The notes beneath the pieces were generated by a model. That model saw only the letters and a list, made by a program, of their open reading frames with translations. It was not told the origin of the DNA and made no database searches. This document shows, piece by piece, positions 1 to 64,000 of a stretch of 64,000 nucleotides of DNA. Both the position numbers and the translations under genes were made by a program. Every line of letters begins with the position of its first letter. Within the stretch, counting starts at the first letter, position 1. This DNA comes from an uncultured delta proteobacterium. GTDB taxonomy: Bacteria > Desulfobacterota > Syntrophobacteria > BM002. The stretch is from contig CAVQGX010000018.1 in the NCBI GenBank assembly GCA_963712115.1, positions 95,127 to 159,126 of the forward strand, written 5' to 3'.

Positions 1-1
1 A

Positions 2-685
2 TACGGGGTTCCCATGATTATCCACCTTGCGGAGTCGCAGGATGAAGTAGATCAGGTTAAGAACCTATACCGAAAGTCACCAGTAATGCACCTGGAAAAG
101 CTGGGGCTTCTGGGGCCGCACCTTGTTGCCGACCACTGTGTTGTCCTTGAAGTTGAGGAGATGGACTTACTTGCCGAGAGAGGTGTAAAAGTTGTCCATA
201 ATCCCGAGAGTAATATGAAACTGGCTTCTGGTGTTGCACCAGCGGTTGAACTATTGGCTCGCGGTGTTGCAATGGGCCTGGGAACAGATGGCTGTGCCAG
301 TAACAATAACTTGGACATGTTGGCGGAAATGGACACCGCCGCCAAACTACACAAGGTTTACAGACTTGATCCCACTGTTATGGAGGCCAGGACGGTTACG
401 CACTTAGCCGTCAGAGGAGGCTCCAGAGTCTTGGGTGTGGAAGACAAAGTGGGTTGCCTCGAGCCTGGCAAAAAGGCTGACATCATTGGTTTGGACCTGG
501 ATAAGCCCCACCTGACTCCACTTTATAATATATATTCTCATGTTGTTTACGCAGCATCCGCCGCTGACGTTACACTGAGCATTATTAATGGCCGGGTAGT
601 GATGCGAAATCGTGAATTACTCACCTTGGATGTGGAACGGGTCATGGCTGAGGTTCGAGCTATCGCGAAGCAGATTAAGTCCTAG
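2..685 (+). CDS. Amidohydrolase, MTA/SAH deaminase (MtaD/DadD)-like; 5' partial
   Basis: IHLAES, HNPESNMKLASG, GLGTDGCASNNNLD and GKKADII motifs; frame stays open to the window edge. Confidence 0.85.
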   Translation, partial: YGVPMIIHLAESQDEVDQVKNLYRKSPVMHLEKLGLLGPHLVADHCVVLEVEEMDLLAERGVKVVHNPESNMKLASGVAPAVELLARGVAMGLGTDGCASNNNLDMLAEMDTAAKLHKVYRLDPTVMEARTVTHLAVRGGSRVLGVEDKVGCLEPGKKADIIGLDLDKPHLTPLYNIYSHVVYAASAADVTLSIINGRVVMRNRELLTLDVERVMAEVRAIAKQIKS

Positions 686-719
686 CGCAAAGCGGTTCAT
701 CAAGCATGCAGCGGGCAGC

Positions 720-880
720 AGAAGTCAGATGAGCAGAGGGCAGAGGACAGAGAGAAGATTTTAGATTGTAGATTGCGGATTTCGAATTTCGAATTTCGAA
801 ATTATTGAACTGCGATTTGAATGCTTTTTTCGATTTCAACGACTTGAACGACTTGCAACGCTTCTGAACGATCAACTGAA
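720..880. repeat. Low-complexity 7-mer/9-mer intergenic arrays
   Basis: cagaggg/cagagga, gattgta/gattgcg/atttcga and aacgacttg iterations. Confidence 0.6.
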
Positions 881-894
881 TTGCTAGAGCCCAG

Positions 895-2244
895 ATGATG
901 AAGCAGGACAAAGAGAACAAAACCAGGGCAGACTTACTTGTCACCGCAGACTATGTTCTGACCTTCAACCAAAAAAAGGCTGTTGTGGAAAAGGGCGCTG
1001 TAGCCATTAAGGGAGATCGTATTGCGGCCATTGGAGAAATTTCGAGTGTTGAGGAAAAAATCGAAGCAAAAGAGGTTTTAGACGCAGCCGGGTGTCTAAT
1101 TATGCCTGGACTTATAAATCTGCACACCCATGCGGCCATGACTTGCTTCAGGGGTTTAGCTGATGACCTGCCACTTCAGGAGTGGCTCCATGAACATATT
1201 TTCCCTGCCGAGGCAGCTTATATCACCGAAGAGACAGTATACTGGGCTACCTCACTTGCTGCGGTGGAGATGATCAAAAGTGGAACTACCACCTTTTGTG
1301 ACGGTTACTTCTACGAGGACGGTGCTGCCAGGGCGGTAGCTACCAGCGGTATCCGGGCGATTGTCGGCCAGGGGGTGGTAGATTTTCCCGCCCCCGGAGT
1401 TCCCGACCCTCGGATAAACGTGAAAGCGGCTGAGGCTTTCGTCTTAAGATGGCAAAACAAGTTGCCACGCCTCATTCCAAGTATTTTTTGCCATTCGGCC
1501 TACACCTGCTCACCTGAGACCTTGCTTGCAGCCAAGGCGATTTGTGCTGAGCATAAGACCCTTTTCCAAATTCACCTGGCGGAAAATCAGGCCGAGTTGG
1601 AAGAAACGCAGCGGCGTTATGGAAAGCGGCCTGTGGAGCATCTTCTGACACTGGGGCTTCTTGATGCGGATACCCTCTGCCATCATGCGGTGAGGGTAAA
1701 TGAGGAGGAGATAGAGTTGCTGGCCCAGAGCGGTGTGGGGATTTCACATAATCCCGAGAGCAATATGAAGCTGGCCTCAGGTGTAGCACCCCTGCCGAAA
1801 ATGCTCACCGCAGGAGTAAAAGTCGGCTTGGGAACTGATGGCTGCGCCAGTAACAATGACTTGGACCTGTTTCAAGAAATGGACACGGCTGCAAAGCTTC
1901 ACAAGGTCCACCAGGGTGATCCGTCACTGAGTTCGGCTGTCCAAATTGTCGAGATGGTGACTAAGGGTGGGGCTGCTGCTTTGGGGATGGCTGACATTCT
2001 TGGTTCACTAGAACCCGGAAAAAAAGCGGACCTGATTACCATCGACCTCAACCAGCCACATCTAACTCCAATGTACGAGCCTTGTTCCCACCTGGTTTAC
2101 GCGGCAAGAGGGGCTGATGTACGTGATGTGATTATTGACGGTCGAATGGTTATGCGCCAAAGGCAGCTTGTAGATATTGATGAACAGGAAATCATGGCAA
2201 AGGTGAGGGAGATAGCGGATAATATTCGCGGAGGGCAGCCATGA
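895..2244 (+). CDS. mtaD: Amidohydrolase, 5-methylthioadenosine/S-adenosylhomocysteine deaminase-like
   Basis: PGLINLHTHAAM metal motif, RGLADDLPLQEWL, IHLAE, HNPESNMKLASG, GTDGCASNNDLD. Confidence 0.85.
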   Translation: MMKQDKENKTRADLLVTADYVLTFNQKKAVVEKGAVAIKGDRIAAIGEISSVEEKIEAKEVLDAAGCLIMPGLINLHTHAAMTCFRGLADDLPLQEWLHEHIFPAEAAYITEETVYWATSLAAVEMIKSGTTTFCDGYFYEDGAARAVATSGIRAIVGQGVVDFPAPGVPDPRINVKAAEAFVLRWQNKLPRLIPSIFCHSAYTCSPETLLAAKAICAEHKTLFQIHLAENQAELEETQRRYGKRPVEHLLTLGLLDADTLCHHAVRVNEEEIELLAQSGVGISHNPESNMKLASGVAPLPKMLTAGVKVGLGTDGCASNNDLDLFQEMDTAAKLHKVHQGDPSLSSAVQIVEMVTKGGAAALGMADILGSLEPGKKADLITIDLNQPHLTPMYEPCSHLVYAARGADVRDVIIDGRMVMRQRQLVDIDEQEIMAKVREIADNIRGGQP

Positions 2245-2430
2245 GTCAGAGGTCAGAAGTCGGAGGTCATCAGGCAGTGTCGTTATCCGTTATTAGTTAT
2301 TTGTTATTCTGGAGATCTGTCAGCTATAAGCTGCCTTGACGATCTCAACGATTTGAACGACTTGGACGACATGCAACGATTTGACTAATTGACTAATTAA
2401 CGCTATGCGCTCTGCGCCTTGCGCTATGCG
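2244..2430. repeat. Low-complexity 7-mer/9-mer arrays
   Basis: gtcagag/gtcagaa/gtcggag, gttatcc/gttatta, aacgatttg and gcgctat iterations. Confidence 0.55.
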
Positions 2431-2445
2431 ACCCGGAGGATAGGC

Positions 2446-3381
2446 ATGCAAATTCTTATTTCTGGATCTTTGGCCTACGATCGAATAATGGATTTCCCTG
2501 GAAAGTTCTCTGACCACATCCTAGCCGATAAAATCCACATATTGAACGTTTGCTTCGTGGTTAATGGCTTAGCCGAGAAATTTGGCGGCACAGCGGGAAA
2601 TATCGCTTATACTTTGGCTCTGTTGGGAGAACGGCCACTTATTCTGGCTACAGCCGGGAACGATTTTGGCAAATACGAAGACTGGATGCGGCAGCATGAT
2701 CTTCCTCTAGAGGGAATTCGCCTCATTCCCGAGGAATTGACCGCTGGAGCTTACATCACCACTGATATGGCGGACAACCAGATAACCGGGTTCAATCCCG
2801 GGGCAATGAAGTATCCTTCCCTCTATGAGGTCGACCATGCCAAGCTCCTGGATAAACTTGCCATCGTGGCTCCTGGGAATGTTGAAGACATGGTTAACTA
2901 CAGCCTGAGTTACAAAGAACATAACATCCCCTATATCTTTGATCCGGGTCAGCAGATTACTTCCCTTTCGGCTGATCAGTTGACTGAGATAGTTAGCGGC
3001 TCAAAGCTGCTTATTGCCAACGACTATGAGCTGGAGCTGATTATGCAGAAGACGGGCCTGACAAAGGACGAACTCCTTAAGAGGACTGAGGTGATAATTT
3101 CGACTCTCGGCGAAAATGGTTCGCTTATCATAACGGTTCAAGGTGAAACAAGAATTGGCGTGGCCAAACCCTCCAAGGTTCTGGATCCCACCGGGGCCGG
3201 CGACGCCTACCGAGCCGGCTTAATCAAGGGCTTGGTCCTGGGAGAAGAGATTTTTGCTGCCGCCCGCATGGGAGCCACTTGCGCTAGTTATGCGGTTGAA
3301 TGCCAGGGCACTCAGGAGCATGCATTCACACAAGAGGAGTTTTGGAGCCGTTATAGGTCCAATTTTGCTCAAAGCGAATAG
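2446..3381 (+). CDS. PfkB-family carbohydrate/nucleoside kinase (adenosine kinase-like)
   Basis: GSLAYD, FGGTAGNIAY, DPGQQ, NDYE, DPTGAGDAYRAG; GGAGGA RBS before ATG 2446. Confidence 0.88.
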   Translation: MQILISGSLAYDRIMDFPGKFSDHILADKIHILNVCFVVNGLAEKFGGTAGNIAYTLALLGERPLILATAGNDFGKYEDWMRQHDLPLEGIRLIPEELTAGAYITTDMADNQITGFNPGAMKYPSLYEVDHAKLLDKLAIVAPGNVEDMVNYSLSYKEHNIPYIFDPGQQITSLSADQLTEIVSGSKLLIANDYELELIMQKTGLTKDELLKRTEVIISTLGENGSLIITVQGETRIGVAKPSKVLDPTGAGDAYRAGLIKGLVLGEEIFAAARMGATCASYAVECQGTQEHAFTQEEFWSRYRSNFAQSE

Positions 3382-3444
3382 GAGTGTTTGACAATACCTG
3401 GGCTAGATCTTAGGTTTTGATCCTCTAATTGAAAAGAGGTTTTT

Positions 3445-3960
3445 ATGTTGAAAGCATTAGCTAGGATTTTGAAAGTGCTCAATTCTGAAACTGATCCCAG
3501 CCAGATAAGTTTGGCCTTTTGTCTGGCGTTAATTACCGGGTTCACTCCCCTTTGGAGTCTCCACAATCTGATTGTCGTTCTTTTGGCTCTTATCATTCGG
3601 GTCAATCTTTCAACTTTTATTGTAGGCACAGTCGTTCTATCCGGGGTGGCTTACCTTTTGGACCCAATTTTCAGCTGGATAGGGGTGATCGTCCTGACTG
3701 CCGGCCCTTTCGAGTCCCTTTGGACCGCCCTCTATAATATTCCCCTCTTTCGTTTAGCGAAATTCAACAACTCAATCGTTATGGGAAGCCTGTTGGTTTC
3801 GCTGGCCCTCTTTTTACCCACTTTAATTTTGACGAACTTGGCCATAGGTCGCTACCGTGAGCACGTTCTGCAGTGGGTGCGGAAAAGTCGTGTTGTGGAA
3901 GCACTGACGGCTACCCGCTTCTACTCCCTCTACGAATCAGTATCGGGATGGGGGAGGTGA
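3445..3960 (+). CDS. TIGR03546-family membrane protein
   Basis: LNSETDPSQISLA start, FNNSIVMGS motif, hydrophobic; sits upstream of its usual TIGR03545 partner. Confidence 0.8.
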   Translation: MLKALARILKVLNSETDPSQISLAFCLALITGFTPLWSLHNLIVVLLALIIRVNLSTFIVGTVVLSGVAYLLDPIFSWIGVIVLTAGPFESLWTALYNIPLFRLAKFNNSIVMGSLLVSLALFLPTLILTNLAIGRYREHVLQWVRKSRVVEALTATRFYSLYESVSGWGR

Positions 3961-3963
3961 GCC

Positions 3964-6684
3964 ATGAGGAGATGGATCCGCTGGCAGGGGCTTGTCGCTT
4001 TCATCGTTGTTGTTGTGAGCATTTCTCTTCTGTGGTTTGTCTTTGCTGATATGGCAGCAGAGAAGATTATCGAGGGTGCAGGCACGCGAATTGTCGGCGC
4101 AAAAGTGGAGTTGGATGAGGCGGATGTCCAGCTTTTTCCCTTAGGTATCACTCTCAGAGGATTGCAGGTTACCAACCCACACGAGCCGATGAGCAATGCT
4201 GTTGAAATCGCCCGCATTGCCGGCCTCTTTGACTCCATTGAATTGCTCCGCCGCAAGGCGATCATCGAAGAGATGAGCATGGAAGGCGTGCGGTTTAACA
4301 CGGTTCGCAAGAGTTCCGGGGCTATAAGAGGCCGCAGCACAGCGGAGAAGTCAGAAAAGATATCCCTGAAAAGAATACTGGGTACCGACCTGCCATCATT
4401 CGTTCTGCCCAAAGCAGAGGAAATCCTGGCGAAGGAACAGCTGCAATCTGTAGAGCTGGCAAAAGCGCTCCAGGCAGAAATAAAAGGTGAACAAGAAAAG
4501 TGGACAAAGGAGCTTGCCGAACTTCCAGGTGAAGAGAGAATAAAAGAGTACGAGGATAGGATAGAAAAGCTCAAAGAGATGAGAAAAGGCGGGCCCGAGG
4601 CCATTTTGAGCGCTGCAGCCGAGTTCAAAAAACTCAAAGAAGATATAGAATTTGACCTGAATAAATTGAAAAAGGCGGAGCAGGATTTTAACTCAACCAT
4701 GAATTTATTTAAGGAGCGGCTGGCTCAGGCACAGCGTGCTCCCGTTGATGATGCTAAACGCTTAGCGTCCAAATATAGTCTTGATTCTAAGGGCCTGGCA
4801 AACCTGACTCGCCTACTCTTTGGACCGCGGATCGCCACCTGGCTGGAGCGGGGGCTTAGTTGGCATCAGCGACTTGAGCCTTTGTATGAGAGGGTCAAGA
4901 AAGAGCATGGTGGTGATGCTGAAGTGGTCAAACCCTTACGTGGTAAAGGACTTGAGGTTCGCTTTAGAGAGTACAAACCCCTGCCCGATTTTCTTATCCG
5001 TAAAGTCAAGGCCTCAGTGTCTACCCAAGGGGGAGACATGGAGGGCAGGATTGAAAATATAACCCCTGACCAGGATATCCTGGGAAAACCGCTTACCTTT
5101 TTGTTCTCAGGGGTAAAGCTAAGTCTTCTGCAGTCGTTCCGGGTGGATGGAACGCTTGATCATGTGTCTCGACTCACAGCCAGCGACAGGATCAATCTGA
5201 AATTGCGAGGCTATCAAGCTCAGCAACTGACCCTCACCGAAAGCGGTGCTTTCTCCGTGAAGCTGGCAAAAGGGCTTGCAGACCTTGACCTGAGTTCGAT
5301 CGTTAGCAACGGTGCCATTGATGCCGATTTTTCCGCGGCCCTGAAATCAGCGAAACTGGAGGTTAATACCCCGGGAGAATCAGGCCCAGTGGTCAGAGCA
5401 ATCAGCTCAGCCCTGGCGGGTGTGTCCAGCTTTTCTTTAGACGCTGAGGTGAGTGGAAACCTTGATGATTACACGATGAAGCTCTCCTCTGACCTAGACA
5501 GGATATTGAAGGCCAGTGTAAGTGCACAGCTCGAAAGCCAGATTGCCAAGTTAGAACAAGAGCTGAGGGCAGATATTTCTGAAAGATTGAGTGGTCCAAT
5601 TGAGCAAGCGAAACGCAGCCTTGGAGATTTTGCCCCCCTTGGTGATGAACTGGAAAAACGACTTCAAGATTTCATCTCACTGCAAAAGGAGGCCCTTTTT
5701 AAGACAACCATCAGGCGGCCTGCCAATGCCATGATAACCATTGGCTTTTCATCCCACCACGTCGAAGCACTACCGTTTATTCACCGCCAGATGGAGGGAC
5801 ACCAGGTTATCGTCCTCGAAGAGCCTCCTTCTCCCAACTTCCCCGGAATGTTAAAGGGCACCATTTCCATCGATAATTACATAATGGAACTTGATTCTGG
5901 TTTCCCGGAGTTCGGCCGTCAAATGTGCCTTCTGCTGAGGGAACTTCACCGAGGAGGAAAACTCATTATCCAGGTGGAGCCTTATCTTGAAAGGCTTTTG
6001 CAGATTCATGAGCTTTTGGCATCCGGAAAGACCGCGGAGGAAATAAGCCGGAGGCCTGAATTCTGGGAAGTCTATGAGGCTGAAAAAAGGGCAACTGGTG
6101 CCCTTATTTCCTACTATTCAGTTAGCACAGCTGGCGCTTTTTCAGCTGTGGTGGAAGCGGTCAAGGTCTTCGCCCGGGCGGATGCTCTTCGTCTCACCTT
6201 GAGAGAGCGGTTACGGGCAAAGGCTATCGGTTCCCTGTACAGGCCAGGCGAGACTATGTATGTGGAGGCCGGTTACATACACTACCCTATCTACCGCTAC
6301 TTGCGCCAAGAGATCGGCAAGGGGCCAGAGATCAAGGTAGTCTACCTTCTGGCCCCAGTGATTAAGAAGCTAAAGGGAAAAAGGCGCAATATGGGACCTG
6401 GAGATATTCTGACGCTCCACTACGTTTTCCATAACAATGTCAAAGAAGAGACGGCAGATCTTCTTGCTGCCCGCAGTCTGATTTACATAAAATTGATTGA
6501 AAAGGAGGAACTTCTTCCAGGAAAGTCCGGAGCCCCTCATATTGAGGATGAGATCGAGGTCAACAGGCTGGTGGATCGACTGGATTTCAATCAGTGTGGG
6601 GAGCTTTTCCAGCGAATCCGTTTGTCAAAGCGGCAACAGGCAGTTGAAATGGCCCAGGAGTATATGAAAAAAACTAGGCACTAA
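3964..6684 (+). CDS. TIGR03545-family (AsmA-like) protein, aa 1-580, read in frame into a separate 317-aa hypothetical domain (ATG 5731)
   Basis: IRWQGL start, N-terminal TM, coiled coil, PLRGKG..V.F...PDFLI motif; abrupt compositional change at MITIGFSSHH. Confidence 0.7.
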   Translation: MRRWIRWQGLVAFIVVVVSISLLWFVFADMAAEKIIEGAGTRIVGAKVELDEADVQLFPLGITLRGLQVTNPHEPMSNAVEIARIAGLFDSIELLRRKAIIEEMSMEGVRFNTVRKSSGAIRGRSTAEKSEKISLKRILGTDLPSFVLPKAEEILAKEQLQSVELAKALQAEIKGEQEKWTKELAELPGEERIKEYEDRIEKLKEMRKGGPEAILSAAAEFKKLKEDIEFDLNKLKKAEQDFNSTMNLFKERLAQAQRAPVDDAKRLASKYSLDSKGLANLTRLLFGPRIATWLERGLSWHQRLEPLYERVKKEHGGDAEVVKPLRGKGLEVRFREYKPLPDFLIRKVKASVSTQGGDMEGRIENITPDQDILGKPLTFLFSGVKLSLLQSFRVDGTLDHVSRLTASDRINLKLRGYQAQQLTLTESGAFSVKLAKGLADLDLSSIVSNGAIDADFSAALKSAKLEVNTPGESGPVVRAISSALAGVSSFSLDAEVSGNLDDYTMKLSSDLDRILKASVSAQLESQIAKLEQELRADISERLSGPIEQAKRSLGDFAPLGDELEKRLQDFISLQKEALFKTTIRRPANAMITIGFSSHHVEALPFIHRQMEGHQVIVLEEPPSPNFPGMLKGTISIDNYIMELDSGFPEFGRQMCLLLRELHRGGKLIIQVEPYLERLLQIHELLASGKTAEEISRRPEFWEVYEAEKRATGALISYYSVSTAGAFSAVVEAVKVFARADALRLTLRERLRAKAIGSLYRPGETMYVEAGYIHYPIYRYLRQEIGKGPEIKVVYLLAPVIKKLKGKRRNMGPGDILTLHYVFHNNVKEETADLLAARSLIYIKLIEKEELLPGKSGAPHIEDEIEVNRLVDRLDFNQCGELFQRIRLSKRQQAVEMAQEYMKKTRH

Positions 6685-6778
6685 GCACTAGACACTAGGC
6701 ACCGAGGATGGCATTATGGGCTTCTCTCGTCTCGCTCGTCTCGCCCGCCCTCCCTTCTCGCAGTCTTACATTTTCCAA

Positions 6779-6806
6779 TTGACAGACACGAACTCTGTGG
6801 TAAAGT
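6779..6806 (+). promoter_or_regulatory. sigma70-type promoter
   Basis: TTGACA (6779-6784), 16 bp spacer, TAAAGT (6801-6806) preceded by TGn. Confidence 0.55.
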
Positions 6807-6809
6807 AGC

Positions 6810-6893
6810 CGGTGAGTGGAGTTTCTATGCTCCACTCGGTGCCCCTCGCCCCCACCAGCCATCCGCGCTCGGTTTGGTGGGGGCATTTTTTTT
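6810..6893 (+). ncRNA. Candidate ~80-nt small RNA
   Basis: Lies between the promoter and an intrinsic terminator; hairpin GAGTGGAG/CTCCACTC, C-rich linker, terminator stem; no RBS-led ORF. Confidence 0.45.
6848..6893 (+). terminator. Intrinsic terminator
   Basis: GCCCCCACCA/TGGTGGGGGC 10-bp stem followed by A and T8. Confidence 0.8.
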
Positions 6894-6894
6894 A

Positions 6895-7086
6895 CTATTC
6901 AGCGCTCGAGTAGGTTCGCGTCCTCTCCAAACCGGGAATAACATAGTAAACCGGATCTCCTCTCCACAGCGAGAAGTAAGGTAGTCCGTCCTGATACCTC
7001 TCCAGGTCCTTGCATGAGTCAGCACATTGGTTTTTGCTCTCCTCAACGCGTTCGCATTCCAGGCAAGGGCTTCTGTCTTCTTCCAT
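6895..7086 (-). CDS. 63-aa Cys-rich small protein (CxxC-x9-CxxxC)
   Basis: Strong GGGGAGGT RBS before ATG; sigma54 promoter upstream. Confidence 0.7.
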   Translation of the reverse strand: MEEDRSPCLECERVEESKNQCADSCKDLERYQDGLPYFSLWRGDPVYYVIPGLERTRTYSSAE

Positions 7087-7152
7087 GATCCACCTCCCCG
7101 ATGCAAAACGTCCAATTCAATTTGAAGCAAAAACAAATTTTTAACTTTGTCA

Positions 7153-7168
7153 TGCAGGGGAAGTGCCA
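7153..7168 (-). promoter_or_regulatory. sigma54 -24/-12 promoter
   Basis: TGGCACTTCCCCTGCA (GG-N10-GC); AT-rich tract and GCCA-N4-TGGC/CCAAA repeats at about 7246-7295 as candidate enhancer. Confidence 0.7.
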
Positions 7169-7362
7169 AAAAATCCATAAATACAAAAAAATTTGTAAAT
7201 TCAGTGCATTATTCTCAGGCAGATCTACTAGGGTGCTCTCTTTGCTTGCCAAAACTGGCCATAAGGCCAAAAAACACTTTGGCAAAAGACCAAATAGCTA
7301 GCTTCCAGTGATTTCCTAGCCAAACGAGCCAAGAAATTTTGGGATAAATGTATTTCTATCCC

Positions 7363-7431
7363 CTGGATTCCCGCTTTCGCGGGAATGACGCCATTATAGT
7401 CTAGCCCGTCATCCCCATGCAGGCGGGGATA
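7363..7431. repeat. REP-like palindromic pair
   Basis: CTGGATTCCCGCTTTCGCGGGAATGACG followed by inverted CGTCATCCCCATGCAGGCGGGGAT. Confidence 0.7.
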
Positions 7432-7751
7432 TGGGTAGTGGCAAGACATCATAAGCAAAGTTATTGAGGATAAACATCCATAACATGATCCTGTGATTAG
7501 TTTCTTTGTCAGTTCAAGAGGACAATATTTAGTCACAAATGACAAAATGTGGCGGTGATGGCATCAAAATATAGTGACACCATAAATGGCGTGTACTATT
7601 GACTTTTCACCTTTTGATGATCAATATAACTGTGGTTTACAGGGATGTATTGGTTTATACTTTTATGACTACACGACTCTGCAAGTAGTATGTGTAGAGA
7701 TAAATAGTGCAGAAGCTGTCAATTGTTTTTAAAGAGCTAAGGATTTGTGAG

Positions 7752-9981
7752 ATGAAGCGATATTTTGAACGTTGGCTTGCTTTTTTTTTGAGCTGTATAG
7801 CTTTGCATATTTTGATGTATACAAGTGTTTTTGCGGGAGTTACTAACACCTGGCCCGGGGCTGAAGGCGGAACCGTCCAGGCCTTAGCAATTGATCCAAG
7901 TGTCAATACGACACTTTACGCCGGCACCAAATTTGGCGGGGTGTACAAGAGCACGACCAGCGCCGCTAGCTGGACTGCCGTCAACAATGGTTTGACCAAT
8001 TTCAATGTCCAAGCCCTGGCTATCAACCCTAACCCACCGAGTACTCTCTATGCTGGTACAGCCGGTGGCGGGGTGTTCAAGAGCACTGATAGTGGCGCCA
8101 CCTGGAAGTTGCTGACGATAGCACCGGTGACTTGACCGAACTCAATGTACAGGCTCTGGCTATTCGATACCCTCTGACCCCGTCTACGCTTTACGCCGGG
8201 ACTGGCGGTGGTGGGGTGTTCACGAGTACTAATAGTGGTGGCACTTGGACAGCTGTAAACAGCTGGTTTGACCAACATCTCAATGTACAGGCTCTGGCTA
8301 TTGATCCTCGACCCCATCTACCCTTTACGCCGGGACTGGCGGTGGTGGGGTGTTCACCAGTACTAATAGTGGTGGCACTTGGACAGCTGTTAACGGGGTA
8401 GCTCCTAATGACCTGACCGATCTCAATGTACAGGCTCTGGCTATTAACCCTCCGAGACAGCATACTACCCTTTACGCCGGGACTGGCGGTGGTGGGGTGT
8501 TCACCAGCACTAATAGTGGTGGCAGCTTGGACAGCTGTTAACGGGTTAGCTCCTAATGACCTGACCGATCTCAATGTACAGGCTCTGGCTATTAACCCCC
8601 AGACCCCGACTAGTACTTTACGCCGGTACTAACGGTGGTGGGGTATTCAGATCTCAGGATGGCGGTAGCACCTGGGCACTTAGGAGCGCCGGCTTACCAG
8701 GGATATCTATAAGTGTTCCTGTGGATGTGAGAGCACTTGTTAATTGATCCCGATTTCCCAACTACGCTTTACGCTGGATTGGATTCAGGCGGAGTTTACA
8801 AAACCTCGAATAGTGCAACCAATTGGTCTTCGAGCAACACCGGTCTTACCGCTTCGAGAACGCAAGCTCTGGTCGTCAATCCAGCCTCTACAAATACAAT
8901 TTATGTGGGAACGGATTCCAGAGGAGTATTCAGGAGTACTAATGGAGGTCAGGATTTCTCTCCCAGAAATCAGGGCATGCAAAATGACAACGTACAAGCC
9001 CTTAGCCATTGATTTTGGCAGCCCCAACATCCTTTATGCTGGCACGAGAGCAAGAGGAGTGTTGCAGAGTACAAATGGTGGCAATACCTGGAGTACGGTT
9101 AACATCAGCGCCTATGCCCACCAATGCTAACGTTCAGGCCATCGCCATTGAGCCTAATGACAGCGTACCGATTTATGCTGGTACAAATGGTGATGGAGTG
9201 TTTAAAAGCCCGGCGAGCACACCCCCTAATTGGTCTGATATCAGTGACGGCAACCTGACTAACACTTCCAATGTACAGGCTTTGGCCATAGATCCGAGCT
9301 CTACAAATACGTTTACGCTGGCACTCAAAGTGGCGGGGTCTTCAAAAGCGAAGATGCTGGTGACAGTTGGATCCCAAAGGATCAACGCGGCTTGGGGCCA
9401 ATTTGAATGTTCAGGCCCTTGCCATTGATCCTGATATCACCGGGACTATTTATGCAGGCACAAATGGGGGTGGGGTATTCAAGAGTACGGATGGCGGAAC
9501 TAGTTGGTCTGACAGCAATGACGCCAACCTGACCAACACTTCTAATGTGCAGACTCTTGCCATCGATTCTGTCGACACCGATATCATTTATGCCGGCACG
9601 GACGCGGCAGTCTTATTCATAAGCACTGATGGCGGTGCTAACTGGTCTGCTATTGGTGGCTCCATTTCCGGCGCCAATGTTCTGTCGCTGGCCGTAGATC
9701 CTGACACCACTACCACACTTTATGCGGGCACTGCGGGTGAAGGGTTTTTCAAGCTCACTGAGAGGGGAGAACCCAGCGGCAGTGGCGGCGGCGGTGGTGG
9801 GGGTTGTTTTATTGAATCAGCGGCCTATGGTTCTCCTATGAGCCGACAGGTTCAACTGGGTCACCTGGTGGCCACTATTCTTATTATTTTCGTTTCTATT
9901 ATGATTATGACTATTGCTTTGTTGTATCTCTTGAGAAGACTGCAATTGTGTGGGCTTGTTTTTGAAGAGAAGAAGCCATAA
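7752..9981 (+). pseudogene. Secreted BNR/Asp-box beta-propeller protein with CFI-box C-terminal sorting signal, split by many frameshifts
   Basis: Signal peptide; repeated VQALAIDP..TLYAGT.GGGVFKSTDGG..W blades spread over all three frames; ends GGGGGGCFIESAAYGS, TM helix, basic tail. Confidence 0.8.
8133..8645 (+). repeat. About 3.5 near-identical tandem repeats of ~140-150 bp (propeller blades)
   Basis: ctcaatgtacaggctctggctatt and tttacgccgg(g)act recur 4 times. Confidence 0.85.
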
Positions 9982-10171
9982 CCCGGATATTTCATGAATT
10001 GTCGTCGGGAGACCGTGAAGATGGACGGGCCACCGGGCAACCGCCCGCAGTACCGCGAGATTGGACCCGAGGCGTACTTGAATAGTACGTCGCAGGGTCC
10101 GACAACCGAGGACGCCCGGAAGGACGGTCATATCCACGGGCGCAGCAGGCGATTCATGAAATATCCGGGTG
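9979..10171 (+). mobile_element. MITE family A, copy 1
   Basis: TIR CCCGGATATTTCATGAAT...ATTCATGAAATATCCGGG; homologous copies at 27032, 43138 and 56625. Confidence 0.8.
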
Positions 10172-10185
10172 AAAGGAGGGTTCCC

Positions 10186-10761
10186 ATGGAATGTCCATTT
10201 TGCGGCGAAAGTAACACCGGAGTTATCGACTCCCGGCCAACTAAAGATAACAGCTCCATTCGGCGGCGTCGCCAATGTCTGGCCTGTGCCGGCAGATTCA
10301 CCACTTATGAAGCCACTCCCAACCAGTTGATGCTCCTCTTGATGAAAACCCACGGGGGCAAGGGTGGGAGCATAAAGAGTTCCGATGCAGTGCTGTCATT
10401 TATGTCAGAAGCCCTGAAGGGCTTGTCTGTAGAGTGCGAGAGACTCATCGGGGGGGTGGCCAAGTTCGAGCCAGCCAAGAGGGTTGAAAGAAAGACTAGG
10501 GCCAAAGCCAAAAAAAAGGCTCCGGTCAAAAAGAAGGTTCCGGCCAAAAAAACTGTTGCCCCCAGGCGGAAAAGGGCCAAGAAACTGAGTGACACAGACA
10601 AGGTACTGCGGGTAATAAGAGGTCACAAAAAGGGCGTAGATATCCCCAAATTAAAGAAAAAGACGGGTTTCGCCGACAACAAGGTTAGAGCAATCGTCTA
10701 CAGGGCGAGTAAAGAAGGAAAAATCAAGAGGCTAGGCAGAGGGGTTTATGGCTCCAATTAG
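10186..10761 (+). CDS. NrdR-type zinc ribbon fused to Lys/Ala/Pro-rich linker and probable winged helix (no ATP-cone)
   Basis: AAGGAGG RBS before ATG 10186; [26 protein letters not shown]; [14 protein letters not shown]; C-terminal [24 protein letters not shown]. Confidence 0.75.
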
Positions 10762-10807
10762 GGGCATATTATTGCACCTAAACTGATCTGAACTGGTAAT
10801 TAGAAGG

Positions 10808-10990
10808 TTGAAATCCCAAATCCCAAGCACGAAATTCCAAACAAATTCAAATTACCAAAGCACAAAATGCTAAACCAAAAGAACGCGCTAGCGAATAGCA
10901 TTGGATAGCATGTGAGCGAGTCTAGTTTTGAACATTTGATATTTGAAATTTGGATTTGTTTCGGATTTAGATATTCGATATTAGGATTTG
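10808..10990. repeat. Long imperfect inverted repeat built from 7-mers, between convergent genes
   Basis: aaatcccaaatcccaagcacgaaattccaaacaaattcaaa pairs with tttggatttgtttcggatttagatattcgatattaggattt. Confidence 0.7.
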
Positions 10991-11034
10991 CTGGAGACAA
11001 ATTTGCTGTTTGTTGTTTCCCTTAGAAGATAATC

Positions 11035-12819
11035 TTAGAAGATAACTCTGACCCCTCCCAGATCTTTGATGGAAAAGTTGTGCTTCTCCTCAGGGGCACC
11101 GATAAAGATATTATTTGCAGGCACTCCAAATTCCTTGGACACTGCATCTATAATCTCTGGACCAAATTTACCCTCCCGCGCTACAAACTTTATTCTCAAC
11201 ATGGGGTAGATTTCCTCTAACGCCTCCAGGCTGCGTTTAACTGCCTCTTCTTCACTTTGTCCAGGATTTGAATAAAGATGGAAAACCACCACCGAGCGGC
11301 TTGATTCGTTGTGAACGATGTATTCGAAGGCATCGTGTAGGCGACGTAAATTACCTCCTCTGGTAAAGAGCACAACTCGTTGCTCGGTTAAACCGGTTAT
11401 CAGGTCTATAATAATCGTCCGCCAGACCAAGAACCTGCCCATAAGATTATTTAGTACCTGCAAGATGGTTCTATAAAGCGGAATGCGCAGATACATGAGG
11501 ACAACCAAGCACACCGTGGGGATAAAGTACTGCAGAAAGTAGAGCAAATTTCTGCGGTCAATAAAGACATTGCCAGCTATACCTAAACTGGTCGCCAGAA
11601 TGGCCACCAATATTGTGAGCCAGCCAGCGCGGTAAGTGCGTTTCAGCTCTTTGCGTCTGGTCTTGAGCAAAATATCGCCGATACCGAAAAGGGTCATGAC
11701 TCCGAGAAAGGAGATGGTGTAAACGCCGGCCAGTGAAAGCAAGCTTCCCTTGGTAACCAAGAGAATGGAGGAGCATAGGAGAAAGAAAGTGATAATGATG
11801 CGGTGGCTGGTATTTCTCCGGCTTTTTTTCAAGAAGAATTGAGGCAAACACTGATCCAGGGCCATCCGGTGCACCAGTCCGGTAACTCCCACAAAGCTTG
11901 TTAAAACCGCACCCGAGAGCACCAGGGTGGCATCCACCACAATTATTATTTTGAAGGTCTGGCCAGCCATTAAATGTGCCATTTCAGACAACAAATAATC
12001 TTTGTGACCAACAATTTCGGCTAAGGGCAGGAGGTTTAAGGAAAGGATAGAGGTAATAGGGTTAAATATGGCTACTGCAATAAGCATGTTTCGCAGGGTC
12101 TTGCGAAAGACGCCTACATCCTGCTCCTCAACGAAGTTGGCCGAGCTCTCAAAACCACTTATCCCCAGTAAAGCTGCTGAAAAACCCAGGGAAAGGGCTA
12201 TGAGAAGGTCTTTACCTACAGGGAGGGTGCTGAGGTTTGCCTTGAGTATGTGGAAGTCAGTGGGCAATTTGATGAAGCCGAGGAGGCAGAAGGCTGCCAG
12301 GGTCGACATGTGGAAGATGAAGATGGTAAGGGCCACTACAGCGGATTCGGTAATGCCGATGATGGCCAAGGTGGCGAATATTGCAAGAATAATAATGGTA
12401 ACTTCCATGACACCCAAGCCGGGGAATATGGTGTGAAGGTATTCGGCAGCCGTTTTGGATGAGATTACTGCTGTGGCGATGTAGGAGAGAATAGTCATAC
12501 ATGCTGCCAGAGCTGCAGCGAATTTGGAAGTGCAGTTGAGCAGGCAGTTGTAGGTGCCTCCGTTCAAGGGGAGGGCTTCTACAACCTCGGTATAGACCTT
12601 TTTGTAGAGGTAGAGGACCCCAACAACCATGAGCAGCACCAGTGGAGCCAAAACGCCCGCGTAGACAGCGGCAATGGCAGATACATAGAGACAGGAAGAT
12701 GTGATGTCATTACCGCATATTCCTGTGGCCAGCCACTGGTTCAGTCTCTTGTGGGGCGCAGTTCCGGCGAAGAGCTCTGTTGGGGTTGAAGGGGATGCGG
12801 TCTTTTTATTGTTTTCCAA
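11035..12819 (-). CDS. APC-family amino acid permease with C-terminal cytoplasmic domain
   Basis: About 12 TM; GNDITSSCLY, LPLNGGTY, GISGFESSANFVEEQ. Confidence 0.85.
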   Translation of the reverse strand: MENNKKTASPSTPTELFAGTAPHKRLNQWLATGICGNDITSSCLYVSAIAAVYAGVLAPLVLLMVVGVLYLYKKVYTEVVEALPLNGGTYNCLLNCTSKFAAALAACMTILSYIATAVISSKTAAEYLHTIFPGLGVMEVTIIILAIFATLAIIGITESAVVALTIFIFHMSTLAAFCLLGFIKLPTDFHILKANLSTLPVGKDLLIALSLGFSAALLGISGFESSANFVEEQDVGVFRKTLRNMLIAVAIFNPITSILSLNLLPLAEIVGHKDYLLSEMAHLMAGQTFKIIIVVDATLVLSGAVLTSFVGVTGLVHRMALDQCLPQFFLKKSRRNTSHRIIITFFLLCSSILLVTKGSLLSLAGVYTISFLGVMTLFGIGDILLKTRRKELKRTYRAGWLTILVAILATSLGIAGNVFIDRRNLLYFLQYFIPTVCLVVLMYLRIPLYRTILQVLNNLMGRFLVWRTIIIDLITGLTEQRVVLFTRGGNLRRLHDAFEYIVHNESSRSVVVFHLYSNPGQSEEEAVKRSLEALEEIYPMLRIKFVAREGKFGPEIIDAVSKEFGVPANNIFIGAPEEKHNFSIKDLGGVRVIF

Positions 12820-13186
12820 AATCCGTATTGTTCTCCCTGGGAAATGAATAGATTACACGGGCAAATATCTTATAGTAACTAATCTCGTCTGTCTAGCACC
12901 TGGGGCTATAATGCTGAGCTGTATATTAACTATCTAAAATAATTTAACTTTACTTAATAACATTATAAAGACTTCGTCTGATTTCTTGAGGCAATCAGCA
13001 AACAAGAAAAGTACTTATAACCCATATCAAACCAGAGATCAAAGCCGGGTTATATGCAACCCATGTCCTCTGCTGCCATCAACTGCTCTGCATTTTGCAA
13101 TTATTCTATTGTAATTTAAAGGTGTTATGGGTTAGGGTTAGACTGTAATCAGACCAAGACTTCAAATCAGGGGCTGAAGGCACACA

Positions 13187-14935
13187 ATGAGATTACCAGA
13201 AGGCCTTCAGATAACCAACTTGCTTAAGAGATGGCGGCTTGAGGAGCACCTCACTCTGTATCTCCTTGCCATTGCTGTGGGCATACTGGGTGGCTATGGA
13301 GCCATTCTGTTCCGGCTACTAATAAAAGGTTTTCAGTTAATATTCTACCAAAACAGTAGCGACTTTCTTTCCTTTGCCCACAAAGTCCCATTTTATTTGA
13401 AAGTTCTTATCCCAGCCATAGGGGGATTGCTTGTAGGGCTCATCGTCCGCTGGGGTACTGAAAAGGCAAGGGGTCACGGAGTCCCGGAACTCATCGAGGC
13501 CGTGGTTCTCAGGGGGGGAAGGATTTCCTGGCGGACGGCTGCAGCGAGGGTGTCTGCCGCGGCTGTCACTATAGGTTCAGGCGGATCCGTGGGTCGAGAG
13601 GGGCCGATCATACATATAGGTTCATTCTTAGGTTCTGCCGTGGCCCAACTTATGCGCTTGACCAGGGACAGGGAACGTATTTTGATGAGCTGTGGCGCTG
13701 CAGCGGGAATAAGCGCTACCTTTCATGCCCCCATTGCCGGCATGCTCTTTGCCGTAGAGGTGCTTCTGGGAGACTTTTCCCTGGGGACTTTCTCTCCAAT
13801 AATTCTGGCCTCTGTCACGGCGGCAGTGATTTCCGGCTTTCATTTGGGAGACTTTCCAGCCTTTATAGCACCTTCTTTCCAAATAGTTTCTTTCTGGGAA
13901 TATGCTCTCTATCCCCTGCTAGGTATTTTGTGTGGTCTGGTAGCAGTGGGGTTTACCACAAGTCTATATTTCTGCGAGGATCGCTTCAGTAATCTACCCG
14001 TGCCTGCCTGGGTGAGACCCGCTATAGGTGGCATGTTGTTAGGTTCCATGTTGCTGGTAATACCGGAGGTTTTTGGTGTGGGGTACGGCGCAATAAATAA
14101 TGCCCTGATGAACAAAATGTCCCTCGCTCTAATGGGAGCTCTTATCTTTGGCAAAATCTTGGCAACCTCTGTTAGCCTGGGGTCAGGATCGACCGGCGGC
14201 ATCCTGGCACCTTCCCTTTTTGTTGGTGTCATGACCGGCGGGACCTTCGGCTGGTTGGTAGGAGAAGTGTTGCCAGAGCTTTCTGCAGTAAGTAACTATG
14301 CTCTGGTCGGCATGGGTGCGCTATTGGCTGGCACTACTCATGCGCCGGTGACAGCGATCCTGCTGATTTTTGAACTGTCAGGCAGCTATCACATTGTTCT
14401 GCCTCTGTTGATGGCTTGTATCCTCAGCACTATAACCGCCTCATTATTGAAGCGCGGGTCCATCTATAGTCTCAAGCTTTTGCGGCGGGGAGTTGAAATT
14501 TCCCATGGGCGAGAGCAAACGATCCTAAAAACCATTACGGTAAGAGATGTTATGGTTAGCGATGTTAAAAGCGTACTGGAGTCTGCTCCAATGGTAAAGG
14601 TGGTGGACCTCTTCAGAAAATTTAATTTATCTTGCCTCTCAGTGGTAAACCACAAGGGTGAGCTGCTGGGGATGATATCCTTCCATGATATCGCAGGTGC
14701 CGCTTCAGAGGAGGAGATGTCACATCTGCTCATAGCCAGAGATATGGCTGACACAGAGGTTGACACGGTAGTTCCCACTGACACCCTTGATAAGGTTCTG
14801 GAGAAAATGGAGGCGGAAAAGGTGGGCCAGCTGCCTGTGGTGGCAGAGGACGGCTCAGGAAAACTCATGGGGTTAGTGGTGGAGAGAGACGTGGTTAATG
14901 CTTACGAGAGTGAGTTGCGACTGCGATGGTTATGA
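13187..14935 (+). CDS. ClC chloride channel/antiporter with CBS pair
   Basis: GHGVPE, GGSVGREGP (gating Glu), GAAAGISATFHAP, GGILAP, SIY, two CBS domains. Confidence 0.92.
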   Translation: MRLPEGLQITNLLKRWRLEEHLTLYLLAIAVGILGGYGAILFRLLIKGFQLIFYQNSSDFLSFAHKVPFYLKVLIPAIGGLLVGLIVRWGTEKARGHGVPELIEAVVLRGGRISWRTAAARVSAAAVTIGSGGSVGREGPIIHIGSFLGSAVAQLMRLTRDRERILMSCGAAAGISATFHAPIAGMLFAVEVLLGDFSLGTFSPIILASVTAAVISGFHLGDFPAFIAPSFQIVSFWEYALYPLLGILCGLVAVGFTTSLYFCEDRFSNLPVPAWVRPAIGGMLLGSMLLVIPEVFGVGYGAINNALMNKMSLALMGALIFGKILATSVSLGSGSTGGILAPSLFVGVMTGGTFGWLVGEVLPELSAVSNYALVGMGALLAGTTHAPVTAILLIFELSGSYHIVLPLLMACILSTITASLLKRGSIYSLKLLRRGVEISHGREQTILKTITVRDVMVSDVKSVLESAPMVKVVDLFRKFNLSCLSVVNHKGELLGMISFHDIAGAASEEEMSHLLIARDMADTEVDTVVPTDTLDKVLEKMEAEKVGQLPVVAEDGSGKLMGLVVERDVVNAYESELRLRWL

Positions 14936-14937
14936 AA

Positions 14938-15160
14938 AGGCAGCTGGCAGCGGACAGCCTGCAGCAGGCAGCGATAGGACAGGGGACAGAAGTCGGAAGT
15001 CAGAGGTCGGAGGTCGGAAGACAGAGGACAGATTTTTCTGATGGGTGCAGCTTTCCCCGCCCGCCTCGCCTGAGCGCGCCTCAGGCGGACGATGGCTGGC
15101 AGGCAGCCGCTATCATGAAAGACAAAGCTGGCAGCTGAAGGCTGATAGCTGAAAGCTCAA
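14938..15160. repeat. 7-mer arrays with a central palindrome
   Basis: ggcagct/ggcagcg, cagaagt/cggaagt/cagaggt, ctgaagg/ctgatag/ctgaaag; cgcctgagcgcgcctcaggcg. Confidence 0.55.
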
Positions 15161-15167
15161 AAAACAA

Positions 15168-16271
15168 ATGACCGATTACCGCGACATATTGGACAGCATA
15201 GACCGAGGTATTGTCACCCTAGATCTTCAGGGTAAGATTACCTCCTGTAACCGAGCCCTGGAAGAAATACTGGAAGTGGAGGCAAAGACGATTGTCGGTC
15301 ATTCTCTGGAAGAGGCCTTTAGAAGGGAAGATCCTTTTTACCAGTTGTTGCAAGAATCTATTCAAGAAGAACCACTTCTCCAGGACAGGGACCTGGCTTA
15401 TACCAGCAAAAAAGGCAGGATCAAACCGCTGCGGGTTACAGCCTTTCCCCTCAAGAAGAAAACAGGAGAAAGGGTAGGGGGAATTTTGCTGGTAAAAGAC
15501 ATGACCGAAATTCGCAAGTTGGAAGAGAGAGTCCAGCGGGCCTCAAGGCTTGCAGCCTTGGGTCAACTGACCCAGCGACTTGTCCATGAAATTCGCAACC
15601 CACTGAGCGCTATGGATATCAATCTCCAGCTCCTACAGGAACGTCTGGGGTCCCGCAGCGAGGATCCTGAGATTGGCAGGTATTTGGAGATTATAAGTAC
15701 GGAAACTAGGAGGCTCAATGAAGTACTGCGTAACGCCCAGGTTTTCTCCAAGCCAGAATCGCCGGATCTGGAGACAGTTGACCTTCACCAGATAATTGAC
15801 CAGGTGTTATTCCTCATAAAGGAAGAAGCGTTTCGCAAAAAAATTGAGATCTCCGAGAGCTTGCGGGCCAAGCATAATATGGTCAAGGCTGACCCTGATC
15901 AGATGAAGCAGGTTTTCCTCAACCTTTTCAAGAACAGCATCGAGGCGATGAGCGAGGGTGGTAAATTCGAGGTGCTTTCAAGAAATGATGTCCAGGGCAA
16001 AATCATTGGAGTAGAACTGGTGGATACGGGGAGCGGCATCCCCATGGCCAACCTGCAGCGCGTCTTTGACCCGTACTTTACAACCAAGAAAAAAGGCACC
16101 GGTCTAGGGCTCAGTATTGTCCACAATATTATTGCCCAGCATGGCGGAACCATTGATGTAACCAGCTGGCTGGGCGAGGGGACGATTTTTAGCATAATAC
16201 TGCCCCTTGCGTCAGGTGAGAAAGAAAACAATGGAGATGCAAAGACCAAGAATCCTGATCGTAGACGATGA
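15168..16271 (+). CDS. Cytoplasmic PAS histidine kinase
   Basis: PAS, HEIRNPL H-box, N box, DTGSGI, FDPYFTTK, GTGLGL; no TM segment. Confidence 0.92.
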   Translation: MTDYRDILDSIDRGIVTLDLQGKITSCNRALEEILEVEAKTIVGHSLEEAFRREDPFYQLLQESIQEEPLLQDRDLAYTSKKGRIKPLRVTAFPLKKKTGERVGGILLVKDMTEIRKLEERVQRASRLAALGQLTQRLVHEIRNPLSAMDINLQLLQERLGSRSEDPEIGRYLEIISTETRRLNEVLRNAQVFSKPESPDLETVDLHQIIDQVLFLIKEEAFRKKIEISESLRAKHNMVKADPDQMKQVFLNLFKNSIEAMSEGGKFEVLSRNDVQGKIIGVELVDTGSGIPMANLQRVFDPYFTTKKKGTGLGLSIVHNIIAQHGGTIDVTSWLGEGTIFSIILPLASGEKENNGDAKTKNPDRRR

Positions 16272-17589
16272 GCCCAACATACGCCAAGGTCTTGCAGAGG
16301 CCCTCGACGATCAGGGCTATGAGATTGAACAGGCCGCGAGCGGTGAGGCCGCCTTGGAAATTATCAGGTTGAAGCCCTTTGACCTCGTGCTGATTGATCT
16401 GGTCATGGAGGAGATGGACGGCATAGAGGTCTTGCGGGAGATCAATAAGGAATGGCCTCAGACTGAGGTGGTGATCATCACTGCCCACGGTACCATTGAA
16501 ACGGCGGTTAAGGCTCTCAAGGAGGGTGCATACGATTATCTTACTAAGCCGATTAATGTGAAACGGTTCCGCTCCTATATACACAACATCCTGCGAGCCC
16601 AAGAGTTACAGGAGGAAAATAGGCGGCTAAGAGAACAACTTCGTACTGAGCAAGACTACAGCCAGATCATCGGCCGAAGTGAAAAGCTTCTTACCATGCT
16701 GGAGATGATAGACCAACTGGCGCCAACTGATGTCACCATTCTTATCGAAGGGGAGAGCGGCACTGGTAAAGAGCTCGTGGCCCATGCCATCCACCAGAAG
16801 AGCGGGAGAGGGCAAAAGCCTTTCATCTCGGTTAACTGTGGCGCCTTGCCCAGAGAACTTATCGGTAGTGAACTCTTTGGCCACGAGAAAGGCGCTTTTA
16901 CCGGAGCGTCGCAACAGAAACAAGGGAGATTCGAACTGGCTGACCGTGGTACACTTTTTTTGGATGAAATAGCTGAAATGAACCTGGAAGTCCAGGTGAC
17001 ATTATTGAGGATCTTAGAAGAAGGCCGATTTCGTCGGGTCGGAGGCACCCGCGAAGTCAAGGTGAATGTAAGGGTGATTGCCGCTACCAACAAGAGTCTC
17101 AAAGAGCAGGTCAAAGGAGGTAGATTCAGAGAAGATCTCTTCTATCGGTTGAACGTAGTGCGCATGAGTCTTCCACCCTTGCGTGAGAGACAAGAGGATA
17201 TTGAACCCCTGGCGCAGCACTTCTTGGACACTTTCTCAGCCAAGTACCACAAGTCCAATCTCAAGTTTGCCTCAGAGTTAAGCGAAAGACTGGCCCACTA
17301 TCAATGGCCGGGAAATATCCGGGAGTTGAAGAACTGCATCGAGCGGGCCGTAATTCTGACACGCGAACCGGTAATTGGGCTGGATCTGCTTCCCGAAAGG
17401 CTACAGCGAGAATCTGACCTGCCGACAAGGGCAGGAGTTTCTGTGGGCCTGTCCCTGGCTGAGATGGAGAGGGAAATGATTAGCCAGACCTTGGAGCACA
17501 CAGGAGGCCACCGGAAACGCACAGCCGAGATTCTGGGAATAAGCGAAAGGGATCTGTATTACAAACTTAAGAAATATCAGCTCAAATAG
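16231..17589 (+). CDS. NtrC-family sigma54 response regulator
   Basis: REC domain, GESGTGKE, GAFTGA, WPGNIREL, Fis-type HTH. Confidence 0.95.
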   Translation: MEMQRPRILIVDDEPNIRQGLAEALDDQGYEIEQAASGEAALEIIRLKPFDLVLIDLVMEEMDGIEVLREINKEWPQTEVVIITAHGTIETAVKALKEGAYDYLTKPINVKRFRSYIHNILRAQELQEENRRLREQLRTEQDYSQIIGRSEKLLTMLEMIDQLAPTDVTILIEGESGTGKELVAHAIHQKSGRGQKPFISVNCGALPRELIGSELFGHEKGAFTGASQQKQGRFELADRGTLFLDEIAEMNLEVQVTLLRILEEGRFRRVGGTREVKVNVRVIAATNKSLKEQVKGGRFREDLFYRLNVVRMSLPPLRERQEDIEPLAQHFLDTFSAKYHKSNLKFASELSERLAHYQWPGNIRELKNCIERAVILTREPVIGLDLLPERLQRESDLPTRAGVSVGLSLAEMEREMISQTLEHTGGHRKRTAEILGISERDLYYKLKKYQLK

Positions 17590-17783
17590 TAATTAAATTG
17601 AGGGATTAAGGGATTAGAGTATTAAGAAATTAAGATAAGAATTTTGGTCGGCAATCTAGGAAATATTCATTTTTTTAATTCCTACATTTAGACATTTTAG
17701 CTCACTTTAGACAATTTAGGCATTTAAGATACGTAGGGTGGGCACTGCCCAGCGGATTCTTCAAAGCCACAAAGGGTGATTCT

Positions 17784-17892
17784 TCTGCAAAGTTTGCATA
17801 AGCCGAAAGATGCTGATATAACAGTATAAATAAAACCATTACCCCGATCTTCTCAAGCTGACAGAGTGTAAAATCTGCAAAAGTTGCAGATT
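17784..17892. promoter_or_regulatory. Two TCTGCA-N5-TGCA enhancer (UAS) palindromes
   Basis: TCTGCAAAGTTTGCATA (17784-17800) and AATCTGCAAAAGTTGCAGATT (17872-17892). Confidence 0.65.
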
Positions 17893-17986
17893 ATTATTTT
17901 TTTGTCTGTCTTCTCTATGCATAAGCTAGGCTTTTAAGTAATTGAAATTGTTAAATTAAGTCTCCAGTATAAAATAATGTCTTCCT

Positions 17987-18002
17987 TGGCATCGTCCTTG
18001 CT
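17987..18002 (+). promoter_or_regulatory. sigma54 promoter
   Basis: TGGCATCGTCCTTGCT (GG-N10-GC) after an AT-rich tract. Confidence 0.8.
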
Positions 18003-18054
18003 ACAGTGAACTGTGGACTATTTAGGGCAATTTCTGTACTGGAAGGAGAAGATT

Positions 18055-18591
18055 ATGCAGCTTGGACAATTCCTGGACAAGAAACACGTGATTCTGGACA
18101 TTCAGAACCTAGAGGGGCTTGATTGTCTGGAGGAGATCCTTGAGCGAGTTGCCACGGAGGGCTACTTGCGCAACAAGATGAAAGCTCTCGACGAGTTGGT
18201 TGAACGAGAGCAACTAGCCACCACTGCTATCGGAGGCGGTATGGCCATTCCTCATGTGTTCACCGACGAAGCCCGACGCCCTCTCATGATCATGGCAAGA
18301 TCGGTGGAAGGGGTGGCCTTCGAGTCGTTGGATGGCAAACCTGTAAATATTATCTTCGTGGCTATGGCTCCGCGGAAGGACAAGGAACTATTCATTAATA
18401 TTCTCTACCATCTGGTTCGTTTCCTGAAAGTCAAAGAGAACTTCCAAGACATTATGGAAGCGAAGGACATCGATGCTGTGCTGGAGGTCATTGCCCGGGC
18501 AAAGGACAACCTGTTGTCTGAGAAACTGAAGCGATTGGTCAAGGATGAGGTCTATCCTTACCGTGTACCCGGAACTGGTATTTCAGGTTAA
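18055..18591 (+). CDS. PTS EIIA (Ntr/fructose-type) domain protein
   Basis: EREQLATTAIGGGMAIPH phospho-His motif, FESLDGKPV; AAGGAG RBS before ATG 18055. Confidence 0.88.
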   Translation: MQLGQFLDKKHVILDIQNLEGLDCLEEILERVATEGYLRNKMKALDELVEREQLATTAIGGGMAIPHVFTDEARRPLMIMARSVEGVAFESLDGKPVNIIFVAMAPRKDKELFINILYHLVRFLKVKENFQDIMEAKDIDAVLEVIARAKDNLLSEKLKRLVKDEVYPYRVPGTGISG

Positions 18592-18635
18592 AACTGAGCT
18601 ACGAGATCTGCTAGTTAGAAGAGGATCGACTGTTG

Positions 18636-20414
18636 ATGAAGCCTTCGGCCAAAGATGAAATCGTCCGCTCTCTTAGAAATCAGTTGCTCGACTTCTTTCG
18701 TCGTTACAAGCTGAGCGATCAAACCTTTCTGATCATTGTCGCGGTGATAGTAGGGTTTTTGGGCGGCCTTGGAAGCATCTTTTTTGAGAAGCTTATCGAA
18801 TTAGGCCAACATTTCTTTTTTGAGATTGTTCCCCACATAGTTGGAAACCCCAAATGGCTCATAATTCTGATTCCCGCCTTCGGAGCGGTATTTCTCGCTC
18901 CCCTCATCTACTTTTTTCCGGTTGAAGCCAAAAGTGATGGCGTTCCGGCAACCATGGAAGCTGTAGCTCTAAAGGGCGGCATCATTAAGGTGCGTACCTT
19001 CTGCACCAGGATGCTCGCCTCTGCCATTACCCTCGGGTCGGGCGGCTCAGCAGGTAAGGAAGGCCCCATCATTCAGATCGGCGCATCGATAGGCTCCGCA
19101 GTTGGCCAGTTCTTCAAAGTTTCCGGAGAGAGGATGAGGGTGATGGTGGGCTGCGGTGCCGCGGCTGGCCTTGCCGCCATATTCAACGCACCCATTGCCG
19201 GAGTGCTTTTTGCGCTAGAGGTGGTGCTCGGAGAATTCAGCGTGCATAGCTTCAGCCCCATTGTCATCTCATCGGTGGTGGCAACTGCTGTCAGCCGGGC
19301 TTGGCTGGTAGAAGGTGCTGCCCTGAAACTCCCACCCTACCAGCTGTTCAGCTACTGGGAGATTGGTTTCTATGCGCTCCTCGGCATCGCTGCCGGTGTA
19401 GTCTCTGTGTGCTTTACCAAGGCCTTGCATAAGGTTGAAGAACTGTTTCATCGTCATGCTCCGGTCAAGAGCCATTGGCAACCAATACTGGGCGGCTTGG
19501 TAGTGGGAATGATCGGTTTCTTTTTTCCTCATATTCTCGGTTGTTCATATGCACCTATCACCGAGGCTATTCAGGGTAATTTTCTGTGGAACACCTTGCT
19601 GGCCTTGCTCGTACTCAAAATAATTGCTACCGCTTTTACTCTTGGTTCCGGAGGCTCTGGCGGCATCCTCTACCCATGCCTTTTCATGGGTGCTACGCTC
19701 GGAGGTATTTTGGGTTACGCATTTAATCTTCTGGCACCCGGAATCGCCCCCTCAGCAGGTGGTTATGCCCTGGTTGGCATGGGAGCCGTGCTAGGAGCCG
19801 CGGTCCAAGCACCCATGGCCGCCATCATGATGGGCTTCGAATTAACTGGAAGTTATACCGTTATCCTCCCACTAATGACTGCCTGCGTTTTGGCCACAGT
19901 GGTTCACCGCAGAATTATGCGTCACTCAATCTACACGCAAGCTCTGGTGGATCGTGGCATCGACATCTCGGCCGCCCGGGAGATGGGGGTGCTTACCATT
20001 CTTACCGTGGCTGATGTGATGAGTCGCGAGGTGCCGAAGATTCCCAGTAACCTGCCTTATAACGAGGTGGTGCGTCTTTGCCTCACAGGGCAGGGCAATT
20101 ATCTCTACACCACCGACGAGGAGGACAACCTGGAAGGAGTCATCTCATTTCAGGACATAAAAGAATTCATCTACGATGATCAACTCAACGGGCTGGTTTT
20201 TGCCGGGGATCTGGCCAATCGCGATGTGGTGTACGTTACCCCGGACGAGACTCTGGCTTCTTCCCTGAACAAGTTCAGTTACATTGATATGGAGGAGCTC
20301 CCAGTGGTGGGTGAAGATGACGGTTTCCGTCGGCTACTGGGAATCATCACCCGAAGCGAGCTGATGAAGATTTACCGAAAAGAAATGCTAAAACGCGTTA
20401 TGATTGAATCTTAG
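18636..20414 (+). CDS. ClC-family transporter with CBS pair, variant selectivity motifs
   Basis: SDGVPA, GGSAGKEGP, GAAAGLAAIFNAP, GGILYP, SIY, CBS pair. Confidence 0.9.
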   Translation: MKPSAKDEIVRSLRNQLLDFFRRYKLSDQTFLIIVAVIVGFLGGLGSIFFEKLIELGQHFFFEIVPHIVGNPKWLIILIPAFGAVFLAPLIYFFPVEAKSDGVPATMEAVALKGGIIKVRTFCTRMLASAITLGSGGSAGKEGPIIQIGASIGSAVGQFFKVSGERMRVMVGCGAAAGLAAIFNAPIAGVLFALEVVLGEFSVHSFSPIVISSVVATAVSRAWLVEGAALKLPPYQLFSYWEIGFYALLGIAAGVVSVCFTKALHKVEELFHRHAPVKSHWQPILGGLVVGMIGFFFPHILGCSYAPITEAIQGNFLWNTLLALLVLKIIATAFTLGSGGSGGILYPCLFMGATLGGILGYAFNLLAPGIAPSAGGYALVGMGAVLGAAVQAPMAAIMMGFELTGSYTVILPLMTACVLATVVHRRIMRHSIYTQALVDRGIDISAAREMGVLTILTVADVMSREVPKIPSNLPYNEVVRLCLTGQGNYLYTTDEEDNLEGVISFQDIKEFIYDDQLNGLVFAGDLANRDVVYVTPDETLASSLNKFSYIDMEELPVVGEDDGFRRLLGIITRSELMKIYRKEMLKRVMIES

Positions 20415-20457
20415 ACGCAATACTAAATCCCACCATCCCTAGCTTAACCCAAAATTC

Positions 20458-20522
20458 ACCCATTGCTGGTTTGACCACATATGGGTAGTTTTACCCAGTT
20501 TTGGTCAAGGCATGAAATGGGT
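20458..20522. promoter_or_regulatory. Array of ACCCA-N4-TGGGT-like palindromes (candidate operator)
   Basis: ACCCATTGCTGGTT, GACCACATATGGGT, ACCCAGTTTTGGTC; 20471-20508 is itself an imperfect inverted repeat. Confidence 0.5.
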
Positions 20523-20855
20523 AAAAATTTTTGTTTACTACACCTCCGGAAAAGGTAGTCTCCTTTTGCATCCATTCTTTTTCCTTGCATCCATTGCGCT
20601 AATTATATAGATTAACAAGAAATACTCCTTTTCAGGCGCGCGCATGATGTTGTATTCCCCGGAGATGCCAGTGCAGAGATAAGTTTGTCTTGCAGCGAGA
20701 GTTACCGTTCGCAATTCATCTTCGCGTACAGTTCAGCCAGTTGTTGGCTGTACAGATGGAAAACTGGTACTCCGAAGGCGCAATACTTTCCCTTAATCAA
20801 CCTTGGATTTAAGCAAAAATTCTTGGAATAAACCCGCAAGCGCAGTGGAGAAAAC

Positions 20856-21908
20856 ATGGAGTGGGAAAGAATTATCTTGATGGTGCTCGGCATTATCGTA
20901 CTGTGCTCCTTTTTCCCCTTTTCAGTTATTTCCTTCCATAAGTACAGATTGCCCAAGAAGCGCCGCGAGTATGAACGCATACGAAGGATTTTGGGCAAGG
21001 ACAAAGATACCGGCGAGGAAGAAACATTACAGGAGCTCGTTCAAGAGGAGTACAAAGGCAGAGATTACATCCTGCCGGTATGTTTTGTTACGTTGTTTTG
21101 CGCTCTCGGGTTCTGGGTTCTTTTCTCGGACATACCACCCATAATTTTGACTGGAATTTCAGCCGGCGAGTTCGGCGATACGAGTTCAGGCGCGTTGCCC
21201 TATACCCACCTTAGTCTGGTGGCCATGGGTATGGCAATTCTCGGCAGCTATGTCTGGTCAATCCAGTATATCGCCAGGCGACTTATCAATCTGGACCTAT
21301 CGCCCGGGGCATATTACAGCATGGGGACGCGCATTATTTTTGCTACATTTGTCTCCCTGACTTTTCACCACTTCATTCAGTCAATGTATCCCGAGGCCAG
21401 GAAGGAAATGATTGAACTACTGCCTGTTATTGCATTTTTCACTGGCGTATTCCCCCAAAGTGCCACGCAATACATCCAGGAAAAACTGCTTGTGTTCAAA
21501 AAGTTGGGAAAAGGGGCACATGAGCTGTCCTTGGAGATGATCGAGGGAATGAACTTGTTCCACAGAGTGCGACTGTCCGAGGTGGGCATCGACAATGCGC
21601 AAAATCTCGCTGAGGCTAATTTAGAGGAACTGATTCGGAAAACATCTTTTAACCCCCGACTGCTACTTGATTGGATCGCCCAGGCCAAGCTGTATGTAAT
21701 TGTCAAGGATCAGATCAGCAGCCTGCGGAGGGTGGGCGTCAGAACAGTCCTGGACTTTCAAGCAGCCGGGGCAGAAAACGGGCTTTCAACCCTGGCCCAG
21801 CTATCTGAGATGTCCCAAGAGCAGCTAGCTACCGTGCACCGGGTGATCAGCGAAGATCCAGACGTGGATACCATAGCCAGAGCGCGGAAAAATCTGAGTG
21901 AAAGTTGA
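20856..21908 (+). CDS. Uncharacterised membrane protein (~5 TM) with C-terminal HhH-like cytoplasmic domain
   Basis: Hydrophobic helices, then IEGMNLFHRVRLSEVGIDNAQNLA and LRRVGVRTVLDF HhH-like repeats; GGAG RBS. Confidence 0.75.
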   Translation: MEWERIILMVLGIIVLCSFFPFSVISFHKYRLPKKRREYERIRRILGKDKDTGEEETLQELVQEEYKGRDYILPVCFVTLFCALGFWVLFSDIPPIILTGISAGEFGDTSSGALPYTHLSLVAMGMAILGSYVWSIQYIARRLINLDLSPGAYYSMGTRIIFATFVSLTFHHFIQSMYPEARKEMIELLPVIAFFTGVFPQSATQYIQEKLLVFKKLGKGAHELSLEMIEGMNLFHRVRLSEVGIDNAQNLAEANLEELIRKTSFNPRLLLDWIAQAKLYVIVKDQISSLRRVGVRTVLDFQAAGAENGLSTLAQLSEMSQEQLATVHRVISEDPDVDTIARARKNLSES

Positions 21909-21942
21909 GGCTGGAGAACGCTCCGCGCTAAAGGAGGCAAAG

Positions 21943-23238
21943 ATGCTAATATTTATTAGCGATTTGCATTTCATCGATGGTACAGCCGGTGAACATAATG
22001 TTCCAACTGATGCTTTCAAGATTTTTTTTGAGGATATTGCCGGAACGGTAGACTGGTTAAGCCGCGATGGTCGCAAGATAGAAGAGATTAAACTTATTTT
22101 TTTGGGTGATACGTTCGATTTATTGAGAACAGAGATGTGGTTTGACTATCCAGAGACTGAACGGCCTTGGGGAAATAACGAGGCAAAAATCGAGATGAAC
22201 GGCAACACCATATTTGACGCTATTATCAATAAAAATCAAGCTACCTTTGAATTGTTGAGCGGTCAATTGAAAGATGAATTCGGTCTTCCGGTTGAGCCGG
22301 AGAGAATTTACCTTCCTGGTAACCACGACCGGTTATGCAACAAATATCAAAGCTTGCGTGACAAGGTGTGCAAAAGTATGGGTATACCTCTTCGCACAAC
22401 ACCCTTTGACCACCATTTTCAGGACGTGGAGTATGCTGTCTTTGCAAGGCATGGTCACGAATATGACAAATTCAACTATGAAGGAAGCATTTCTTATGAT
22501 TACCAAGATTACATGAGAGTACCAATTGGTGATCCAATTACCACCGAGCTGGTGGCAAAGCTGCCGTGGAAGATCATGCAGAACAAAAAGATCAAAAAGT
22601 TGCCGAAAAAAGAGCGAGAAACATTAAGAAGAAATTTTCAAGACATAGAAAACGTAAGACCCTTCTCGGCTGTGATTGAATGGCTCCTGTATCAGGTCAA
22701 AAAGAGCCTCAGATTGAAAGATGTCATTGAAGACTCGGTTGATGAAGTCATAGAAGAATTTGAGCGACTAAAATTCGTAAACCAGTGGTACAAACATCAT
22801 GACAAGTGGAACGATTTCTTGGATGAGGCAGACAGAATCCAATCTGTGTTGTTTCTCCTTAAGAAATTTAAGGTCTTCCCTATGGAAAAACTAATCCCTT
22901 ACTTGGCGAGGGTGAACAGTCGTTTTGCCGAAGATGACAATCTCAAAGCAGCAGCAGATGAATATGCGCATCTGGATAATCAGATAAGATACATAGTATA
23001 CGGGCACACCCACGAGGCCAAACAGGTGGCCATACGAGTCAGAGAAGACCCTAGAGAACCTAAAGAACAAGTGTATCTGAACACTGGCACTTGGCGGACA
23101 AGATACTACAAGACTACGGAGGGTTTGGGTTTTATAGGTTGGAAAAATCTCTCCTACGTTTCTTTCTTCAAAAAAGAAGAAAGGCGGACAGATGTTCCCA
23201 TTTTTGAAACGTGGACGGGAACTTTGAAGAAAGTATGA
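21943..23238 (+). CDS. Calcineurin-like metallophosphoesterase with large helical insert
   Basis: SDLH, GDTFD, GNHD, HGH, GHTH, YLNTGTW; AAGGAGG RBS before ATG 21943. Confidence 0.88.
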   Translation: MLIFISDLHFIDGTAGEHNVPTDAFKIFFEDIAGTVDWLSRDGRKIEEIKLIFLGDTFDLLRTEMWFDYPETERPWGNNEAKIEMNGNTIFDAIINKNQATFELLSGQLKDEFGLPVEPERIYLPGNHDRLCNKYQSLRDKVCKSMGIPLRTTPFDHHFQDVEYAVFARHGHEYDKFNYEGSISYDYQDYMRVPIGDPITTELVAKLPWKIMQNKKIKKLPKKERETLRRNFQDIENVRPFSAVIEWLLYQVKKSLRLKDVIEDSVDEVIEEFERLKFVNQWYKHHDKWNDFLDEADRIQSVLFLLKKFKVFPMEKLIPYLARVNSRFAEDDNLKAAADEYAHLDNQIRYIVYGHTHEAKQVAIRVREDPREPKEQVYLNTGTWRTRYYKTTEGLGFIGWKNLSYVSFFKKEERRTDVPIFETWTGTLKKV

Positions 23239-23318
23239 GCCCAAAATTACCACACCACAAGCAAACATTCGAAGAAAACTTGATGTAAAACAAGTTCTAT
23301 GCAGGAGTGGAGGACTCT

Positions 23319-25106
23319 ATGCCTGTTACAGCAGACATAGTTATGTGGGGGATACGGGCGGGTATCAGGTTGGCCCAACAGGGCAGACAGGCCTATGTTG
23401 AAGTCACCATAAACCGGGAGTTGACCTTACCTTTGCCCAACTACAATCCGAAGGTGTCTGTGGGCACCGCCGAGGGATATTTCAGCGGTGCCGGAAAGAG
23501 GCGCCTTAAAGAGAATGCCAGGCTCAAGGAGCTCTACGAGATCTCCATGTCTGTGGACCGGCAGCTAAAGGAGAAAGAGAAAAAAGAGTTCATTGAACTC
23601 TATGTCGATTTTAAACGCGAGGAAGAGATCAAATCGGGTGTGATCACTGGTGACGAGCTAGGCCTCTCCACAGAGGCCCTCCTCTCCCTGGTAACCGTTC
23701 GCCAGTGGGCAGCCAAAAAGACTCCTTTCGCTTCCGTCTACCAAAGAATTATTGGCACACTCATCGACATCGGCGTAGATTATTTCGCCAACACCCCCGG
23801 GGCCATTGAGGAAAAATCATCATCAGGGAGGGTGATTAAGGGATTCCTGCAATCCATAGATGAGCTCAATTTTGCTGAAGAAAAAGTTGATCAACTGGCT
23901 AAGAACTTGTTCATTGCGACCTTAGAGACCATTGAGGAAAATCCAGACCTGCTGGGCGGGGACGAAAAGACCGAGCAACTGGTGGAGGCGGTTGCTAAGG
24001 GCTTGATCAGGGATGCTCGAAAACTCACTGAAGATCTGGCCAGCCGAGATCTTGCCAAGCAGGAAAGGATTCACGACTGGGCAAATCTGGTTTTCCGAAG
24101 TCTGTTGAGCAATGCAGGACACATGGTGCTCGCCAATCCCAGCACCTACCTGTCCGTAGACGACACTGCGGCTCAAGCCTTAATTGCTGCCGTAGGAACA
24201 TCTGTTCTCGACACTATTATCACGGAAGACTCTATAGATCTCTCTGGGCTCTTGAGCCGGGAGGGACTGGACGCAGTCATGAGCGCAGCCCTCTTCACCC
24301 TGGCCGAGAATCCCTCTATAATGGGTGTAGATCACCAGGGACTGAGGAAGCTCCTCTCTCAAATCGCCCAGGATCTTGCCCAATCATCGCTCCTGCTGAA
24401 CCCAGACATCATTCCTGAAATGATGCGACTGATTCTTGAAAGAACTGCAGCTCATGCTGATCTCCTCTGGCCAGATGAATTCCGGCAACCCGACAAGCAC
24501 CTGCTGATAACCGCCTCTCGAGAACTTCTCAACCAGCTGGCAAAACCTCCGGCCCCAGGGGATACTTGGAAACCGAATCTTACCAAGAGCCAGATTCTTG
24601 GCATAGTTGAAACAGTCTTGGATGAAGTAGTCCAAAATCCTGAATGGCTGGTGAAAGCATCTGAGAGTGAGAATGTTATTTTGGCGGATGTGGTCGAATC
24701 TGTTATGGCGGTATTACGAAAAGTACCGGCTAACCGGCTGAGCGGTGAAACAGGTGTGGAGGTGCTGAAATCTGCAATCAAGGCGGTGGCCCTGAGAAAA
24801 GATTTTGTTGAGAAAATAACTGTGGATGGAGCTCAGCAACGAGCGATTTCGGCTGCCCTTGAGAGGTTGATAGATGCGTGTCTAACAGATGGGGTAGATC
24901 CGCAAGCCCGATGGACTCTGGCCAGGGGTGAGGTATTCAGCCTGATTGCCGAAACCGCCCTAACCAAACTGGCAGAAACGGGGATATCGGAAACGAACCT
25001 CGGCACAGTGGAAAAGTTCATCCGGGAAACCGCCGAGGATCTCGCCTCGGGAAGACCCTGGGAGCTGCAGCGGTTGATTGAAAAGATCAACAGTTTAGCT
25101 GTTTGA
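23319..25106 (+). CDS. Hypothetical 595-aa acidic, Leu/Ala-rich helical protein
   Basis: Long ORF, GGAGGA RBS, no recognisable motif. Confidence 0.8.
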   Translation: MPVTADIVMWGIRAGIRLAQQGRQAYVEVTINRELTLPLPNYNPKVSVGTAEGYFSGAGKRRLKENARLKELYEISMSVDRQLKEKEKKEFIELYVDFKREEEIKSGVITGDELGLSTEALLSLVTVRQWAAKKTPFASVYQRIIGTLIDIGVDYFANTPGAIEEKSSSGRVIKGFLQSIDELNFAEEKVDQLAKNLFIATLETIEENPDLLGGDEKTEQLVEAVAKGLIRDARKLTEDLASRDLAKQERIHDWANLVFRSLLSNAGHMVLANPSTYLSVDDTAAQALIAAVGTSVLDTIITEDSIDLSGLLSREGLDAVMSAALFTLAENPSIMGVDHQGLRKLLSQIAQDLAQSSLLLNPDIIPEMMRLILERTAAHADLLWPDEFRQPDKHLLITASRELLNQLAKPPAPGDTWKPNLTKSQILGIVETVLDEVVQNPEWLVKASESENVILADVVESVMAVLRKVPANRLSGETGVEVLKSAIKAVALRKDFVEKITVDGAQQRAISAALERLIDACLTDGVDPQARWTLARGEVFSLIAETALTKLAETGISETNLGTVEKFIRETAEDLASGRPWELQRLIEKINSLAV

Positions 25107-25129
25107 TCTTTTAAAAGGAGGCCAGGTCA

Positions 25130-25936
25130 ATGATTTTCTATTTGCCATTGAAGTCGAAGAGCAAGGTTTTTGTTCTCCTTTTGGTATGGATCGCCATAGC
25201 GGCGTGTGTATCTCACGTAAAGGAACTGCGGGAAGCTCAGAGTCAATTTAGCCAGGCAGCGTCCTTGGAAAATGAGCTCCAAATTGATATGGAAGCCGGC
25301 GATGCCATTGCCATGAGCACTATGGTAACGAGCTCCTACCGACAAACGGTGAAGATACTTTCGGATCTACTCGATAGCAAAAGACAACCATTGCAGGAAG
25401 ACGGCCTCCTCGGAACCGCCTATACCCTGAAGGCGTATGCTGAATGGAGACTGGGTGATTACGAAACGGCGGTTGCCACATCGTCAGCGGCTTTGGAGGC
25501 AAAACTGTTTCCCCGCGACCTGGCCTTGATCACGGCTCTCCGAGGTCTCATAAAGAATGATCAGGCGTACTATCACATGCAAGAAAAGGACTACGCCTAC
25601 AGGGATATCAAAATACTTCTCGAGGAAGCCCTGGAGGATATCACGAAGGGTCTGGCAACAGCCGGTAAAGAGGAGAATATTCGTATCTACCTCCTCTTAT
25701 CTGAACTCATCGTTTTGAAAAACTGGACCGACCTTCGAGGTGAGCCGCGAAAGTTTGCCCGGGAGATTCCAACAAATTTTAGTAAACCGGCTGAAATTTC
25801 AGCTTGGTGCAGAAGTGCTCAACCGGTGTGGGCCATGTTCCAGGAGGAAGTGAAGAGGCTCAGGCCGGATGAGGCCCCGGCATTGATCCAAGACTGGAGC
25901 AGGAAACTCGCTGTGAAGGAGACATGTTCGAATTAG
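25130..25936 (+). CDS. Hypothetical lipoprotein, TPR-like helical
   Basis: AAGGAGG RBS; basic n-region, hydrophobic h-region, lipobox IAAC; AYTLKAYAEWRLGDY TPR-like helix. Confidence 0.75.
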   Translation: MIFYLPLKSKSKVFVLLLVWIAIAACVSHVKELREAQSQFSQAASLENELQIDMEAGDAIAMSTMVTSSYRQTVKILSDLLDSKRQPLQEDGLLGTAYTLKAYAEWRLGDYETAVATSSAALEAKLFPRDLALITALRGLIKNDQAYYHMQEKDYAYRDIKILLEEALEDITKGLATAGKEENIRIYLLLSELIVLKNWTDLRGEPRKFAREIPTNFSKPAEISAWCRSAQPVWAMFQEEVKRLRPDEAPALIQDWSRKLAVKETCSN

Positions 25937-26028
25937 AGGAAATTATAATTTGTGGCAGAAGAGACACGCGGCAACTACTCTGTTCAGAACAGTAAAGCTC
26001 TTGGATAAACAAATAGGGGAGAAAAAAG

Positions 26029-27021
26029 ATGCCGAAAAAAGCCGATGCCGTCTTTGAAGGTGGTGGGGTGAAGGGTATCGGGCTGGTAGGAGCAGTAGCT
26101 GAAATTGAGAAGGCAGGGTACGTTTTTGAAAACCTGGCGGGAACGTCAGCCGGCGCCATTGTATCTTCACTTCTTGCAGTGGGTTACAGTGCAGGGGAAA
26201 TTAAAAAAGAGCTTGAACAGCTCAACTACAACGACTTCAAAGACGAGGGCTTTTTGGATAAGCTTGGCTTCTTCGGCAAGAGCTTGAGCATTGGCTTTGA
26301 GTATGGGATCTACGAGGGGGAGATCTTTGAAAACTGGCTCGAGGGATTACTGGTGGCTAAAGGGAAGACCACCTTTGGGCAGATAAAGACGAAGTACAAG
26401 GAAGACAAGTATAAATACAAATTTCAGGCTATCGCAGCCGATATTACCGATAGGCGACTCCTTGTCCTTCCTAACGATTTGAAGTTATTTGGCATTAATC
26501 CCGATGAATTCAGCATCTCCCGCGCGGTGAGGATGAGTATGAGCATTCCCTTTTTCTTTGAACCAGTGGAGTTTCGAGACCCCAGCGGCAGAAAACATTT
26601 CATTGTGGATGGTGGACTTTTGAGCAACTATCCAATTTGGCTCTTGGATGACGGCACAGGCGATCCGCCCTGGCCCACCTTCGGGTTCAAACTCATGGAA
26701 CCGGACAAGAGAGAATTAAAGGAAGCCAAGAGAAATCCCATTAACAACCCTATAAGCTTTCTCAAGGCTATTGTGGGGACTATGTTAGACGCCCACGACA
26801 ACTACCATATCTCTAAGTCAAAGGGCGACTTCGACAGGACAATTGGTATACCAACAATAGTAACGGTTAATGGTACCGAGAAAGAAATAGGAACCACAGA
26901 CTTCAACATAACTCAGGAAGAAAGCCAGGCGCTGTTTGAGAACGGGGTGAAAGCTGCCCAGCAATTTCTCAAGAAATGGGATTTTGAAAAGTGGAAGAAG
27001 AAATACAGGCGGAAGAAGTAA
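26029..27021 (+). CDS. Patatin-like phospholipase
   Basis: EGGGVKG oxyanion loop, GTSAG nucleophile elbow, SMSIPFFF, VDGG catalytic Asp. Confidence 0.93.
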   Translation: MPKKADAVFEGGGVKGIGLVGAVAEIEKAGYVFENLAGTSAGAIVSSLLAVGYSAGEIKKELEQLNYNDFKDEGFLDKLGFFGKSLSIGFEYGIYEGEIFENWLEGLLVAKGKTTFGQIKTKYKEDKYKYKFQAIAADITDRRLLVLPNDLKLFGINPDEFSISRAVRMSMSIPFFFEPVEFRDPSGRKHFIVDGGLLSNYPIWLLDDGTGDPPWPTFGFKLMEPDKRELKEAKRNPINNPISFLKAIVGTMLDAHDNYHISKSKGDFDRTIGIPTIVTVNGTEKEIGTTDFNITQEESQALFENGVKAAQQFLKKWDFEKWKKKYRRKK

Positions 27022-27031
27022 AGACTAATGC

Positions 27032-27084
27032 TAGCCCGGATGTTTCATGGTCTCGCGACAGCAATTCATGAAACATCCGGGCTA
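27032..27084. mobile_element. MITE family A, minimal copy (also a likely bidirectional terminator)
   Basis: Perfect 18-bp IR TAGCCCGGATGTTTCATG/CATGAAACATCCGGGCTA between convergent genes. Confidence 0.8.
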
Positions 27085-27541
27085 AATCAGCTCAAAAATA
27101 CGACCAATTGCTTCTTTAGCAGTTGTCAACGTAGTGGACACCGCGAAGATTAGGAATTGTTTTGAGGCCAACTATCGGTTTGCCGATCTTAAGGCCGTGG
27201 CCGATCTCTGACAGGGTGCCGGCGCCGCCAGACACTGCCACCAGGCCGTCGGCGGTGTGAGCTATGATAACATTTCGAGCCTGACCCATGTCCGTGGCGA
27301 CTGGTATCTTGATGTATGGATTAGCACTATTGCATGAAGGCCCTGGTAATATGCCAACCGTGAGACCGCCAGCCATGGATGCGCCTTTGGCGGCGGCTTC
27401 CATGACTCCACCCAAACCACCGCAAACTAGGATTGCACCTCTTTTGGCAATCTCTTCACCAACCTCCAGAGCAAGTTGATAAATGGAGCTCTCACACTGT
27501 CCAGCACCGATAACTGCAATAATTGGTGGAGACTGGCTCAT
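27082..27541 (-). CDS. TIGR00725/LOG-family nucleotide-binding protein; 1-base frameshift near 27126
   Basis: IAVIG, CGGLGGVMEA, GILPG, GQARN, GGAGTLSE; removing one base turns the end YVDNC* into YVDTAKEAIGRIFELI*. Confidence 0.85.
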
Positions 27542-27547
27542 GAGAAC

Positions 27548-28189
27548 TTACTCCTTCCAGCCGTGCGTGCCCAGTAAATTGACAAAGCGGCAACCACCCA
27601 GATCAATTTTGGTAATTCCTTCCTTTACTCGGACAATTTTCATAAGCGCTTGAGTGTACCGATCTCCCACGGGGACGACCAGCCTTCCCCCCATAGCCAG
27701 TTGGTCCACTAGAGGTTGCGGAACGTCCGGAGACCCTGCAGTTACCATGATTGCATCAAAAGGTGCTTCCTCCTTCAGGCCGAGAGTACCGTCCCCCACC
27801 TTAAGGACCACGTTGAAGTACCCTAGATCGTCCAGGATGCGCTGCGCCCTGGCTGATAGGGTGCGGATGCGTTCAATGGAATAGATTTTCTCAGCGAGTT
27901 CTGCTAGGATTGCCGTCTGGTAGCCAGAGCCCGTGCCGATTTCCAAGACCCTCTCTTGTCCCTGCAGTTCCAGGGCTTCCGTCATCAGTGCAACCATGTA
28001 GGGCTGGGAGATCGTTTGTTTCTCGCCAATGGGAAGGGGATGATCATTGTAGGCTTGGCTGACGAGAGCTTCTTCGACGAAACGGTGGCGGGGAACTTTT
28101 CGCATAGTGTCCAGAACGCGGGCATCTTTAATGCCACGGCTGATAAGCTGGCTTTCCACCATGCGGTTGCGAGCTGTGGCATACTCCAT
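27548..28189 (-). CDS. pcm: Protein-L-isoaspartate O-methyltransferase
   Basis: [43 protein letters not shown]. Confidence 0.96.
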
Positions 28190-28238
28190 CTAACCCTCCC
28201 CACGGGTCAAACTGCCCGTGGATTAAGGTAGATTAGCC

Positions 28239-28739
28239 ATGGACCATTTGTCAACGCAAAATCCCAGTAAAGTAAAGGAAGATAACACCCATTTTGGTTA
28301 CAGTCTCCGACTGCTGCTCTTTATTCTGATGACCATGGTCATTTTCCTGGTTCACTGTACCAAGCCAATGACGCACAAGGAGGTAATGGTAACCAATCGG
28401 CCGGAGAAGAAGGTCTTCAAGATGAAGCCTGATGTGGTCAGAGAGGCGGTAGAGAGGGCGCTGGAGAAGAAGAAGTTCATCCTAGCGGCAAAGCAAAGCA
28501 ATGAACTGCACCTTGAAACAGAGTGGCTGGAAGACGAGGGTTACAGAAGCAGGGTAGTGGCGGACATCGAACCGCTGTCCCGGAGCAAAACCCAGCTTAC
28601 CCTAATGGTGTATCTCGAACAAAAACTCGTATTCAAGGACGAATGGAAACCAATGGATGAAATAGGAGAGGACACCTACAAGATTTTGATGGGTGACATC
28701 GAGATGGAGTGCTATCGTGTCCTTTACGACCGTACGTAA
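28239..28739 (+). CDS. Hypothetical exported protein or lipoprotein
   Basis: Hydrophobic stretch ending LVHC; LETEW beta-rich domain. Confidence 0.6.
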   Translation: MDHLSTQNPSKVKEDNTHFGYSLRLLLFILMTMVIFLVHCTKPMTHKEVMVTNRPEKKVFKMKPDVVREAVERALEKKKFILAAKQSNELHLETEWLEDEGYRSRVVADIEPLSRSKTQLTLMVYLEQKLVFKDEWKPMDEIGEDTYKILMGDIEMECYRVLYDRT

Positions 28740-29541
28740 AGCCATTATACCAGCCGCTGGCTTGGGCACGAGAGTGAGGGCAATTACTGGAGACTTGCCA
28801 AAAGAGCTTCTGACCGTGGCGGCGAAGCCCCTAATCGTCCATGCCATAGAGGGTTTGGCTACTAGCGGTGTTCGCCAGATAGCTGTGGTCATCAGCCCAG
28901 CCAAAGAGAGTATCCGCCAATTTCTCCTGGGAAACCCACCCGAATTCCTTGCCCCCCTGTTGGATGCTCATTTGAGAGTTCTCTTTAAAGCCTGCAAGTT
29001 CAGCTTTTTTGTTCAGCCCGAACCAAGCGGCTTGGCAGACGCGGTAAGTCTTTGCCGGGAATTTATAGGCAACGAGCCCTTTGCTTTAATTATGCCGGAT
29101 AACATTTTGCTCGATGGCCTTCCGGTGGTGAGCCAAATGATACCCTTTTTTTCAAGCGAAGGTCGAGACATGTTAGGGGCCATTGGCTTAAGAATGGAAG
29201 AAGCCTCTCGTTTTGGCAATGTGGGCATCCTTGAGACAGAAATTATTCCTGGTAGGAGCCCAAGATTTAGGAAGGTCTCTGGCTTCTCTGACAAGACGGG
29301 CGACCCTCTGAGTATCCCTCCCGGACAAAAGCTGCTCAAGAATTTCGGTGGCAGCATATTCCTGCCGCACTTTTTTGATTACATCGAACAATGTCGCCCT
29401 AATGCTCAAAATGAACTGGACGATGTTCCAGTTATCCAGGCCATCCTCAGGGATCAGGGATTAGATGTAGTAGTACTTGAGGGAAATGGCTTTGACGTGG
29501 GAAATCCTGCGGGATATTGGGCAGCAAATCTCCATATCTAA
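28693..29541 (+). CDS. Sugar-phosphate nucleotidyltransferase (GalU-like)
   Basis: KAIIPAAGLGTR, PKELL, QPEPSGLADAV, EPFALIMPD, FDVGNP; exact start uncertain. Confidence 0.85.
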   Translation: MTSRWSAIVSFTTVRKAIIPAAGLGTRVRAITGDLPKELLTVAAKPLIVHAIEGLATSGVRQIAVVISPAKESIRQFLLGNPPEFLAPLLDAHLRVLFKACKFSFFVQPEPSGLADAVSLCREFIGNEPFALIMPDNILLDGLPVVSQMIPFFSSEGRDMLGAIGLRMEEASRFGNVGILETEIIPGRSPRFRKVSGFSDKTGDPLSIPPGQKLLKNFGGSIFLPHFFDYIEQCRPNAQNELDDVPVIQAILRDQGLDVVVLEGNGFDVGNPAGYWAANLHI

Positions 29542-29792
29542 AGCAAACAGCCGCAGCGACTAGGATGGTAGGGGCAAAGCCCAGCATGGCGCAAAGCGCA
29601 TGGCGTCAATTTGTCAATTAGTTAATTAGTAAAATTGTTGGAATCGTTCAAGTCTTTGACATCGCCGCTGAAAGCCACTCTCACAGTAGAATCTCTCCTC
29701 TTTACTCTGAGTTCTGCCCCCCTTGCGGTCGAATTACTCTGCCCTTTGCAGCAAGCTAACGGCTGAGCGCTGGTAGCTGAAAACTTTCCTGC

Positions 29793-31835
29793 CTAAAGCA
29801 TATTGACCAATTCTGCATATTCGAGCCAAAGGGATTCCAGAGGATGGAGTCTTCTGTTGGTCTCTTTTTCGACCTCGGAAACTCCTAGACGCTTCAGGGC
29901 TAGTTGGCGGAGTTTTAATCGATAATAGGTGCCGAAAAACATTGGCCCTGCCGAGGTGACCAAAAAGGGAGAGAACCTCTCGGGCTGTTCCACTCCCCCA
30001 GAGAAGGGTGCCACCTGGGTGCCTTGATAGAGAAATGGGAGGTTGTCTTTCCAGGAGGAGTCGTACTGCTCCGGGCCGAGGAATTCTGCTGGTCTTTGAG
30101 CTAGCAAAAAATCGAAAGCTATCGGATTGTGCACTTGCGTCAAAGGGCGCAGGGCAAAAAGGTTGATCTTAGAAGAGTTGTCAAGGATTGTCTCAAGATT
30201 AGATGGGGAGGAATCTCTTTCACTGGCAAAAACACCCAGTCCTAAAAAAGGATAGCTTTCACGCCAACGGTCGATTGCCAGCTGCAGACTTGGCTGTGAT
30301 GCTCTGGAAGTATCGTCGATAAACAAAAACAAAGGGGTGTGGTCGAATCGATGGATCAGCTTCACCAGGTAAGGTAGATAGTCGAGGTCCTGGTCGCGTT
30401 TGGATGAAATGAAGAACTTGTCAACAATGGGCAAAACTAAGTACTCCAACCGGTTGCTGCTGAGCCACTCCTGGCCGGTCCTGATGAGAGCCCAAAGCAA
30501 GCTCAATTTTTCAGAGTGATTTTTCTTTTTCTTGCGGTACCAGGAAAGTGTCTGGTCCACTTGGTGGCGAGCGGCTGTGGGCGGGACAAAAGTAATGGCC
30601 AATCCTTTTCCCTCAGTCAACCTTTGATGGTCGCCAGACTGGAGTATTTCCTTCGCTTGGCCCATGAGTTGCTCCCATTCGCCGAGAGGTAACCCGTTCA
30701 AAAGGAGGCTAACCCTCAAGGTCCAAAGTCTGTGGAGAATTTGCGGCCTAACCAACCTTTTTCCCCAGAGGCCAAAGAGGTCTTCAGCTTGTTCTCTTAA
30801 GGAATGACCGAGGGGGAATGGAGAAGACCTTTCTCTGTCGGAAAGCTCTACAATAAAATCCCTCCTGAGAGCCTGGACCCTTTGAGAAAATTGGACTGCA
30901 GCCTCGGCAGAAATCTGATGGGTGAAGGAGGGAGCGCCCCAGCCGGAGGCAGCTCCTAGACTGGCGTTGTGCAGGGTGATCACCACCCGTTTAGACCTCC
31001 GGCTCACCTCCATAGCCAAACGAAAGACCTCAGAGAGCTCCTTTACCTGATAGGAGATCAATTTCTCCAAAAAAGCGGTTTCCACCTGACTGCGCTGACC
31101 CCAAGAGTGGATACGGAGATTTTTATCCAATACCCTTTTCTCACTGGAATAGAGGTTCACTCTTGAACAGGATGCAAGGTCTTCAACAGATGTCATCTTG
31201 GCCCAATGTCTGAGGGACCCCATGGGAGTGAGTCGGTTGCTTGCGGCAAGGGCCTCAGAGATTTCTCCGGGGGAAAGAGTCTCTTTTTCAAGAAAGCGCT
31301 TTCTCAAACCAGACTTAAGAGGGTAGGAAAGGCGCCGGACCAATAGGGACAAAAGAGATCTGCGTGAAGCACTGGGTAAAGGACCGGAGAGAAGGCTTGA
31401 CTCCAAAGGCCAAGCAGATGAAGACCGCTTGAGCACGACCTCCAAAAGGGTGGCAAGGGGACGGCAGTCTTGAGGATTCTCCATACAAGAAATCAATTCC
31501 GCCACTGCCTGGCGCACTGAACTGTGCTCATACCATTTTAAAGGTAACCAGTCAGGCAGCCAGCGGAGCAGTCGGAGAAAATGGTTCAACTCATCTTCGA
31601 CAGGAGGGCTGAAGATCAGTACCCTAGCTGCCTGGCGCACCTCCGGGCAGTTGTCAACCAAGCCCCTGGCAAGACAAACGAGACCTTCTCGGCTTGATTG
31701 ATTATTTGAAGAGAAAAGACGACGGGCACCATTGACAAGATGGGGAGCAGTGTTCTGCAGGACTCTCAAGAAAGGGCGAAGGGGCTCTGGATCATTAAAT
31801 TTCCAGATTTCCATGGGAGTTATCTCCGCCAGCAA
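29793..31835 (-). CDS. Hypothetical 680-aa protein
   Basis: Long ORF; HEAT-like N-terminus, alpha/beta C-terminus; no family recognised. Confidence 0.7.
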   Translation of the reverse strand: MLAEITPMEIWKFNDPEPLRPFLRVLQNTAPHLVNGARRLFSSNNQSSREGLVCLARGLVDNCPEVRQAARVLIFSPPVEDELNHFLRLLRWLPDWLPLKWYEHSSVRQAVAELISCMENPQDCRPLATLLEVVLKRSSSAWPLESSLLSGPLPSASRRSLLSLLVRRLSYPLKSGLRKRFLEKETLSPGEISEALAASNRLTPMGSLRHWAKMTSVEDLASCSRVNLYSSEKRVLDKNLRIHSWGQRSQVETAFLEKLISYQVKELSEVFRLAMEVSRRSKRVVITLHNASLGAASGWGAPSFTHQISAEAAVQFSQRVQALRRDFIVELSDRERSSPFPLGHSLREQAEDLFGLWGKRLVRPQILHRLWTLRVSLLLNGLPLGEWEQLMGQAKEILQSGDHQRLTEGKGLAITFVPPTAARHQVDQTLSWYRKKKKNHSEKLSLLWALIRTGQEWLSSNRLEYLVLPIVDKFFISSKRDQDLDYLPYLVKLIHRFDHTPLFLFIDDTSRASQPSLQLAIDRWRESYPFLGLGVFASERDSSPSNLETILDNSSKINLFALRPLTQVHNPIAFDFLLAQRPAEFLGPEQYDSSWKDNLPFLYQGTQVAPFSGGVEQPERFSPFLVTSAGPMFFGTYYRLKLRQLALKRLGVSEVEKETNRRLHPLESLWLEYAELVNML

Positions 31836-31904
31836 CTTTACATAACTGGAAAGAAGATTATATTAGAAGGATATTGGCTGATTGGCAAGGGGAACAGCGA
31901 AGGA

Positions 31905-31932
31905 GGAACTTTGAGGATAGCTAAGTGTCTAA
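31905..31932 (+). promoter_or_regulatory. sigmaE (ECF)-type promoter of degP
   Basis: GGAACTT-N16-TCTAA upstream of an HtrA gene, the canonical RpoE/AlgU target. Confidence 0.7.
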
Positions 31933-32026
31933 CTGCTGATAAGAAGCTAGGTCTAAAGTTTACCAGTCGCTAGGACGAAAGAAAACTTTCAGAGGGGATA
32001 ATTTTATAGTTTGGAAAGGAGAGGAT

Positions 32027-33490
32027 ATGGCAATGAATATCTCAAAAACCGGCCATCTCAAGCAGTACGGGAGAGGCCTTTTTCTAATTGCTATGGTGGC
32101 CTTGTTATTCTTATCTATGGGGCCAACTTTCAGCACGGGGGCAGAGACGGGGGTGCAACCCTACCCAAACGCCCCTGCTTCGTTCACGGAACTGGTGAAA
32201 CGAGTCGGACCCGAAGTGGTGAACATCTCCACCACCAAGGTCATCAAAAGAGGGCCGATGCCAAGGCAGTTCGGCAACGAAGGACCCTGGAGAGACTTTT
32301 TTGGGGATGATTTTTTTGAACGTTTTTTTGGGCAGATGCCCAGGGAGCGTAAACAGCGTAGTCTGGGTTCAGGGGTTATCATAGATCCCCAAAAGGGTTA
32401 CATTCTCACCAACAACCATGTTATATCCGGTGCCGACGAAATCACAGTTCGTCTAGATGATGGCAAAGAGTACAATGCTGATGTGGTGGGCAGAGATCCA
32501 AAGACAGACCTGGCTTTGATACGAACCAAAGTTGCCCTGAATGTCGAGGTTGGGGCACCATTGGGAGACTCTGACAAAGTCGAGATTGGCGAGTGGGTTA
32601 TGGCCATCGGTAACCCCTTTGGGCTCGAGCGTACAGTGACTGTAGGTATTCTGAGTGCCAAGGGCAGGGTCATTGGAGCCGGGCCTTACGATGATTTTCT
32701 CCAGACTGACGCAGCGATCAATCCCGGCAACAGCGGTGGTCCCCTATTTAACATGAAAGGTGAAGTCATAGGAATCAACACAGCAATCGTAGCCAGTGGC
32801 CAGGGTATTGGTTTCGCCATTCCCATCAACATGGCCAAAGAGTTGCTGCCCCAATTGGAAAAGGGCAAGGTCACTCGTGGCTGGCTAGGGGTTAGTATCC
32901 AGGAAGTTACGGACGACATCGCCAAATCCTTTAAACTTAAAGATGCCAAAGGGGCTTTAGTGGCTGAAGTAATGGAGGATACTCCGGCCCGACGAGGTGG
33001 AATGGAGCGGGGCGATATTATCATTAGCTTCGACGGCAAAGAGGTTGAAACACCAAACGAACTGCAAAGGATCGTTGCTAGTACACCTCCAGACAAAAAA
33101 GTAAAAGCAAAGGTGATAAGAGATGGCAAGATTGAAACGCTCACCGTAAAGGTGGGGACCATGCCCGAGGAGATTACCGAGACAGAGAAAGCCATTACAA
33201 CTGATCTTGGCCTCACGGTGCAGACATTGACCCCGGATCTTGCTGAGCAGTTCAATTGGTCCCGAGACGAAAAGGGTGTCCTGATCACCGGCGTTGATCC
33301 CAGTGGAGCTGGAGCTGAGGTTGGCTTGCGTCGAGGGGATCTGATTAAAGAGATAGACCGACAAAATGTAGAGAATACGGAAGACTACAGAAAGATCCTA
33401 GGAGAGGCCAAAAAGGGAGAATCTTTACTCTTCCTAATCAAACGGGGGACCAGAACTTTCTACATAACCTTGACGCCAGAATCAGAGTAG
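32027..33490 (+). CDS. degP: HtrA/DegP-DegQ serine endoprotease with two PDZ domains
   Basis: GSGVI, TNNHV, DLAL, QTDAAINPGNSGGPL, two PDZ, signal peptide. Confidence 0.93.
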   Translation: MAMNISKTGHLKQYGRGLFLIAMVALLFLSMGPTFSTGAETGVQPYPNAPASFTELVKRVGPEVVNISTTKVIKRGPMPRQFGNEGPWRDFFGDDFFERFFGQMPRERKQRSLGSGVIIDPQKGYILTNNHVISGADEITVRLDDGKEYNADVVGRDPKTDLALIRTKVALNVEVGAPLGDSDKVEIGEWVMAIGNPFGLERTVTVGILSAKGRVIGAGPYDDFLQTDAAINPGNSGGPLFNMKGEVIGINTAIVASGQGIGFAIPINMAKELLPQLEKGKVTRGWLGVSIQEVTDDIAKSFKLKDAKGALVAEVMEDTPARRGGMERGDIIISFDGKEVETPNELQRIVASTPPDKKVKAKVIRDGKIETLTVKVGTMPEEITETEKAITTDLGLTVQTLTPDLAEQFNWSRDEKGVLITGVDPSGAGAEVGLRRGDLIKEIDRQNVENTEDYRKILGEAKKGESLLFLIKRGTRTFYITLTPESE

Positions 33491-33524
33491 AATTCTAAAA
33501 AATCAGACTAAAAAACAATAATTT

Positions 33525-33680
33525 CCTCCCCCTTGAAGGGGGAGGATTAAGGTGGGGGTGAAAATGCGCATGGCGCATGGCAGCGCATAGCGAAAAATAC
33601 TTCCTCTCAACGCTCTGCGCTATGCTCTTTGAGCTCCTGGATCTTTTCCATTTAAGTGCCTCCCAGTAGGGGAGGGTAAA
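33525..33680. repeat. REP-like palindromes with intervening 7-mer array
   Basis: cctcccccttgaaggggggagg..ggtgggggtga and cctcccagtaggggagg; related to 38830-38935. Confidence 0.6.
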
Positions 33681-33708
33681 GGGAGTTCTGGTATAAATAC
33701 TTGCTATT

Positions 33709-33738
33709 ACGGGCGGGATTTATCCCGCCCGTTTTTTT
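33709..33738 (+). terminator. Intrinsic terminator after degP
   Basis: ACGGGCGGGAT/ATCCCGCCCGT stem and T run. Confidence 0.85.
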
Positions 33739-33829
33739 CTATACCCCCTTGACGACAAAAGAATGGTGATTAAATTATTACACAAGACCGTTTAATATAA
33801 TGAAATTATTAAATAAGGAGGTGGAAAAT

Positions 33830-34273
33830 ATGTTTGAATTAGTACCTTGGAGGAGAAATCGAGGAGCCCTGGCCAGGCCAAGGAGGGATTTGTTCAACTG
33901 GTTTTTTGAAGATCTCACTTTGCCTGATTTTTGGACAGCTGAGCAAGAGTGGCTGCCACCCTTTGACGTCTCCGAAACTGAAAATCAGATTATTGTGAAA
34001 GCTGAGCTTCCCGGCATGGACGTCAAAGACATCGACATCGCTCTTACAGATGGCTTGCTTACCATCAAAGGCGAGCGCAAGCTGGAGAAAGAGGACAAAA
34101 AGGAAAACTATCATCGCATTGAACGGCAGTTTGGATCTTTTTCCAGGAGCTTGAACTTAAGAGAAAAGGTCAAAGCTGACGGTATTGAAGCCGCTTACAA
34201 GGACGGGATACTTACCGTCACCTTGCCCAAGGCCGAAGAAAGCAAGCCTAAAAAGATAGAAGTCAAGAGTTAA
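33830..34273 (+). CDS. Hsp20/alpha-crystallin small heat-shock protein
   Basis: AELPGM, LTIKGER, ERQFGSFSRS, YKDGILTVTLPK; AAGGAGGT RBS. Confidence 0.95.
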   Translation: MFELVPWRRNRGALARPRRDLFNWFFEDLTLPDFWTAEQEWLPPFDVSETENQIIVKAELPGMDVKDIDIALTDGLLTIKGERKLEKEDKKENYHRIERQFGSFSRSLNLREKVKADGIEAAYKDGILTVTLPKAEESKPKKIEVKS

Positions 34274-34353
34274 TACTTCTAACATGTCAGCTAAAAGCGG
34301 GGCAAAACCGTTTAAAATGTGCATCGGAAATAATTGATTTTTTAAGGAAAGCT

Positions 34354-34530
34354 ATGACAGATACTATAGTGGTATTCCTAATTGCTGGAGTTGCCTTCGT
34401 TCTGTCGGCAAGGTGGTTCTACCGTACTCTTGCGGGCAAGTCGGAAGGTTGCGGATGTGGAGAGAGTGGTTGTCCTAGTAAGGCATCAAGTAGCAGAGGC
34501 GATGATGCGTACTGCTGCAAAGAAGTATAA
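34354..34530 (+). CDS. 58-aa FeoB-associated-type Cys-rich membrane protein (absent from the ORF track)
   Basis: Hand translation MTDTIVVFLIAGVAFVLSARWFYRTLAGKSEGCGCGESGCPSKASSSRGDDAYCCKEV; AAGGA RBS. Confidence 0.75.
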   Translation: MTDTIVVFLIAGVAFVLSARWFYRTLAGKSEGCGCGESGCPSKASSSRGDDAYCCKEV

Positions 34531-34556
34531 GAAATCCGCGGGAAAATGTTCTCAAA

Positions 34557-35448
34557 TTAACTTTGCGATGCCGCTTCATCCAATAAATAATACTCGATAT
34601 CTTTGATAGAAATTTGATTCATGTACAGTCCCAGGGTTTCACTGTCTATACCCAGACTGAGTCCGAGAAGTTGCGGATAAAGAATGGATGGGAGCTGATG
34701 CTCGGGGCCCCGGCGAGAGACCAGTATTTTCTGCACGTGATCGAACTGAATCTGGCAGTAAGAGCAGGCAACGCAGAGGAAATCCGCACCAGATTTCCTG
34801 GCGTGCTTCAGTTTGTTTTCGGTCAAATCCATTGAAAGTTCGTCGTTTACTACCCCACAATGGAGACCCACAACACTCATGCTTCTTGAGCCAATCGACG
34901 CTCCGGGCCCCGGTAACCTCTACCAGTTCGTCAAATTTCGTGGGAGAGTAGGGTTTGTCGAACTTAATGAGTTTACTGGGACGCAATATGCGGCAGCCAT
35001 AGTGCGTGGCGATGTTTAGACCTTTGAAGGTATGCACGATTTGCTTTCTTATGGCTTCGATGCCTATGTCGTCGTAGAGAACCTGCAGGATGTGCTTCGG
35101 TTTAATATTTCCCTCGTAGACCAAACCCTCTTTTGCAAGGGTGGCGTTGACTTCCTTCCTGATGGAACCATCATTGTGCAACAGGTCTTCTATGTGTTTC
35201 ATGGTTCCGTAGCAGCAGTTGCACACCGTGAGTAAATCGAGGTTCTCCCTTTCAGATAGAGCCAAATTCCTGGCAGAAGAAATGACGTAGGCCTTGAAAT
35301 TTACATTTCTCAAAGGATAGCCGCAACAGCCGAGTTCTTTGACGTCGACCAGGCCAATGCCTAGTTTCTCGAGAACTGCATTGGTGGACCATTCGTATTG
35401 TTGTAGCACTATGGGAGTGGTGCAGCAGCGCAGCAATGTGTACTTCAT
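34557..35448 (-). CDS. hdrB: Heterodisulfide reductase subunit B-like (two CCG domains), frameshift near 34850
   Basis: GCCGYP..CNCC, HYGC..RP, CCGSP, continuing in another frame as ACSYCQIQFD..YPQLLGLSLG. Confidence 0.88.
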
Positions 35449-35463
35449 GATTGCATCCGTCCT

Positions 35464-37239
35464 TTATGTTTTTGCCTGTTTAGTGAGCTTTTCTTTTGCT
35501 CGAGTTATCGCTATGTTTTTCAATTCATAAATGATATCGGCAACGCACACCCCTTGAGGGCAATGTTCCTGGCACTGATAACAGCCTAGGCAATCCCACA
35601 GCATTCTAGAACTGAAGACAAGATCCCAGAGTCCCATTCCCGCGGCGTGCATAATCTGATGGGGCAGAAGTCCCACGGCTTCGGCTGGATGGGAGTAGTT
35701 GCGCACCACCGGACAGGCGTTTGTACAGGTGACGCAACGGAAGCAGTGGGAAAAATTGGAAGCCTGGGTTGATTTATAGACTCTTGAGGACAAACCATTA
35801 TCACTAGGCGTCAGCGGAATGTCGCGATCCATCATGTTCAACGGAATACCAGCCGGATAAATAGCTTTGAGGGCCAACTCTATGGGGTCGGGGTAGTGAC
35901 TCTTGTCTTGGTCCAAGGAATCCTGCATCAATCCACGGTAAAGGGAGAGCGGTGAGAGGACGAAGAACTCCGGCTGGCCTTTTTCCAGCAGAGTTTGTCT
36001 CACAGTGATCCACAATTGCTGTAGATTAATTCCGGCAGGGCAGACCACTGTGCAACGGTAACAATTAGTACAGAGATGCAGCCCCTCTTGTATACTTCTA
36101 ATTTCCTCAGGGCTGAGTTTCTTACCGGCAACGAGCGCTTTTATTGAAGGTATCTTTTCTGATGGCAGAATATTAGCATTGTGCAGCGTTTCAAAGACGA
36201 CGCCAACTCTACACTGAACACTGCAGGTCCCGCAGTGCATGCAGGCATCCAGCTCCAGAAGTTGTCTGGTGGCGACATTGGCCGGAGCCGATGTTTCGTT
36301 ATCCATAACCGAATTGGCCAAAAGACTCAGCGGAGTGGTGAAGATGTGGAACATCTTACTAAAGGGAAGGTAAGCCAAGCCAAGCATACAAGCCAAGAAG
36401 TGGATGTACCATAAGATTGAGGGAGCGTTTGTTTGATCTAAAGTAATGGCTATGGGTTTGATAACTCTGGAGGTAGTATATCCGGCGAATCCCCACTGTG
36501 GACGGGAGTGGCACTGAAGGCAACTCATTTCATGGGCTTCTTTGCCCGCTTCCAGAGTTTCAGCGTCAAAGGGGCCTTTGACCTCTGGTGAGACCACGCC
36601 GAATTTCGCTACCCAGTAAGTTTCTAAGGATCGAAGCTCTTCTTCATCGGCCGCGACTGTGTACTCTTCCACCATCTCTTGGAACTTGGAGTACGAGGTT
36701 ATCTTGGTACCCTCCAAAAGAAAACCGGAAAACATAATAACCGCTAGGATGATTATGGCGTAGAGATCCATGGGGCTGGTCCTGAGGCGGGGCACCTTGA
36801 GGATGAGCCGTCTATATACCGCAATTCCAACTCCCAAAAGTACCAGAACTCCAAAAAAATCTCGAAGAAAGAGAAAAGGGTTAACCGTTGAATAGTATTC
36901 GGGGAAAATGGCAGAGGTGACTATCTTGTCGAGGCCATGCATGAGCAGGAGAAAGGTAAAGCCATAATATAAACACATATGCATGGCCCATTTGAGCAAG
37001 TCTTGTTTTAGTACTTTTACCTGCAGGAGCACATCGAGAACGAATACCTTGAGCAGGGTAAACAACTTTGGGCTGAATAATGTCAGGGTAATTCCTCGGA
37101 GGGCTGCAAAAATCCTCGCTGGGGTGGAGATATCTTTGGCGTCTATTCCCAGGGAGTATCGAAACCAACTAGAGACCTTGTAGATGATACCAAGAGAAAA
37201 AATGGCCAAGGATATATATAAGGCAACGGTAAAAAACAT
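35464..37239 (-). CDS. NarI/DsrM-type membrane cytochrome b domain with CxxCH insert, fused to two HdrC-like Fe-S domains
   Basis: WAMH..LLMH, IHFL..PFSKMFHIF; CLQCH; four CxxCxxCxxxC motifs. Confidence 0.85.
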   Translation of the reverse strand: MFFTVALYISLAIFSLGIIYKVSSWFRYSLGIDAKDISTPARIFAALRGITLTLFSPKLFTLLKVFVLDVLLQVKVLKQDLLKWAMHMCLYYGFTFLLLMHGLDKIVTSAIFPEYYSTVNPFLFLRDFFGVLVLLGVGIAVYRRLILKVPRLRTSPMDLYAIIILAVIMFSGFLLEGTKITSYSKFQEMVEEYTVAADEEELRSLETYWVAKFGVVSPEVKGPFDAETLEAGKEAHEMSCLQCHSRPQWGFAGYTTSRVIKPIAITLDQTNAPSILWYIHFLACMLGLAYLPFSKMFHIFTTPLSLLANSVMDNETSAPANVATRQLLELDACMHCGTCSVQCRVGVVFETLHNANILPSEKIPSIKALVAGKKLSPEEIRSIQEGLHLCTNCYRCTVVCPAGINLQQLWITVRQTLLEKGQPEFFVLSPLSLYRGLMQDSLDQDKSHYPDPIELALKAIYPAGIPLNMMDRDIPLTPSDNGLSSRVYKSTQASNFSHCFRCVTCTNACPVVRNYSHPAEAVGLLPHQIMHAAGMGLWDLVFSSRMLWDCLGCYQCQEHCPQGVCVADIIYELKNIAITRAKEKLTKQAKT

Positions 37240-37267
37240 GAGCTTATGGCACCTCCCTGTGATCTTT

Positions 37268-37304
37268 GCCTGCCCCGTTAAATCCTCATCTGTTTAACTG
37301 GGGT
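37268..37304. repeat. Short palindromic element
   Basis: gcctgccccgttaaa-tcctcatctg-tttaactggggt. Confidence 0.45.
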
Positions 37305-37410
37305 GCACTTTGTGGTGAAAACTAGCCATTAATATCCACTTAAACAGTAGGTTTTGCCGATAACTTAGTGGGCCTTTTGTATCGTTTATCACCTGATGAA
37401 GGGAATTTCT

Positions 37411-37424
37411 TTGACCTAAGTCAA
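37411..37424. promoter_or_regulatory. CRP/FNR-like palindrome upstream of the hdr genes
   Basis: TTGAC-CTAA-GTCAA. Confidence 0.4.
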
Positions 37425-37682
37425 CCAAGTTGTGCCCAGGGAGGAAATATCAAAGAAGAATGGTCAGCTTTAAAAGTGAAAATCATCTGCCTTAGCTAAG
37501 GCCATTAACAAGAAGAGCGATTAAGTTCGGGGCACGGCACAACTAAGAGGCCAAGTACAGAAGGAGTGTAACATAAATCCTAGTAAAAAACTGTATTTTA
37601 GATCAAAAGAACTTTCTAACTTTAAGGTTTCGATAATCCCAGAAATGTGTGGCGAGCTTGATGGCTGTCTAGCTGGCTGCTC

Positions 37683-38372
37683 TTACTCTCCATCCTCTCC
37701 GCTGCCCGCTTGTCCTGAGCGGAGTCGAAGGGCTGCAGGCTGCTCGCTGGATAGGGGTGCCCAATTCATATCCGGCCAGGTGATCTCACGGGCATTCTTA
37801 TAATAAGCCCCTTGCGCGCAAGGTCGACAGAGTTTCACCCCATTAACAACCACCTCACGATGGTCACGAACGATCTGGCCACAGCGGCTGCACGAAACCT
37901 TGCGCCGGGTTGGTCCAGGCAAATCAAACTCGCTCAACACCACCTCAACCTGCTGCACCCGAAACAGAACACTGTCCGGCATTCTTTTGTAGGCTTCAAG
38001 TTGCTGCTTATATTTCTCTGATATATCCGGTACATATTGACATGCCAGGTCACGGGCTTCCTCAGTAGAAATGACCCTGAAGGCTTTGTTGGTTTCAAGG
38101 TTTACAAAGGTTGCGGCCATGATACCGTAATCCACAAACTTTAGAGATCTTCGCCCCAACTTAGCGCCAGTGACGTGGGCAACCGCATCACCCGCACACC
38201 TGTCCATTTCCACATAGACAATAAGTTTTTTTATCTGGTCGTGACTGGTGGGATCATCTAGGCCGATGAGGCGACAACCCAAGATAGCCATGCGCACCCC
38301 TACTGCTTGTCCTGGACACAGATGACCATGTGCTGCGGCCGACGTAGCCAACAAATCTTCGAAAGGCTTCAT
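37683..38372 (-). CDS. FmdE/FwdE-family protein with C-terminal zinc finger
   Basis: HGHLCPG, EMDRC..DA, CSRCGQ..LCRPC. Confidence 0.88.
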   Translation of the reverse strand: MKPFEDLLATSAAAHGHLCPGQAVGVRMAILGCRLIGLDDPTSHDQIKKLIVYVEMDRCAGDAVAHVTGAKLGRRSLKFVDYGIMAATFVNLETNKAFRVISTEEARDLACQYVPDISEKYKQQLEAYKRMPDSVLFRVQQVEVVLSEFDLPGPTRRKVSCSRCGQIVRDHREVVVNGVKLCRPCAQGAYYKNAREITWPDMNWAPLSSEQPAALRLRSGQAGSGEDGE

Positions 38373-38543
38373 TGGCCTCTCCTGCTATAGAATTAATCAG
38401 GGCCACCTAAGTTAGGGGTATAGTTGCTCGCTGATTTATGCTGAAGTTAACATAAGAGACATTCAAAAAAAAAGAGGCATCTGGCCTCTTCGGTGAAAAT
38501 AGGCTGTTTGTTAAGGTCTCAATGTAGTTGATATTTCTAGTGG

Positions 38544-38696
38544 CTAGGTTTCTTTACATTCCACGCAGCGGCCAAATTCATCGACACAGTCACTGCAGTG
38601 AAGTCGATTACAAACCTTGCATTCGGTCATGACGGTGCTTGTATCGCCTTCGTAGCTTTCGTCACATGCCGCACAGACAAACTGGGGATCTGTCAT
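38544..38696 (-). CDS. 50-aa protein with four CxxC pairs
   Basis: AGGAG RBS before ATG 38696; CAAC, CKVC, CSDC, CVEC. Confidence 0.75.
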   Translation of the reverse strand: MTDPQFVCAACDESYEGDTSTVMTECKVCNRLHCSDCVDEFGRCVECKET

Positions 38697-38829
38697 TTTA
38701 AGACTCCTATGTTTAGCAGTCCAAAAACCCACCTGCTGCGCTGGTGGTATAGTTAAAATTTTCTTGTAAAAAGATAATTAAAGGTCTCCCATTTATTATG
38801 GTCAATCGTGAGAAACCGAAAAAAAGTCT

Positions 38830-38935
38830 TCCCCTCCCTTGGCGGGAGGGGATAGAGGGGAGGGGGAACAATAATTAGATGGTCTCATTTTATCTTTCAC
38901 CCCCACCTTAGTCCTCCCCCGTCAAGGGGGAGGAG
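38830..38935. repeat. REP-like palindrome pair
   Basis: ccctcccttggcgggaggg..ggggagggg and tcacccccacc..cctcccccgtcaagggggagg. Confidence 0.65.
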
Positions 38936-38979
38936 AATTGGGAAGGCTTTAGCACCGAGAAGAGTATCTTTCACTGAAT

Positions 38980-39045
38980 CGCCCCCTATGGGGGCGCCAC
39001 CCTTTCGGGTCGGCTCATTGACCAAAGCCCCCGGCTATGCCGGGC
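38980..39045. mobile_element. Triple hairpin resembling an IS200/IS605 end remnant
   Basis: cgccccc-tat-gggggcg, accc-tttc-gggt, aaagcccccggc-tat-gccggg; no tnpA nearby. Confidence 0.4.
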
Positions 39046-39248
39046 TAAACACAATTCTTGAACTTGACCCTGGAAAACTCTTCCCATTGATTCAGAAGGT
39101 CATGCCTGTTCGCCCACACGAAAATTTCGCCGCGGCTCTCAACCAATCTTTCAATCCAGTCACGAAATCTGACTAGCTGCATAGGCTTACCGGGGATGGT
39201 CTGCACCTCAAGTAGCTTCAAGGCTTCTTCCAAACTCAAGTGGGCCAA
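39045..39248 (-). CDS. Hypothetical 67-aa protein
   Basis: AAGGAAGGAG RBS before TTG, directly after the DUF1641 gene. Confidence 0.65.
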   Translation of the reverse strand: MAHLSLEEALKLLEVQTIPGKPMQLVRFRDWIERLVESRGEIFVWANRHDLLNQWEEFSRVKFKNCV

Positions 39249-39271
39249 CGGTGTCTCCTTCCTTCATATTC

Positions 39272-39988
39272 TCAAGCAGATGAGGGCTTTTCCTCTAACC
39301 CCTGGACAGGTGAAATTGCATGGTCCTCTGCCGGGGATCCGTTTTTGAGCAGGGACAGCCCTTTTGTGAGCTCCAGCAAAACGCCCATGCCCTGTTTGAC
39401 TTCCCTGTTGCCCAGGGCGAACACCATGCCGAAGGGGCCGACCTCTTTGGCTTGAGACAAATCCACGGTGACCGGGATTTCAGCGGCCCTGTGCAGGAGA
39501 TTCAATGCTTGTGGAGCAGTGAGTTTCTTTGCCACTCCCACAAGATCTACCAAGCCGTTTCCGATCTGATCAATGTCTCTGGGAGTGTACGTTTGGGCTA
39601 TTTTCTGTAAGACCCCAAGCATACTGGCCATAATCTGAAAAACACCCTGATGTTCGAGCATGTCAAGGTAGGCGATGGCCTGAGGCACAGAGGATTTTAG
39701 TAGAGGCTCCACCGTCCGCAGAAAATCAATAAGGTTCTTCAGTTGGTCAATGGACCAGTTCATATTTCTCACATTTCTCAAAACCTTTTTCATGAGAAAG
39801 GTCAAATCTTCCAGCTGAAAATCCGCCTCTATCTCCACCAGTCCGTTGATAAGGGCCTGGACAGTTTCGTTGACCCTGGGGGTGACATCCTCCCTCAGTT
39901 CCCTCAAGGACCTGGCAGCGTCGGTCAAGACAAAGATTTCCTTTTCCAAACTATCGAGTCGTTCCATTATGGCTTGTTCATTAGTCAT
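39272..39988 (-). CDS. DUF1641-type helical protein
   Basis: C-terminal VGPFGMVFALGNREVKQGMGVLLELTKGL; usual neighbour of SQR-like genes. Confidence 0.8.
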   Translation of the reverse strand: MTNEQAIMERLDSLEKEIFVLTDAARSLRELREDVTPRVNETVQALINGLVEIEADFQLEDLTFLMKKVLRNVRNMNWSIDQLKNLIDFLRTVEPLLKSSVPQAIAYLDMLEHQGVFQIMASMLGVLQKIAQTYTPRDIDQIGNGLVDLVGVAKKLTAPQALNLLHRAAEIPVTVDLSQAKEVGPFGMVFALGNREVKQGMGVLLELTKGLSLLKNGSPAEDHAISPVQGLEEKPSSA

Positions 39989-40003
39989 AACTTACCCTCC
40001 AGG

Positions 40004-41239
40004 CTATGCAGCCTGCCTGAGCTTGCCCGCCATGTTGAACTGGGATTCCAATGGCAGTTCAAGACCTTTCATTAAAAGGTTCCAGTACACCCACTTGAAC
40101 ATCATCTTCCCCCAATGGTTGCCGAAGGTCTCCTGCAGCAAGGTGAATGGCCCTAGCCCAGGAAAGGGAAATTTGCCAGGCAAGGGTTCCACCTCATAGT
40201 TGAAGTCGAGGAGAATGGCCTTCTCGAACCCAGAAGACAAAAAACAGGTTGCATGGCCGTCGAAAGTTGGCAGGGGCTCATGACCGTCTATCTCGCGAAC
40301 CAGGTTTTCCACAACGGTATAGGACATGTAATGAGCCACCGAGCCTGCCTTTGAGGTGGGCGCGTTGGTAGCATCTCCTAATACATAGACCCGATCAACA
40401 GTCTGAGCTTTCAGGGTGCGCTGGTCCACCTGCATATAGCCCATGGGATCTCCCATCCCGGAATCCGAAATGGCCTTGTCGCCAAAGTTGGGTGGTATGG
40501 CTACCAGAAGGTCGTATCCCACCTTGTCGCCTTTGTGGGACTCGATGGTCTTTTCATTTGGATTAACCCTGGCGAGATCGAAATAGGGGGTGACCTTGAT
40601 ATTTTTCTTTTTGGCAAAGCTAGCCAAAGCTTTTGCAGCCACCGGTTTAGTGAAGATGTTGTCGATAGGGGTTACGAATTCAATCTCCACCTTGTCCCTG
40701 ACACCGTTCACCTGAAAAAACCAGTCTGCCATGAAAACAAACTCTATGGGGGCGATGGGACATTTGTAAGGAAATTCGGCAATATTGAGGACGACCTTAC
40801 CGGAACTAAAGTACTTTAGCTTATTGCGTAAGGCCACCGCCCCATCTAGAGTGTAGAAGTCGAAGACGTCTTCGCGCCAAACATCCATCATTCCTTCCAC
40901 TTCCTGGGGGACAATCCTGCAGCCGCTGGCAATTACCAGGTAATCGTAGTCGTAGGTGTCTCCTTTCGCTGTCTCCAGATAGCGCTGGTTAGTGTCAATC
41001 TTGGTTACGTTGTCGACAACAAAATCAACCCCTTGAGGAATGAAGTCGCGCTTGGGCTTGAGCACGTCCTCACTGGAGTACAACCCGAAGGGTATGAAAA
41101 GATACCCCGACTGAAAGTGATGTTGCTCGTCCTTGTCAATCATGGTGATTTGCCAGTCGCTGTCTTTCAATTCATGCCGCAGGTTAGCGGCAACCATGGT
41201 GCCGCCGGCCCCTGCTCCTAAAATGACTATCTTTCTCAT
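40004..41239 (-). CDS. sqr: Sulfide:quinone oxidoreductase-like flavoprotein (type III-like)
   Basis: GAGAGG, YDYLVIASG, KCPIAP and HATCF cysteines, LGDA..PTSKAGSVAH; GGAGG RBS before ATG 41239. Confidence 0.82.
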   Translation of the reverse strand: MRKIVILGAGAGGTMVAANLRHELKDSDWQITMIDKDEQHHFQSGYLFIPFGLYSSEDVLKPKRDFIPQGVDFVVDNVTKIDTNQRYLETAKGDTYDYDYLVIASGCRIVPQEVEGMMDVWREDVFDFYTLDGAVALRNKLKYFSSGKVVLNIAEFPYKCPIAPIEFVFMADWFFQVNGVRDKVEIEFVTPIDNIFTKPVAAKALASFAKKKNIKVTPYFDLARVNPNEKTIESHKGDKVGYDLLVAIPPNFGDKAISDSGMGDPMGYMQVDQRTLKAQTVDRVYVLGDATNAPTSKAGSVAHYMSYTVVENLVREIDGHEPLPTFDGHATCFLSSGFEKAILLDFNYEVEPLPGKFPFPGLGPFTLLQETFGNHWGKMMFKWVYWNLLMKGLELPLESQFNMAGKLRQAA

Positions 41240-41312
41240 AACGATTGCCTCCATAAAGTGTGGGAATAGATTTTTTGCATAGCACCAAAAAACAAGGTTT
41301 ATCCGCAGAGTA

Positions 41313-41780
41313 TTAGTAGCTGCTTGCCCTTCGCAGATAGCGTGAAGTCCTTCCATGTGTACGCAGGAGAAAGCTATAGGTTGTTGTTAGTCTGCGGCCG
41401 ATAATTCCGGCCACCTGCTTGTAAAATGAAAGCCCGGAGGTCGGATATCTCCCGAATATTTCGAGTAGATCATTATTTCTAATTCTCTGCAATTTAGTTG
41501 GGGAGGAACAGACCGCCGTCGCCGTGTAAACGTGGTGGTCAACCAGGCTGGACCAGCCGAAAGCGTCCCCCGGATTTTTTACAACGTGAGTTACATAGCC
41601 GTCTTCTCCGATGCTCAACTCGACGCTTCCTTGTGTGAGGATGTAAAAATCGAGGGCAACTTCACCTTTCTCAAACAGGACAGTGCCCTCGTCGTAAGAC
41701 TCCTCCACCATAATTTCCTGGATTTCCTTGACGACTTGCCGATCCAGACCTTTTAAGAGATCAGCTTCTAGCATAACCAT
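41313..41780 (-). CDS. Stand-alone cyclic-nucleotide-binding domain protein
   Basis: LFEKGE, FYILTQGSV, PGDAFGWSSL, YTATA; no HTH; AAGGAGG RBS. Confidence 0.85.
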   Translation of the reverse strand: MVMLEADLLKGLDRQVVKEIQEIMVEESYDEGTVLFEKGEVALDFYILTQGSVELSIGEDGYVTHVVKNPGDAFGWSSLVDHHVYTATAVCSSPTKLQRIRNNDLLEIFGRYPTSGLSFYKQVAGIIGRRLTTTYSFLLRTHGRTSRYLRRASSY

Positions 41781-41941
41781 AAGAACCTCCTTAATTTGTG
41801 GATGCTGGTAATTGTAAATCCTTCGCGCCTTAATCACCTCAAGGTAATCCTGCCTGGAGACTGAAATGCAAACAACTAGTGAAAGCGGAATACCTCAAAG
41901 CTGTAGAAGCCGGATTGGTAGAGAAGGGTGCGCTCTCAGGG

Positions 41942-42091
41942 TTAAAGGCTCACAACCGCCTCTTCGTCTCTCCTGCCTCTATAGTGATAGGCAAATTTAT
42001 CCTCGCAGCAATCGGGACACCACTCTAATGCCCTATCCACCCAGTTGCCACAGGAACAGATCCATTGATCCTTCAGTGCATCAACCAACAT
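41942..42091 (-). CDS. 49-aa zinc-ribbon-like protein (absent from the ORF track)
   Basis: Hand translation MLVDALKDQWICSCGNWVDRALEWCPDCCEDKFAYHYRGRRDEEAVVSL; GAGGAGGA RBS. Confidence 0.72.
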   Translation of the reverse strand: MLVDALKDQWICSCGNWVDRALEWCPDCCEDKFAYHYRGRRDEEAVVSL

Positions 42092-42242
42092 AATTTCTCC
42101 TCCTCGAGCTTTACAGTTAACAAATAATTAAGGTTCTTTATTGACAGCTTTCTAGACTGCCATGCACATTCGAGAATCCTTCATTGGCTCAAAATATGAG
42201 ATGAATAATTTTCGGGACTTAAGTTACAAATTTGGCGATGGG

Positions 42243-42272
42243 TACCACAATGTGGGAGCAAATCCTGTGCCA
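42243..42272 (-). promoter_or_regulatory. sigma54 promoter with abutting CCACA-N-TGTGG operator
   Basis: TGGCACAGGATTTGCT (42272-42257); TACCACAATGTGGGA (42243-42257). Confidence 0.78.
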
Positions 42273-42608
42273 GCTCCACCTAACCATCAGCATGGATTGG
42301 AAGGATTTGAGGGAAACCGGAGATGAAATAAAAATCTAACTATAAGAAACTCCAACAAAATAATTCATGACTTATGGTTTTACTCGGGGCAAATTAATTC
42401 CACCAGGTACGTTTTGCTGGAAGATCTTACAATGTGCTGCTTTGTTTGAATACAGGACAATATCTATTAGTTTACATATTTATAATTGAAAAACAGTAGT
42501 TTATGCGTGTAAGAATTCCGGACACTAATTCTTGTTGGGCAACGGATTGCGAATTTAAAAATTGACCCGCAGACTTCACTAGCATTGGGCCCTTTCATGG
42601 AAAAAAGC

Positions 42609-42638
42609 TTGCTCTTGTGCCACACTGTGGCATATAAT
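42609..42638 (+). promoter_or_regulatory. sigma70-type promoter with perfect palindromic operator in the spacer
   Basis: TTGCTC-N18-TATAAT enclosing TGCCACA-C-TGTGGCA (42618-42632). Confidence 0.7.
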
Positions 42639-42733
42639 TACCACTGATTTTTTTAATTCACTTGGGGACTTACCACAGAGCTAATGAGCGTGCTCCCAGG
42701 TTAGGATGAATAACTCTTTGTCCGGCAGGGAGA

Positions 42734-43120
42734 GTGATGAACAAAAAAGAGTTCTCAAACATTCGTGAGCGTCTGGGAAAATCGCAAAGGGAAATGGCCC
42801 AGCTTTTGGCAGTTTCTCTTAAGGCAATTCAGAGTTTCGAGCAAGGTTGGAGAAACATTCCAACCCATGTTCAAAGACAGTCCCTGTTCCTTCTGGCCAT
42901 GAAGGAATCCAAGTATGGGAGAAAGCCTTGTTGGGACCTCCAGGGCTGTCCCTCAGAAACAAGAGAAAAATGTCCCGCCTGGGAATATCACAGTGGGAAT
43001 CTCTGTTGGTTTATTAGCGGGACCATATGTCAAGGAGAGGTTCAAGGAAATTGGGAAAGCAAGATGAAGATATGCCGAAAATGTAAAGTTTTTAAATCCA
43101 TGTTAGACTTTAAGCCATAA
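42734..43120 (+). CDS. XRE HTH regulator with Cys-rich two-CW C-terminal domain
   Basis: RERLGKSQREMAQLLAVS..QSFEQGWR; CW..C..CPAW..CW..GTIC..CRKC. Confidence 0.85.
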   Translation: MMNKKEFSNIRERLGKSQREMAQLLAVSLKAIQSFEQGWRNIPTHVQRQSLFLLAMKESKYGRKPCWDLQGCPSETREKCPAWEYHSGNLCWFISGTICQGEVQGNWESKMKICRKCKVFKSMLDFKP

Positions 43121-43137
43121 ATTTTTGTCCAATCCCT

Positions 43138-43471
43138 TAACCCGGATATCTGATGAATTCACGCCTTGGCGTGACTGCAACCACGGATATGGCCGTCCTC
43201 CCTGGCGTCCTCGCGTGTCGGCCCCTGCGACGTACCGTTTAGGTAAGCCTCGGCTTCGATCTTGGATTTGGGATTTCGGATCTCGGATTCTTGAGTACAA
43301 TTGATGATATCGAACTTAACAGTTCAGATTTCACCATTTGTTCTCTGGTTCTCACGTACTCTTCAGCAAATTTTAAATCCGCATTCCGCAATTTGCATTC
43401 CGCAATCGTCGACCCGGTGGCCCGCCCATCTTCGCGGTCTCGCGACAGCAATTCATGAAATATCCGGGTTA
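43138..43471 (-). mobile_element. MITE family A, copy 3, with nested heptamer inverted-repeat insert
   Basis: TAACCCGGATAT..ATATCCGGGTTA ends; arms match copies 1 and 4; about 150 extra bp at ~43255-43410. Confidence 0.78.
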
Positions 43472-43546
43472 GCCCTATCCAGCGAAAACTCTTTTCAGTC
43501 ACAACCATTTTCCAGCATTCCATTATTTCAGTAAGGCCTCTTAACT

Positions 43547-43814
43547 GGTTTATCCGGAATTTGCCCGGATGGTCATCTTGTGGCCATAGATGCTATGGTT
43601 ACCCCGCGGCAGGGGGATTTCTGAGGCAGAGTGCATCTGAGCCACCGGTGTCTTGCTTTGGCAGGCTGGTATGGACTTTGTCTGCGTCGGCGGTAACCTT
43701 TTTAAAAACTACAGGCCGCAGTCCAATAGATACGAATATGCATCTTTGTCGAAGAACTTCCCCTGTCTCATCGAGTTCTTTCAGCATCGCAGCCAAGCAA
43801 ATTCCGGATGAACC
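43547..43814 (+). mobile_element. MITE family B, copy 1 (~270 bp)
   Basis: TIR GGTTTATCCGGAATTTGC/GCAAATTCCGGATGAACC; homologous to 46405 and 63173. Confidence 0.8.
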
Positions 43815-45655
43815 TAAATTATTCCATGAAGAGGACCCCCGGGTGCACCCATGGCATCCACCCGCCTTTCTATTTCAGGATCATCTTCCAGAGGAGGGGC
43901 GTGGTAGGTCTTCAAGCGGGCATCAATTATTAGAGAGCCCCTACATCCCCAATGCTTGCAGTGAGTAAAAGCCCCGGACCCATAAATATCTGTGGCCGGA
44001 TCTGATCTGGTAAATGTAACCCAAAGGAAATTTTCCCATGATTTAGTGGTGAAATTTGAGTCGTCAACCAAGACAATGAGAGGCAAAGTAGAAAGCTCTG
44101 CAGATTTCGCCAAAAACGCTGCCAATTTCTCCACGGCAGGGTCATGCTCATCCCGTCCTTTTTGATGGGGTCGGCCCTGCACAACAATAATTCCCGGCGC
44201 AAACACTCTAGGTCGACTGAAGCCTTTGGGCAAGGAGAGGTTGGTGGGGAGTATATCATCCAGCTCTTTGAGCTTTGGCCCGGCCGTAGCGACAACAAGC
44301 TTTGAGCCCTGGTTTAAGCTAATACCCGAATAGTCCAGGGTGTCCATGGTGGTCCGGGTGATGAAGTGCAGGTCTCTTTCCCAGTTAGCCCGCTCGAGTA
44401 TGTGTTTGAAAAAACGCGGGATGTTATGGGCGCTCAAGCTGGGGTCGTCTTCTCTGGCACAGATAAATACATACTTGGCCAGAGACGTTTGACTGGTACC
44501 CAACAGAGAGAGGCCGCAAGTGATGACCTCTTGTGGTTCCCTCTTTTCCGCATAGGGCACATAGCGCTCACTGCCTATGGCTAAAAGCAAGGGGTGGACA
44601 CCAGAAGCATCCACCGCATTCACCTCATGCACTCCAGAAAAAACCGAAGGCACCAGAGCCGCGGTGAGTTCATGGATAAAAGCCCCGAAAACAGAATCCT
44701 CTTGCGGTGGTCGCCCCACGGTGGTAAAGGGCCAGATAGCTTTTTCTCGATGAAAAACCTTTTCCACCTTGAGTACCGGAAAGTCATGCACAAGACTGTA
44801 ATATCCTAGATGATCTCCAAAGGGACCTTCCGGCAGCTGGCGCCCCGGATCAATGTAGCCGCTAATACAAAAATCAGCCTCAGCCAGTATGGGAAGTGCA
44901 TTGCCCCTGGCTACCATCTTTATTTTGTGCCCACCGAGAATCCCAGCAAAAAATATTTCAGGTAAGCCTTCGGGAAGGGGCATTATGGCAGCGATTGTCA
45001 TGGCCGGAGGTCCGCCGATAAAGACATTCACTTTAAAGGGAACCTTGGCCTTGATTGCCTGAGCGTGATGGTAGCCGATACCCCGATGGATCTGGTAGTG
45101 CAGCCCCACTTCCTCATTGGGCTCATAGCTCCCACCCGAGAGCTGCACCCTGTACATGCCCAGATTGGAGTGCGCAAATCCCGGCTTTTCAATGCTTTCG
45201 GTATAAACCTGAGGCAAGGTAATATAGCCGCCCCCGTCCTTCGGCCAGGATTTGAGCTGGGGAAGGCTGGATATACAGGTCTGTTTTGCCAGCACCGGAC
45301 CAGTACTCACTTTTTTCGGCAGTGCATTTCGCAGAGCCTTGGGCAGAGCTGCGAACTTCCAGGGTCTCCTTAGTAATGCAACCGGGTCCACCTTCAGTTT
45401 TACCAGGTTCTCAATTGTTCTAAGGGTGTCACGAAAGATGAACTTGGCCCTTCCCAGAGTGCCGAAGATATTTCCAGTCATGGGGAAAGGGCAGCCTTTC
45501 ACCCTGGTGAAAAGCAGGGCAGGGCCCTGTACCTGGTAAACACGGCGCTGTATAGCGGCGATCTCGAGGTTAGGATCGACCTCCTGGGCAATGCGGACGA
45601 GTTCTCCCCGGGACTCCAACTCTGCCAGACACTGAGAAAGATTCTGATAGCCCAC
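43814..45655 (-). CDS. ubiD: UbiD-family prFMN decarboxylase
   Basis: VDPNLEI, GPALLF, WPKDGG, NLGMYR, EGPFGDHLGYY, GRPPQED. Confidence 0.9.
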   Translation of the reverse strand: MGYQNLSQCLAELESRGELVRIAQEVDPNLEIAAIQRRVYQVQGPALLFTRVKGCPFPMTGNIFGTLGRAKFIFRDTLRTIENLVKLKVDPVALLRRPWKFAALPKALRNALPKKVSTGPVLAKQTCISSLPQLKSWPKDGGGYITLPQVYTESIEKPGFAHSNLGMYRVQLSGGSYEPNEEVGLHYQIHRGIGYHHAQAIKAKVPFKVNVFIGGPPAMTIAAIMPLPEGLPEIFFAGILGGHKIKMVARGNALPILAEADFCISGYIDPGRQLPEGPFGDHLGYYSLVHDFPVLKVEKVFHREKAIWPFTTVGRPPQEDSVFGAFIHELTAALVPSVFSGVHEVNAVDASGVHPLLLAIGSERYVPYAEKREPQEVITCGLSLLGTSQTSLAKYVFICAREDDPSLSAHNIPRFFKHILERANWERDLHFITRTTMDTLDYSGISLNQGSKLVVATAGPKLKELDDILPTNLSLPKGFSRPRVFAPGIIVVQGRPHQKGRDEHDPAVEKLAAFLAKSAELSTLPLIVLVDDSNFTTKSWENFLWVTFTRSDPATDIYGSGAFTHCKHWGCRGSLIIDARLKTYHAPPLEDDPEIERRVDAMGAPGGPLHGII

Positions 45656-45757
45656 TGGTCAATTCTCCATCGGCCAATTTATTAATCTGCGCAAGATTGT
45701 AATGCAGTCTTGGTGAAATATAATTTGCCGAGGAGACAGGATCAGAATTCTTCTGAT

Positions 45758-46384
45758 TTATGCCTCGCCCTGCAATTCTTCGGCCTTCTGGAAAGCCTTC
45801 TCCATATCTGGAAGATGGGTGATTTCTGGGACTACTTGAATGTAGCGCACCTTACCTTCTCTGTCCACCAGGATAACTGATCTCGAAAGCAGCATGAGAT
45901 CATTAATTAGAAGACCGGTGGACCTGCCGAATGAAGCATCACCATGATCCGAAAGATATTGAAGATTTGTAAGTTTGGCCTCTTTGGCGAATCGTTTCTG
46001 AGCAAAAGGTGTGTCGCGGCTAATGGTGATTCGCTTGATCTCCGGCGAAAGCTTGTCTCCCTCCTCACCCAGGTAGTGGGTCTGAGCGTCACAAACCGGT
46101 GTGTCCAAAGACGGCACAATGCTCAGAAAGAGGACCGAACCTCTCATGGTGGAAAGGTCAACTTTTGCCATGGTGTTAGCGTCCCTCAGTTCCACAGAAG
46201 GCAAACTTTTTCCAACGGTTATGGGCGTACCGAGCAATTTGAAGCTTTGCCCTTTTAGCGCCACAGAGGTTCCTGGTTCAACTGAGAACTCATCCACGGG
46301 GATGTTGGTCTGGGTGGTGGCGCAACCAATTAGCAAACTGAGAAATATAACCATCATCAAAAAAGGAAGTTTTCTCGTAATCAT
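45758..46384 (-). CDS. tpx: Thiol peroxidase (Tpx) with lipoprotein signal
   Basis: VPSLDTPVC, ISRDTPFAQKRF, LSDH..FG, LLSR; lipobox LIGC. Confidence 0.88.
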   Translation of the reverse strand: MITRKLPFLMMVIFLSLLIGCATTQTNIPVDEFSVEPGTSVALKGQSFKLLGTPITVGKSLPSVELRDANTMAKVDLSTMRGSVLFLSIVPSLDTPVCDAQTHYLGEEGDKLSPEIKRITISRDTPFAQKRFAKEAKLTNLQYLSDHGDASFGRSTGLLINDLMLLSRSVILVDREGKVRYIQVVPEITHLPDMEKAFQKAEELQGEA

Positions 46385-46404
46385 TTTCGTCTCTCCTCAT
46401 TTTA

Positions 46405-46673
46405 GTTTCATCCGGAATTTGCTTGGATGCGATGATGAAAGAACTGAATTGGACAGGGGTATTTCCTCGACAAAGCTGCATATTCGCATCTGTTGGACTC
46501 AAGATTGTGGTCCTTTAAAACGTCTGCCGCCGACGCAGACAAAGTCTACACCAGCCTGCCAAAGCAAAACACCGGTGGCTCAGATGCATTTTGCCTCAGA
46601 ACTCCCCCTGTCCCGGGGTAGCCATAATATCAATGGTCACAAGATCACCATCCAAGCAAATTCCGAATTAATC
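46405..46673 (-). mobile_element. MITE family B, copy 2 (inverted)
   Basis: Reverse-complement match to 43547-43814 along its whole length. Confidence 0.8.
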
Positions 46674-46853
46674 ACATTTGAAAAAGTTTTAACCAGCTAA
46701 GTATTACGGTCTGATCTACCATTCTAATGCTGTAATTAGGATTTAAAAATTAAGTATGGAAAGGAGAAATGTAAAGTGAGGCAGGCCATTCAATGGTTAA
46801 CTTAGTCTGTGGGTCTTGTCGTCACAATCTCGGTCAGCTACAATTAGCGACAC

Positions 46854-46981
46854 GGTGAAATAACCGGCCGCACTTGGTCATTTCACCAAATTATCATCAC
46901 CGCTCTAAGTTCCGATAAATAGCTAACATACTGTATTTAATAGTTTATCCAGCCGACAATTGCTGTGGCATGCATATTGAT
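46854..46981 (+). promoter_or_regulatory. Tandem UAS and variant sigma54 promoter of the cytochrome operon
   Basis: GGTGAAATAACCG-N7-TTGGTCATTTCACCAAAT; TGGCATGCATATTGAT at 46966-46981. Confidence 0.75.
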
Positions 46982-47167
46982 AATGCTCTATTACTTCACT
47001 CTCTTCTCACCCGACGCACCCGAAATAGATAACGCGCATACCTCGCATTCTGGGAGAGAGGGCCCCTTAGATACTTGGGAGTGTTGCTGCCATATGGTTC
47101 CGGACCATAAGAGCTCACTCAAGAATAAATGTAAACTTGAGCCTACTTGGGAAATGGGAGAGTCTAA

Positions 47168-48346
47168 GTGCGATTCCACGGTCTTTTATCTGTTAAGGCT
47201 TTAATCCTCGCAGTGATTTTTGTAATTTTGCCAGCGGCGATAGCATCTGCACAATCTGTAAAAACTGATGTAGTTACCGACACAGAAAATTGCTTATTCT
47301 GTCACAGGTACCCTAACATGGGTCGTTATGACAAAAGTGGCAATAAGAGGATTTACTATGTAAACGAAAATCTTTTTGCCTCATCGGTCCACGGAAAGCT
47401 AAGGTGCAAAAGCTGCCATGCTGGGCTGGATGAGATCCCCCACAGCAATGTGAAAAAGGTAGATTGTTCCTCTAACTGCCATATCAAAGAGCCATCCACC
47501 GGTAAAGAATTTTCCCACTCAAATATGGTTGAAAAATACCGGGCTAGCGTTCACGGGGTGGGAGCAGGTGACAAAGCAAAACGTCATCCCGAGGATTTGC
47601 CAACCTGCAAGTACTGCCACGACAACCCAATGTATCGTGCTCCCAGTGGGGTCTGGGGTCAAAGCGAGGCTTTGATCAACGAGACCCTGGCGAGGTGCAT
47701 GGGGTGCCATACTTCATCCCACTGGGCAGAAAGATTCTATTCCCATTTCACCCACCGCATGAGGAAGAGAAGAAGTCAGGGAGAAATAGTAAGCCTGTGT
47801 ACAAGCTGCCATGAAGATCAAGAGAAAATGGCACGCCATGGTATCGAGAGCATCGGAACTTATAAAGATACCTTTCATTGGATCCAGGTACAATATGGAG
47901 TAAAAGATGCTCCTGACTGTATCAGTTGCCATATACCAGTGGGATATTCGGCACATGACATACGGCCGAGAACCGACCGTATTTCGCCGATCAATCTAGA
48001 AAACAGAGTAAAAACGTGCAGCAATCAAGGGGGGGTGCAGTCTTGCCATCCCGGAGCCACGACTAAATTTGCCACCGGCAGGGTGCATGCATATGGGATG
48101 AAAGCGCAGCTCATGGCTAGCCAGAACCAGGCAAATTTTATGGAAGATCAGGATTTTGCCCTGGTCATGGAACGGGCCGAAAAAGACCTGTCTAGCAAAG
48201 AATTGTTTCATTACAAGGTGCAGAAGTTGGTCAAGCTTTTTTACAAGATTTTAATAGCTTTCGTTATCGGTTCTATGCTCATACATCAAGGACTCGACTA
48301 TGTGGCGAGCAGGAAACAGTTAAAATCTCGCTCATTAGATTCGTAA
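47168..48346 (+). CDS. Multiheme cytochrome c (6 CxxCH + CX3CH + CX8CH) with C-terminal His-bearing TM helix
   Basis: CLFCH, CKSCH, CSSNCH, CKYCH, CMGCH, CTSCH, CISCH, CSNQGGVQSCH; signal peptide. Confidence 0.9.
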   Translation: MRFHGLLSVKALILAVIFVILPAAIASAQSVKTDVVTDTENCLFCHRYPNMGRYDKSGNKRIYYVNENLFASSVHGKLRCKSCHAGLDEIPHSNVKKVDCSSNCHIKEPSTGKEFSHSNMVEKYRASVHGVGAGDKAKRHPEDLPTCKYCHDNPMYRAPSGVWGQSEALINETLARCMGCHTSSHWAERFYSHFTHRMRKRRSQGEIVSLCTSCHEDQEKMARHGIESIGTYKDTFHWIQVQYGVKDAPDCISCHIPVGYSAHDIRPRTDRISPINLENRVKTCSNQGGVQSCHPGATTKFATGRVHAYGMKAQLMASQNQANFMEDQDFALVMERAEKDLSSKELFHYKVQKLVKLFYKILIAFVIGSMLIHQGLDYVASRKQLKSRSLDS

Positions 48347-48356
48347 GGATTTTGCA

Positions 48357-49127
48357 ATGATTAAAAAAAGATGGTTTTCTAAAAGCAAAATTGATGCAAA
48401 GTCTGATGGCCATAGATACTTCGTACGGTTAAATTTTAATGAAAGAGTTCAACACATGATCTTTCTCATCTGTTTTATTGTCTTGGCCATAACCGGATTT
48501 ATGTTAAAGCTTCCCGAAGATATAGTGCAAAAATTTGGCGATGCCAAGGATGTGGTGTTTTATTACCGAGGGATATTACATCGCATTGCCGGTACTACTA
48601 TGATTCTGGTCAGCCTATATCATGTTTTCTACCTTCTGTTCAAACAGGCAGGCCGTCGCTGGCTTGTAGACATGCTGCCCAAATTCAAAGATTTGACTGA
48701 CATGATTGGCACCATGCTCTATTATCTGCGAGTCAAAGAGGAGCATCCTGAGTACGACAGATTTTACTACAAGCAGAAACTGGAGTACGGTGCATTGATT
48801 GCCGGTGCTACCCTGATGTCAGTAACGGGCCTACTTCTTTGGACTGAAGAAATGTGGCCAAAATTTCTTCTGGATATTGCCGTCATTGTCCATGGCATGG
48901 AAGCAATCCTGGCCTGTTTGGCAATCATGGTATGGCACCTGTATGACGTTCATCTTAGGCCGCGTAAGTTTCCCATCGATAACCTGTGGCTTACCGGTTT
49001 GATAGAAGAAGAAGAGATGCGGGAAGAGTTTCCCTTGCATTATAAAAGGATCATGGAGGACCCTGAACTCCAGAAAGTTTACCTAGTCCCAGAGCATGAA
49101 GAAGGAGATGCATCTCTCAGTGTCTGA
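48357..49127 (+). CDS. FdnI/HyaC-type di-heme cytochrome b
   Basis: ERVQH..LAITG, ILHRIAG, QKLEY, VHGMEAILA..WHLY. Confidence 0.9.
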   Translation: MIKKRWFSKSKIDAKSDGHRYFVRLNFNERVQHMIFLICFIVLAITGFMLKLPEDIVQKFGDAKDVVFYYRGILHRIAGTTMILVSLYHVFYLLFKQAGRRWLVDMLPKFKDLTDMIGTMLYYLRVKEEHPEYDRFYYKQKLEYGALIAGATLMSVTGLLLWTEEMWPKFLLDIAVIVHGMEAILACLAIMVWHLYDVHLRPRKFPIDNLWLTGLIEEEEMREEFPLHYKRIMEDPELQKVYLVPEHEEGDASLSV

Positions 49128-49175
49128 TTTTCCTAAAGAAGTGAATTGAAAAAAGAGTGAGAGGTTCTAGCGACC

Positions 49176-50006
49176 ATGAGTATATTTAGCAGGATTTTTC
49201 GGATCATTAAGAAGTTTCCCATTTTTCTATTGAAGTTTATTTATATCCTACCATTTTTATTGTTCGGCGCCTGGCTAATCAACCTGGTCTATTTTCAACC
49301 GGACTTACCCCAGGTTGAGGCCAAGCTGGCCGAGGAGTCCACCTTGATTATTGGTGAGGATCACGTTTTCAAAAAAATCCTCTTGCAGAAAGACGCTGCG
49401 CCCCGGGAGCATTTTCACTTGATTGACGAGTGGGTTACCCGTCAGGACCACATGGCACCAATTTGTCTGACCTGCCACGGAACCTATCCACACAGCAAGG
49501 AAGAAAAGGTCAGGTCTATTCTTAACTTTCATGGAGGCTTTCTGGCCTGTTCCGTATGTCACGCCCGCAAGGAAGCTGAACAACACCTAATTTACTTCGC
49601 CTGGGTTGATCGAGAAACCGGGGCGGTGTCCAAGCAAGCAAAAGGGGAATACGGTAAGTACCCAGCGAAAATATTTCCCATTGAAATTACCAAGGGAGCG
49701 AGGACAAGAATATTTCGACCGGTGAGCGAAGAGGCTGCAAAACAGTTTCTTACTTATAAGGATCAGTACACACCCGATCAAATCGCCCAGGCAAAAGCAA
49801 AGCTTCACGAACACATATCACCCAAACCGGTATTTTGTTCTGATTGCCACAAGAAAGAGGGATATCTTAATTTTTATGATCTTGGATTTGCTCAAACGAG
49901 GATTGATCATCTCAATTCAACAGAGATCGTTGGCATGATAGAAAAATACAAGAAGTTCTACCTCCCTTCCCAAATTGATTTTGGCCTTGAAAAAGCGATC
50001 CCGTAG
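49176..50006 (+). CDS. Membrane-anchored triheme cytochrome c
   Basis: N-terminal TM; CLTCH, CSVCH, CSDCH. Confidence 0.85.
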   Translation: MSIFSRIFRIIKKFPIFLLKFIYILPFLLFGAWLINLVYFQPDLPQVEAKLAEESTLIIGEDHVFKKILLQKDAAPREHFHLIDEWVTRQDHMAPICLTCHGTYPHSKEEKVRSILNFHGGFLACSVCHARKEAEQHLIYFAWVDRETGAVSKQAKGEYGKYPAKIFPIEITKGARTRIFRPVSEEAAKQFLTYKDQYTPDQIAQAKAKLHEHISPKPVFCSDCHKKEGYLNFYDLGFAQTRIDHLNSTEIVGMIEKYKKFYLPSQIDFGLEKAIP

Positions 50007-50105
50007 GTATATTTGTCCAGACAGAGGGTTTGGTGTATTATTACTAGGACGGAATACCGGGGAAAATTCCCCCCTGTTTAATTAACCAGATAGCTTGAAG
50101 GCCAG

Positions 50106-51044
50106 ATGATTAGGCAAATACTTTTTCTCTCCTTGATCCTCATTGTATACTTCTTGTCTCTCGGGACGACTAACTCCTTTGGCCTGGATGAGGACGGCTG
50201 TCTCACCTGTCATCAGTACCCGGGACTGGTGAGGCTCGAAAAAGGCGATGGAATTAAGGTCCTCCACATTGCCGAAAAAAAGTATTTCAACTCCCCCCAT
50301 GGTAAGCTTCGCTGCAAGGAGTGCCACACTGTAATCGCCAAGGTTCCCCACACTGGCGAAACAGCTACTGACTGCACCACCGAGTGTCATCAGAAGGATG
50401 CTGCCAAGATCCGAACTTATCCCCTGAAGACTTTGCACAAAGAGGAACAATCCTACATTGTCAGTTTGAAGGATGGATCGTCGTGTAGAACATGCCACCC
50501 CACATATCCGCACAGTGAAAACCAACTGGTAAGAGCCTTTCTAAACATGCATACAGGGTTTATGTACTGTGAGGTTTGTCATATAAAGAAAAGCAAAATC
50601 AATCATCTCGTCTATGACTGGGAAAGTAGTGAAAACGCAGATTTTAGCGGCGAGCCTTTTGGAACCTACTTTAACCCTCGAACCCAAAAAGCCCACAAGG
50701 CAGACGAACACTTCATTTCCAGGATTGCAGTTTTTTCACTGGATGGAGATAAAAAGAAGGGGCTGATAAATATGAAAGACAACGAGGCTGCCAGGGAGTT
50801 CATGGCGGTGAGGAAAAAATTGCAGCCGGAAGTTGAAAAGGAGAAATTGACATTCTTTCACAGAGATGTTGAAAGAGAACAAATATCCGTTGCTTGCAAC
50901 GAATGCCATTCTGCTGATAGTATTTTGGACTTCAAGAAGCTTGGATTCGACGAGAAAAAGACTAAACATCTAATTTATATTAATATTAAAGGACTAGTGA
51001 CAAAATATAAAGTCTTCTACTTTCCGAAACTGTTTGAAAAATAA
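50106..51044 (+). CDS. Periplasmic multiheme cytochrome c (5 CxxCH + CX3CH)
   Basis: CLTCH, CKECH, CTTECH, CRTCH, CEVCH, CNECH; signal peptide. Confidence 0.88.
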   Translation: MIRQILFLSLILIVYFLSLGTTNSFGLDEDGCLTCHQYPGLVRLEKGDGIKVLHIAEKKYFNSPHGKLRCKECHTVIAKVPHTGETATDCTTECHQKDAAKIRTYPLKTLHKEEQSYIVSLKDGSSCRTCHPTYPHSENQLVRAFLNMHTGFMYCEVCHIKKSKINHLVYDWESSENADFSGEPFGTYFNPRTQKAHKADEHFISRIAVFSLDGDKKKGLINMKDNEAAREFMAVRKKLQPEVEKEKLTFFHRDVEREQISVACNECHSADSILDFKKLGFDEKKTKHLIYINIKGLVTKYKVFYFPKLFEK

Positions 51045-51058
51045 TCTAGCACGACGAT

Positions 51059-52084
51059 TTGGTTAACCATAGAACTCCCCCTATGATTCTGGAAAATGTA
51101 TGTCGTTCTGTTAAGAAGCCTGCCATCATCGCATTAAGGCTATCAAGCAGTGCCTATCTCTTTACCTTTCTTCTAATCCCATGTGTTTTATTAACTTTTT
51201 TCGCTGTGCCCGCATTTGCCATAAGACTTGTTAATGTTAAGTTGCTTTTTGAATTAAGAGGAGAGTTCAATAAACCAACCGATGTATCGGTTTCCAAGAA
51301 CGGACTTATATACGTTGTCGACGGGGTAAATAATGCAATAAAGGTTTTTAATAGCAAGGGCAGATTCTTGTATTCTTTTGGCAAAAAGGGCTCCGGCCGG
51401 AGTGAATTCAGCTCACCACTGGGAATCGACATTGACAATGAAGGCCGGCTATATATAGCCGACTCTGGAAACCAAAGGGTGCAGATACTTGACAGCAAGG
51501 GAAGTTTTATAACAGAGATAAAACTCCCTCCCGACAATGACCAACTCGCCGATCCCACAGATGTTGCAGTCGATGATTTAAACAACAAATGTTACATAGT
51601 TGATAACGACAACCACCAAGTCCTGGCGTACGACCTTTCCAAGCTGAAACTGATAAAGACCTGCGGCAGTTATGGTGCCGGCACAGACCGGTTCAGGTAT
51701 CCTTTTTTTGCAGCCCTGGGTAAGGTGCAAAACCTCTACGTGGTTGATGTGATTAATACAAGGGTGCAAGTGCTGAACTCCGAAGGTTCGTTCATTGCTG
51801 AGATCGGCGGGTGGGGAGTTGAAAAAGGAAAGTTTTTCCGGCCCAAAGGGGTGGCCGTTGATAAAAGTAACCGGGTTTATGTGAGTGACAGCTATATGGG
51901 AGTGATCCAGGTCTTTGAATCAACTGGAGAGTTTTACGCTGCCCTGGGCGACCCTTCCACTGGTAAGGTCAAGAAGTTCAGGACCCCTATGGGACTATTC
52001 ATAGACCATGAAAACAGGCTTTATGTTGTTGAAACCCTGGCCAACAAGGTGAGCGTATTTCAATTTGCAGGTGTCACTGAATGA
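51059..52084 (+). CDS. Exported NHL-repeat beta-propeller
   Basis: F..P.GI..D..G.LYIADSGN.RVQ repeats; start uncertain. Confidence 0.9.
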   Translation: MVNHRTPPMILENVCRSVKKPAIIALRLSSSAYLFTFLLIPCVLLTFFAVPAFAIRLVNVKLLFELRGEFNKPTDVSVSKNGLIYVVDGVNNAIKVFNSKGRFLYSFGKKGSGRSEFSSPLGIDIDNEGRLYIADSGNQRVQILDSKGSFITEIKLPPDNDQLADPTDVAVDDLNNKCYIVDNDNHQVLAYDLSKLKLIKTCGSYGAGTDRFRYPFFAALGKVQNLYVVDVINTRVQVLNSEGSFIAEIGGWGVEKGKFFRPKGVAVDKSNRVYVSDSYMGVIQVFESTGEFYAALGDPSTGKVKKFRTPMGLFIDHENRLYVVETLANKVSVFQFAGVTE

Positions 52085-52128
52085 ACTTCAGCAGCCTGGT
52101 AGACACCTAGCGAATCTAATAAAAGACA

Positions 52129-54602
52129 GTGAAGAAAATAATATACACACATACCTTCCTTATTTTCCTCCTCTCCCTGGCCTTCAGCACTCAGGCACTC
52201 GGCCAGGACCAGAGTAACCCCAATTCAGCCAAGGCATGCGCCATATGTCACTACCGCTGGATAGAAACCTTCTTCGTTGAAGGCAGGGGTACGGACCTGG
52301 TGGAATATCAGGGGGAAAAAGTGGTGGCAACACCTGAAATGTGTTTTTCCTGTCACGACGGTAGTATCAGGGATTCCAGAGCAAAGTTAGACGAAAATAC
52401 CGGACACAAGACCAATAAAGAGCCGCCCCGGCAGATGAAGATACCCGAGATATTTCCCCTGGATGAAAATGGCAGAGTGCAATGTTCTACCTGTCATACC
52501 GCCCATGGAGTGCAAGGCGGCCCTCACAGCGGAGAAACAATTTTTATGAGAACCTCCAACAAGAATTCTGCCATGTGCCGCATGTGCCACCCAGCCGCAG
52601 ATGGGGGAATGGCGGCCGGCAATCACCCGGCAGGAATCATGCAGAAAGAGGTCCCCGCAAAGCTTGTTTCCCTAGGTGCTGTTACGGGTGGAAAAAGTAA
52701 CCAGATTATTTGCGAGACCTGCCATGTAGCCCACGGATCACCATATGAGAGCTTTTTGATCGCAGGTGCTGGTGACTCTGCCCTCTGCCTCGTCTGCCAT
52801 GAGGACAAAAACATTTTCGAGCCTGAAGGGACAAGGAAGCCCTTTCACGTTATAAATGTCCCTCCACAAAAGGCAAAAATACCTGCAGCCCTCATCCAAA
52901 AAGGGGCGAAAACAGGTTACCAGGGTTCTATAACCTGCCTGACCTGTCACAAGGTACACGGTAACAAAACCCAAGAACAATTCCTGTTAATCATGAGGAA
53001 TGAAGAACCCTCTTTATGCCTTACCTGTCATTTGGACAAAGAGTATCTTGTTGAGTTCAAAGCATAACCTTATGCATTCCGCCCCGGGGGAGAGAAATCT
53101 GCAAGGCAAAACAGCGGCAGAGGGAGGGATATGTTCACCATGCCACCTGCCGCATAAACCAGCAAGAAACCTAGGCGGAAAAGAAGACTTTACCACTCGG
53201 CTGTGTCTCAGTTGCCATAGCAAAGGAAATATCGGCGAGAAGGTTATTCCCCGAGGATATTCTCATCCATTGAATGTGGGTCCATTTGAAAAGAAAGAAG
53301 AAAATCCTTTTGTTACCGCTGTGGATGCCGAAAAAGGCAAATTAGCCCTGCCACTTTTCAATAGATATAATGTGCAAGATGAAAATGGCAAATTAACCTG
53401 TTCAACCTGCCACGAACCTCATGGACTGCCGGCGAATGCAACAAGAGGACAGAGAGCAAAGGATGGTGAGGGGCCTCAAAGCCAAATCTCTTCTTAGAAA
53501 ACAGTCACCAGATATCTGCCGCCAATGCCATAATAATAAATTTGATCTTGTCAATTCCAAACATGACCTAAGTAAATTGCCTGCCGAAGAGACAGATATG
53601 TTGAAAAGCAGAGGGGCCGGAGCCTGGGATTTGCGGGAATTGCCATCTGGTGCACGGTCAAGAGAAAGGTTACTTGTGGACAAGGGCAGACTCAGCCACA
53701 GGTAGCGAAAATAGGGCAGAAGAGATGTGCACGGGATGCCACAATGAAAGAGGGTTGGCCAGCAAGAAGGTTGTAAAAGGCTACTCTCACCCTGTAAATA
53801 TTTCGCCTTCTGAAAAAGGACTCACCACTACCCTGCCACTCTATAACAGCAAATGGAAAAACCTCTAAGGACGGAGTGCTGACCTGTCAAACTTGCCATG
53901 ATCCCCATCGGTGGGATCCCCTGAGGGCTTCGCAGGGAGACCATCTCGACATTGAGGCGGACTCGCAGAATAGATTCCTCAGATTAGAAAATTCACCATC
54001 ACCCACTCTTTGTGAAAACTGTCATCCAAACAAGGCCAGAGTAGAAAAGACTGATCACGACCTCATCATAACTGCTCCTGCCCACAGGAACACTATGGGT
54101 CAAACTCCGGCACAGTCTGGAACCTGCGGCGTGTGTCATCTCGTCCATAACAGTAAACACAAGATCAAGACTGTGGGCCCAGGAGTTTGGCCTGGGTACA
54201 GACGTGATGGCAAGGATGTGTAACTCCTGCCATTCGGAAAGCGGTATTGCCAAGAACAAAGTTCCTCCAATCGGTGATCATCCGCAAGATAAGCTTGTTA
54301 ATCTTTCCGGGAAGATTAAAAGCAGAGAGAACTTTCTGCCACTTTTTGACCCCATGTCAGGTGATCCGGTAATTGCGGGCAATATCTCCTGTGCATCCTG
54401 CCACAATGTTCACCAGTGGGACCCGAAACGGACTACTAAAGGTGAAGGTGTAAATCTTGAAGGGAATGCGACCAACAGTTTTCTCAGAATAGATTCCCCT
54501 GATCTTATGTGTAAGGACTGCCATGGTTTCCAGGCATTGTTGAAGTTCAAATTCTTCCATGATCCTGTTAGACGCAAAATGCAAGGCTTTACTCTTCCAT
54601 GA
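52129..54602 (+). CDS. Large multiheme cytochrome c, 20 CxxCH across six frame segments (five apparent frameshifts)
   Basis: 8+3+1+2+3+3 CxxCH counted; doubled CxxCH..H..LCxxCH pattern; signal peptide. Confidence 0.85.
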
Positions 54603-54830
54603 TTTAGAACCTTTCGGCTTACCTTTAAAATCCCTCCCCATCGATGGATCAGAGTTGTATGGCCTTGCCAGCCGAAGAGGTCTAAGGTTTAAGGCATAAG
54701 GCGAAAGGAGAGGATAAGTTTTATTTGATTGTTTTTGCCTTGTGCCTTGTGCCCTGCTGCCTTGAGCCATGCCCTCTGGTTTCAGCTAGAAGCCAGATCT
54801 TGTGGGCCTGAATTCTCTACTTAGGTACCT

Positions 54831-54957
54831 GGTGAGATCACCGTATAGGCCTGGGGATTTCACCAAATATCCACTAAAACAAACGACACTAATATTATCT
54901 AAACATTTGATGTTATTGATTAATTAAGACATCAACCCTTCTGGCACGCATATTGAT
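54831..54957 (+). promoter_or_regulatory. Tandem UAS and variant sigma54 promoter of hemA
   Basis: GGTGAGATCACCG-N7-CTGGGGATTTCACCAAAT; TGGCACGCATATTGAT at 54942-54957. Confidence 0.78.
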
Positions 54958-54996
54958 ATAACATCCTCGTAAATAACTGACTTTCAGCTAATAGGT

Positions 54997-56319
54997 ATGA
55001 TGGAACGTATTGTTCTTATAGGATTGAATCATAAAACTGCCCCGGTTGAGATCCGGGAAAAATTCGCCTCCGTTTGTCTGGACGGCACCAGCCCACTTGA
55101 GCAAATAGAGAAGCTTCCGCAGGTAAAGGAGGCTTTTTTTATCTCCACCTGCAACCGCATGGAAGTCCTGTTCACCACCTCAGCCCTTGATCAGGGAATG
55201 GGCCAGGTAGTGCGCCACTTGGCGGAGATTTATGGTAAAACCGGTGCTGCGCTGAAGCCTTATCTTTATATTCACCTGGACCATGAAGCGGTAAAACACC
55301 TCTTTAGGGTGACATGCAGCCTGGATTCCATGGTGGTGGGAGAGGCTCAGATACTCGGCCAGATCAAAAACGCCTACAGGGATGCGGTTGAGGCCAAGAC
55401 CTCGGGGGTGATTCTAAATCGGCTGCTGCACAGAGCCTTTTCAGTGGCAAAGCGAGTGCGCACGGAGACGCAAATTGGCAGCAGTGCGGTCTCCATAAGC
55501 TATGCTGCGGTGCAACTTGCCAAGAAGATATTCCAAGATCTGCAGGGCAAGAAGGCTATGCTGGTGGGGGCGGGCGAGATGGCTGAACTGGCTGCCGAGC
55601 ATCTCTTGGGCCAAGGGGTGGATGAGATTGTTGTGGCCAATCGTACTCTGGACCGGGCTCTGGGGCTGGCCAGAAGGTTTAAGGGAACCACCATACCTCT
55701 GGAAGAGCTGGCCCAGGAGTTGAATCGGGTGGACATCATCATCAGCTCCACAGGTTCTCCGGAACCAGTAATCAGTGCTCAGCAGGTGAGGACACAGATG
55801 AGAGCCCGCCGAAATCGGCCGCTCTTTTTCATTGATATCGCGGTACCAAGGGATATTGATCCGGAGGTTAATCGGATCGACAACGTCTATCTTTACAACA
55901 TAGACGATCTCCAAAATATTGTGGAGATCAATCGCACCAAGCGACTAAATGAGGCGACGCGAGCCGAGCATATAATTGAAGCTGAGGCCTTAAAATTTGA
56001 GGGCTGGCTGCGCACCCTGGAAGTTGTTCCCACCATAGTCTCTCTTCGTCGAAAGGCTGAGGAAATCCGTCAGACAGAGATTCTCAGGACCTACGGTCAA
56101 TTCCACTCTCTTCCTGAAGAGCAAATGGAAGCCATTGAAGTTCTCACCCGATCGATCGTCAATAAACTGCTCCATGACCCCATCCTGTTTCTCAAACGCA
56201 CCAGCGCTAGGGACAAGAAGGATTTTTACCTAGACATCACCCACAGACTTTTCGACCTGGATGAAGAGCAAGTGGAGATGGTTGACGGCGAAGCCCAGCT
56301 ATCTGTCGGCTCCCGCTAA
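54997..56319 (+). CDS. hemA: Glutamyl-tRNA reductase
   Basis: GLNHKTAPVEIREK, STCNR, SLDSMVVGEAQILGQ, GAGEM, DIAVPRD. Confidence 0.97.
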   Translation: MMERIVLIGLNHKTAPVEIREKFASVCLDGTSPLEQIEKLPQVKEAFFISTCNRMEVLFTTSALDQGMGQVVRHLAEIYGKTGAALKPYLYIHLDHEAVKHLFRVTCSLDSMVVGEAQILGQIKNAYRDAVEAKTSGVILNRLLHRAFSVAKRVRTETQIGSSAVSISYAAVQLAKKIFQDLQGKKAMLVGAGEMAELAAEHLLGQGVDEIVVANRTLDRALGLARRFKGTTIPLEELAQELNRVDIIISSTGSPEPVISAQQVRTQMRARRNRPLFFIDIAVPRDIDPEVNRIDNVYLYNIDDLQNIVEINRTKRLNEATRAEHIIEAEALKFEGWLRTLEVVPTIVSLRRKAEEIRQTEILRTYGQFHSLPEEQMEAIEVLTRSIVNKLLHDPILFLKRTSARDKKDFYLDITHRLFDLDEEQVEMVDGEAQLSVGSR

Positions 56320-56429
56320 TCGGTCACGGTCCGGCTCTGTTTGTAGTCGGTTTGGCAGTGACGCTTTCCGTCCCAAATCCACCGTCTAATTTAGCTATCA
56401 GGACTGAAAGCAGCTGCTCATGGAGTATT

Positions 56430-56557
56430 CCTGATCACCAGCAAGGTATTAGATGCAAGGCGCCGAGGAGCGACGACTGAGGCGTATGGGGCAATACGCC
56501 GCAAGGAGAAGCGATCGAAGGCAACGCGCGCAGATGATGCCTTGCTGGTGGATCAGG
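56430..56557. mobile_element. MITE/REP-like element, family C
   Basis: TIR CCTGATCACCAGCAAGG/CCTTGCTGGTGGATCAGG with central ggcgtat..atacgcc hairpin; single copy here. Confidence 0.6.
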
Positions 56558-56624
56558 GCCGTGCTCCCCCATAGCCTTTGCGGGCAGGAAATGATATGCT
56601 TACAGGGCTAGGGGACTTCACGTG

Positions 56625-56808
56625 TAGCCCGGATGTTTCATGAATCGCTTACTACGACCACGGATATGGGCGTCCTTCCGTGTGTCCTCGGGTTTCGGCC
56701 CCTGCGACGTACCATTCAGGTACGCCTCGGGCCCAACACCCTGTGGTTGCCCGGTGGCACGCCCATCTTCGCGGTCTCGCGACACCAATTCATGAGACAT
56801 CCGGGCCA
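56625..56808 (-). mobile_element. MITE family A, copy 4
   Basis: TAGCCCGGATGTTTCATGAAT..ATTCATGAGACATCCGGGC; reverse-complement match to 9979-10171. Confidence 0.8.
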
Positions 56809-56961
56809 GAGCTTCAAATCTTCATCGTTGTCGGTTGAATCTTTCAGGTCTGGATACTCTTAATCAACCGGCAGGTCGAGATTTTTATTCATAAGGCTCA
56901 GCAAAAATGTGATGACCCCTTGATCACACTCGAAGGCAAAAAACAAGGGATCATTACCGCG

Positions 56962-57885
56962 ATGAGCAGATTACTCATCTCAATTTGTCTGTGCCTGACC
57001 ATCTTAATAGGTTGCAGTGAGACGAAGAGAGAGGATAACCCAGCAACCGATACACAGACAGCAGAGGCGAGACCATCCATTACCATTGGGCTTATTCCCG
57101 AACGCAACATTTTTACGCAACTTGACCGTTATGAACCTCTTGCTGACTATCTTTCAAAAAGAATAGGAGCGGATATAAAGTTAAAGGTTCTCACCCGCTA
57201 TGGGAATATCGTTGACAATTTCGTCTCAGCCGGGTTGGATGGCGCCTTCTTTGGCAGTTTCACCTATACCGTGGCCCATGTAAAGTTAGGGGTTGACCCC
57301 ATTGCAAGGCCGGAGACCGTTGACGGTATATCCACATACTACGGTCTGATTATGGTGAGAAAAGACGGGGGCATCAAGACTGCTCAAGATATGAAGGGAA
57401 AAATTTTTGCCTTTGTGGACAGGGCAACCACAGCCGGTTATCTCCTCCCTCTGGCATACTTCAAAGAAAACGGCATAGATGATTACCAGACATTTCTGCG
57501 AGAAACTTATTTTGCCGGTACCCACGAGGCTGCGATTTACGACCTGCTAAACAAGAAGGCCGACATCTGCGCGGCAAAAGATACTGTGTTTACCATGCTT
57601 GCTGCCAGAGATAAAAGGCTCACCAAGGAGTTGCTTCTCCTGGCAAGATCACCCGACGTGCCAGAGAACGGTTTGGCCTTAAGAAAAAATTTTGATAGCA
57701 CTATCAAAAATGAGCTGAAAAAAGCACTGCTCAGTATGGACAAGGACCCGGAAGGTATAAATGTATTGAAAAAGTTTGGCGCAAGAAAATTCATCGAGAC
57801 TACAAATGACGACTACGCCAGCGTGTACAAATATGTAAGACAAATCGGACTTAATCTTTCCACCTATAATTACCGGAATGAATAA
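56962..57885 (+). CDS. PhnD-like oxyanion-binding lipoprotein
   Basis: Lipobox LIGC; IGLIPE, PLADYLS, FAFVDRATTAGYLLP; no ABC permease or ATPase adjacent. Confidence 0.85.
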   Translation: MSRLLISICLCLTILIGCSETKREDNPATDTQTAEARPSITIGLIPERNIFTQLDRYEPLADYLSKRIGADIKLKVLTRYGNIVDNFVSAGLDGAFFGSFTYTVAHVKLGVDPIARPETVDGISTYYGLIMVRKDGGIKTAQDMKGKIFAFVDRATTAGYLLPLAYFKENGIDDYQTFLRETYFAGTHEAAIYDLLNKKADICAAKDTVFTMLAARDKRLTKELLLLARSPDVPENGLALRKNFDSTIKNELKKALLSMDKDPEGINVLKKFGARKFIETTNDDYASVYKYVRQIGLNLSTYNYRNE

Positions 57886-60134
57886 TGAAGAAATTAATAA
57901 TCACAGTTATAATTATTTTTTGTCTGATTAACACCCTGGTCGGTGCCTATGTCATTATCAGCATGGAAGATGCAACCTCAAAGCTGAATTATGTAATATC
58001 ACTTCATCAAATTGAACTTCTTAGAGAACATTTGTTGATCTATTTAAAAAAGGTACAGTCTGACCTGAGCCTTAAGAACACAAGTCATGAAAGAAGTATT
58101 GATACGATTGTTCAAAATGTTAGATATCTAGATAATATGATGGGAAGATGCATGGCCTGTCATCAGTCGCCCCAGATGTTGAAGGGAGATAATGCAGCGT
58201 CCAGACATTATGTGCTCAGCAGACTCTACGGTTTGCGAAATAATGTCGATGAATACAAAGAATCATTGAGCAGGTTTTTGACCATGAGAGCTGGTCGCAA
58301 CAGGACGGCAATAGAATTCGACAAGGCCTTCCACACAGCGGAACAGCTAGTAACAGAAGTCAATACAATGGTGCACGCCACAAGTGCTAAGCTGGCCGAG
58401 AGAACTCAATCGTCTTACAGAGATATCTCTAAGACAAAAAACCTGCTTTACGGGCTAGTGGTGCTGGGTCCCATAGTTGCTGCTGTGGTGGGGTTCATTT
58501 TTATAAGGAAACTTACTGGACCGGTTAACACCCTCCTGCAGGCAACGCGAAAAGTAAGGGGCGGGGATTTGGATTACAAGATAGGAGGATTAAAGGCTGA
58601 GTTTGGGGAAGTGGCGGCTTCCTTTAACGAGATGTCAGATTCGCTAAAAGAGCATATGCTTAGGATAAGAGAAAGCGAGAACCGTTATCGAACTTTGTTC
58701 GAAAGTGCAGGGGACGCCATTTTCATTGTGGAAGCCGAGGGAGATGAACCAGGGAGGATTGTGGACGCCAATCCGGCGGCAGCAGAGATGCACGGATATA
58801 CTCTCGAGGAGTTACTTGAGCTCAACCTGGTAAAAGATCTTGATGCTCCTGATGCCGCAAAAGATGCGCCGGGCCGTATCGAGCGTATTTTGCAGGGAGA
58901 GTGGATCCAGGCAGAAATCAACCATGTCAAGAAAGACGGCACGGTATTTCCGGTTGAAATAAGTGCGGGATTGTTTGAGTACATGGACCATCAATATATC
59001 CTGGCGGTGGACAGAGATATTTCAGACCGGAAAAAGATGGAGAATCTGATTCTCCAGGCCAAGCTAGAATGGGAAGATACCTTTGATACCATCACTGATA
59101 TGATCACAATCCATGATGCCGATTTTAATATTATAAGGGCCAACAAGGCTGCACAGGAAATCCTGGGACTTCCTTCCTTAGAAGTCACCAAGGCAGTAAA
59201 ATGCTATTCCTACTACCATGGAAAAGATTCACCCCCAAGTGACTGTCTGAGTTGTACTTGCCTGGAGACAGGGCAATCCACCTCATTTGAAATGTTCGAA
59301 CCCCATCTAAACAAATACCTTGAAATAAGAGCATTGCCTCGTTATGACGAAAATAATGAGATAGTTGGGTTAATCCATGTGATCAGGGACATTACTGAGC
59401 GCAAGAAGGTAGAGGAGGCATTGCAAAGGGCAGAGCAGATGAAAATGGTGGGCGAATGGGCCACAGGACTGGTTCATGAAATCAAAAACCCACTCGCGGG
59501 CATCAAGGGCTCAGTGGAAGTGCTGGCTAGTGACGCTAACATGGCTGAGGAAGACAGGGGTATTGTAACTCAAGCAGTAGATGAAATTAAACGAATCGAA
59601 TTGTTACTAAAGAGCCTTCTCAATTTCGCCAAACCGCCCAAACCCCAACTAACGTTGGTGGACATTAATGACATCCTCGATAAGTCCATTGCCTTTGCCC
59701 TGAGGCATCCGTCACTGGTGGCAAATAGCTCAACGGCAATAAATGTTTTCAAGGATTTTGATCCAAATATTCCTAAAGCCATGGCTGATCCCATGCAGAT
59801 GCAACAGGTATTTTTAAACCTTCTGCTCAATGCAATTGAAGCCATGCCGGATGGCGGCATGCTGGCTACAAAAACTTCCTATGATGCAAAGCTTAATTCC
59901 ATCCAGATTACCATCTCCGACACTGGAAATGGCATGGACAAAAGCTTGGTTAACAAGGTTTTCCAGCCATTCTTTACCACCAAACGAAAAGGTTCCGGCT
60001 TGGGATTGTCCATCACCAGAAGACTAATCGAACAGCACGGTGGCCATATCGATTTGGAGAGCGACCCAGGAAAGGGAACTGTGTTTAACATCTTTCTCAA
60101 TGCGAACCACAAGAGAAAGGATCAGAGTTCATGA
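57885..60134 (+). CDS. Sensor histidine kinase: periplasmic CxxCH domain, HAMP, two PAS
   Basis: TM1, CMACH, TM2, HAMP, PAS, Cys-rich PAS, HEIKNPL, FFTTK..GSGLGL. Confidence 0.92.
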   Translation: MKKLIITVIIIFCLINTLVGAYVIISMEDATSKLNYVISLHQIELLREHLLIYLKKVQSDLSLKNTSHERSIDTIVQNVRYLDNMMGRCMACHQSPQMLKGDNAASRHYVLSRLYGLRNNVDEYKESLSRFLTMRAGRNRTAIEFDKAFHTAEQLVTEVNTMVHATSAKLAERTQSSYRDISKTKNLLYGLVVLGPIVAAVVGFIFIRKLTGPVNTLLQATRKVRGGDLDYKIGGLKAEFGEVAASFNEMSDSLKEHMLRIRESENRYRTLFESAGDAIFIVEAEGDEPGRIVDANPAAAEMHGYTLEELLELNLVKDLDAPDAAKDAPGRIERILQGEWIQAEINHVKKDGTVFPVEISAGLFEYMDHQYILAVDRDISDRKKMENLILQAKLEWEDTFDTITDMITIHDADFNIIRANKAAQEILGLPSLEVTKAVKCYSYYHGKDSPPSDCLSCTCLETGQSTSFEMFEPHLNKYLEIRALPRYDENNEIVGLIHVIRDITERKKVEEALQRAEQMKMVGEWATGLVHEIKNPLAGIKGSVEVLASDANMAEEDRGIVTQAVDEIKRIELLLKSLLNFAKPPKPQLTLVDINDILDKSIAFALRHPSLVANSSTAINVFKDFDPNIPKAMADPMQMQQVFLNLLLNAIEAMPDGGMLATKTSYDAKLNSIQITISDTGNGMDKSLVNKVFQPFFTTKRKGSGLGLSITRRLIEQHGGHIDLESDPGKGTVFNIFLNANHKRKDQSS

Positions 60135-61531
60135 AAAGAAAGGGAAAGGTGTTTCTTTTGGATGACGATGGACTCATTGTCTCGGTGCTCTCCCGGGCCT
60201 TGAAGAAAGAAGGTTATGAAGTATACGAAGAGACAGAAACAGATGATGCGATCAACAAAATCAAGTCGTGGGACCCAGATCTATTATTGCTGGATATCTC
60301 GATGCCAGGCCGAGACGGCATAGATATACTTAAGGAGATTAGAGGCGAGGAGATACAAACCCAGGTGGTGATGTTAACAGCCGATGATACTGCCGAGACC
60401 GCGGTTAAGGCTATGAAACTCGGCGCTGTGGATTATTTGACCAAGCCCTTTAATACAGACGAAGTAAAGATAGTTCTAAGTAGCATTATAGAAAAGGAAA
60501 ACCTCAAAAAGGAAGTGAAATACCTCAGGAAAGCCTATTCTGAGGTATTCGACAGAGAGCTGGTGGGGGAATCAAGGGCAATAAAAGAACTGAAAAAGAA
60601 AGTTGAAAAGATAGCCCTAGCTGGGGTGTCAACTGTGCTGCTAACAGGAGAAAGTGGCACAGGCAAAGAGGTCGTAGCAAGGCAAATACACAGGTTAATG
60701 TTCGGCACAGATGATTCGTGGCGGGCGCCCTTTGTTTCAATAAACTGTGCTGCCATGCCGGAGACCCTTCTGGAAAGTGAACTCTTTGGCCACGAGAAGG
60801 GCTCATTCACAGATGCAAAGTCTGAGAAAGTGGGGCTTTTCGAGGATGCAAGGGGAGGTTCAATACTTCTGGATGAGATTGGTGACATGAAACCTGACCT
60901 CCAAAGTAAGTTGTTGAGAGTTTTGGAAGAAAGGACAATTAGAAGGGTTGGAGGAAAATCGGAGATACCTATAGATGTCACTGTCTTAGCCACAAGTAAC
61001 AGAAACCTCTCACAGGCAGTGGAAAAGGGTGATTTCAGGAGAGACCTATTTTTCAGACTGAGTACCTTTTACCTCCACATAGTGCCACTAAGAGAGAGAC
61101 AAGAAGACATACCACTCCTCGCCGAACACTTCCTCTCGCACTTTGCCGCCAAGTACAACAAGCCCATGATAAGAGGTTTTTCCCCTGAAGCAGAGAAAGT
61201 CTTGGTTAATTCGAACTGGCCAGGTAACGTAAGAGAGTTAAAGAACTTGGTGGAGAGGATTGTTGTACTCGAAAATGTTGAAGAGATACTTCCCGAACAT
61301 ATTCCATCCTGGATATCCCGGTCGACCATGAGGGCAGAGCAATCTTCAAACGGCAGATTTGTCCTGCCCGACTCAGGTATATCTCTAGATGAACTAGAAA
61401 AAGACCTGATCCTGCAGGCACTGGAAAAGGCGGATCATAACAAGACCCAGGCAGCCAAACTCCTCAATATCAGCTACGACAGTCTGAGATATCAATTGAA
61501 GAAATTCGGGATTTCGGGATACAGTAGTTGA
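60131..61531 (+). CDS. NtrC-family sigma54 response regulator
   Basis: REC, GESGTGKE, GSFTDA, WPGNVREL, HTH; ATGA overlap with the kinase. Confidence 0.93.
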   Translation: MKRKGKVFLLDDDGLIVSVLSRALKKEGYEVYEETETDDAINKIKSWDPDLLLLDISMPGRDGIDILKEIRGEEIQTQVVMLTADDTAETAVKAMKLGAVDYLTKPFNTDEVKIVLSSIIEKENLKKEVKYLRKAYSEVFDRELVGESRAIKELKKKVEKIALAGVSTVLLTGESGTGKEVVARQIHRLMFGTDDSWRAPFVSINCAAMPETLLESELFGHEKGSFTDAKSEKVGLFEDARGGSILLDEIGDMKPDLQSKLLRVLEERTIRRVGGKSEIPIDVTVLATSNRNLSQAVEKGDFRRDLFFRLSTFYLHIVPLRERQEDIPLLAEHFLSHFAAKYNKPMIRGFSPEAEKVLVNSNWPGNVRELKNLVERIVVLENVEEILPEHIPSWISRSTMRAEQSSNGRFVLPDSGISLDELEKDLILQALEKADHNKTQAAKLLNISYDSLRYQLKKFGISGYSS

Positions 61532-61697
61532 CCGCTATGAAAATGAGGATGCGACTAGACAGACACCCCAATTGGCTTTCACCTGGCAGATCTTCCCGCT
61601 TACCGCACTAGGTCATTTCAGACCGCAAACCCTTGCAACAACATGGAGTTTTTTATTTTCCATATATCTGGGCAAGGAAGGATCACATACTAAAGAG

Positions 61698-63143
61698 ATG
61701 TTGAGCGTTGGATTCAGGTACAAACAGGCATTATTAGTTTTTGTGCTTATCTGTGCCGCCATTACCGCATACCTACCGGCAATGAAAGGTGGCTTCATCT
61801 GGGACGATGATGCCCATATCGTCAACAATGCCAATCTAAGAAGCCCGAAGGGATTATGGCACATGTGGAGCAATCCGCAATCCATTCAGGCTCGGCAAGT
61901 GTATCCGTTAACCTTCACCACCTTCTGGATAGAATATCAAATATGGGGAGACCATCCCTTCGGGTACCACACAACCAATGTTGTACTGCACTGTCTCAAC
62001 GCTTTACTCTTGTGGCAGATTTTGCTCAGGTTAAGGATTCCAGGAGCCTGGGTGGCAGCTTGTGTCTTCTTGTTGCATCCGATTCAGGTAGAAAGCGTGG
62101 CTTGGATATCGGAACGCAAGAATGTCCTGTCCGGTCTCTGGTATTTTATTGCGTTCTTTTTCTACCTAGAATTCACGGATAAGGGGAAAAAAGTCTATTA
62201 TGCAGGTTCTCTCTTTTCGTACTTTCTCGCTTTAACGGCCAAAACTCTGACCTGCAGCCTGCCCGTGGCTCTATGGATAACTACTTGGTGGCAAAGGGGT
62301 CGTCTCGCAAGGAGGGATGTGTACCTTGGGTTGCCTTTCTTTCTCATTGGAATTCCTTTGGGCTTGTATACGGCATGGCTTGAAAGATATCATGTTGGTG
62401 CGGTAGGAGCCGCGTGGGATTTGAGTTTTTATGAAAGGTTGCTGATTGCTTCACGGGCCTGGTGGTTCTATATTGGCAAACTATTGTGGCCTACCCAGCT
62501 CACTTTTATCTATCCCCGCTATGAAATGAGTGTCGGGTCGGTTAGACAATGGGGATTCTTCCTAGCCGCTGCTCTTGTCCTTTTTGCCTGTTGGTTGTTG
62601 CGAAATAGAATCGGTCGCGGTCCCTTGGCTGGACTATTTTTTTACACGGCAACTATCTTTCCGGCTTTGGGATTTTTCAATATATATCCAATGCGTTATT
62701 CGTTTGTTGCCGATCATTTTCAATATTTAGCCGGCCTGGGAATAATTGTCCCCATTGTAGGTATAGGTTCTTACTTACTCGCCCGGTCACAGTACAAACT
62801 GTCTGCCATCACTGTTTCTGTAATTATCATTAGTATTTTGGCAGTTTTGACCTGGCGGCAGGGATTTATCTATAAAGATAAACAAGCTCTGTGGGAGGAC
62901 ACTGTTTTAAAAAACCCATCGGCCTGGATGGCTCACAACAACCTGGGAGTACTATATTATAACCAGGGTAAGGTGGAAAGGGCTATTGCCGCCTTCAGGC
63001 GAGCCATCGAGCTAAACCCCGTTGATCCTGATCCCCACAACAACCTGGGAATTGCCTATGGCAAAAAGGGACTATACCAGGATGCATATCGGGAAATCAA
63101 AAAGGCGAGGATGTTGAGAGCCAAGGAGAATCGATCCCATTGA
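61698..63143 (+). CDS. TMTC-like GT-C membrane glycosyltransferase with C-terminal TPRs
   Basis: GFIWDD, YH..NV.LH, HPIQVESVAWISERK, VADHFQY, AHNNLG TPRs. Confidence 0.85.
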   Translation: MLSVGFRYKQALLVFVLICAAITAYLPAMKGGFIWDDDAHIVNNANLRSPKGLWHMWSNPQSIQARQVYPLTFTTFWIEYQIWGDHPFGYHTTNVVLHCLNALLLWQILLRLRIPGAWVAACVFLLHPIQVESVAWISERKNVLSGLWYFIAFFFYLEFTDKGKKVYYAGSLFSYFLALTAKTLTCSLPVALWITTWWQRGRLARRDVYLGLPFFLIGIPLGLYTAWLERYHVGAVGAAWDLSFYERLLIASRAWWFYIGKLLWPTQLTFIYPRYEMSVGSVRQWGFFLAAALVLFACWLLRNRIGRGPLAGLFFYTATIFPALGFFNIYPMRYSFVADHFQYLAGLGIIVPIVGIGSYLLARSQYKLSAITVSVIIISILAVLTWRQGFIYKDKQALWEDTVLKNPSAWMAHNNLGVLYYNQGKVERAIAAFRRAIELNPVDPDPHNNLGIAYGKKGLYQDAYREIKKARMLRAKENRSH

Positions 63144-63172
63144 TATTCAAGATCCAAACTGGGTTTGATCAA

Positions 63173-63407
63173 GGTTCATCCGCGATTTGCTTAGATAGTC
63201 ATCTTTCGGCCTTTGATACTCTGCCAGGGGGAACTCCGAGGCAAAGCCCACCTGAGCAACCGGTGTCTTGCCGTGGCAGCCCGGAATGGCCTTCGTCTGC
63301 GTCGGCGGTAGCCCTTTTAAAGAATCACAAACCGGAGTCCAATAGATGCGAATATGCGGCTTTGTTGAGGAATTCCGAGAACCAGCCCAAGAAATTCTAG
63401 ATCAATT
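63173..63407 (+). mobile_element. MITE family B, copy 3 (degenerate)
   Basis: ggttcatccgcgatttgc..accggtgtcttgc..gtctgcgtcggcggta..agtccaatagatgcgaatatgc shared with copy 1. Confidence 0.72.
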
Positions 63408-63508
63408 CTTTGTCAATGATTTAACCCAAGCTACATGAAGATGTTAAGGACTGAAGTGACTTTTTCCCAGCTACCTCTTTTCTTGTATTTTCAATTCGAT
63501 AATCTCCT

Positions 63509-63999
63509 TTATTTGTTGCAAGGTCGACGCGGCTGAAGGGAATCTACTCCCTTTCGAAAAGCGTTCCGGGCGTCACGGTGATAGCTGGCGCGAATACTGG
63601 CCATGACATCGTCGACGAATTGGTTCATGTGCTGTTCAGGGTTTAAACCAGAAAAATAGAGTTCTCCATAAACTACTCTGGCATCGTTGTCGACAAACAC
63701 GACAGAAGCCCTTTCCCTGCCGACCGGGACTAGCACAGCAGAAATTTCCACTTCTGACTTACTGCTCCCTGTTCATTTTGGAGAATCAGCGCTGTCTTCT
63801 GCAAGAGCCGGGGTTCTCTTGCAAGTGCGGTGTCTCTCTCGTGTTTTAGAAATCTCGCGGGCGCAAAGTTGGGATGTTTCTTAGTATCCAGCTCTTCAAT
63901 CAATTTGCTAAATTCGGGAGTCTTGAATCTCCCGCTCAGAAAAAGACTAGATGCCCGCCCCCTCAGTTCAATGGCCTCCAAATGGTTCGCCCACCTGTT
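63509..63999 (-). CDS. 3' end of a hypothetical gene, probably frameshifted near 63750
   Basis: Two overlapping minus-strand ORFs, the upstream one open to the window edge. Confidence 0.4.
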
Positions 64000-64000
64000 C

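Follow-up and report, generated by a model that had tools for sequence, protein, structure and literature searches.

A conserved pair of helical protein and lipoprotein genes at a strain-variable locus of an uncultured delta proteobacterium, and the modular envelope-directed cassette it may form

Five consecutive genes (g1 to g5) lie on one strand of the window, a 64,000-nucleotide stretch of DNA from an uncultured delta proteobacterium (Table 1). A preliminary description had proposed that together they encode an undescribed trans-envelope system, and the question is whether they belong together and, if so, around which of them the system is built. The five genes are co-oriented. The open reading frames of g2 and g3 begin at 21898 and 23307, but homologue length (431 and 595 amino acids, respectively) and the upstream sequence place the true starts at ATG 21943 and ATG 23319. 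With these starts, the intergenic gaps are 34, 80, 23 and 92 bp, in keeping with the 23-92 bp originally given, and a strong ribosome-binding site of the GGAG/AGGAGG type stands ahead of every start. No terminator-like site was found on the + strand between the genes, the three sites on that strand being at 20482, 20695 and 21105. Contigs from RNA libraries covered g1-g2 in all four runs and bridged a single junction, g1/g2 (three of the four runs); such contigs cannot prove a single transcript.

Table 1. Features of the locus and its flanks, in coordinates of the window.
Feature	Coordinates	Strand	Basis
Left flank, ClC-type chloride channel gene	18633..20414	+	NCBIfam ClcB-like, below cut-off
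Upstream intergenic region, short direct and inverted repeats	20415..20855	.	Sequence, repeat search
g1, membrane protein, HhH-like C-terminus	20856..21908	+	ORF, sub-threshold Pfam, AF2 model
g2, calcineurin-like metallophosphoesterase	21943..23238	+	PF00149, invariant motifs
g3, all-helical repeat protein	23319..25106	+	ORF, homologues, AF2 model
g4, predicted lipoprotein	25130..25936	+	Invariant lipobox Cys, alignment A2
g5, patatin-like phospholipase	26029..27021	+	PF01734, motifs
MITE-like hairpin, two 18-nt terminal-inverted-repeat arms	27032..27084	.	Sequence, genome copy count
Right flank, TIGR00725-family gene and pcm (protein-L-isoaspartate O-methyltransferase)	27116..28189	-	NCBIfam, above cut-offs

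The site occupied by the five genes, between the ClC gene (E 1.2e-122 and 410.6 bits against the ClcB-like model, cut-off 482) and TIGR00725/pcm, is strain-variable. The ClC flank is kept at 84-96% identity beside differing cargo in four loci of relatives (L012, L097, L098 and L099), and the right flank is kept beside differing cargo in two (L012 and L099). At the same site, L099 and L100 hold g1-g2 without g3-g5, and L098 holds g1 with a divergent g3-type gene (g3B), without g2. The expectation of a conserved five-gene unit was not upheld: the set does not co-occur elsewhere, and g1, g2 and g5 are each found without the others.

These arrangements might mean that g1-g2, g3-g4 and g5 have no functional link, being independent units in a recombination hotspot that share at most a read-through transcript. 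Every unit is found alone elsewhere, close relatives hold other combinations at the site, and MITE-type repeats, one of which borders the locus, are abundant in the genome. A copy of g5 also follows g3-g4 in L008 and L020; this g5 copy is 77% identical whereas g3 of L008 is only 45% identical, and the block therefore did not simply travel whole. Against this stand the tight spacing, the strong ribosome-binding sites and the lack of an internal + strand terminator-like site, as well as an independent metagenome locus (L103) in which g1 (56% identity) lies directly upstream of a g3-type gene. Non-homologous genes moreover supply the same combination of roles in Nitrospirota and in another family of the class, as set out below. 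A wholly unlinked set of genes is regarded as doubtful, though with a real chance of being correct.

Within this variable site, g3-g4 is a true, obligate, strongly conserved and uncharacterised pair that is found across many phyla. The product of g3 (595 amino acids) is an all-helical, solenoid-like repeat protein (AF2 model all helix, pLDDT 73.6) in which no Sec or Tat signal was found, and that of g4 (268 amino acids) is helical and TPR-like. Neither matched any family or fold in Pfam, NCBIfam, PADLOC or the PDB at threshold. The g3 family has at least 946 representatives at 50% identity and reaches cultured strains (Lewinella cohaerens DSM 23179 and Phaeodactylibacter xiamenensis KD52); throughout the family, a conserved N-terminal helix and LPLP peptide start at most about 10 residues from the N-terminus. 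All 28 sequences of alignment A2 share the lipobox cysteine of g4, Cys26, and in each it follows a charged and then a hydrophobic stretch, which marks g4 as a predicted bacterial lipoprotein. Arg129-Asp130 is also invariant in the g4 family. The best TPR match in g4 itself reached 14.5 bits (threshold about 30), and any single TPR model (E up to 0.01) matched at most two of the 28 family members.

Among 70 informative g3 loci from about eight phyla (those with at least 900 bp of sequence downstream of g3), g4 lies directly 3' of g3 in 47 and within 8 kb in five more. A profile search found no g4 near g3 in the remaining 18; four of these were tested, and each had exactly one g4 elsewhere in the genome. 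Strong g4 matches among 41 relatives were confined to exactly the five genomes with strong g3 matches. The divergent g3B is also paired with a lipoprotein, which shares a W...PRD motif (hhalign E 3e-4, probability 40%).

The two products are predicted to form a complex. The model gave an ipSAE of 0.84 (best of three controls, 0.00); of 80 solved complexes, 58 attain this mark, as do 2 of 110 mismatched pairs. Contact agreement between runs was at least 72% and partner pLDDT at least 86. In the model, the LPLP peptide of g3 and a second conserved loop (residues 124-134) sit in a groove of g4 lined by the invariant Arg129-Asp130 and by Tyr187, and the interface includes invariant or near-invariant residues of both families; i.e., g3 is predicted to bind g4 via its N-terminal LPLP peptide. 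As a lipoprotein, g4 would be extracytoplasmic, and since g3 lacks both a Sec and a Tat signal, the predicted complex would require either an export route or a breach of the membrane.

The genes adjoining the pair differ between lineages. Most g3-g4 loci (in Bacteroidota, Verrucomicrobiota, Planctomycetota and Pseudomonadota) have no adjoining membrane protein or hydrolase, their neighbours being unrelated housekeeping genes. In Desulfobacterota and Nitrospirota, g3-g4 is repeatedly joined by a membrane protein of another family (memB) and by signal-less hydrolases, namely another phosphoesterase, Amidase_3, a patatin or DUF6765. The gene orders include Amidase_3 - phosphoesterase - memB - g3 - g4 (L016), Amidase_3 - memB - g3 - g4 (L019), amidase - memB - g3 - g4 - patatin (L020), g2-type phosphoesterase - g3 (L014) and g1 - g3B - lipoprotein - DUF6765 (L103). 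The complete set of roles (membrane protein, phosphoesterase, g3, g4 and patatin) recurs in another family of the class, where it is built from non-homologous membrane protein and phosphoesterase genes: g1 and memB are unrelated, and the two types of phosphoesterase have only superfamily motifs in common. The hydrolase-bearing loci are few and come from partly related lineages, with L016, L017 and L020 belonging to one genus.

The reading favoured here, with a probability of roughly 0.4, is that g3-g4 forms the two-protein core of a modular, envelope-directed cassette at this locus. In Desulfobacterota and Nitrospirota, this core would have recruited a membrane protein (g1 here, memB elsewhere) and cytoplasmically made hydrolases with likely substrates in the envelope: the metallophosphoesterase and patatin here, and the other phosphoesterase, the peptidoglycan amidase Amidase_3 or DUF6765 elsewhere. 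Together with the membrane protein, the g3-g4 complex may link cytoplasm and periplasm and govern the place or the timing of hydrolase action, with controlled remodelling of the envelope or its lipids, or lysis, as the outcome. Its assembly in this genome would have drawn on three units, g1-g2, g3-g4 and g5, each of which is also found by itself. The proposal of an undescribed trans-envelope system is thus retained for the conserved pair with its predicted complex, for the recurrent set of roles and for the lack of a match to a known pathway, but not for the five-gene set. A bolder version, considered distinctly unlikely, would place g3-g4 at the heart of a trans-envelope device, undescribed so far and spanning phyla, in which the periplasmic lipoprotein captures the cytoplasmically made solenoid by its LPLP peptide. 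Wired in Desulfobacterota and Nitrospirota to swappable membrane proteins and signal-less hydrolases (patatin, phosphoesterases, Amidase_3 and DUF6765), it would serve as a breach-triggered or gated module for self-lysis or defence. For this capture, either g3 would have to exit the cytoplasm along a path not yet recognised, or the inner membrane would have to be breached.

Several of the same observations would fit a conflict system (abortive infection or anti-phage, or anti-competitor), in which g3-g4 and the membrane partner sense injected DNA or a breach of the envelope or membrane and unleash swappable effectors that destroy the membrane or wall of their own cell. The cargo of the site varies from strain to strain, effector-like genes are exchanged among loci while the core is kept, the hydrolases have no signal peptides, as in lysis effectors, and a signal-less g3 would meet a periplasmic g4 only after a breach. 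Distribution within the genus is also patchy, g3 being present in genome G000 and, weakly, in one of 17 other genomes. The product of g5 (330 amino acids, without a signal peptide) is a patatin-like phospholipase (PF01734, 109.7 bits, cut-off 27.7, residues 8-206) and is weakly similar to phospholipase effectors, matching generic effector models in PADLOC (E 4.7e-10 or weaker) and an NCBIfam anti-phage phospholipase (E 4.6e-9). However, these scores fall far below the effector cut-offs (36 bits against 400, and 27.6 against 200). A CapV-type effector of CBASS was rejected for g5 (NF041079, 27.6 bits against 200), and cyclase (CD-NTase) models matched neither the five proteins nor 31 neighbours. 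In PADLOC-DB v2.0.0, g1, g3 and g4 had no matches and g2 had one (E 0.016); the models fit none of these four, and no anti-phage system of that database matched the locus. A defence-island context was likewise not seen: housekeeping genes surround the locus out to about 20 kb, and their PADLOC matches are at domain level only. g3 was unmatched in 72,556 plasmid and 50,697 phage records, and most g3-g4 pairs are effector-free, those of Saprospiraceae holding a conserved position by housekeeping genes (e.g., GNAT or arginine-biosynthesis). A conflict system is rated unlikely, although credible.

The catalytic motifs of both enzymes had been described as intact, which translation and an alignment of 19 sequences confirmed. 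Patatins have an oxyanion motif (GGxR/KG), a nucleophile motif (GxSxG) and a catalytic Asp in DGG/A; in g5 these read GGGVKG, GTSAG and VDGG, the motifs of the Ser-Asp dyad being intact. Three of 401 genomes from the phylum encode a g5-type patatin, with unrelated neighbours. In g2 (431 amino acids), the D-x-H, GD, GNHD and GHxH motifs (D8, H10, G56, D57, GNHD127-130 and GHxH355-358) are invariant in all 19 aligned sequences, and the score against PF00149 is above the cut-off (23.1 bits against 21.5). This protein, with its long helical insertion of roughly 150 residues and more than 1092 homologues, represents a distinct family among the calcineurin-like metallophosphoesterases, and no significant relative was found in the PDB by sequence or profile. 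g1, g3, g4 and g5 were absent from all 13 g2 neighbourhoods examined elsewhere.

A pathway for lipid A or phospholipid, with g2 as an LpxH-like pyrophosphatase, g5 as a membrane-remodelling lipase and g3-g4 as accessories, was also considered. One source automatically names g2 homologues 'UDP-2,3-diacylglucosamine pyrophosphatase LpxH', the patatin fold is lipolytic, and in L021 the gene after g3-g4 is acyl-CoA-synthetase-like. LpxH was nevertheless rejected as the identity of g2: the family profile reached LpxH in the PDB (5b49) only at E 0.15, over about 68 positions and one motif, and NCBIfam LpxH models gave no match at E up to 0.1. An essential lipid A step should be less patchily distributed than g2, which only 27 of 401 genomes from the phylum contain, and no further lpx gene lies nearby. 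This pathway is very improbable.

The remaining gene, g1, encodes a multi-pass membrane protein (350 amino acids) with a C-terminal HhH-like domain at about residues 223-350, the only part modelled confidently by AF2 (overall pLDDT 62.5). Its Pfam matches are sub-threshold (RAD51D_N, 25 against 27.3 bits; DUF4332, 21.5 against 23.2; HHH_5, 21.4 against 27), and precomputed annotation lists PF21794 and PF14520 for some homologues. As had been remarked, three of the proteins (g1, g3 and g4) have no recognised family, since none reaches a curated family threshold. The g1 family is highly conserved (57 invariant columns in alignment A3), and all 172 homologues are named 'hypothetical'. Of 401 genomes sampled from the phylum, one contained g1, which also occurs in 16 metagenome loci with varying adjoining genes.

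Upstream of g1, TTGCATCCATT is present twice, 19 bp apart, together with an imperfect palindrome of 17 nt. The reported 'operator-like array' is confirmed in part, as short direct and inverted repeats whose role as an operator is putative. Neither a sigma-70-like site nor a sigma-54 consensus (up to two mismatches) was found in this intergenic region. The downstream MITE hairpin (arms 27032-27049 and 27067-27084) is real and repeated genome-wide: its 18-nt arm has 258 copies in the 4.9-Mb genome, compared with one for the reversed control (up to two mismatches). Arm pairs are usually about 166 bp apart, as opposed to 35 bp downstream of g5. The summed depth of RNA-library contigs over the hairpin is very high, as expected of a repeat.

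As the five-gene 'system' is not a conserved entity, the effort of cloning it as one can be spared. The g3-g4 pair extends from Desulfobacterota to Bacteroidota, is unannotated in the sources searched and has no Pfam or NCBIfam family or fold match. The high-confidence predicted interface coincides with invariant residues of both partners, and so offers precise and cheap mutational tests. The conflict between predicted binding and predicted compartments would imply either an unknown export route or a membrane-integrity sensor, and either would be new envelope biology.

Among known systems, g2 resembles LpxH and other calcineurin-like phosphoesterases in its full set of metal-binding motifs and in reaching the PF00149 threshold, but differs in its length and helical insertion and in having no significant similarity to LpxH or to solved phosphoesterases. 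g5 shares its fold family and catalytic motifs with CapV of CBASS, the 'DS2_1' anti-phage phospholipase and the secreted PlpD, VipD and ExoU. It differs from the CapV and 'DS2_1' effectors in scoring far under their cut-offs and in the lack of a cyclase or other signal-generating gene here, and its nearest solved relative, PlpD (5fqu), is matched only at E 3.4e-10. NlpI, LpoA and BamD, TPR adaptors of the Gram-negative envelope, are helical-repeat lipoproteins whose action depends on a bound partner protein, and g4 resembles them as a helical lipoprotein predicted to bind a partner. Those three bind proteins that are exported, whereas g3 lacks an export signal, and no sequence match of g4 to these families was found in the Pfam or NCBIfam results. 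T3SS class II (TPR) chaperones bind a PxLxxP peptide of helical translocators, as one published account describes for LcrH_1 with CopB/CopD (PMC4536800). g4 was rejected as such a chaperone (TIGR02552, 13.9 bits against a cut-off of 104.8); these chaperones are cytoplasmic whereas g4 is a predicted lipoprotein, their peptide is PxLxxP rather than the LxLPLPxF/Y of g3, their gene order is reversed relative to g3-g4, and no T3SS genes are present. What g4 has in common with them is that it is small, all-helical and TPR-like, that its gene adjoins that of a large helical protein, and that its groove is predicted to hold a proline-rich peptide near the N-terminus of that protein.

The five-gene system of the preliminary description was not borne out as a conserved unit; g1, g2 and g5 occur elsewhere without the g3-g4 core, and it is the g3-g4 pair that is conserved. 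The five plus-strand ORFs themselves were present where they had been described, encoding a membrane protein with an HhH-like region (g1), a metallophosphoesterase (g2), a helical protein (g3), a lipoprotein (g4) and a patatin (g5). With the starts of g2 and g3 placed by homologue length (431 and 595 aa) and upstream sequence, the intergenic gaps are therefore 34, 80, 23 and 92 bp. A GGAG/AGGAGG-type site precedes each of the five start codons, and no terminator-like site was found on the plus strand between the genes. A few short repeats do lie upstream of g1, and their proposed nature as an operator-like array is a candidate reading; no sigma-54 promoter was found there (the window holds 32 matches in total, against 36 expected). 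The hairpin 3' of g5, reported as a MITE, is built from an 18-nt arm with 258 copies in the 4.9-Mb genome at up to 2 mismatches (1 for the reversed control). These are mostly inverted pairs about 166 bp apart genome-wide (e.g., loci L113-L120), and the hairpin is therefore indeed a MITE-type element. The GC dip over g2 is too mild to serve as an argument for foreign origin.

Features of the window, and of loci (L) from other genomes or metagenome contigs; g3B, divergent g3-type gene; memB, membrane protein of a family other than g1
Sequence	Positions	Strand	Feature or gene order
Window	13187-20414		Two paralogous ClC-type channels with CBS domains, flanking a sigma-54-dependent two-component pair and a PTS-IIA(Ntr)-like gene
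Window	17987-18002		Sigma-54 consensus, one mismatch, just 5' of the PTS-IIA gene
Window	18633-20414	+	ClC channel gene (left border)
Window	20415-27115		Variable site: g1-g2-g3-g4-g5
Window	20856-27021	+	g1 to g5
Window	21943	+	ATG of g2
Window	23319	+	ATG of g3
Window	21471-22022		RNA-library contig over the g1/g2 junction, run X15
Window	21651-22105		The same, run X18
Window	21822-21972		The same, run X19
Window	22000-23000		GC down to 0.41-0.44 over g2 (about 0.50 in flanks)
Window	27032-27084		Hairpin 3' of g5
Window	27116-28189	-	TIGR00725 and pcm (right border)
Window	40007-41356	-	Putative 'type III sulfide quinone reductase, selenoprotein subtype', 641 bits (cut-off 525)
Window	41316-41837	-	Small protein about 14 kb from the g1-g5 locus; PADLOC effector models matched through a TIR domain (E 2.7e-8)
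L012			Variable site: memB-g3B-lipoprotein
L098			Variable site: g1-g3B
L099			Variable site: HhH-GPD/wHTH gene, g1, g2, small lipoprotein
L014			g2-type phosphoesterase - g3
L016			Amidase_3 - second kind of metallophosphoesterase - memB - g3 - g4
L019			Amidase_3 - memB - g3 - g4
L020			Amidase - memB - g3 - g4 - patatin (77% identical to g5)
L102	1356-2567		Protein without signal peptide, directly after a g1 homologue; domains phage-lysozyme, PG_binding_1 and Peptidase_C39-like
L103	7701-8801		DUF6765 after g1-g3B-lipoprotein (one metagenome contig)
L159	7056-9610		DUF6765 directly beside a g2-like phosphoesterase (one genome)

Expression was examined in metatranscriptome contigs (four libraries, four studies); DNA is possibly present in such libraries. 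Contigs matched g1-g2 at 90-99% identity and spanned the g1/g2 junction in three of the four runs, although contigs cannot prove a single transcript; pieces on g5 came from three runs. Among the matches listed (32 of 266 pieces), contigs end at about 23240-23249 and most of g3 and g4 is uncovered, which is not evidence that the genes are absent or silent. RNA-library contigs also pile up on the MITE-like element (summed depth 137-306 in three runs).

Between the ClC gene and TIGR00725/pcm lies a site that varies among strains, with at least four gene sets in close relatives (the window, L012 and L097-L100). Of 401 sampled genomes of the phylum, one has g1, the source genome itself, and there are two weak partial HhH matches besides. 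It was also found in 16 metagenome loci, ahead of differing genes: g2 in L097, L099 and L100 (g1 identity 76-95%), g3B in L098 (91%) and L103 (56%), where a lipoprotein and a DUF6765 protein (E 6e-91) follow, a lysozyme/PG-binding protein gene in L102 (66%), and unrelated genes in all the other loci whose contig extends past g1. The g2 gene was present in 27 of the 401 genomes, with no g1, g3, g4 or g5 nearby in 13 neighbourhoods, and the g5 type in three (E up to 1e-40), among unrelated neighbours.

The g3-g4 pair behaved differently. Scanning a single genome of each species with a g3 profile gave 80 loci (84 confirmed among 106 pattern matches), which by record title came from Desulfobacterota, Nitrospirota, Kiritimatiellales, Methylomirabilota, Planctomycetota, Verrucomicrobiota, Pseudomonadota and, most numerously, Saprospiraceae/Lewinellaceae. 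With the window and L012 added, 82 loci were analyzed using our own heuristic ORF calls and clusters and iterated profiles, and linkage was counted in the 70 whose sequence continues for at least 900 bp beyond g3; related genomes in these counts are not independent. The g4 gene lies directly downstream of g3 in 47 of the 70; in 5 more it is on the same strand, no more than 8 kb off. It was absent by this profile from the other 18, of which 17 are Saprospiraceae-type; all four tested genomes of these unlinked loci carry exactly one g4 elsewhere. The eighteenth, L012, has a lipoprotein with a W...PRD motif in common (hhalign E 3e-4, probability 40%). The protein directly 3' of g3 in some Haliscomenobacter loci (c33) was considered and is not a g4. 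Among 41 relatives, g3 and g4 each matched in seven genomes; the five strong g4 matches adjoin g3 in the same five genomes that have strong g3 matches, and the two weak ones (E 6.8e-5) fall within long unrelated ORFs. Neighbours of the pair vary by phylum and are ordinary genes (arginine biosynthesis, GNAT, T2SS ATPase, TonB receptor, BipA). On what was shown or predicted here, g3 and g4 are an obligate pair.

The g3 family, drawn from 1.84 billion proteins, has 946, 717 and 466 representatives at 50% identity (E<=1e-3, 1e-10 and 1e-30, respectively), and homologues occur in the cultured strains Lewinella cohaerens DSM 23179 and Phaeodactylibacter xiamenensis KD52. The protein is all-helical (AF2 model, pLDDT 73.6), and none of 20 family members had a meaningful Pfam family. 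Foldseek against the PDB yielded nothing at E up to 0.001, TAL effectors and karyopherins ranking highest with E of at least 0.15, and the g3 profile matched only designed helical repeats in the PDB (E 0.0047). A likeness to GPCR helices was rejected, the best Z of 8.2 (VIA-align wide) being within the stated noise for helical models. In homologues of 1100-1640 aa (L031, L037, L056, L062 and further Saprospiraceae loci), the g3 profile aligns to 3-5 stretches, and the helical region is therefore internally repeated; a GNAT acetyltransferase gene precedes many of these long forms in Saprospiraceae loci. In g4, the lipobox Cys is invariant in 28 of 28 relatives, Arg129-Asp130 is invariant, and TPR matches are weak.

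Prediction of g3 with mature g4 gave an ipSAE of 0.84 (best of three controls, 0.00), a model confidence from unpaired alignments. Of 80 solved complexes 58 score this high, as do 2 of 110 mismatched pairs; these counts apply only roughly, since our own alignments were used for g3 and g4. Contact agreement between runs was at least 72% and partner pLDDT at least 86. The predicted interface joins g3 residues 27-63 and 124-134 to g4 residues 127-130, 140-148, 184-208 and 245-268. It therefore includes the invariant P42, P44 and Q133 and near-invariant Y30, T34, R37, L41, L43, L125, R132 and W134 of g3, where L41 to P44 spell LPLP; on the g4 side lie the invariant R129 and D130 and near-invariant L140 and Y187. 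The model supports, rather than shows, g3-g4 binding. The compartments conflict: g4 is a lipoprotein, yet g3 lacks a signal peptide. The conserved g3 N-terminus, with an acidic residue ahead of a short hydrophobic stretch, begins within about 10 residues of the Met family-wide, leaving no space for a hidden leader.

The catalytic motifs previously described as intact held up in both enzymes: every metal-binding motif of g2 is invariant in the family alignment, and g5 retains its patatin motifs (109.7 bits), its closest solved relative being PlpD (E 3.4e-10). The calcineurin-like g2 (23.1 bits, cut-off 21.5) has no PDB relative by sequence or profile. A lipid pathway of the LpxH type is very improbable, LpxH scoring only E 0.15 against the g2 family profile. 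Both g2 and g5 are new members of known enzyme superfamilies, and g1, g3 and g4 have no described family in the libraries searched. The 350-aa, multi-pass g1 is strongly conserved (57 invariant columns in a 12-sequence alignment), and none of its 172 homologues is annotated. Its C-terminal third gave sub-threshold HhH-type Pfam matches (RAD51D_N, 25 bits against 27.3; DUF4332; HHH_5); read by eye with the positive-inside rule, and not from a tool output, this domain would face the cytoplasm. The g1 structure model has low confidence across the membrane part and no Foldseek match at E up to 0.001, and the ESM Atlas placed g1 and g3 in unnamed 'hypothetical' clusters only.

Tight co-oriented clusters (L014, L016, L019 and L020) hold the pair or its g3 in the relatives whose g3-g4 is most similar (43-49% identity; one genus, from a different family in the class) and in MAGs of Nitrospirota. 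The memB protein, with one TM helix at its N-terminus, a long helical region and a C-terminal pair of TM helices, bears no similarity to g1, and between the second phosphoesterase of L016 and g2 only superfamily motifs are shared. The combination 'membrane protein + phosphoesterase + g3 + g4 + lipase' is therefore rebuilt from different parts. This recurrence favors a functional link between the roles, although the lineages that show it are few and partly related. A hotspot mosaic with no such link at all is considered unlikely. In this lineage a membrane protein would act together with the g3-g4 pair, as would hydrolases made in the cytoplasm and directed at components of the envelope. The favored explanation, with a probability of roughly 0.4, is that these parts form a cassette by which remodelling of the envelope or of lipids, or lysis, is controlled.

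DUF6765, present in 64 of the 401 genomes, also lies beside distant patatin-like genes in L195 and L198 (two genomes, one genus). Taken as an independent anchor (30 loci, about 1.5 kb flanks), it had a g2-like gene nearby in one locus, a distant patatin in two (one genus), and g1, g3 or g4 in none; its link to the locus genes is weak. By hand count from search tables it occurs in 8 of 26 genomes with g2 and 56 of 374 without, from which, kin being non-independent, no conclusion follows.

The conflict role raised in the preliminary description, here a conflict or abortive-infection system whose effectors can be swapped, is also doubtful. In PADLOC only g5 of the five proteins matched, weakly and to generic phospholipase effector models; the neighbours within about 20 kb gave domain-level matches only. 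Those neighbours are housekeeping genes (a sigma-54 two-component pair, PTS-IIA, two ClC channels, pcm, a GalU-like gene, DegP, Hsp20 and Hdr-like genes), and g3 had no match in plasmid or phage collections.

The g3-g4 pair is a conserved entity far from anything characterised. The searched library, which excludes subscription journals and supplements, contained no published description of the pair, nothing on g1, g3 or g4, no paper mentioning DUF6765, and nothing relevant on DUF4332 or on patatin, metallophosphoesterase and lipoprotein in anti-phage defence. Assignment of g4 as a T3SS class II chaperone was rejected: TIGR02552 gives 13.9 bits where the cut-off is 104.8, g4 is a lipoprotein, and T3SS genes are absent. 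The closest parallel to the predicted g3-g4 interface is the contact, described in PMC4536800, between a TPR class II chaperone and the PxLxxP peptide that it binds in type III translocators.

Follow-up and report, generated by a model that had tools for sequence, protein, structure and literature searches.

A PhnD-like lipoprotein, a CxxCH-bearing histidine kinase, and a sigma-54 regulator that appear to control genes for respiratory cytochromes and heme synthesis in uncultured sediment bacteria

In the AioXSR and ArxXSR systems, as the available portions of the sources describe them, a periplasmic PF12974 protein that serves in sensing and not in transport, a kinase, and a sigma-54 regulator of the AtoC/NtrC type act on the operon of a respiratory enzyme (PMC5908839, PMC8050422). 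In the pocket of AioX, arsenite is bonded by Cys106, and the other residues are Tyr88, Tyr131, Ser161, Ser163, His192, and Asp210 (PMC5908839, in part). In Geobacter, the available parts of the reports describe a regulator, BccR (GSU0598), that turns on cbcBA, through a sigma-54 promoter, when the redox potential falls (bioRxiv 10.1101/2021.04.15.440034), as well as a neighbor of the BccR gene, GSU0599, whose two-component product carries two heme-c motifs (PMC8396549, PMC3831638).

Here, we describe a triad of adjoining genes from an uncultured delta proteobacterium that encodes a PhnD-like binding protein, a histidine kinase, and a sigma-54 regulator. It lies in a stretch of 64,000 nucleotides that we call the window. 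In these uncultured bacteria of sediments, the triad regulator appears, from the sequence, to switch on neighboring genes for respiratory cytochromes and for heme synthesis. We assign a probability of roughly 0.7 to the proposed mechanism as a whole, in which the triad is a three-component signaling unit and governs a regulon for electron transfer, either extracellular or periplasmic.

The triad and the pocket of its binding protein

The features of the locus are collected in Table 1. The open reading frame of the binding protein opens at a TTG (56920..57885), the ATG at 56962 being the likelier start; from this ATG, the N terminus reads MSRLLISICLCLTILIGC/S, which forms a lipobox. The earlier note had described the three genes as linked by overlapping stop and start codons, and both junctions can be read directly as TAATG at 57883-57887, with one nucleotide in common, and ATGA at 60131-60134, with four. 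Its assignment of the products to a three-component unit of binding protein, kinase, and sigma-54 activator holds as well, with domains, gene order, and co-occurrence in agreement. Contigs from sediment RNA libraries span the junction of the binding-protein and kinase genes, and they also cover the genes of the kinase, the regulator, and the cytochromes; these contigs are 92-99% alike and therefore derive partly from relatives, and RNA libraries can contain DNA. Related-strain contigs jump from 56369 to 56562/56565 and from 56621 to 56808, in keeping with the insertion of the two inverted-repeat elements.

Table 1. Predicted genes, putative regulatory sites, and inserted elements around the triad, by position in the window
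Feature	Position	Strand	Remarks
Upstream activator site 1 (putative), GGTGAAATAACC-N10-GGTCATTTCACC	46854..46887 (C18:141980)	.	0 mismatches to consensus
Sigma-54-type promoter TGGCATGCATATTGAT	46966..46981	+	112 nt from site 1 start; before cytochrome operon
Multiheme c cytochrome	47168..48346	+	392 aa; 6 CxxCH and 1 longer motif
b-type cytochrome (PF01292)	48357..49127	+	CbcA/CbcB-like pair with preceding 392-aa gene (CbcBA comparison from available part of bioRxiv 10.1101/2021.04.15.440034)
Two paralogous multiheme cytochromes	49176..51044	+	276 and 312 aa
NHL-repeat beta-propeller protein	51059..52084	+	same cluster in 11 loci
Large multiheme cytochrome	52123..54608	+	collinear with 842-aa, 20-heme ortholog; six frame segments here
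Upstream activator site 2 (putative), GGTGAGATCACC-N10-GGGGATTTCACC	54831..54864 (C18:149957)	.	2 mismatches
Sigma-54-type promoter TGGCACGCATATTGAT	54942..54957	+	111 nt from site 2 start; before hemA
hemA, glutamyl-tRNA reductase	54997..56319	+	TIGR01035, 483 bits
Two dispersed inverted-repeat elements	56370..56807	.	inserted between hemA and binding-protein gene; stretches skipped in related-strain contigs
Binding protein, PhnD-like periplasmic lipoprotein, proposed co-sensor	56962..57885	+	307 aa
Histidine kinase	57885..60134	+	749 aa; TM, four-helix-bundle sensor with CMACH (89-93), TM, HAMP, PAS, Cys-rich PAS, HisKA, HATPase
NtrC-type response regulator	60131..61531	+	466 aa; REC, sigma-54 AAA+, HTH_8

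The binding protein matches PF12974 (Phosphonate-bd) in Pfam with an E value of 6.7e-58 and 196 bits. Its best sequence matches in the PDB are of the PtxB/PhnD/HtxB type (5jvb, 4.6e-31; 5o2j, 8.8e-31; ~30% identity). The earlier note had set a grouping with transport PhnD against its own reading, and the outcome is divided: by score the protein is nearer to PtxB/PhnD (111 bits) than to AioX (63 bits), but it falls in a kinase-linked clade of its own. Among 59 rows of the family, Tyr80 (58/59), Tyr126 (59/59), Thr156 (56/59), Thr157 (55/59), and His188 (57/59) are kept, and Lys206 is invariant (59/59). We propose that a small anionic ligand would sit in the pocket formed by these residues.

An alternative is that the protein is not an oxyanion receptor and instead binds an organic phosphate, a nucleotide-like molecule, or another ligand, or that it supports the kinase structurally, independent of any ligand. 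Part of the pocket is indeed altered, as Lys206, Thr208, and Asn236 stand where PhnD has Asn175, Glu177, and Asp205, so that Thr208 and Asn236 replace the acids with which PhnD binds the amine. PF12974 relatives of known structure also bind very different ligands, namely phosphite, methylphosphonate, arsenite, arsenate, ATP (XAC2383), and glycerol-1-phosphate (GpxB), and one is a sterol transporter protein (PDB titles); the structure and sequence matches to PtxB, AioX, ArrX, PhnD, HtxB, XAC2383, and GpxB all tie as to ligand. The half of the PhnD pocket that holds the oxyanion is nevertheless retained throughout the family, in 55-59 of the 59 rows at each position, and we consider this alternative somewhat unlikely.

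The periplasmic domain of the kinase

Pfam places HAMP (206-256), PAS (266-381), PAS_4 (400-507), HisKA (523-583), and HATPase_c (635-739) domains in the kinase, with no Pfam family at E 0.01 or better over residues 27-190 and no significant PDB sequence match for the periplasmic domain. Two motifs that had been noticed earlier are present: the periplasmic CMACH, which occupies residues 89-93 with a hydrophobic helix on either side, and the Cys-rich motif of the PAS domain, CYSYYHGKDSPPSDCLSCTC, at residues 440-459. A likeness to TtrS, which the earlier note had named for its binding domain, was not borne out: the TtrS model NF040750 gave 19.5 bits (cut-off, 750), and over about 70 residues only. 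The CxxCH is kept in 121/121 sequences (the query and 120 homologs); among 149 cluster representatives with a length of at least 110 aa, all but one (148) have it. Across 127 aligned sensor representatives, C89, C92, and H93 are found in every one, R47 in 98%, H41 in 117, and M162 in 89.

The model of the periplasmic domain is a four-helix bundle (pLDDT 82.5), and in our reading of its helix register H41, H93, and M162 would lie level with one another. Its fold neighbors include LytS-N with XylFII (5xsd; Z 14.1, rmsd 2.6 over 117 residues) and QseE with the lipoprotein QseG (9m08; Z 11.2), and further PcaY, Vc1313, NarQ, and Adeh_2942; the Z values equal those of designed helical bundles, and thus only the general fold is held in common. 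Language-model neighbors of the domain include TarH, 4HB_MCP, and CHASE3, with no Pfam match. The up-down bundle between two TM helices of 4HB_MCP/TarH-like sensors fits the model, within the same tie with designed bundles. A PAS-like c-heme sensor of the Geobacter GSU0582/GSU0935 type was considered and rejected, since the domain, although it has the CxxCH, is modeled as all-helical, in a four-helix bundle, and gave no PDB sequence match.

We propose that Cys89 and Cys92 attach one c-type heme covalently, with His93 as the presumed proximal ligand and, probably, the conserved His41 of helix 1 as the distal one. The redox or ligation state of this heme would alter the bundle and then, via HAMP, the activity of the kinase. 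In long-form kinases, the cytoplasmic PAS domain with its C-x4-H-x8-C-x2-C-x-C pattern might, speculatively, provide a third input based on a metal or Fe-S center. The heme could alternatively sense a gas or small molecule (NO, O2, sulfide, or CO), in which case the kinase would be switched by ligand binding at the iron and not by an exchange of electrons with cytochromes of the periplasm. NO-binding periplasmic c-heme sensors are reported for Cache domains in the available part of PMC12889525, and the variation at H41 and M162, the candidate distal ligands, would suit a displaceable ligand. However, the predicted regulon is made up of genes for respiratory cytochromes and for heme synthesis rather than for detoxification, and the Geobacter analog is described, in the portion available, as answering to falling redox potential. 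We therefore regard a gas or small-molecule sensor as unlikely.

Palindromes, sigma-54-type promoters, and the predicted regulon

The regulator has all the domains of an NtrC-type sigma-54 activator (REC, 7-113; Sigma54_activat, 144-315; AAA_lid_14; HTH_8, 419-459), with GSFTDA as its GAFTGA-type loop, and the genome carries two copies of rpoN. When phosphorylated, it would bind a 34-bp palindrome with the consensus GGTGAAATNACC-N10-GGTNATTTCACC, which lies about 85 nt upstream of sigma-54-type promoters that the bound regulator would activate. At no more than two mismatches, the genome holds only three such palindromes, each with a TGGCAY-N5-TTGAT promoter at 110-112 nt; two are those of Table 1, and the third lies upstream of a cytochrome/FeS/NrfD operon on contig C38. 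The predicted targets behind the three are cytochrome operons and hemA. At up to five mismatches the count of seven is not far above that of shuffled sequence (4, 3, and 0), and only the three closer sites stand out. The promoters in the window have TTGAT as their -12 element rather than the usual TTGC, and matches to the plain sigma-54 pattern are no commoner there than expected (32 versus 36).

Beside the triad, the palindrome recurs at 38 sites in 31 of the 81 sources, other phyla included, compared with 0-1 sites per shuffle, and many of these sites have a stand-alone receiver gene on one side and cytochrome/NHL genes on the other. The cytochrome/hemA regulon proposed in the earlier note is thus supported by the same palindrome and promoter standing before the cytochrome operon, hemA, and the C38 operon, and by their recurrence beside the triad. 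Activation would turn on the CbcAB-like pair of b- and c-type cytochromes together with other multiheme cytochromes, the NHL propeller protein, and hemA, and elsewhere in the genome the cytochrome/FeS/NrfD complex. At three of the frame changes in the large multiheme cytochrome, one base is missing in other runs.

The recognition helix SYDSLRYQ of the regulator is conserved, and in a subclade with YDAFRSH in its place the palindrome is altered to GGTNAWATGACC-N10-GGTCATTTARCT; as it was found in one clade, this covariation amounts to one event. The joint change argues against the palindrome being bound by another enhancer-binding protein, with the triad controlling something else, such as the TPR gene. 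A candidate for such a protein is the 983-aa dCache/sigma-54 activator, whose gene lies behind the third site and might be autoregulated. Its HTH (ISRTALYDKLKRY) nevertheless differs from that of the triad regulator (ISYDSLRYQLKKF), and no palindrome precedes the downstream TPR gene. The palindrome also accompanies the triad in other phyla, where, by clustering, a second regulator-like activator turned up at one locus only (L030), and binding by another activator seems to us very unlikely.

Coupling of the binding protein to the kinase, and described counterparts

In 70 of 80 related loci from several phyla, the binding-protein gene lies directly upstream of the kinase gene and ends at its start. 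The heme kinase stands without a binding protein in 9 of 79 assessable loci, and the partner is therefore not obligatory. Among 401 sampled genomes, 23 have a clade-level binding protein (at least 335 bits), and all 23 are sensor-positive with both genes adjoining; the 376 sensor-negative genomes yielded no such hit, the next best score being 276 bits. The second-tier relatives nearest to the binding protein are kinase-linked as well (6/6 sampled). Median identity is 58.9% for the binding protein versus 41.5% for the sensor domain, and the former is higher in 45 of 48 loci. A same-genus genome in the sample lacks the heme sensor, and in the nearest named relative (locus L008) the kinase is shortened and the regulator has no match.

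That the PhnD-like protein has no transporter, as had been noticed earlier, was confirmed at two levels: no transporter gene adjoins it within the window, and a search of the 94.4%-complete genome for PhnE (TIGR01097) gave 12 matches, of which none reaches the cut-off (best 51 bits versus 216.7). The genome has one PF12974 match above the cut-off of 27 bits, with two others at 26.1 and 24.6. Because PhnE is not found, the gene precedes the kinase gene in most loci, and the clade occurs only with the sensor, a binding protein dedicated to the kinase, and not to a transporter, is supported. Coupled genetically to the kinase, the lipoprotein may dock on its bundle as a second input. The protein does pass TIGR01098 (159 bits, cut-off 112), is named an ABC transporter substrate-binding protein in public records, and could have its transporter in a region missing from the assembly, but given the missed cut-off of the PhnD equivalog TIGR03431 (162 versus 261 bits), the lack of a PhnE match over cut-off, the strict co-occurrence and adjacency with the heme kinase, and the kinase-linked second-tier relatives, an ordinary transport component that adjoins the kinase incidentally is highly improbable.

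The analogy to AioXSR drawn in the earlier note stands for the architecture, and the AioX fold (6ESK/6EU7/6ESV) is common to the binding protein (6esv, E 5.9e-25). It fails for the arsenite pocket: Tyr80, Tyr126, and His188 are kept and Ser161 corresponds to Thr156, but Asp210 is replaced by Lys206 (59/59), Ser163 by Ala158 (58/59), and Cys106, aligned via Gly65 of E. coli PhnD, by Gly98 in 59/59 rows, on which we rejected membership in the AioX/ArxX/ArrX sensing subfamily. The AioS sensor is listed as sCache-like in the available part of PMC8050422, whereas that of the triad kinase is a predicted CxxCH four-helix bundle. AioXSR and ArxXSR target a molybdoenzyme, whereas the predicted targets here are cytochromes and hemA; the annotated neighbors over 34.6-63.4 kb (cytochromes, NHL protein, hemA, TPR protein, and others) include no Pfam molybdopterin family.

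PtxB, PhnD, and HtxB have the same Tyr/Tyr/Thr/His oxyanion cradle as the binding protein but are components of ABC transporters, whereas the protein described here is without PhnE, linked to a kinase, and below the PhnD equivalog cut-off. LytS-XylFII (5XSD) and QseE-QseG (9M08) are without a heme motif, and no sequence similarity to the triad sensor was found, but in both a soluble or lipoprotein partner acts on a four-helix-bundle sensor, as we propose for the triad. By the available part of its published description, the BccR/GSU0599 system resembles the triad in having a REC/sigma-54/HTH regulator that adjoins a kinase with periplasmic c-heme motifs. That portion mentions no binding-protein partner, which the triad has, and describes the GSU0599 sensor as PAS-like with two heme motifs, in contrast to the four-helix bundle with one CxxCH. 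The cbcBA operon is described there as encoding a receiver protein and a b-type/multiheme c-type pair, and the operon in the window opens with the 392-aa multiheme cytochrome, followed by the PF01292 cytochrome b.

Gene arrangement of the triad and linkage of the binding protein to the kinase

The three genes of the triad are joined, as the earlier note had claimed, by overlapping stop and start codons at both junctions. The first gene encodes a protein whose N terminus is a lipoprotein signal (…LIGC, then S) and whose sole Pfam match is PF12974 (Phosphonate-bd, 6.7e-58). In the kinase, about 160 residues between two hydrophobic helices are followed by HAMP, two PAS, HisKA and HATPase_c domains; this outer segment matches no Pfam family at E ≤0.01. 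The regulator consists of REC, sigma-54 AAA+ and HTH_8 domains, with a sigma-54 contact loop that reads directly in the sequence as GSFTDA. Both kinase motifs named in the earlier note are present, CMACH at residues 89–93 and CYSYYHGKDSPPSDCLSCTC at 440–459 within the second PAS domain. Across the whole window, no Rfam family reached its gathering score.

Coordinates of the triad, its proposed regulatory sites and neighbouring or related features
Feature	Position	Strand	Remark
Binding-protein gene	56962–57885	+	most likely start ATG 56962, 307 aa
Gene 1/gene 2 junction	57883–57887	+	TAATG
Kinase gene	57885–60134	+	749 aa
Gene 2/gene 3 junction	60131–60134	+	ATGA
Regulator gene	60131–61531	+	466 aa
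Junction segment in metatranscriptomic contigs	57085–57934
Palindrome, cytochrome operon	46854–46887
16-mer, cytochrome operon	46966		TGGCATGCATATTGAT
Cytochrome operon	from 47168
Palindrome, hemA	54831–54864
16-mer, hemA	54942		TGGCACGCATATTGAT
hemA	54997
Large cytochrome gene	52123–54608		five frame changes
Bases absent in other runs	53050/53051, 53851, 54166/54169		three of the frame shifts
Inverted-repeat element 1	56370–56561		25 BLAST matches
Inverted-repeat element 2	56622–56807		178 BLAST matches
Redox cluster	34639–41837	−
Operon on contig C38 of the same genome	L090 880–8525
rpoN matches, same genome	C17:13958–15355; C58:2541–3938		474 and 444 bits
Long open frame on C69, same genome	L002 1–2313	−	>771 aa
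Closest named relative, L008 (CP070689.1)	8001–10030		kinase 676 aa

Near-identical DNA occurs in marine-sediment, estuary and sediment metagenomes from 10 studies. Metatranscriptomic contigs from two libraries, 92–99% alike, cover the junction of binding protein and kinase as well as further pieces of the kinase, the regulator and several of the cytochromes; such contigs show neither transcript ends nor levels, RNA libraries can contain DNA, and parts of the window without such cover are not counted as silent.

The transporter-less PhnD-like lipoprotein is strictly coupled genetically to the heme-motif kinase. The claim that it has no transporter is supported by the genome itself (94.4% complete), which holds one PF12974 match above the cut-off and no PhnE above the cut-off (best 51 bits versus 216.7). 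A pattern scan of one genome per species gave 173 sensor relatives, and the best 80 of the 173 loci were kept, all of them MAGs or other uncultured-genome records by their titles. Their labels are Deltaproteobacteria, Desulfobacterales, Syntrophobacterales/Syntrophales, Nitrospirota/Thermodesulfovibrionia, Dissulfurispiraceae, Deferrimicrobia and Acidobacteriota, with one Chloroflexota and one Gemmatimonadota. At 70 of these 80 loci, a binding-protein homologue (46–83% identity) ends at the kinase start or within a few tens of bases of it. The kinase stands without a binding protein at nine, and at one (L067) the upstream DNA is too short to judge; for two of the nine (L040 and L058), the same MAGs also hold a copy with the binding protein. 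Given these nine loci, we place the heme domain at the core of sensing, with the lipoprotein adding an input to it. A regulator orthologue (at least 57% identity) lies downstream in 59 of the 80, one of them partial, the other 21 being contig ends or true absences. Across the 48 loci with all three genes complete, the binding protein shares a median 58.9% identity with its window counterpart, the sensor 41.5% and the regulator 63.1%, and the binding protein is more conserved than the sensor in 45.

Co-occurrence was assessed in 401 genomes drawn evenly from the window's phylum, 25 of which, its own genome counted, contain the sensor. Binding-protein matches of at least 335 bits were found in 23 genomes, all within these 25 and with coordinates abutting the sensor, and the best match among the 376 sensor-negative genomes reached 276 bits. 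Second-tier relatives (195–276 bits) are followed by or fused to a histidine kinase in six of six sampled, and CxxCH is absent from the kinases linked to these six. Linkage of PhnD-like proteins to kinases appears to extend beyond this clade. Two loci of other genomes of the phylum (L091 and L092) encode double binding proteins of ~565 aa (PBP_like_2 plus Phosphonate-bd) in translational coupling with HAMP histidine kinases, with a PilZ tail on one of these kinases, and in two more (L094 and L096) the gene order is REC-HD regulator, PhnD-like protein, kinase. The long frame on contig C69 has a weak PF12974 match (26.1 bits) and could encode a kinase fused to a PhnD-like domain. In the closest named relative (L008; 89% in the sensor), the match to the second PAS segment stops after its first 41 residues, and a regulator match is lacking downstream; the system may be disrupted there.

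Public records name the relatives of the window protein 'phosphonate ABC transporter substrate-binding protein'; the clade is mis-annotated, bearing a phosphonate-transport name everywhere yet being wired to signalling. A plasmid search returned 1049 records, all below 60% identity (best 32%) and all transporter-type phnD, and none of them served as a close relative.

The binding pocket and the heme-motif sensor domain

We aligned 59 family members with Escherichia coli PhnD, the mature numbering being checked against the residues named in PMC5908839. The oxyanion-holding residues are kept (Tyr80, Tyr126, Thr156, Thr157 and His188), and the amine-binding acids of PhnD, Glu177 and Asp205, are replaced by neutral residues. 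Since the pocket residues differ, with glycine throughout the family at the position of the arsenite-binding Cys106 of AioX (59/59), an AioX-type arsenite receptor is ruled out. The most economical guess from the aligned residues is that the ligand would be a small anion, perhaps with extra negative charge. By sequence score, PtxB and PhnD are nearest (111 bits), followed by AioX (63) and ArrX (46), and all four tie on the predicted fold (pLDDT 88.4). The ligands of solved relatives, by structure titles, include phosphite, arsenate, ATP and glycerol-1-phosphate, so unlike one another that the sequence cannot name the ligand of the binding protein.

Pocket positions of PhnD and their counterparts in the window protein and its family
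PhnD residue	Window residue	Family
Tyr47	Tyr80	kept 58/59
Tyr93	Tyr126	kept 59/59
Ser127	Thr156	56/59
Thr128	Thr157	55/59
His157	His188	57/59
Ser129	Ala158	58/59
Asn175 (AioX Asp210)	Lys206	59/59
Glu177	Thr208	57/59
Asp205	Asn236	56/59
Gly65 (AioX Cys106)	Gly98	59/59

The outer domain of the kinase represents a conserved heme-motif family that has no name. With kinase residues 1–260 as query, a word-indexed search returned 303 proteins at E ≤0.001 among 2739 candidates, and CxxCH is present in the query and the best 120 of the 303 homologues (121/121), at position 89 in 118 of the 121. An exhaustive profile search of 1.84 billion cluster representatives gave 353 family members at E ≤0.001, 283 at ≤1e-10 and 160 at ≤1e-30, with the sensor always N-terminal. 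Among the best 150 of the 353, one below 110 aa being set aside, CxxCH falls within the first 140 residues in 148 of 149, and the one sequence without it resembles a fragment with a frame shift. When the window protein is aligned with 126 representatives of at least 215 aa (127 rows), C89, C92 and H93 are invariant, R47 is present in 98%, H41 in 117 rows and M162 in 89; position 94 is His in 96%, and the window protein has Gln there.

The AlphaFold2 model of the sensor, built from a 21-row alignment, is an up-down four-helix bundle (helices 2–62, 72–93, 104–133 and 138–204; mean pLDDT 82.5, pTM 0.60), in which the helix register would place H41, H93 and M162 at about equal height above the membrane. 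A PDB sequence search with the sensor gave one match only, at E 1.8, and Foldseek with the model gave nothing in the PDB at E ≤0.001. An all-against-all structural search returned generic helical bundles only, in which sensor domains including LytS-N with XylFII (Z 14.1), Vc1313, MCP2201, Adeh_2942, NarQ and QseE with the lipoprotein QseG tie with designed proteins; cytochrome c′ and b562 are absent among the 50 fold matches listed. Protein-language-model neighbours are unnamed clusters together with TarH, 4HB_MCP and CHASE3 sensors. We consider the sensor a candidate new heme-binding sensor domain.

Some family kinases pass from the sensor directly to HisKA/HATPase (about 482–485 aa), other members carry one or two PAS domains, and two one-component variants (P0106 and P0129) join the heme-motif sensor plus HAMP straight to a sigma-54 AAA+/HTH module whose HTH is of a different type (ISRSTLYGK). 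The second PAS domain carries a C-x4-H-x8-C-x2-C-x-C motif in 56 of the 121 homologues (49 of 64 long forms), located where PAS domains hold cofactors, and other long forms keep C-x11-C-x2-C. Against the PDB, this domain matched the generic PAS 3lyx alone (3.3e-4) and no NreB-type Fe–S PAS; by analogy with NreB, a metal or Fe–S site is possible.

A palindrome and sigma-54-type promoters ahead of cytochrome and hemA operons

In this genome, a common palindrome and a sigma-54-type promoter stand ahead of the cytochrome operons and hemA; the combination recurs alongside the triad in other phyla. In the window, two near-identical 16-mers lie 5′ of the cytochrome operon and of hemA, and the palindrome GGTGA(A/G)AT(A/C)ACC-N10-GG(T/G)NATTTCACC precedes them by 112 and 111 nt, start to start. 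Taken alone, the sigma-54 pattern shows no enrichment in the window (32 matches versus 36 expected). At up to two mismatches, the palindrome occurs only three times across the 4.9-Mb genome, at the two window sites and once on contig C38, with TGGCATATATATTGAT at 110 nt; at up to five mismatches there are seven, against 4, 3 and 0 in shuffles. The regulon link that the earlier note had proposed gains support from these shared elements, and at the sequence level the connection of the triad to the cytochrome and hemA operons is well supported.

The window operon opens with a 392-aa cytochrome with 6–7 heme motifs and a PF01292 cytochrome b, and also encodes two further multiheme cytochromes, an NHL propeller protein and a large cytochrome with 20 heme motifs in its orthologue. 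The gene for the latter is collinear with that 842-aa orthologue (L011) but for its frame changes; contigs from other public runs lack one base at three of the shifts, and the breaks are therefore assembly errors or strain-specific. OmcS was not matched by the three intact window cytochromes in a PDB sequence search at E ≤1. The C38 operon encodes a 983-aa dCache/sigma-54 activator, a receiver protein, a 352-aa multiheme cytochrome, a 4Fe-4S (Fer4_11) protein and an NrfD-type membrane protein, a gene set which suggests that the regulon includes a regulatory cascade as well as a quinol-oxidising complex. The recognition helix of the dCache activator differs from that of the triad regulator. A redox cluster unrelated to the triad lies elsewhere in the window and encodes a CCG-domain protein, a NarI-like/4Fe-4S protein, FmdE with a zinc finger, DUF1641, a flavocytochrome-c-sulfide-dehydrogenase-like flavoprotein and a cNMP-binding protein.

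Surveying the 80 loci and the window segment (81 sources) with up to 5 of 22 specified positions mismatched, we found 38 sites in 31 sources, and 0–1 in each of five shuffles. The palindrome typically has a divergent stand-alone receiver gene on one side and genes for multiheme cytochromes, NHL or propeller proteins on the other, and in other loci canonical TGGCAY-N5-TTGCW promoters flank it on one or both sides. These receivers form a cluster of 38 members in 36 loci (e.g. L015, L023, L030, L037 and L042), where the gene runs towards the regulator gene and away from the cytochrome genes, with the palindrome between it and the latter; no such gene was found 3′ of the triad in the window, and one is present in the C38 operon. 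The second HTH helix of the regulator, …SYDSLRYQ…, is kept in orthologues, and one subclade (L018, L019, L021, L035 and L076) has …YDAFRSH…. A changed palindrome, GGTNAWATGACC-N10-GGTCATTTARCT, is found in L019, L021, L035 and also L027, whose regulator lies outside the locus. This covariation, which counts as one event because it involves one clade, points to the triad regulator as the probable palindrome binder.

The genome contains rpoN. Its two full-length matches could be a duplication or a binning artefact, the estimated contamination being 6%. In the window clade, the second promoter is followed first by hemA and next by the triad, whose transcription by read-through could provide positive autoregulation. 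The two inverted-repeat elements that separate hemA from the binding-protein gene belong to dispersed repeats of this genome and look like small mobile insertions; related strains lack both, their contigs joining 56369 to 56562/56565 and 56621 to 56808.

A tentative two-input reading and comparison with known systems

With an invariant CxxCH in a periplasmic helical domain as part of its domain make-up, the triad combines binding-protein-assisted two-component sensing with a putative periplasmic heme sensor, and it is real and conserved. In the mechanism we propose, a c-type heme would be attached to the sensor, most likely with bis-His ligation by H93 and H41, and its redox or ligation state would gate the kinase; the lipoprotein would dock on the helix bundle and report an anionic ligand, and the regulator would bind the palindrome. 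On a tentative joint reading, to which we assign a probability of roughly 0.3, the heme-c four-helix-bundle sensor family and its private PhnD-like lipoprotein would govern, as a master switch, the cytochromes for extracellular electron transfer in uncultured lineages of sediment and subsurface (MAGs labelled Desulfobacterota, Nitrospirota and Acidobacteriota). The switch would work as a two-input gate, with the redox poise of the periplasmic cytochrome pool sensed by the heme and an anion tied to the electron acceptor reported by the lipoprotein. If so, the ligand would name what the cytochromes respire, and the 34-bp palindrome would let the regulon be read from any metagenome. The conserved sensor–regulator cassette brings a DNA motif that can be read in uncultured sediment bacteria of several phyla, where it marks operons for cytochromes, NHL proteins and hemA, and the ligand together with the heme potential would show which environmental cue turns on the respiratory cytochromes.

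To our knowledge, the regulation of extracellular electron transfer is known in few cultured models only, such as BccR in Geobacter. In a full-text search of openly available articles, neither the triad nor a c-heme four-helix-bundle kinase sensor was described; the palindrome, the genome-wide regulon, the co-occurrence test and the pocket analysis are results of the present analysis. The analogy with AioXSR drawn in the earlier note holds for the architecture of binding protein, kinase and sigma-54 regulator, whereas the triad departs from it in the pocket features that define AioX (Gly at Cys106, 59/59), in the kind of sensor and in the enzymes targeted. In Geobacter, BccR, encoded next to the heme kinase GSU0599, switches on the b/c cytochrome CbcBA when the potential is low (bioRxiv 10.1101/2021.04.15.440034; PMC8396549; PMC3831638). 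That pair differs from the triad in sensor fold, and the accessible portions of these papers mention no binding-protein partner; in function, by the published descriptions in those portions, it is the closest known system.
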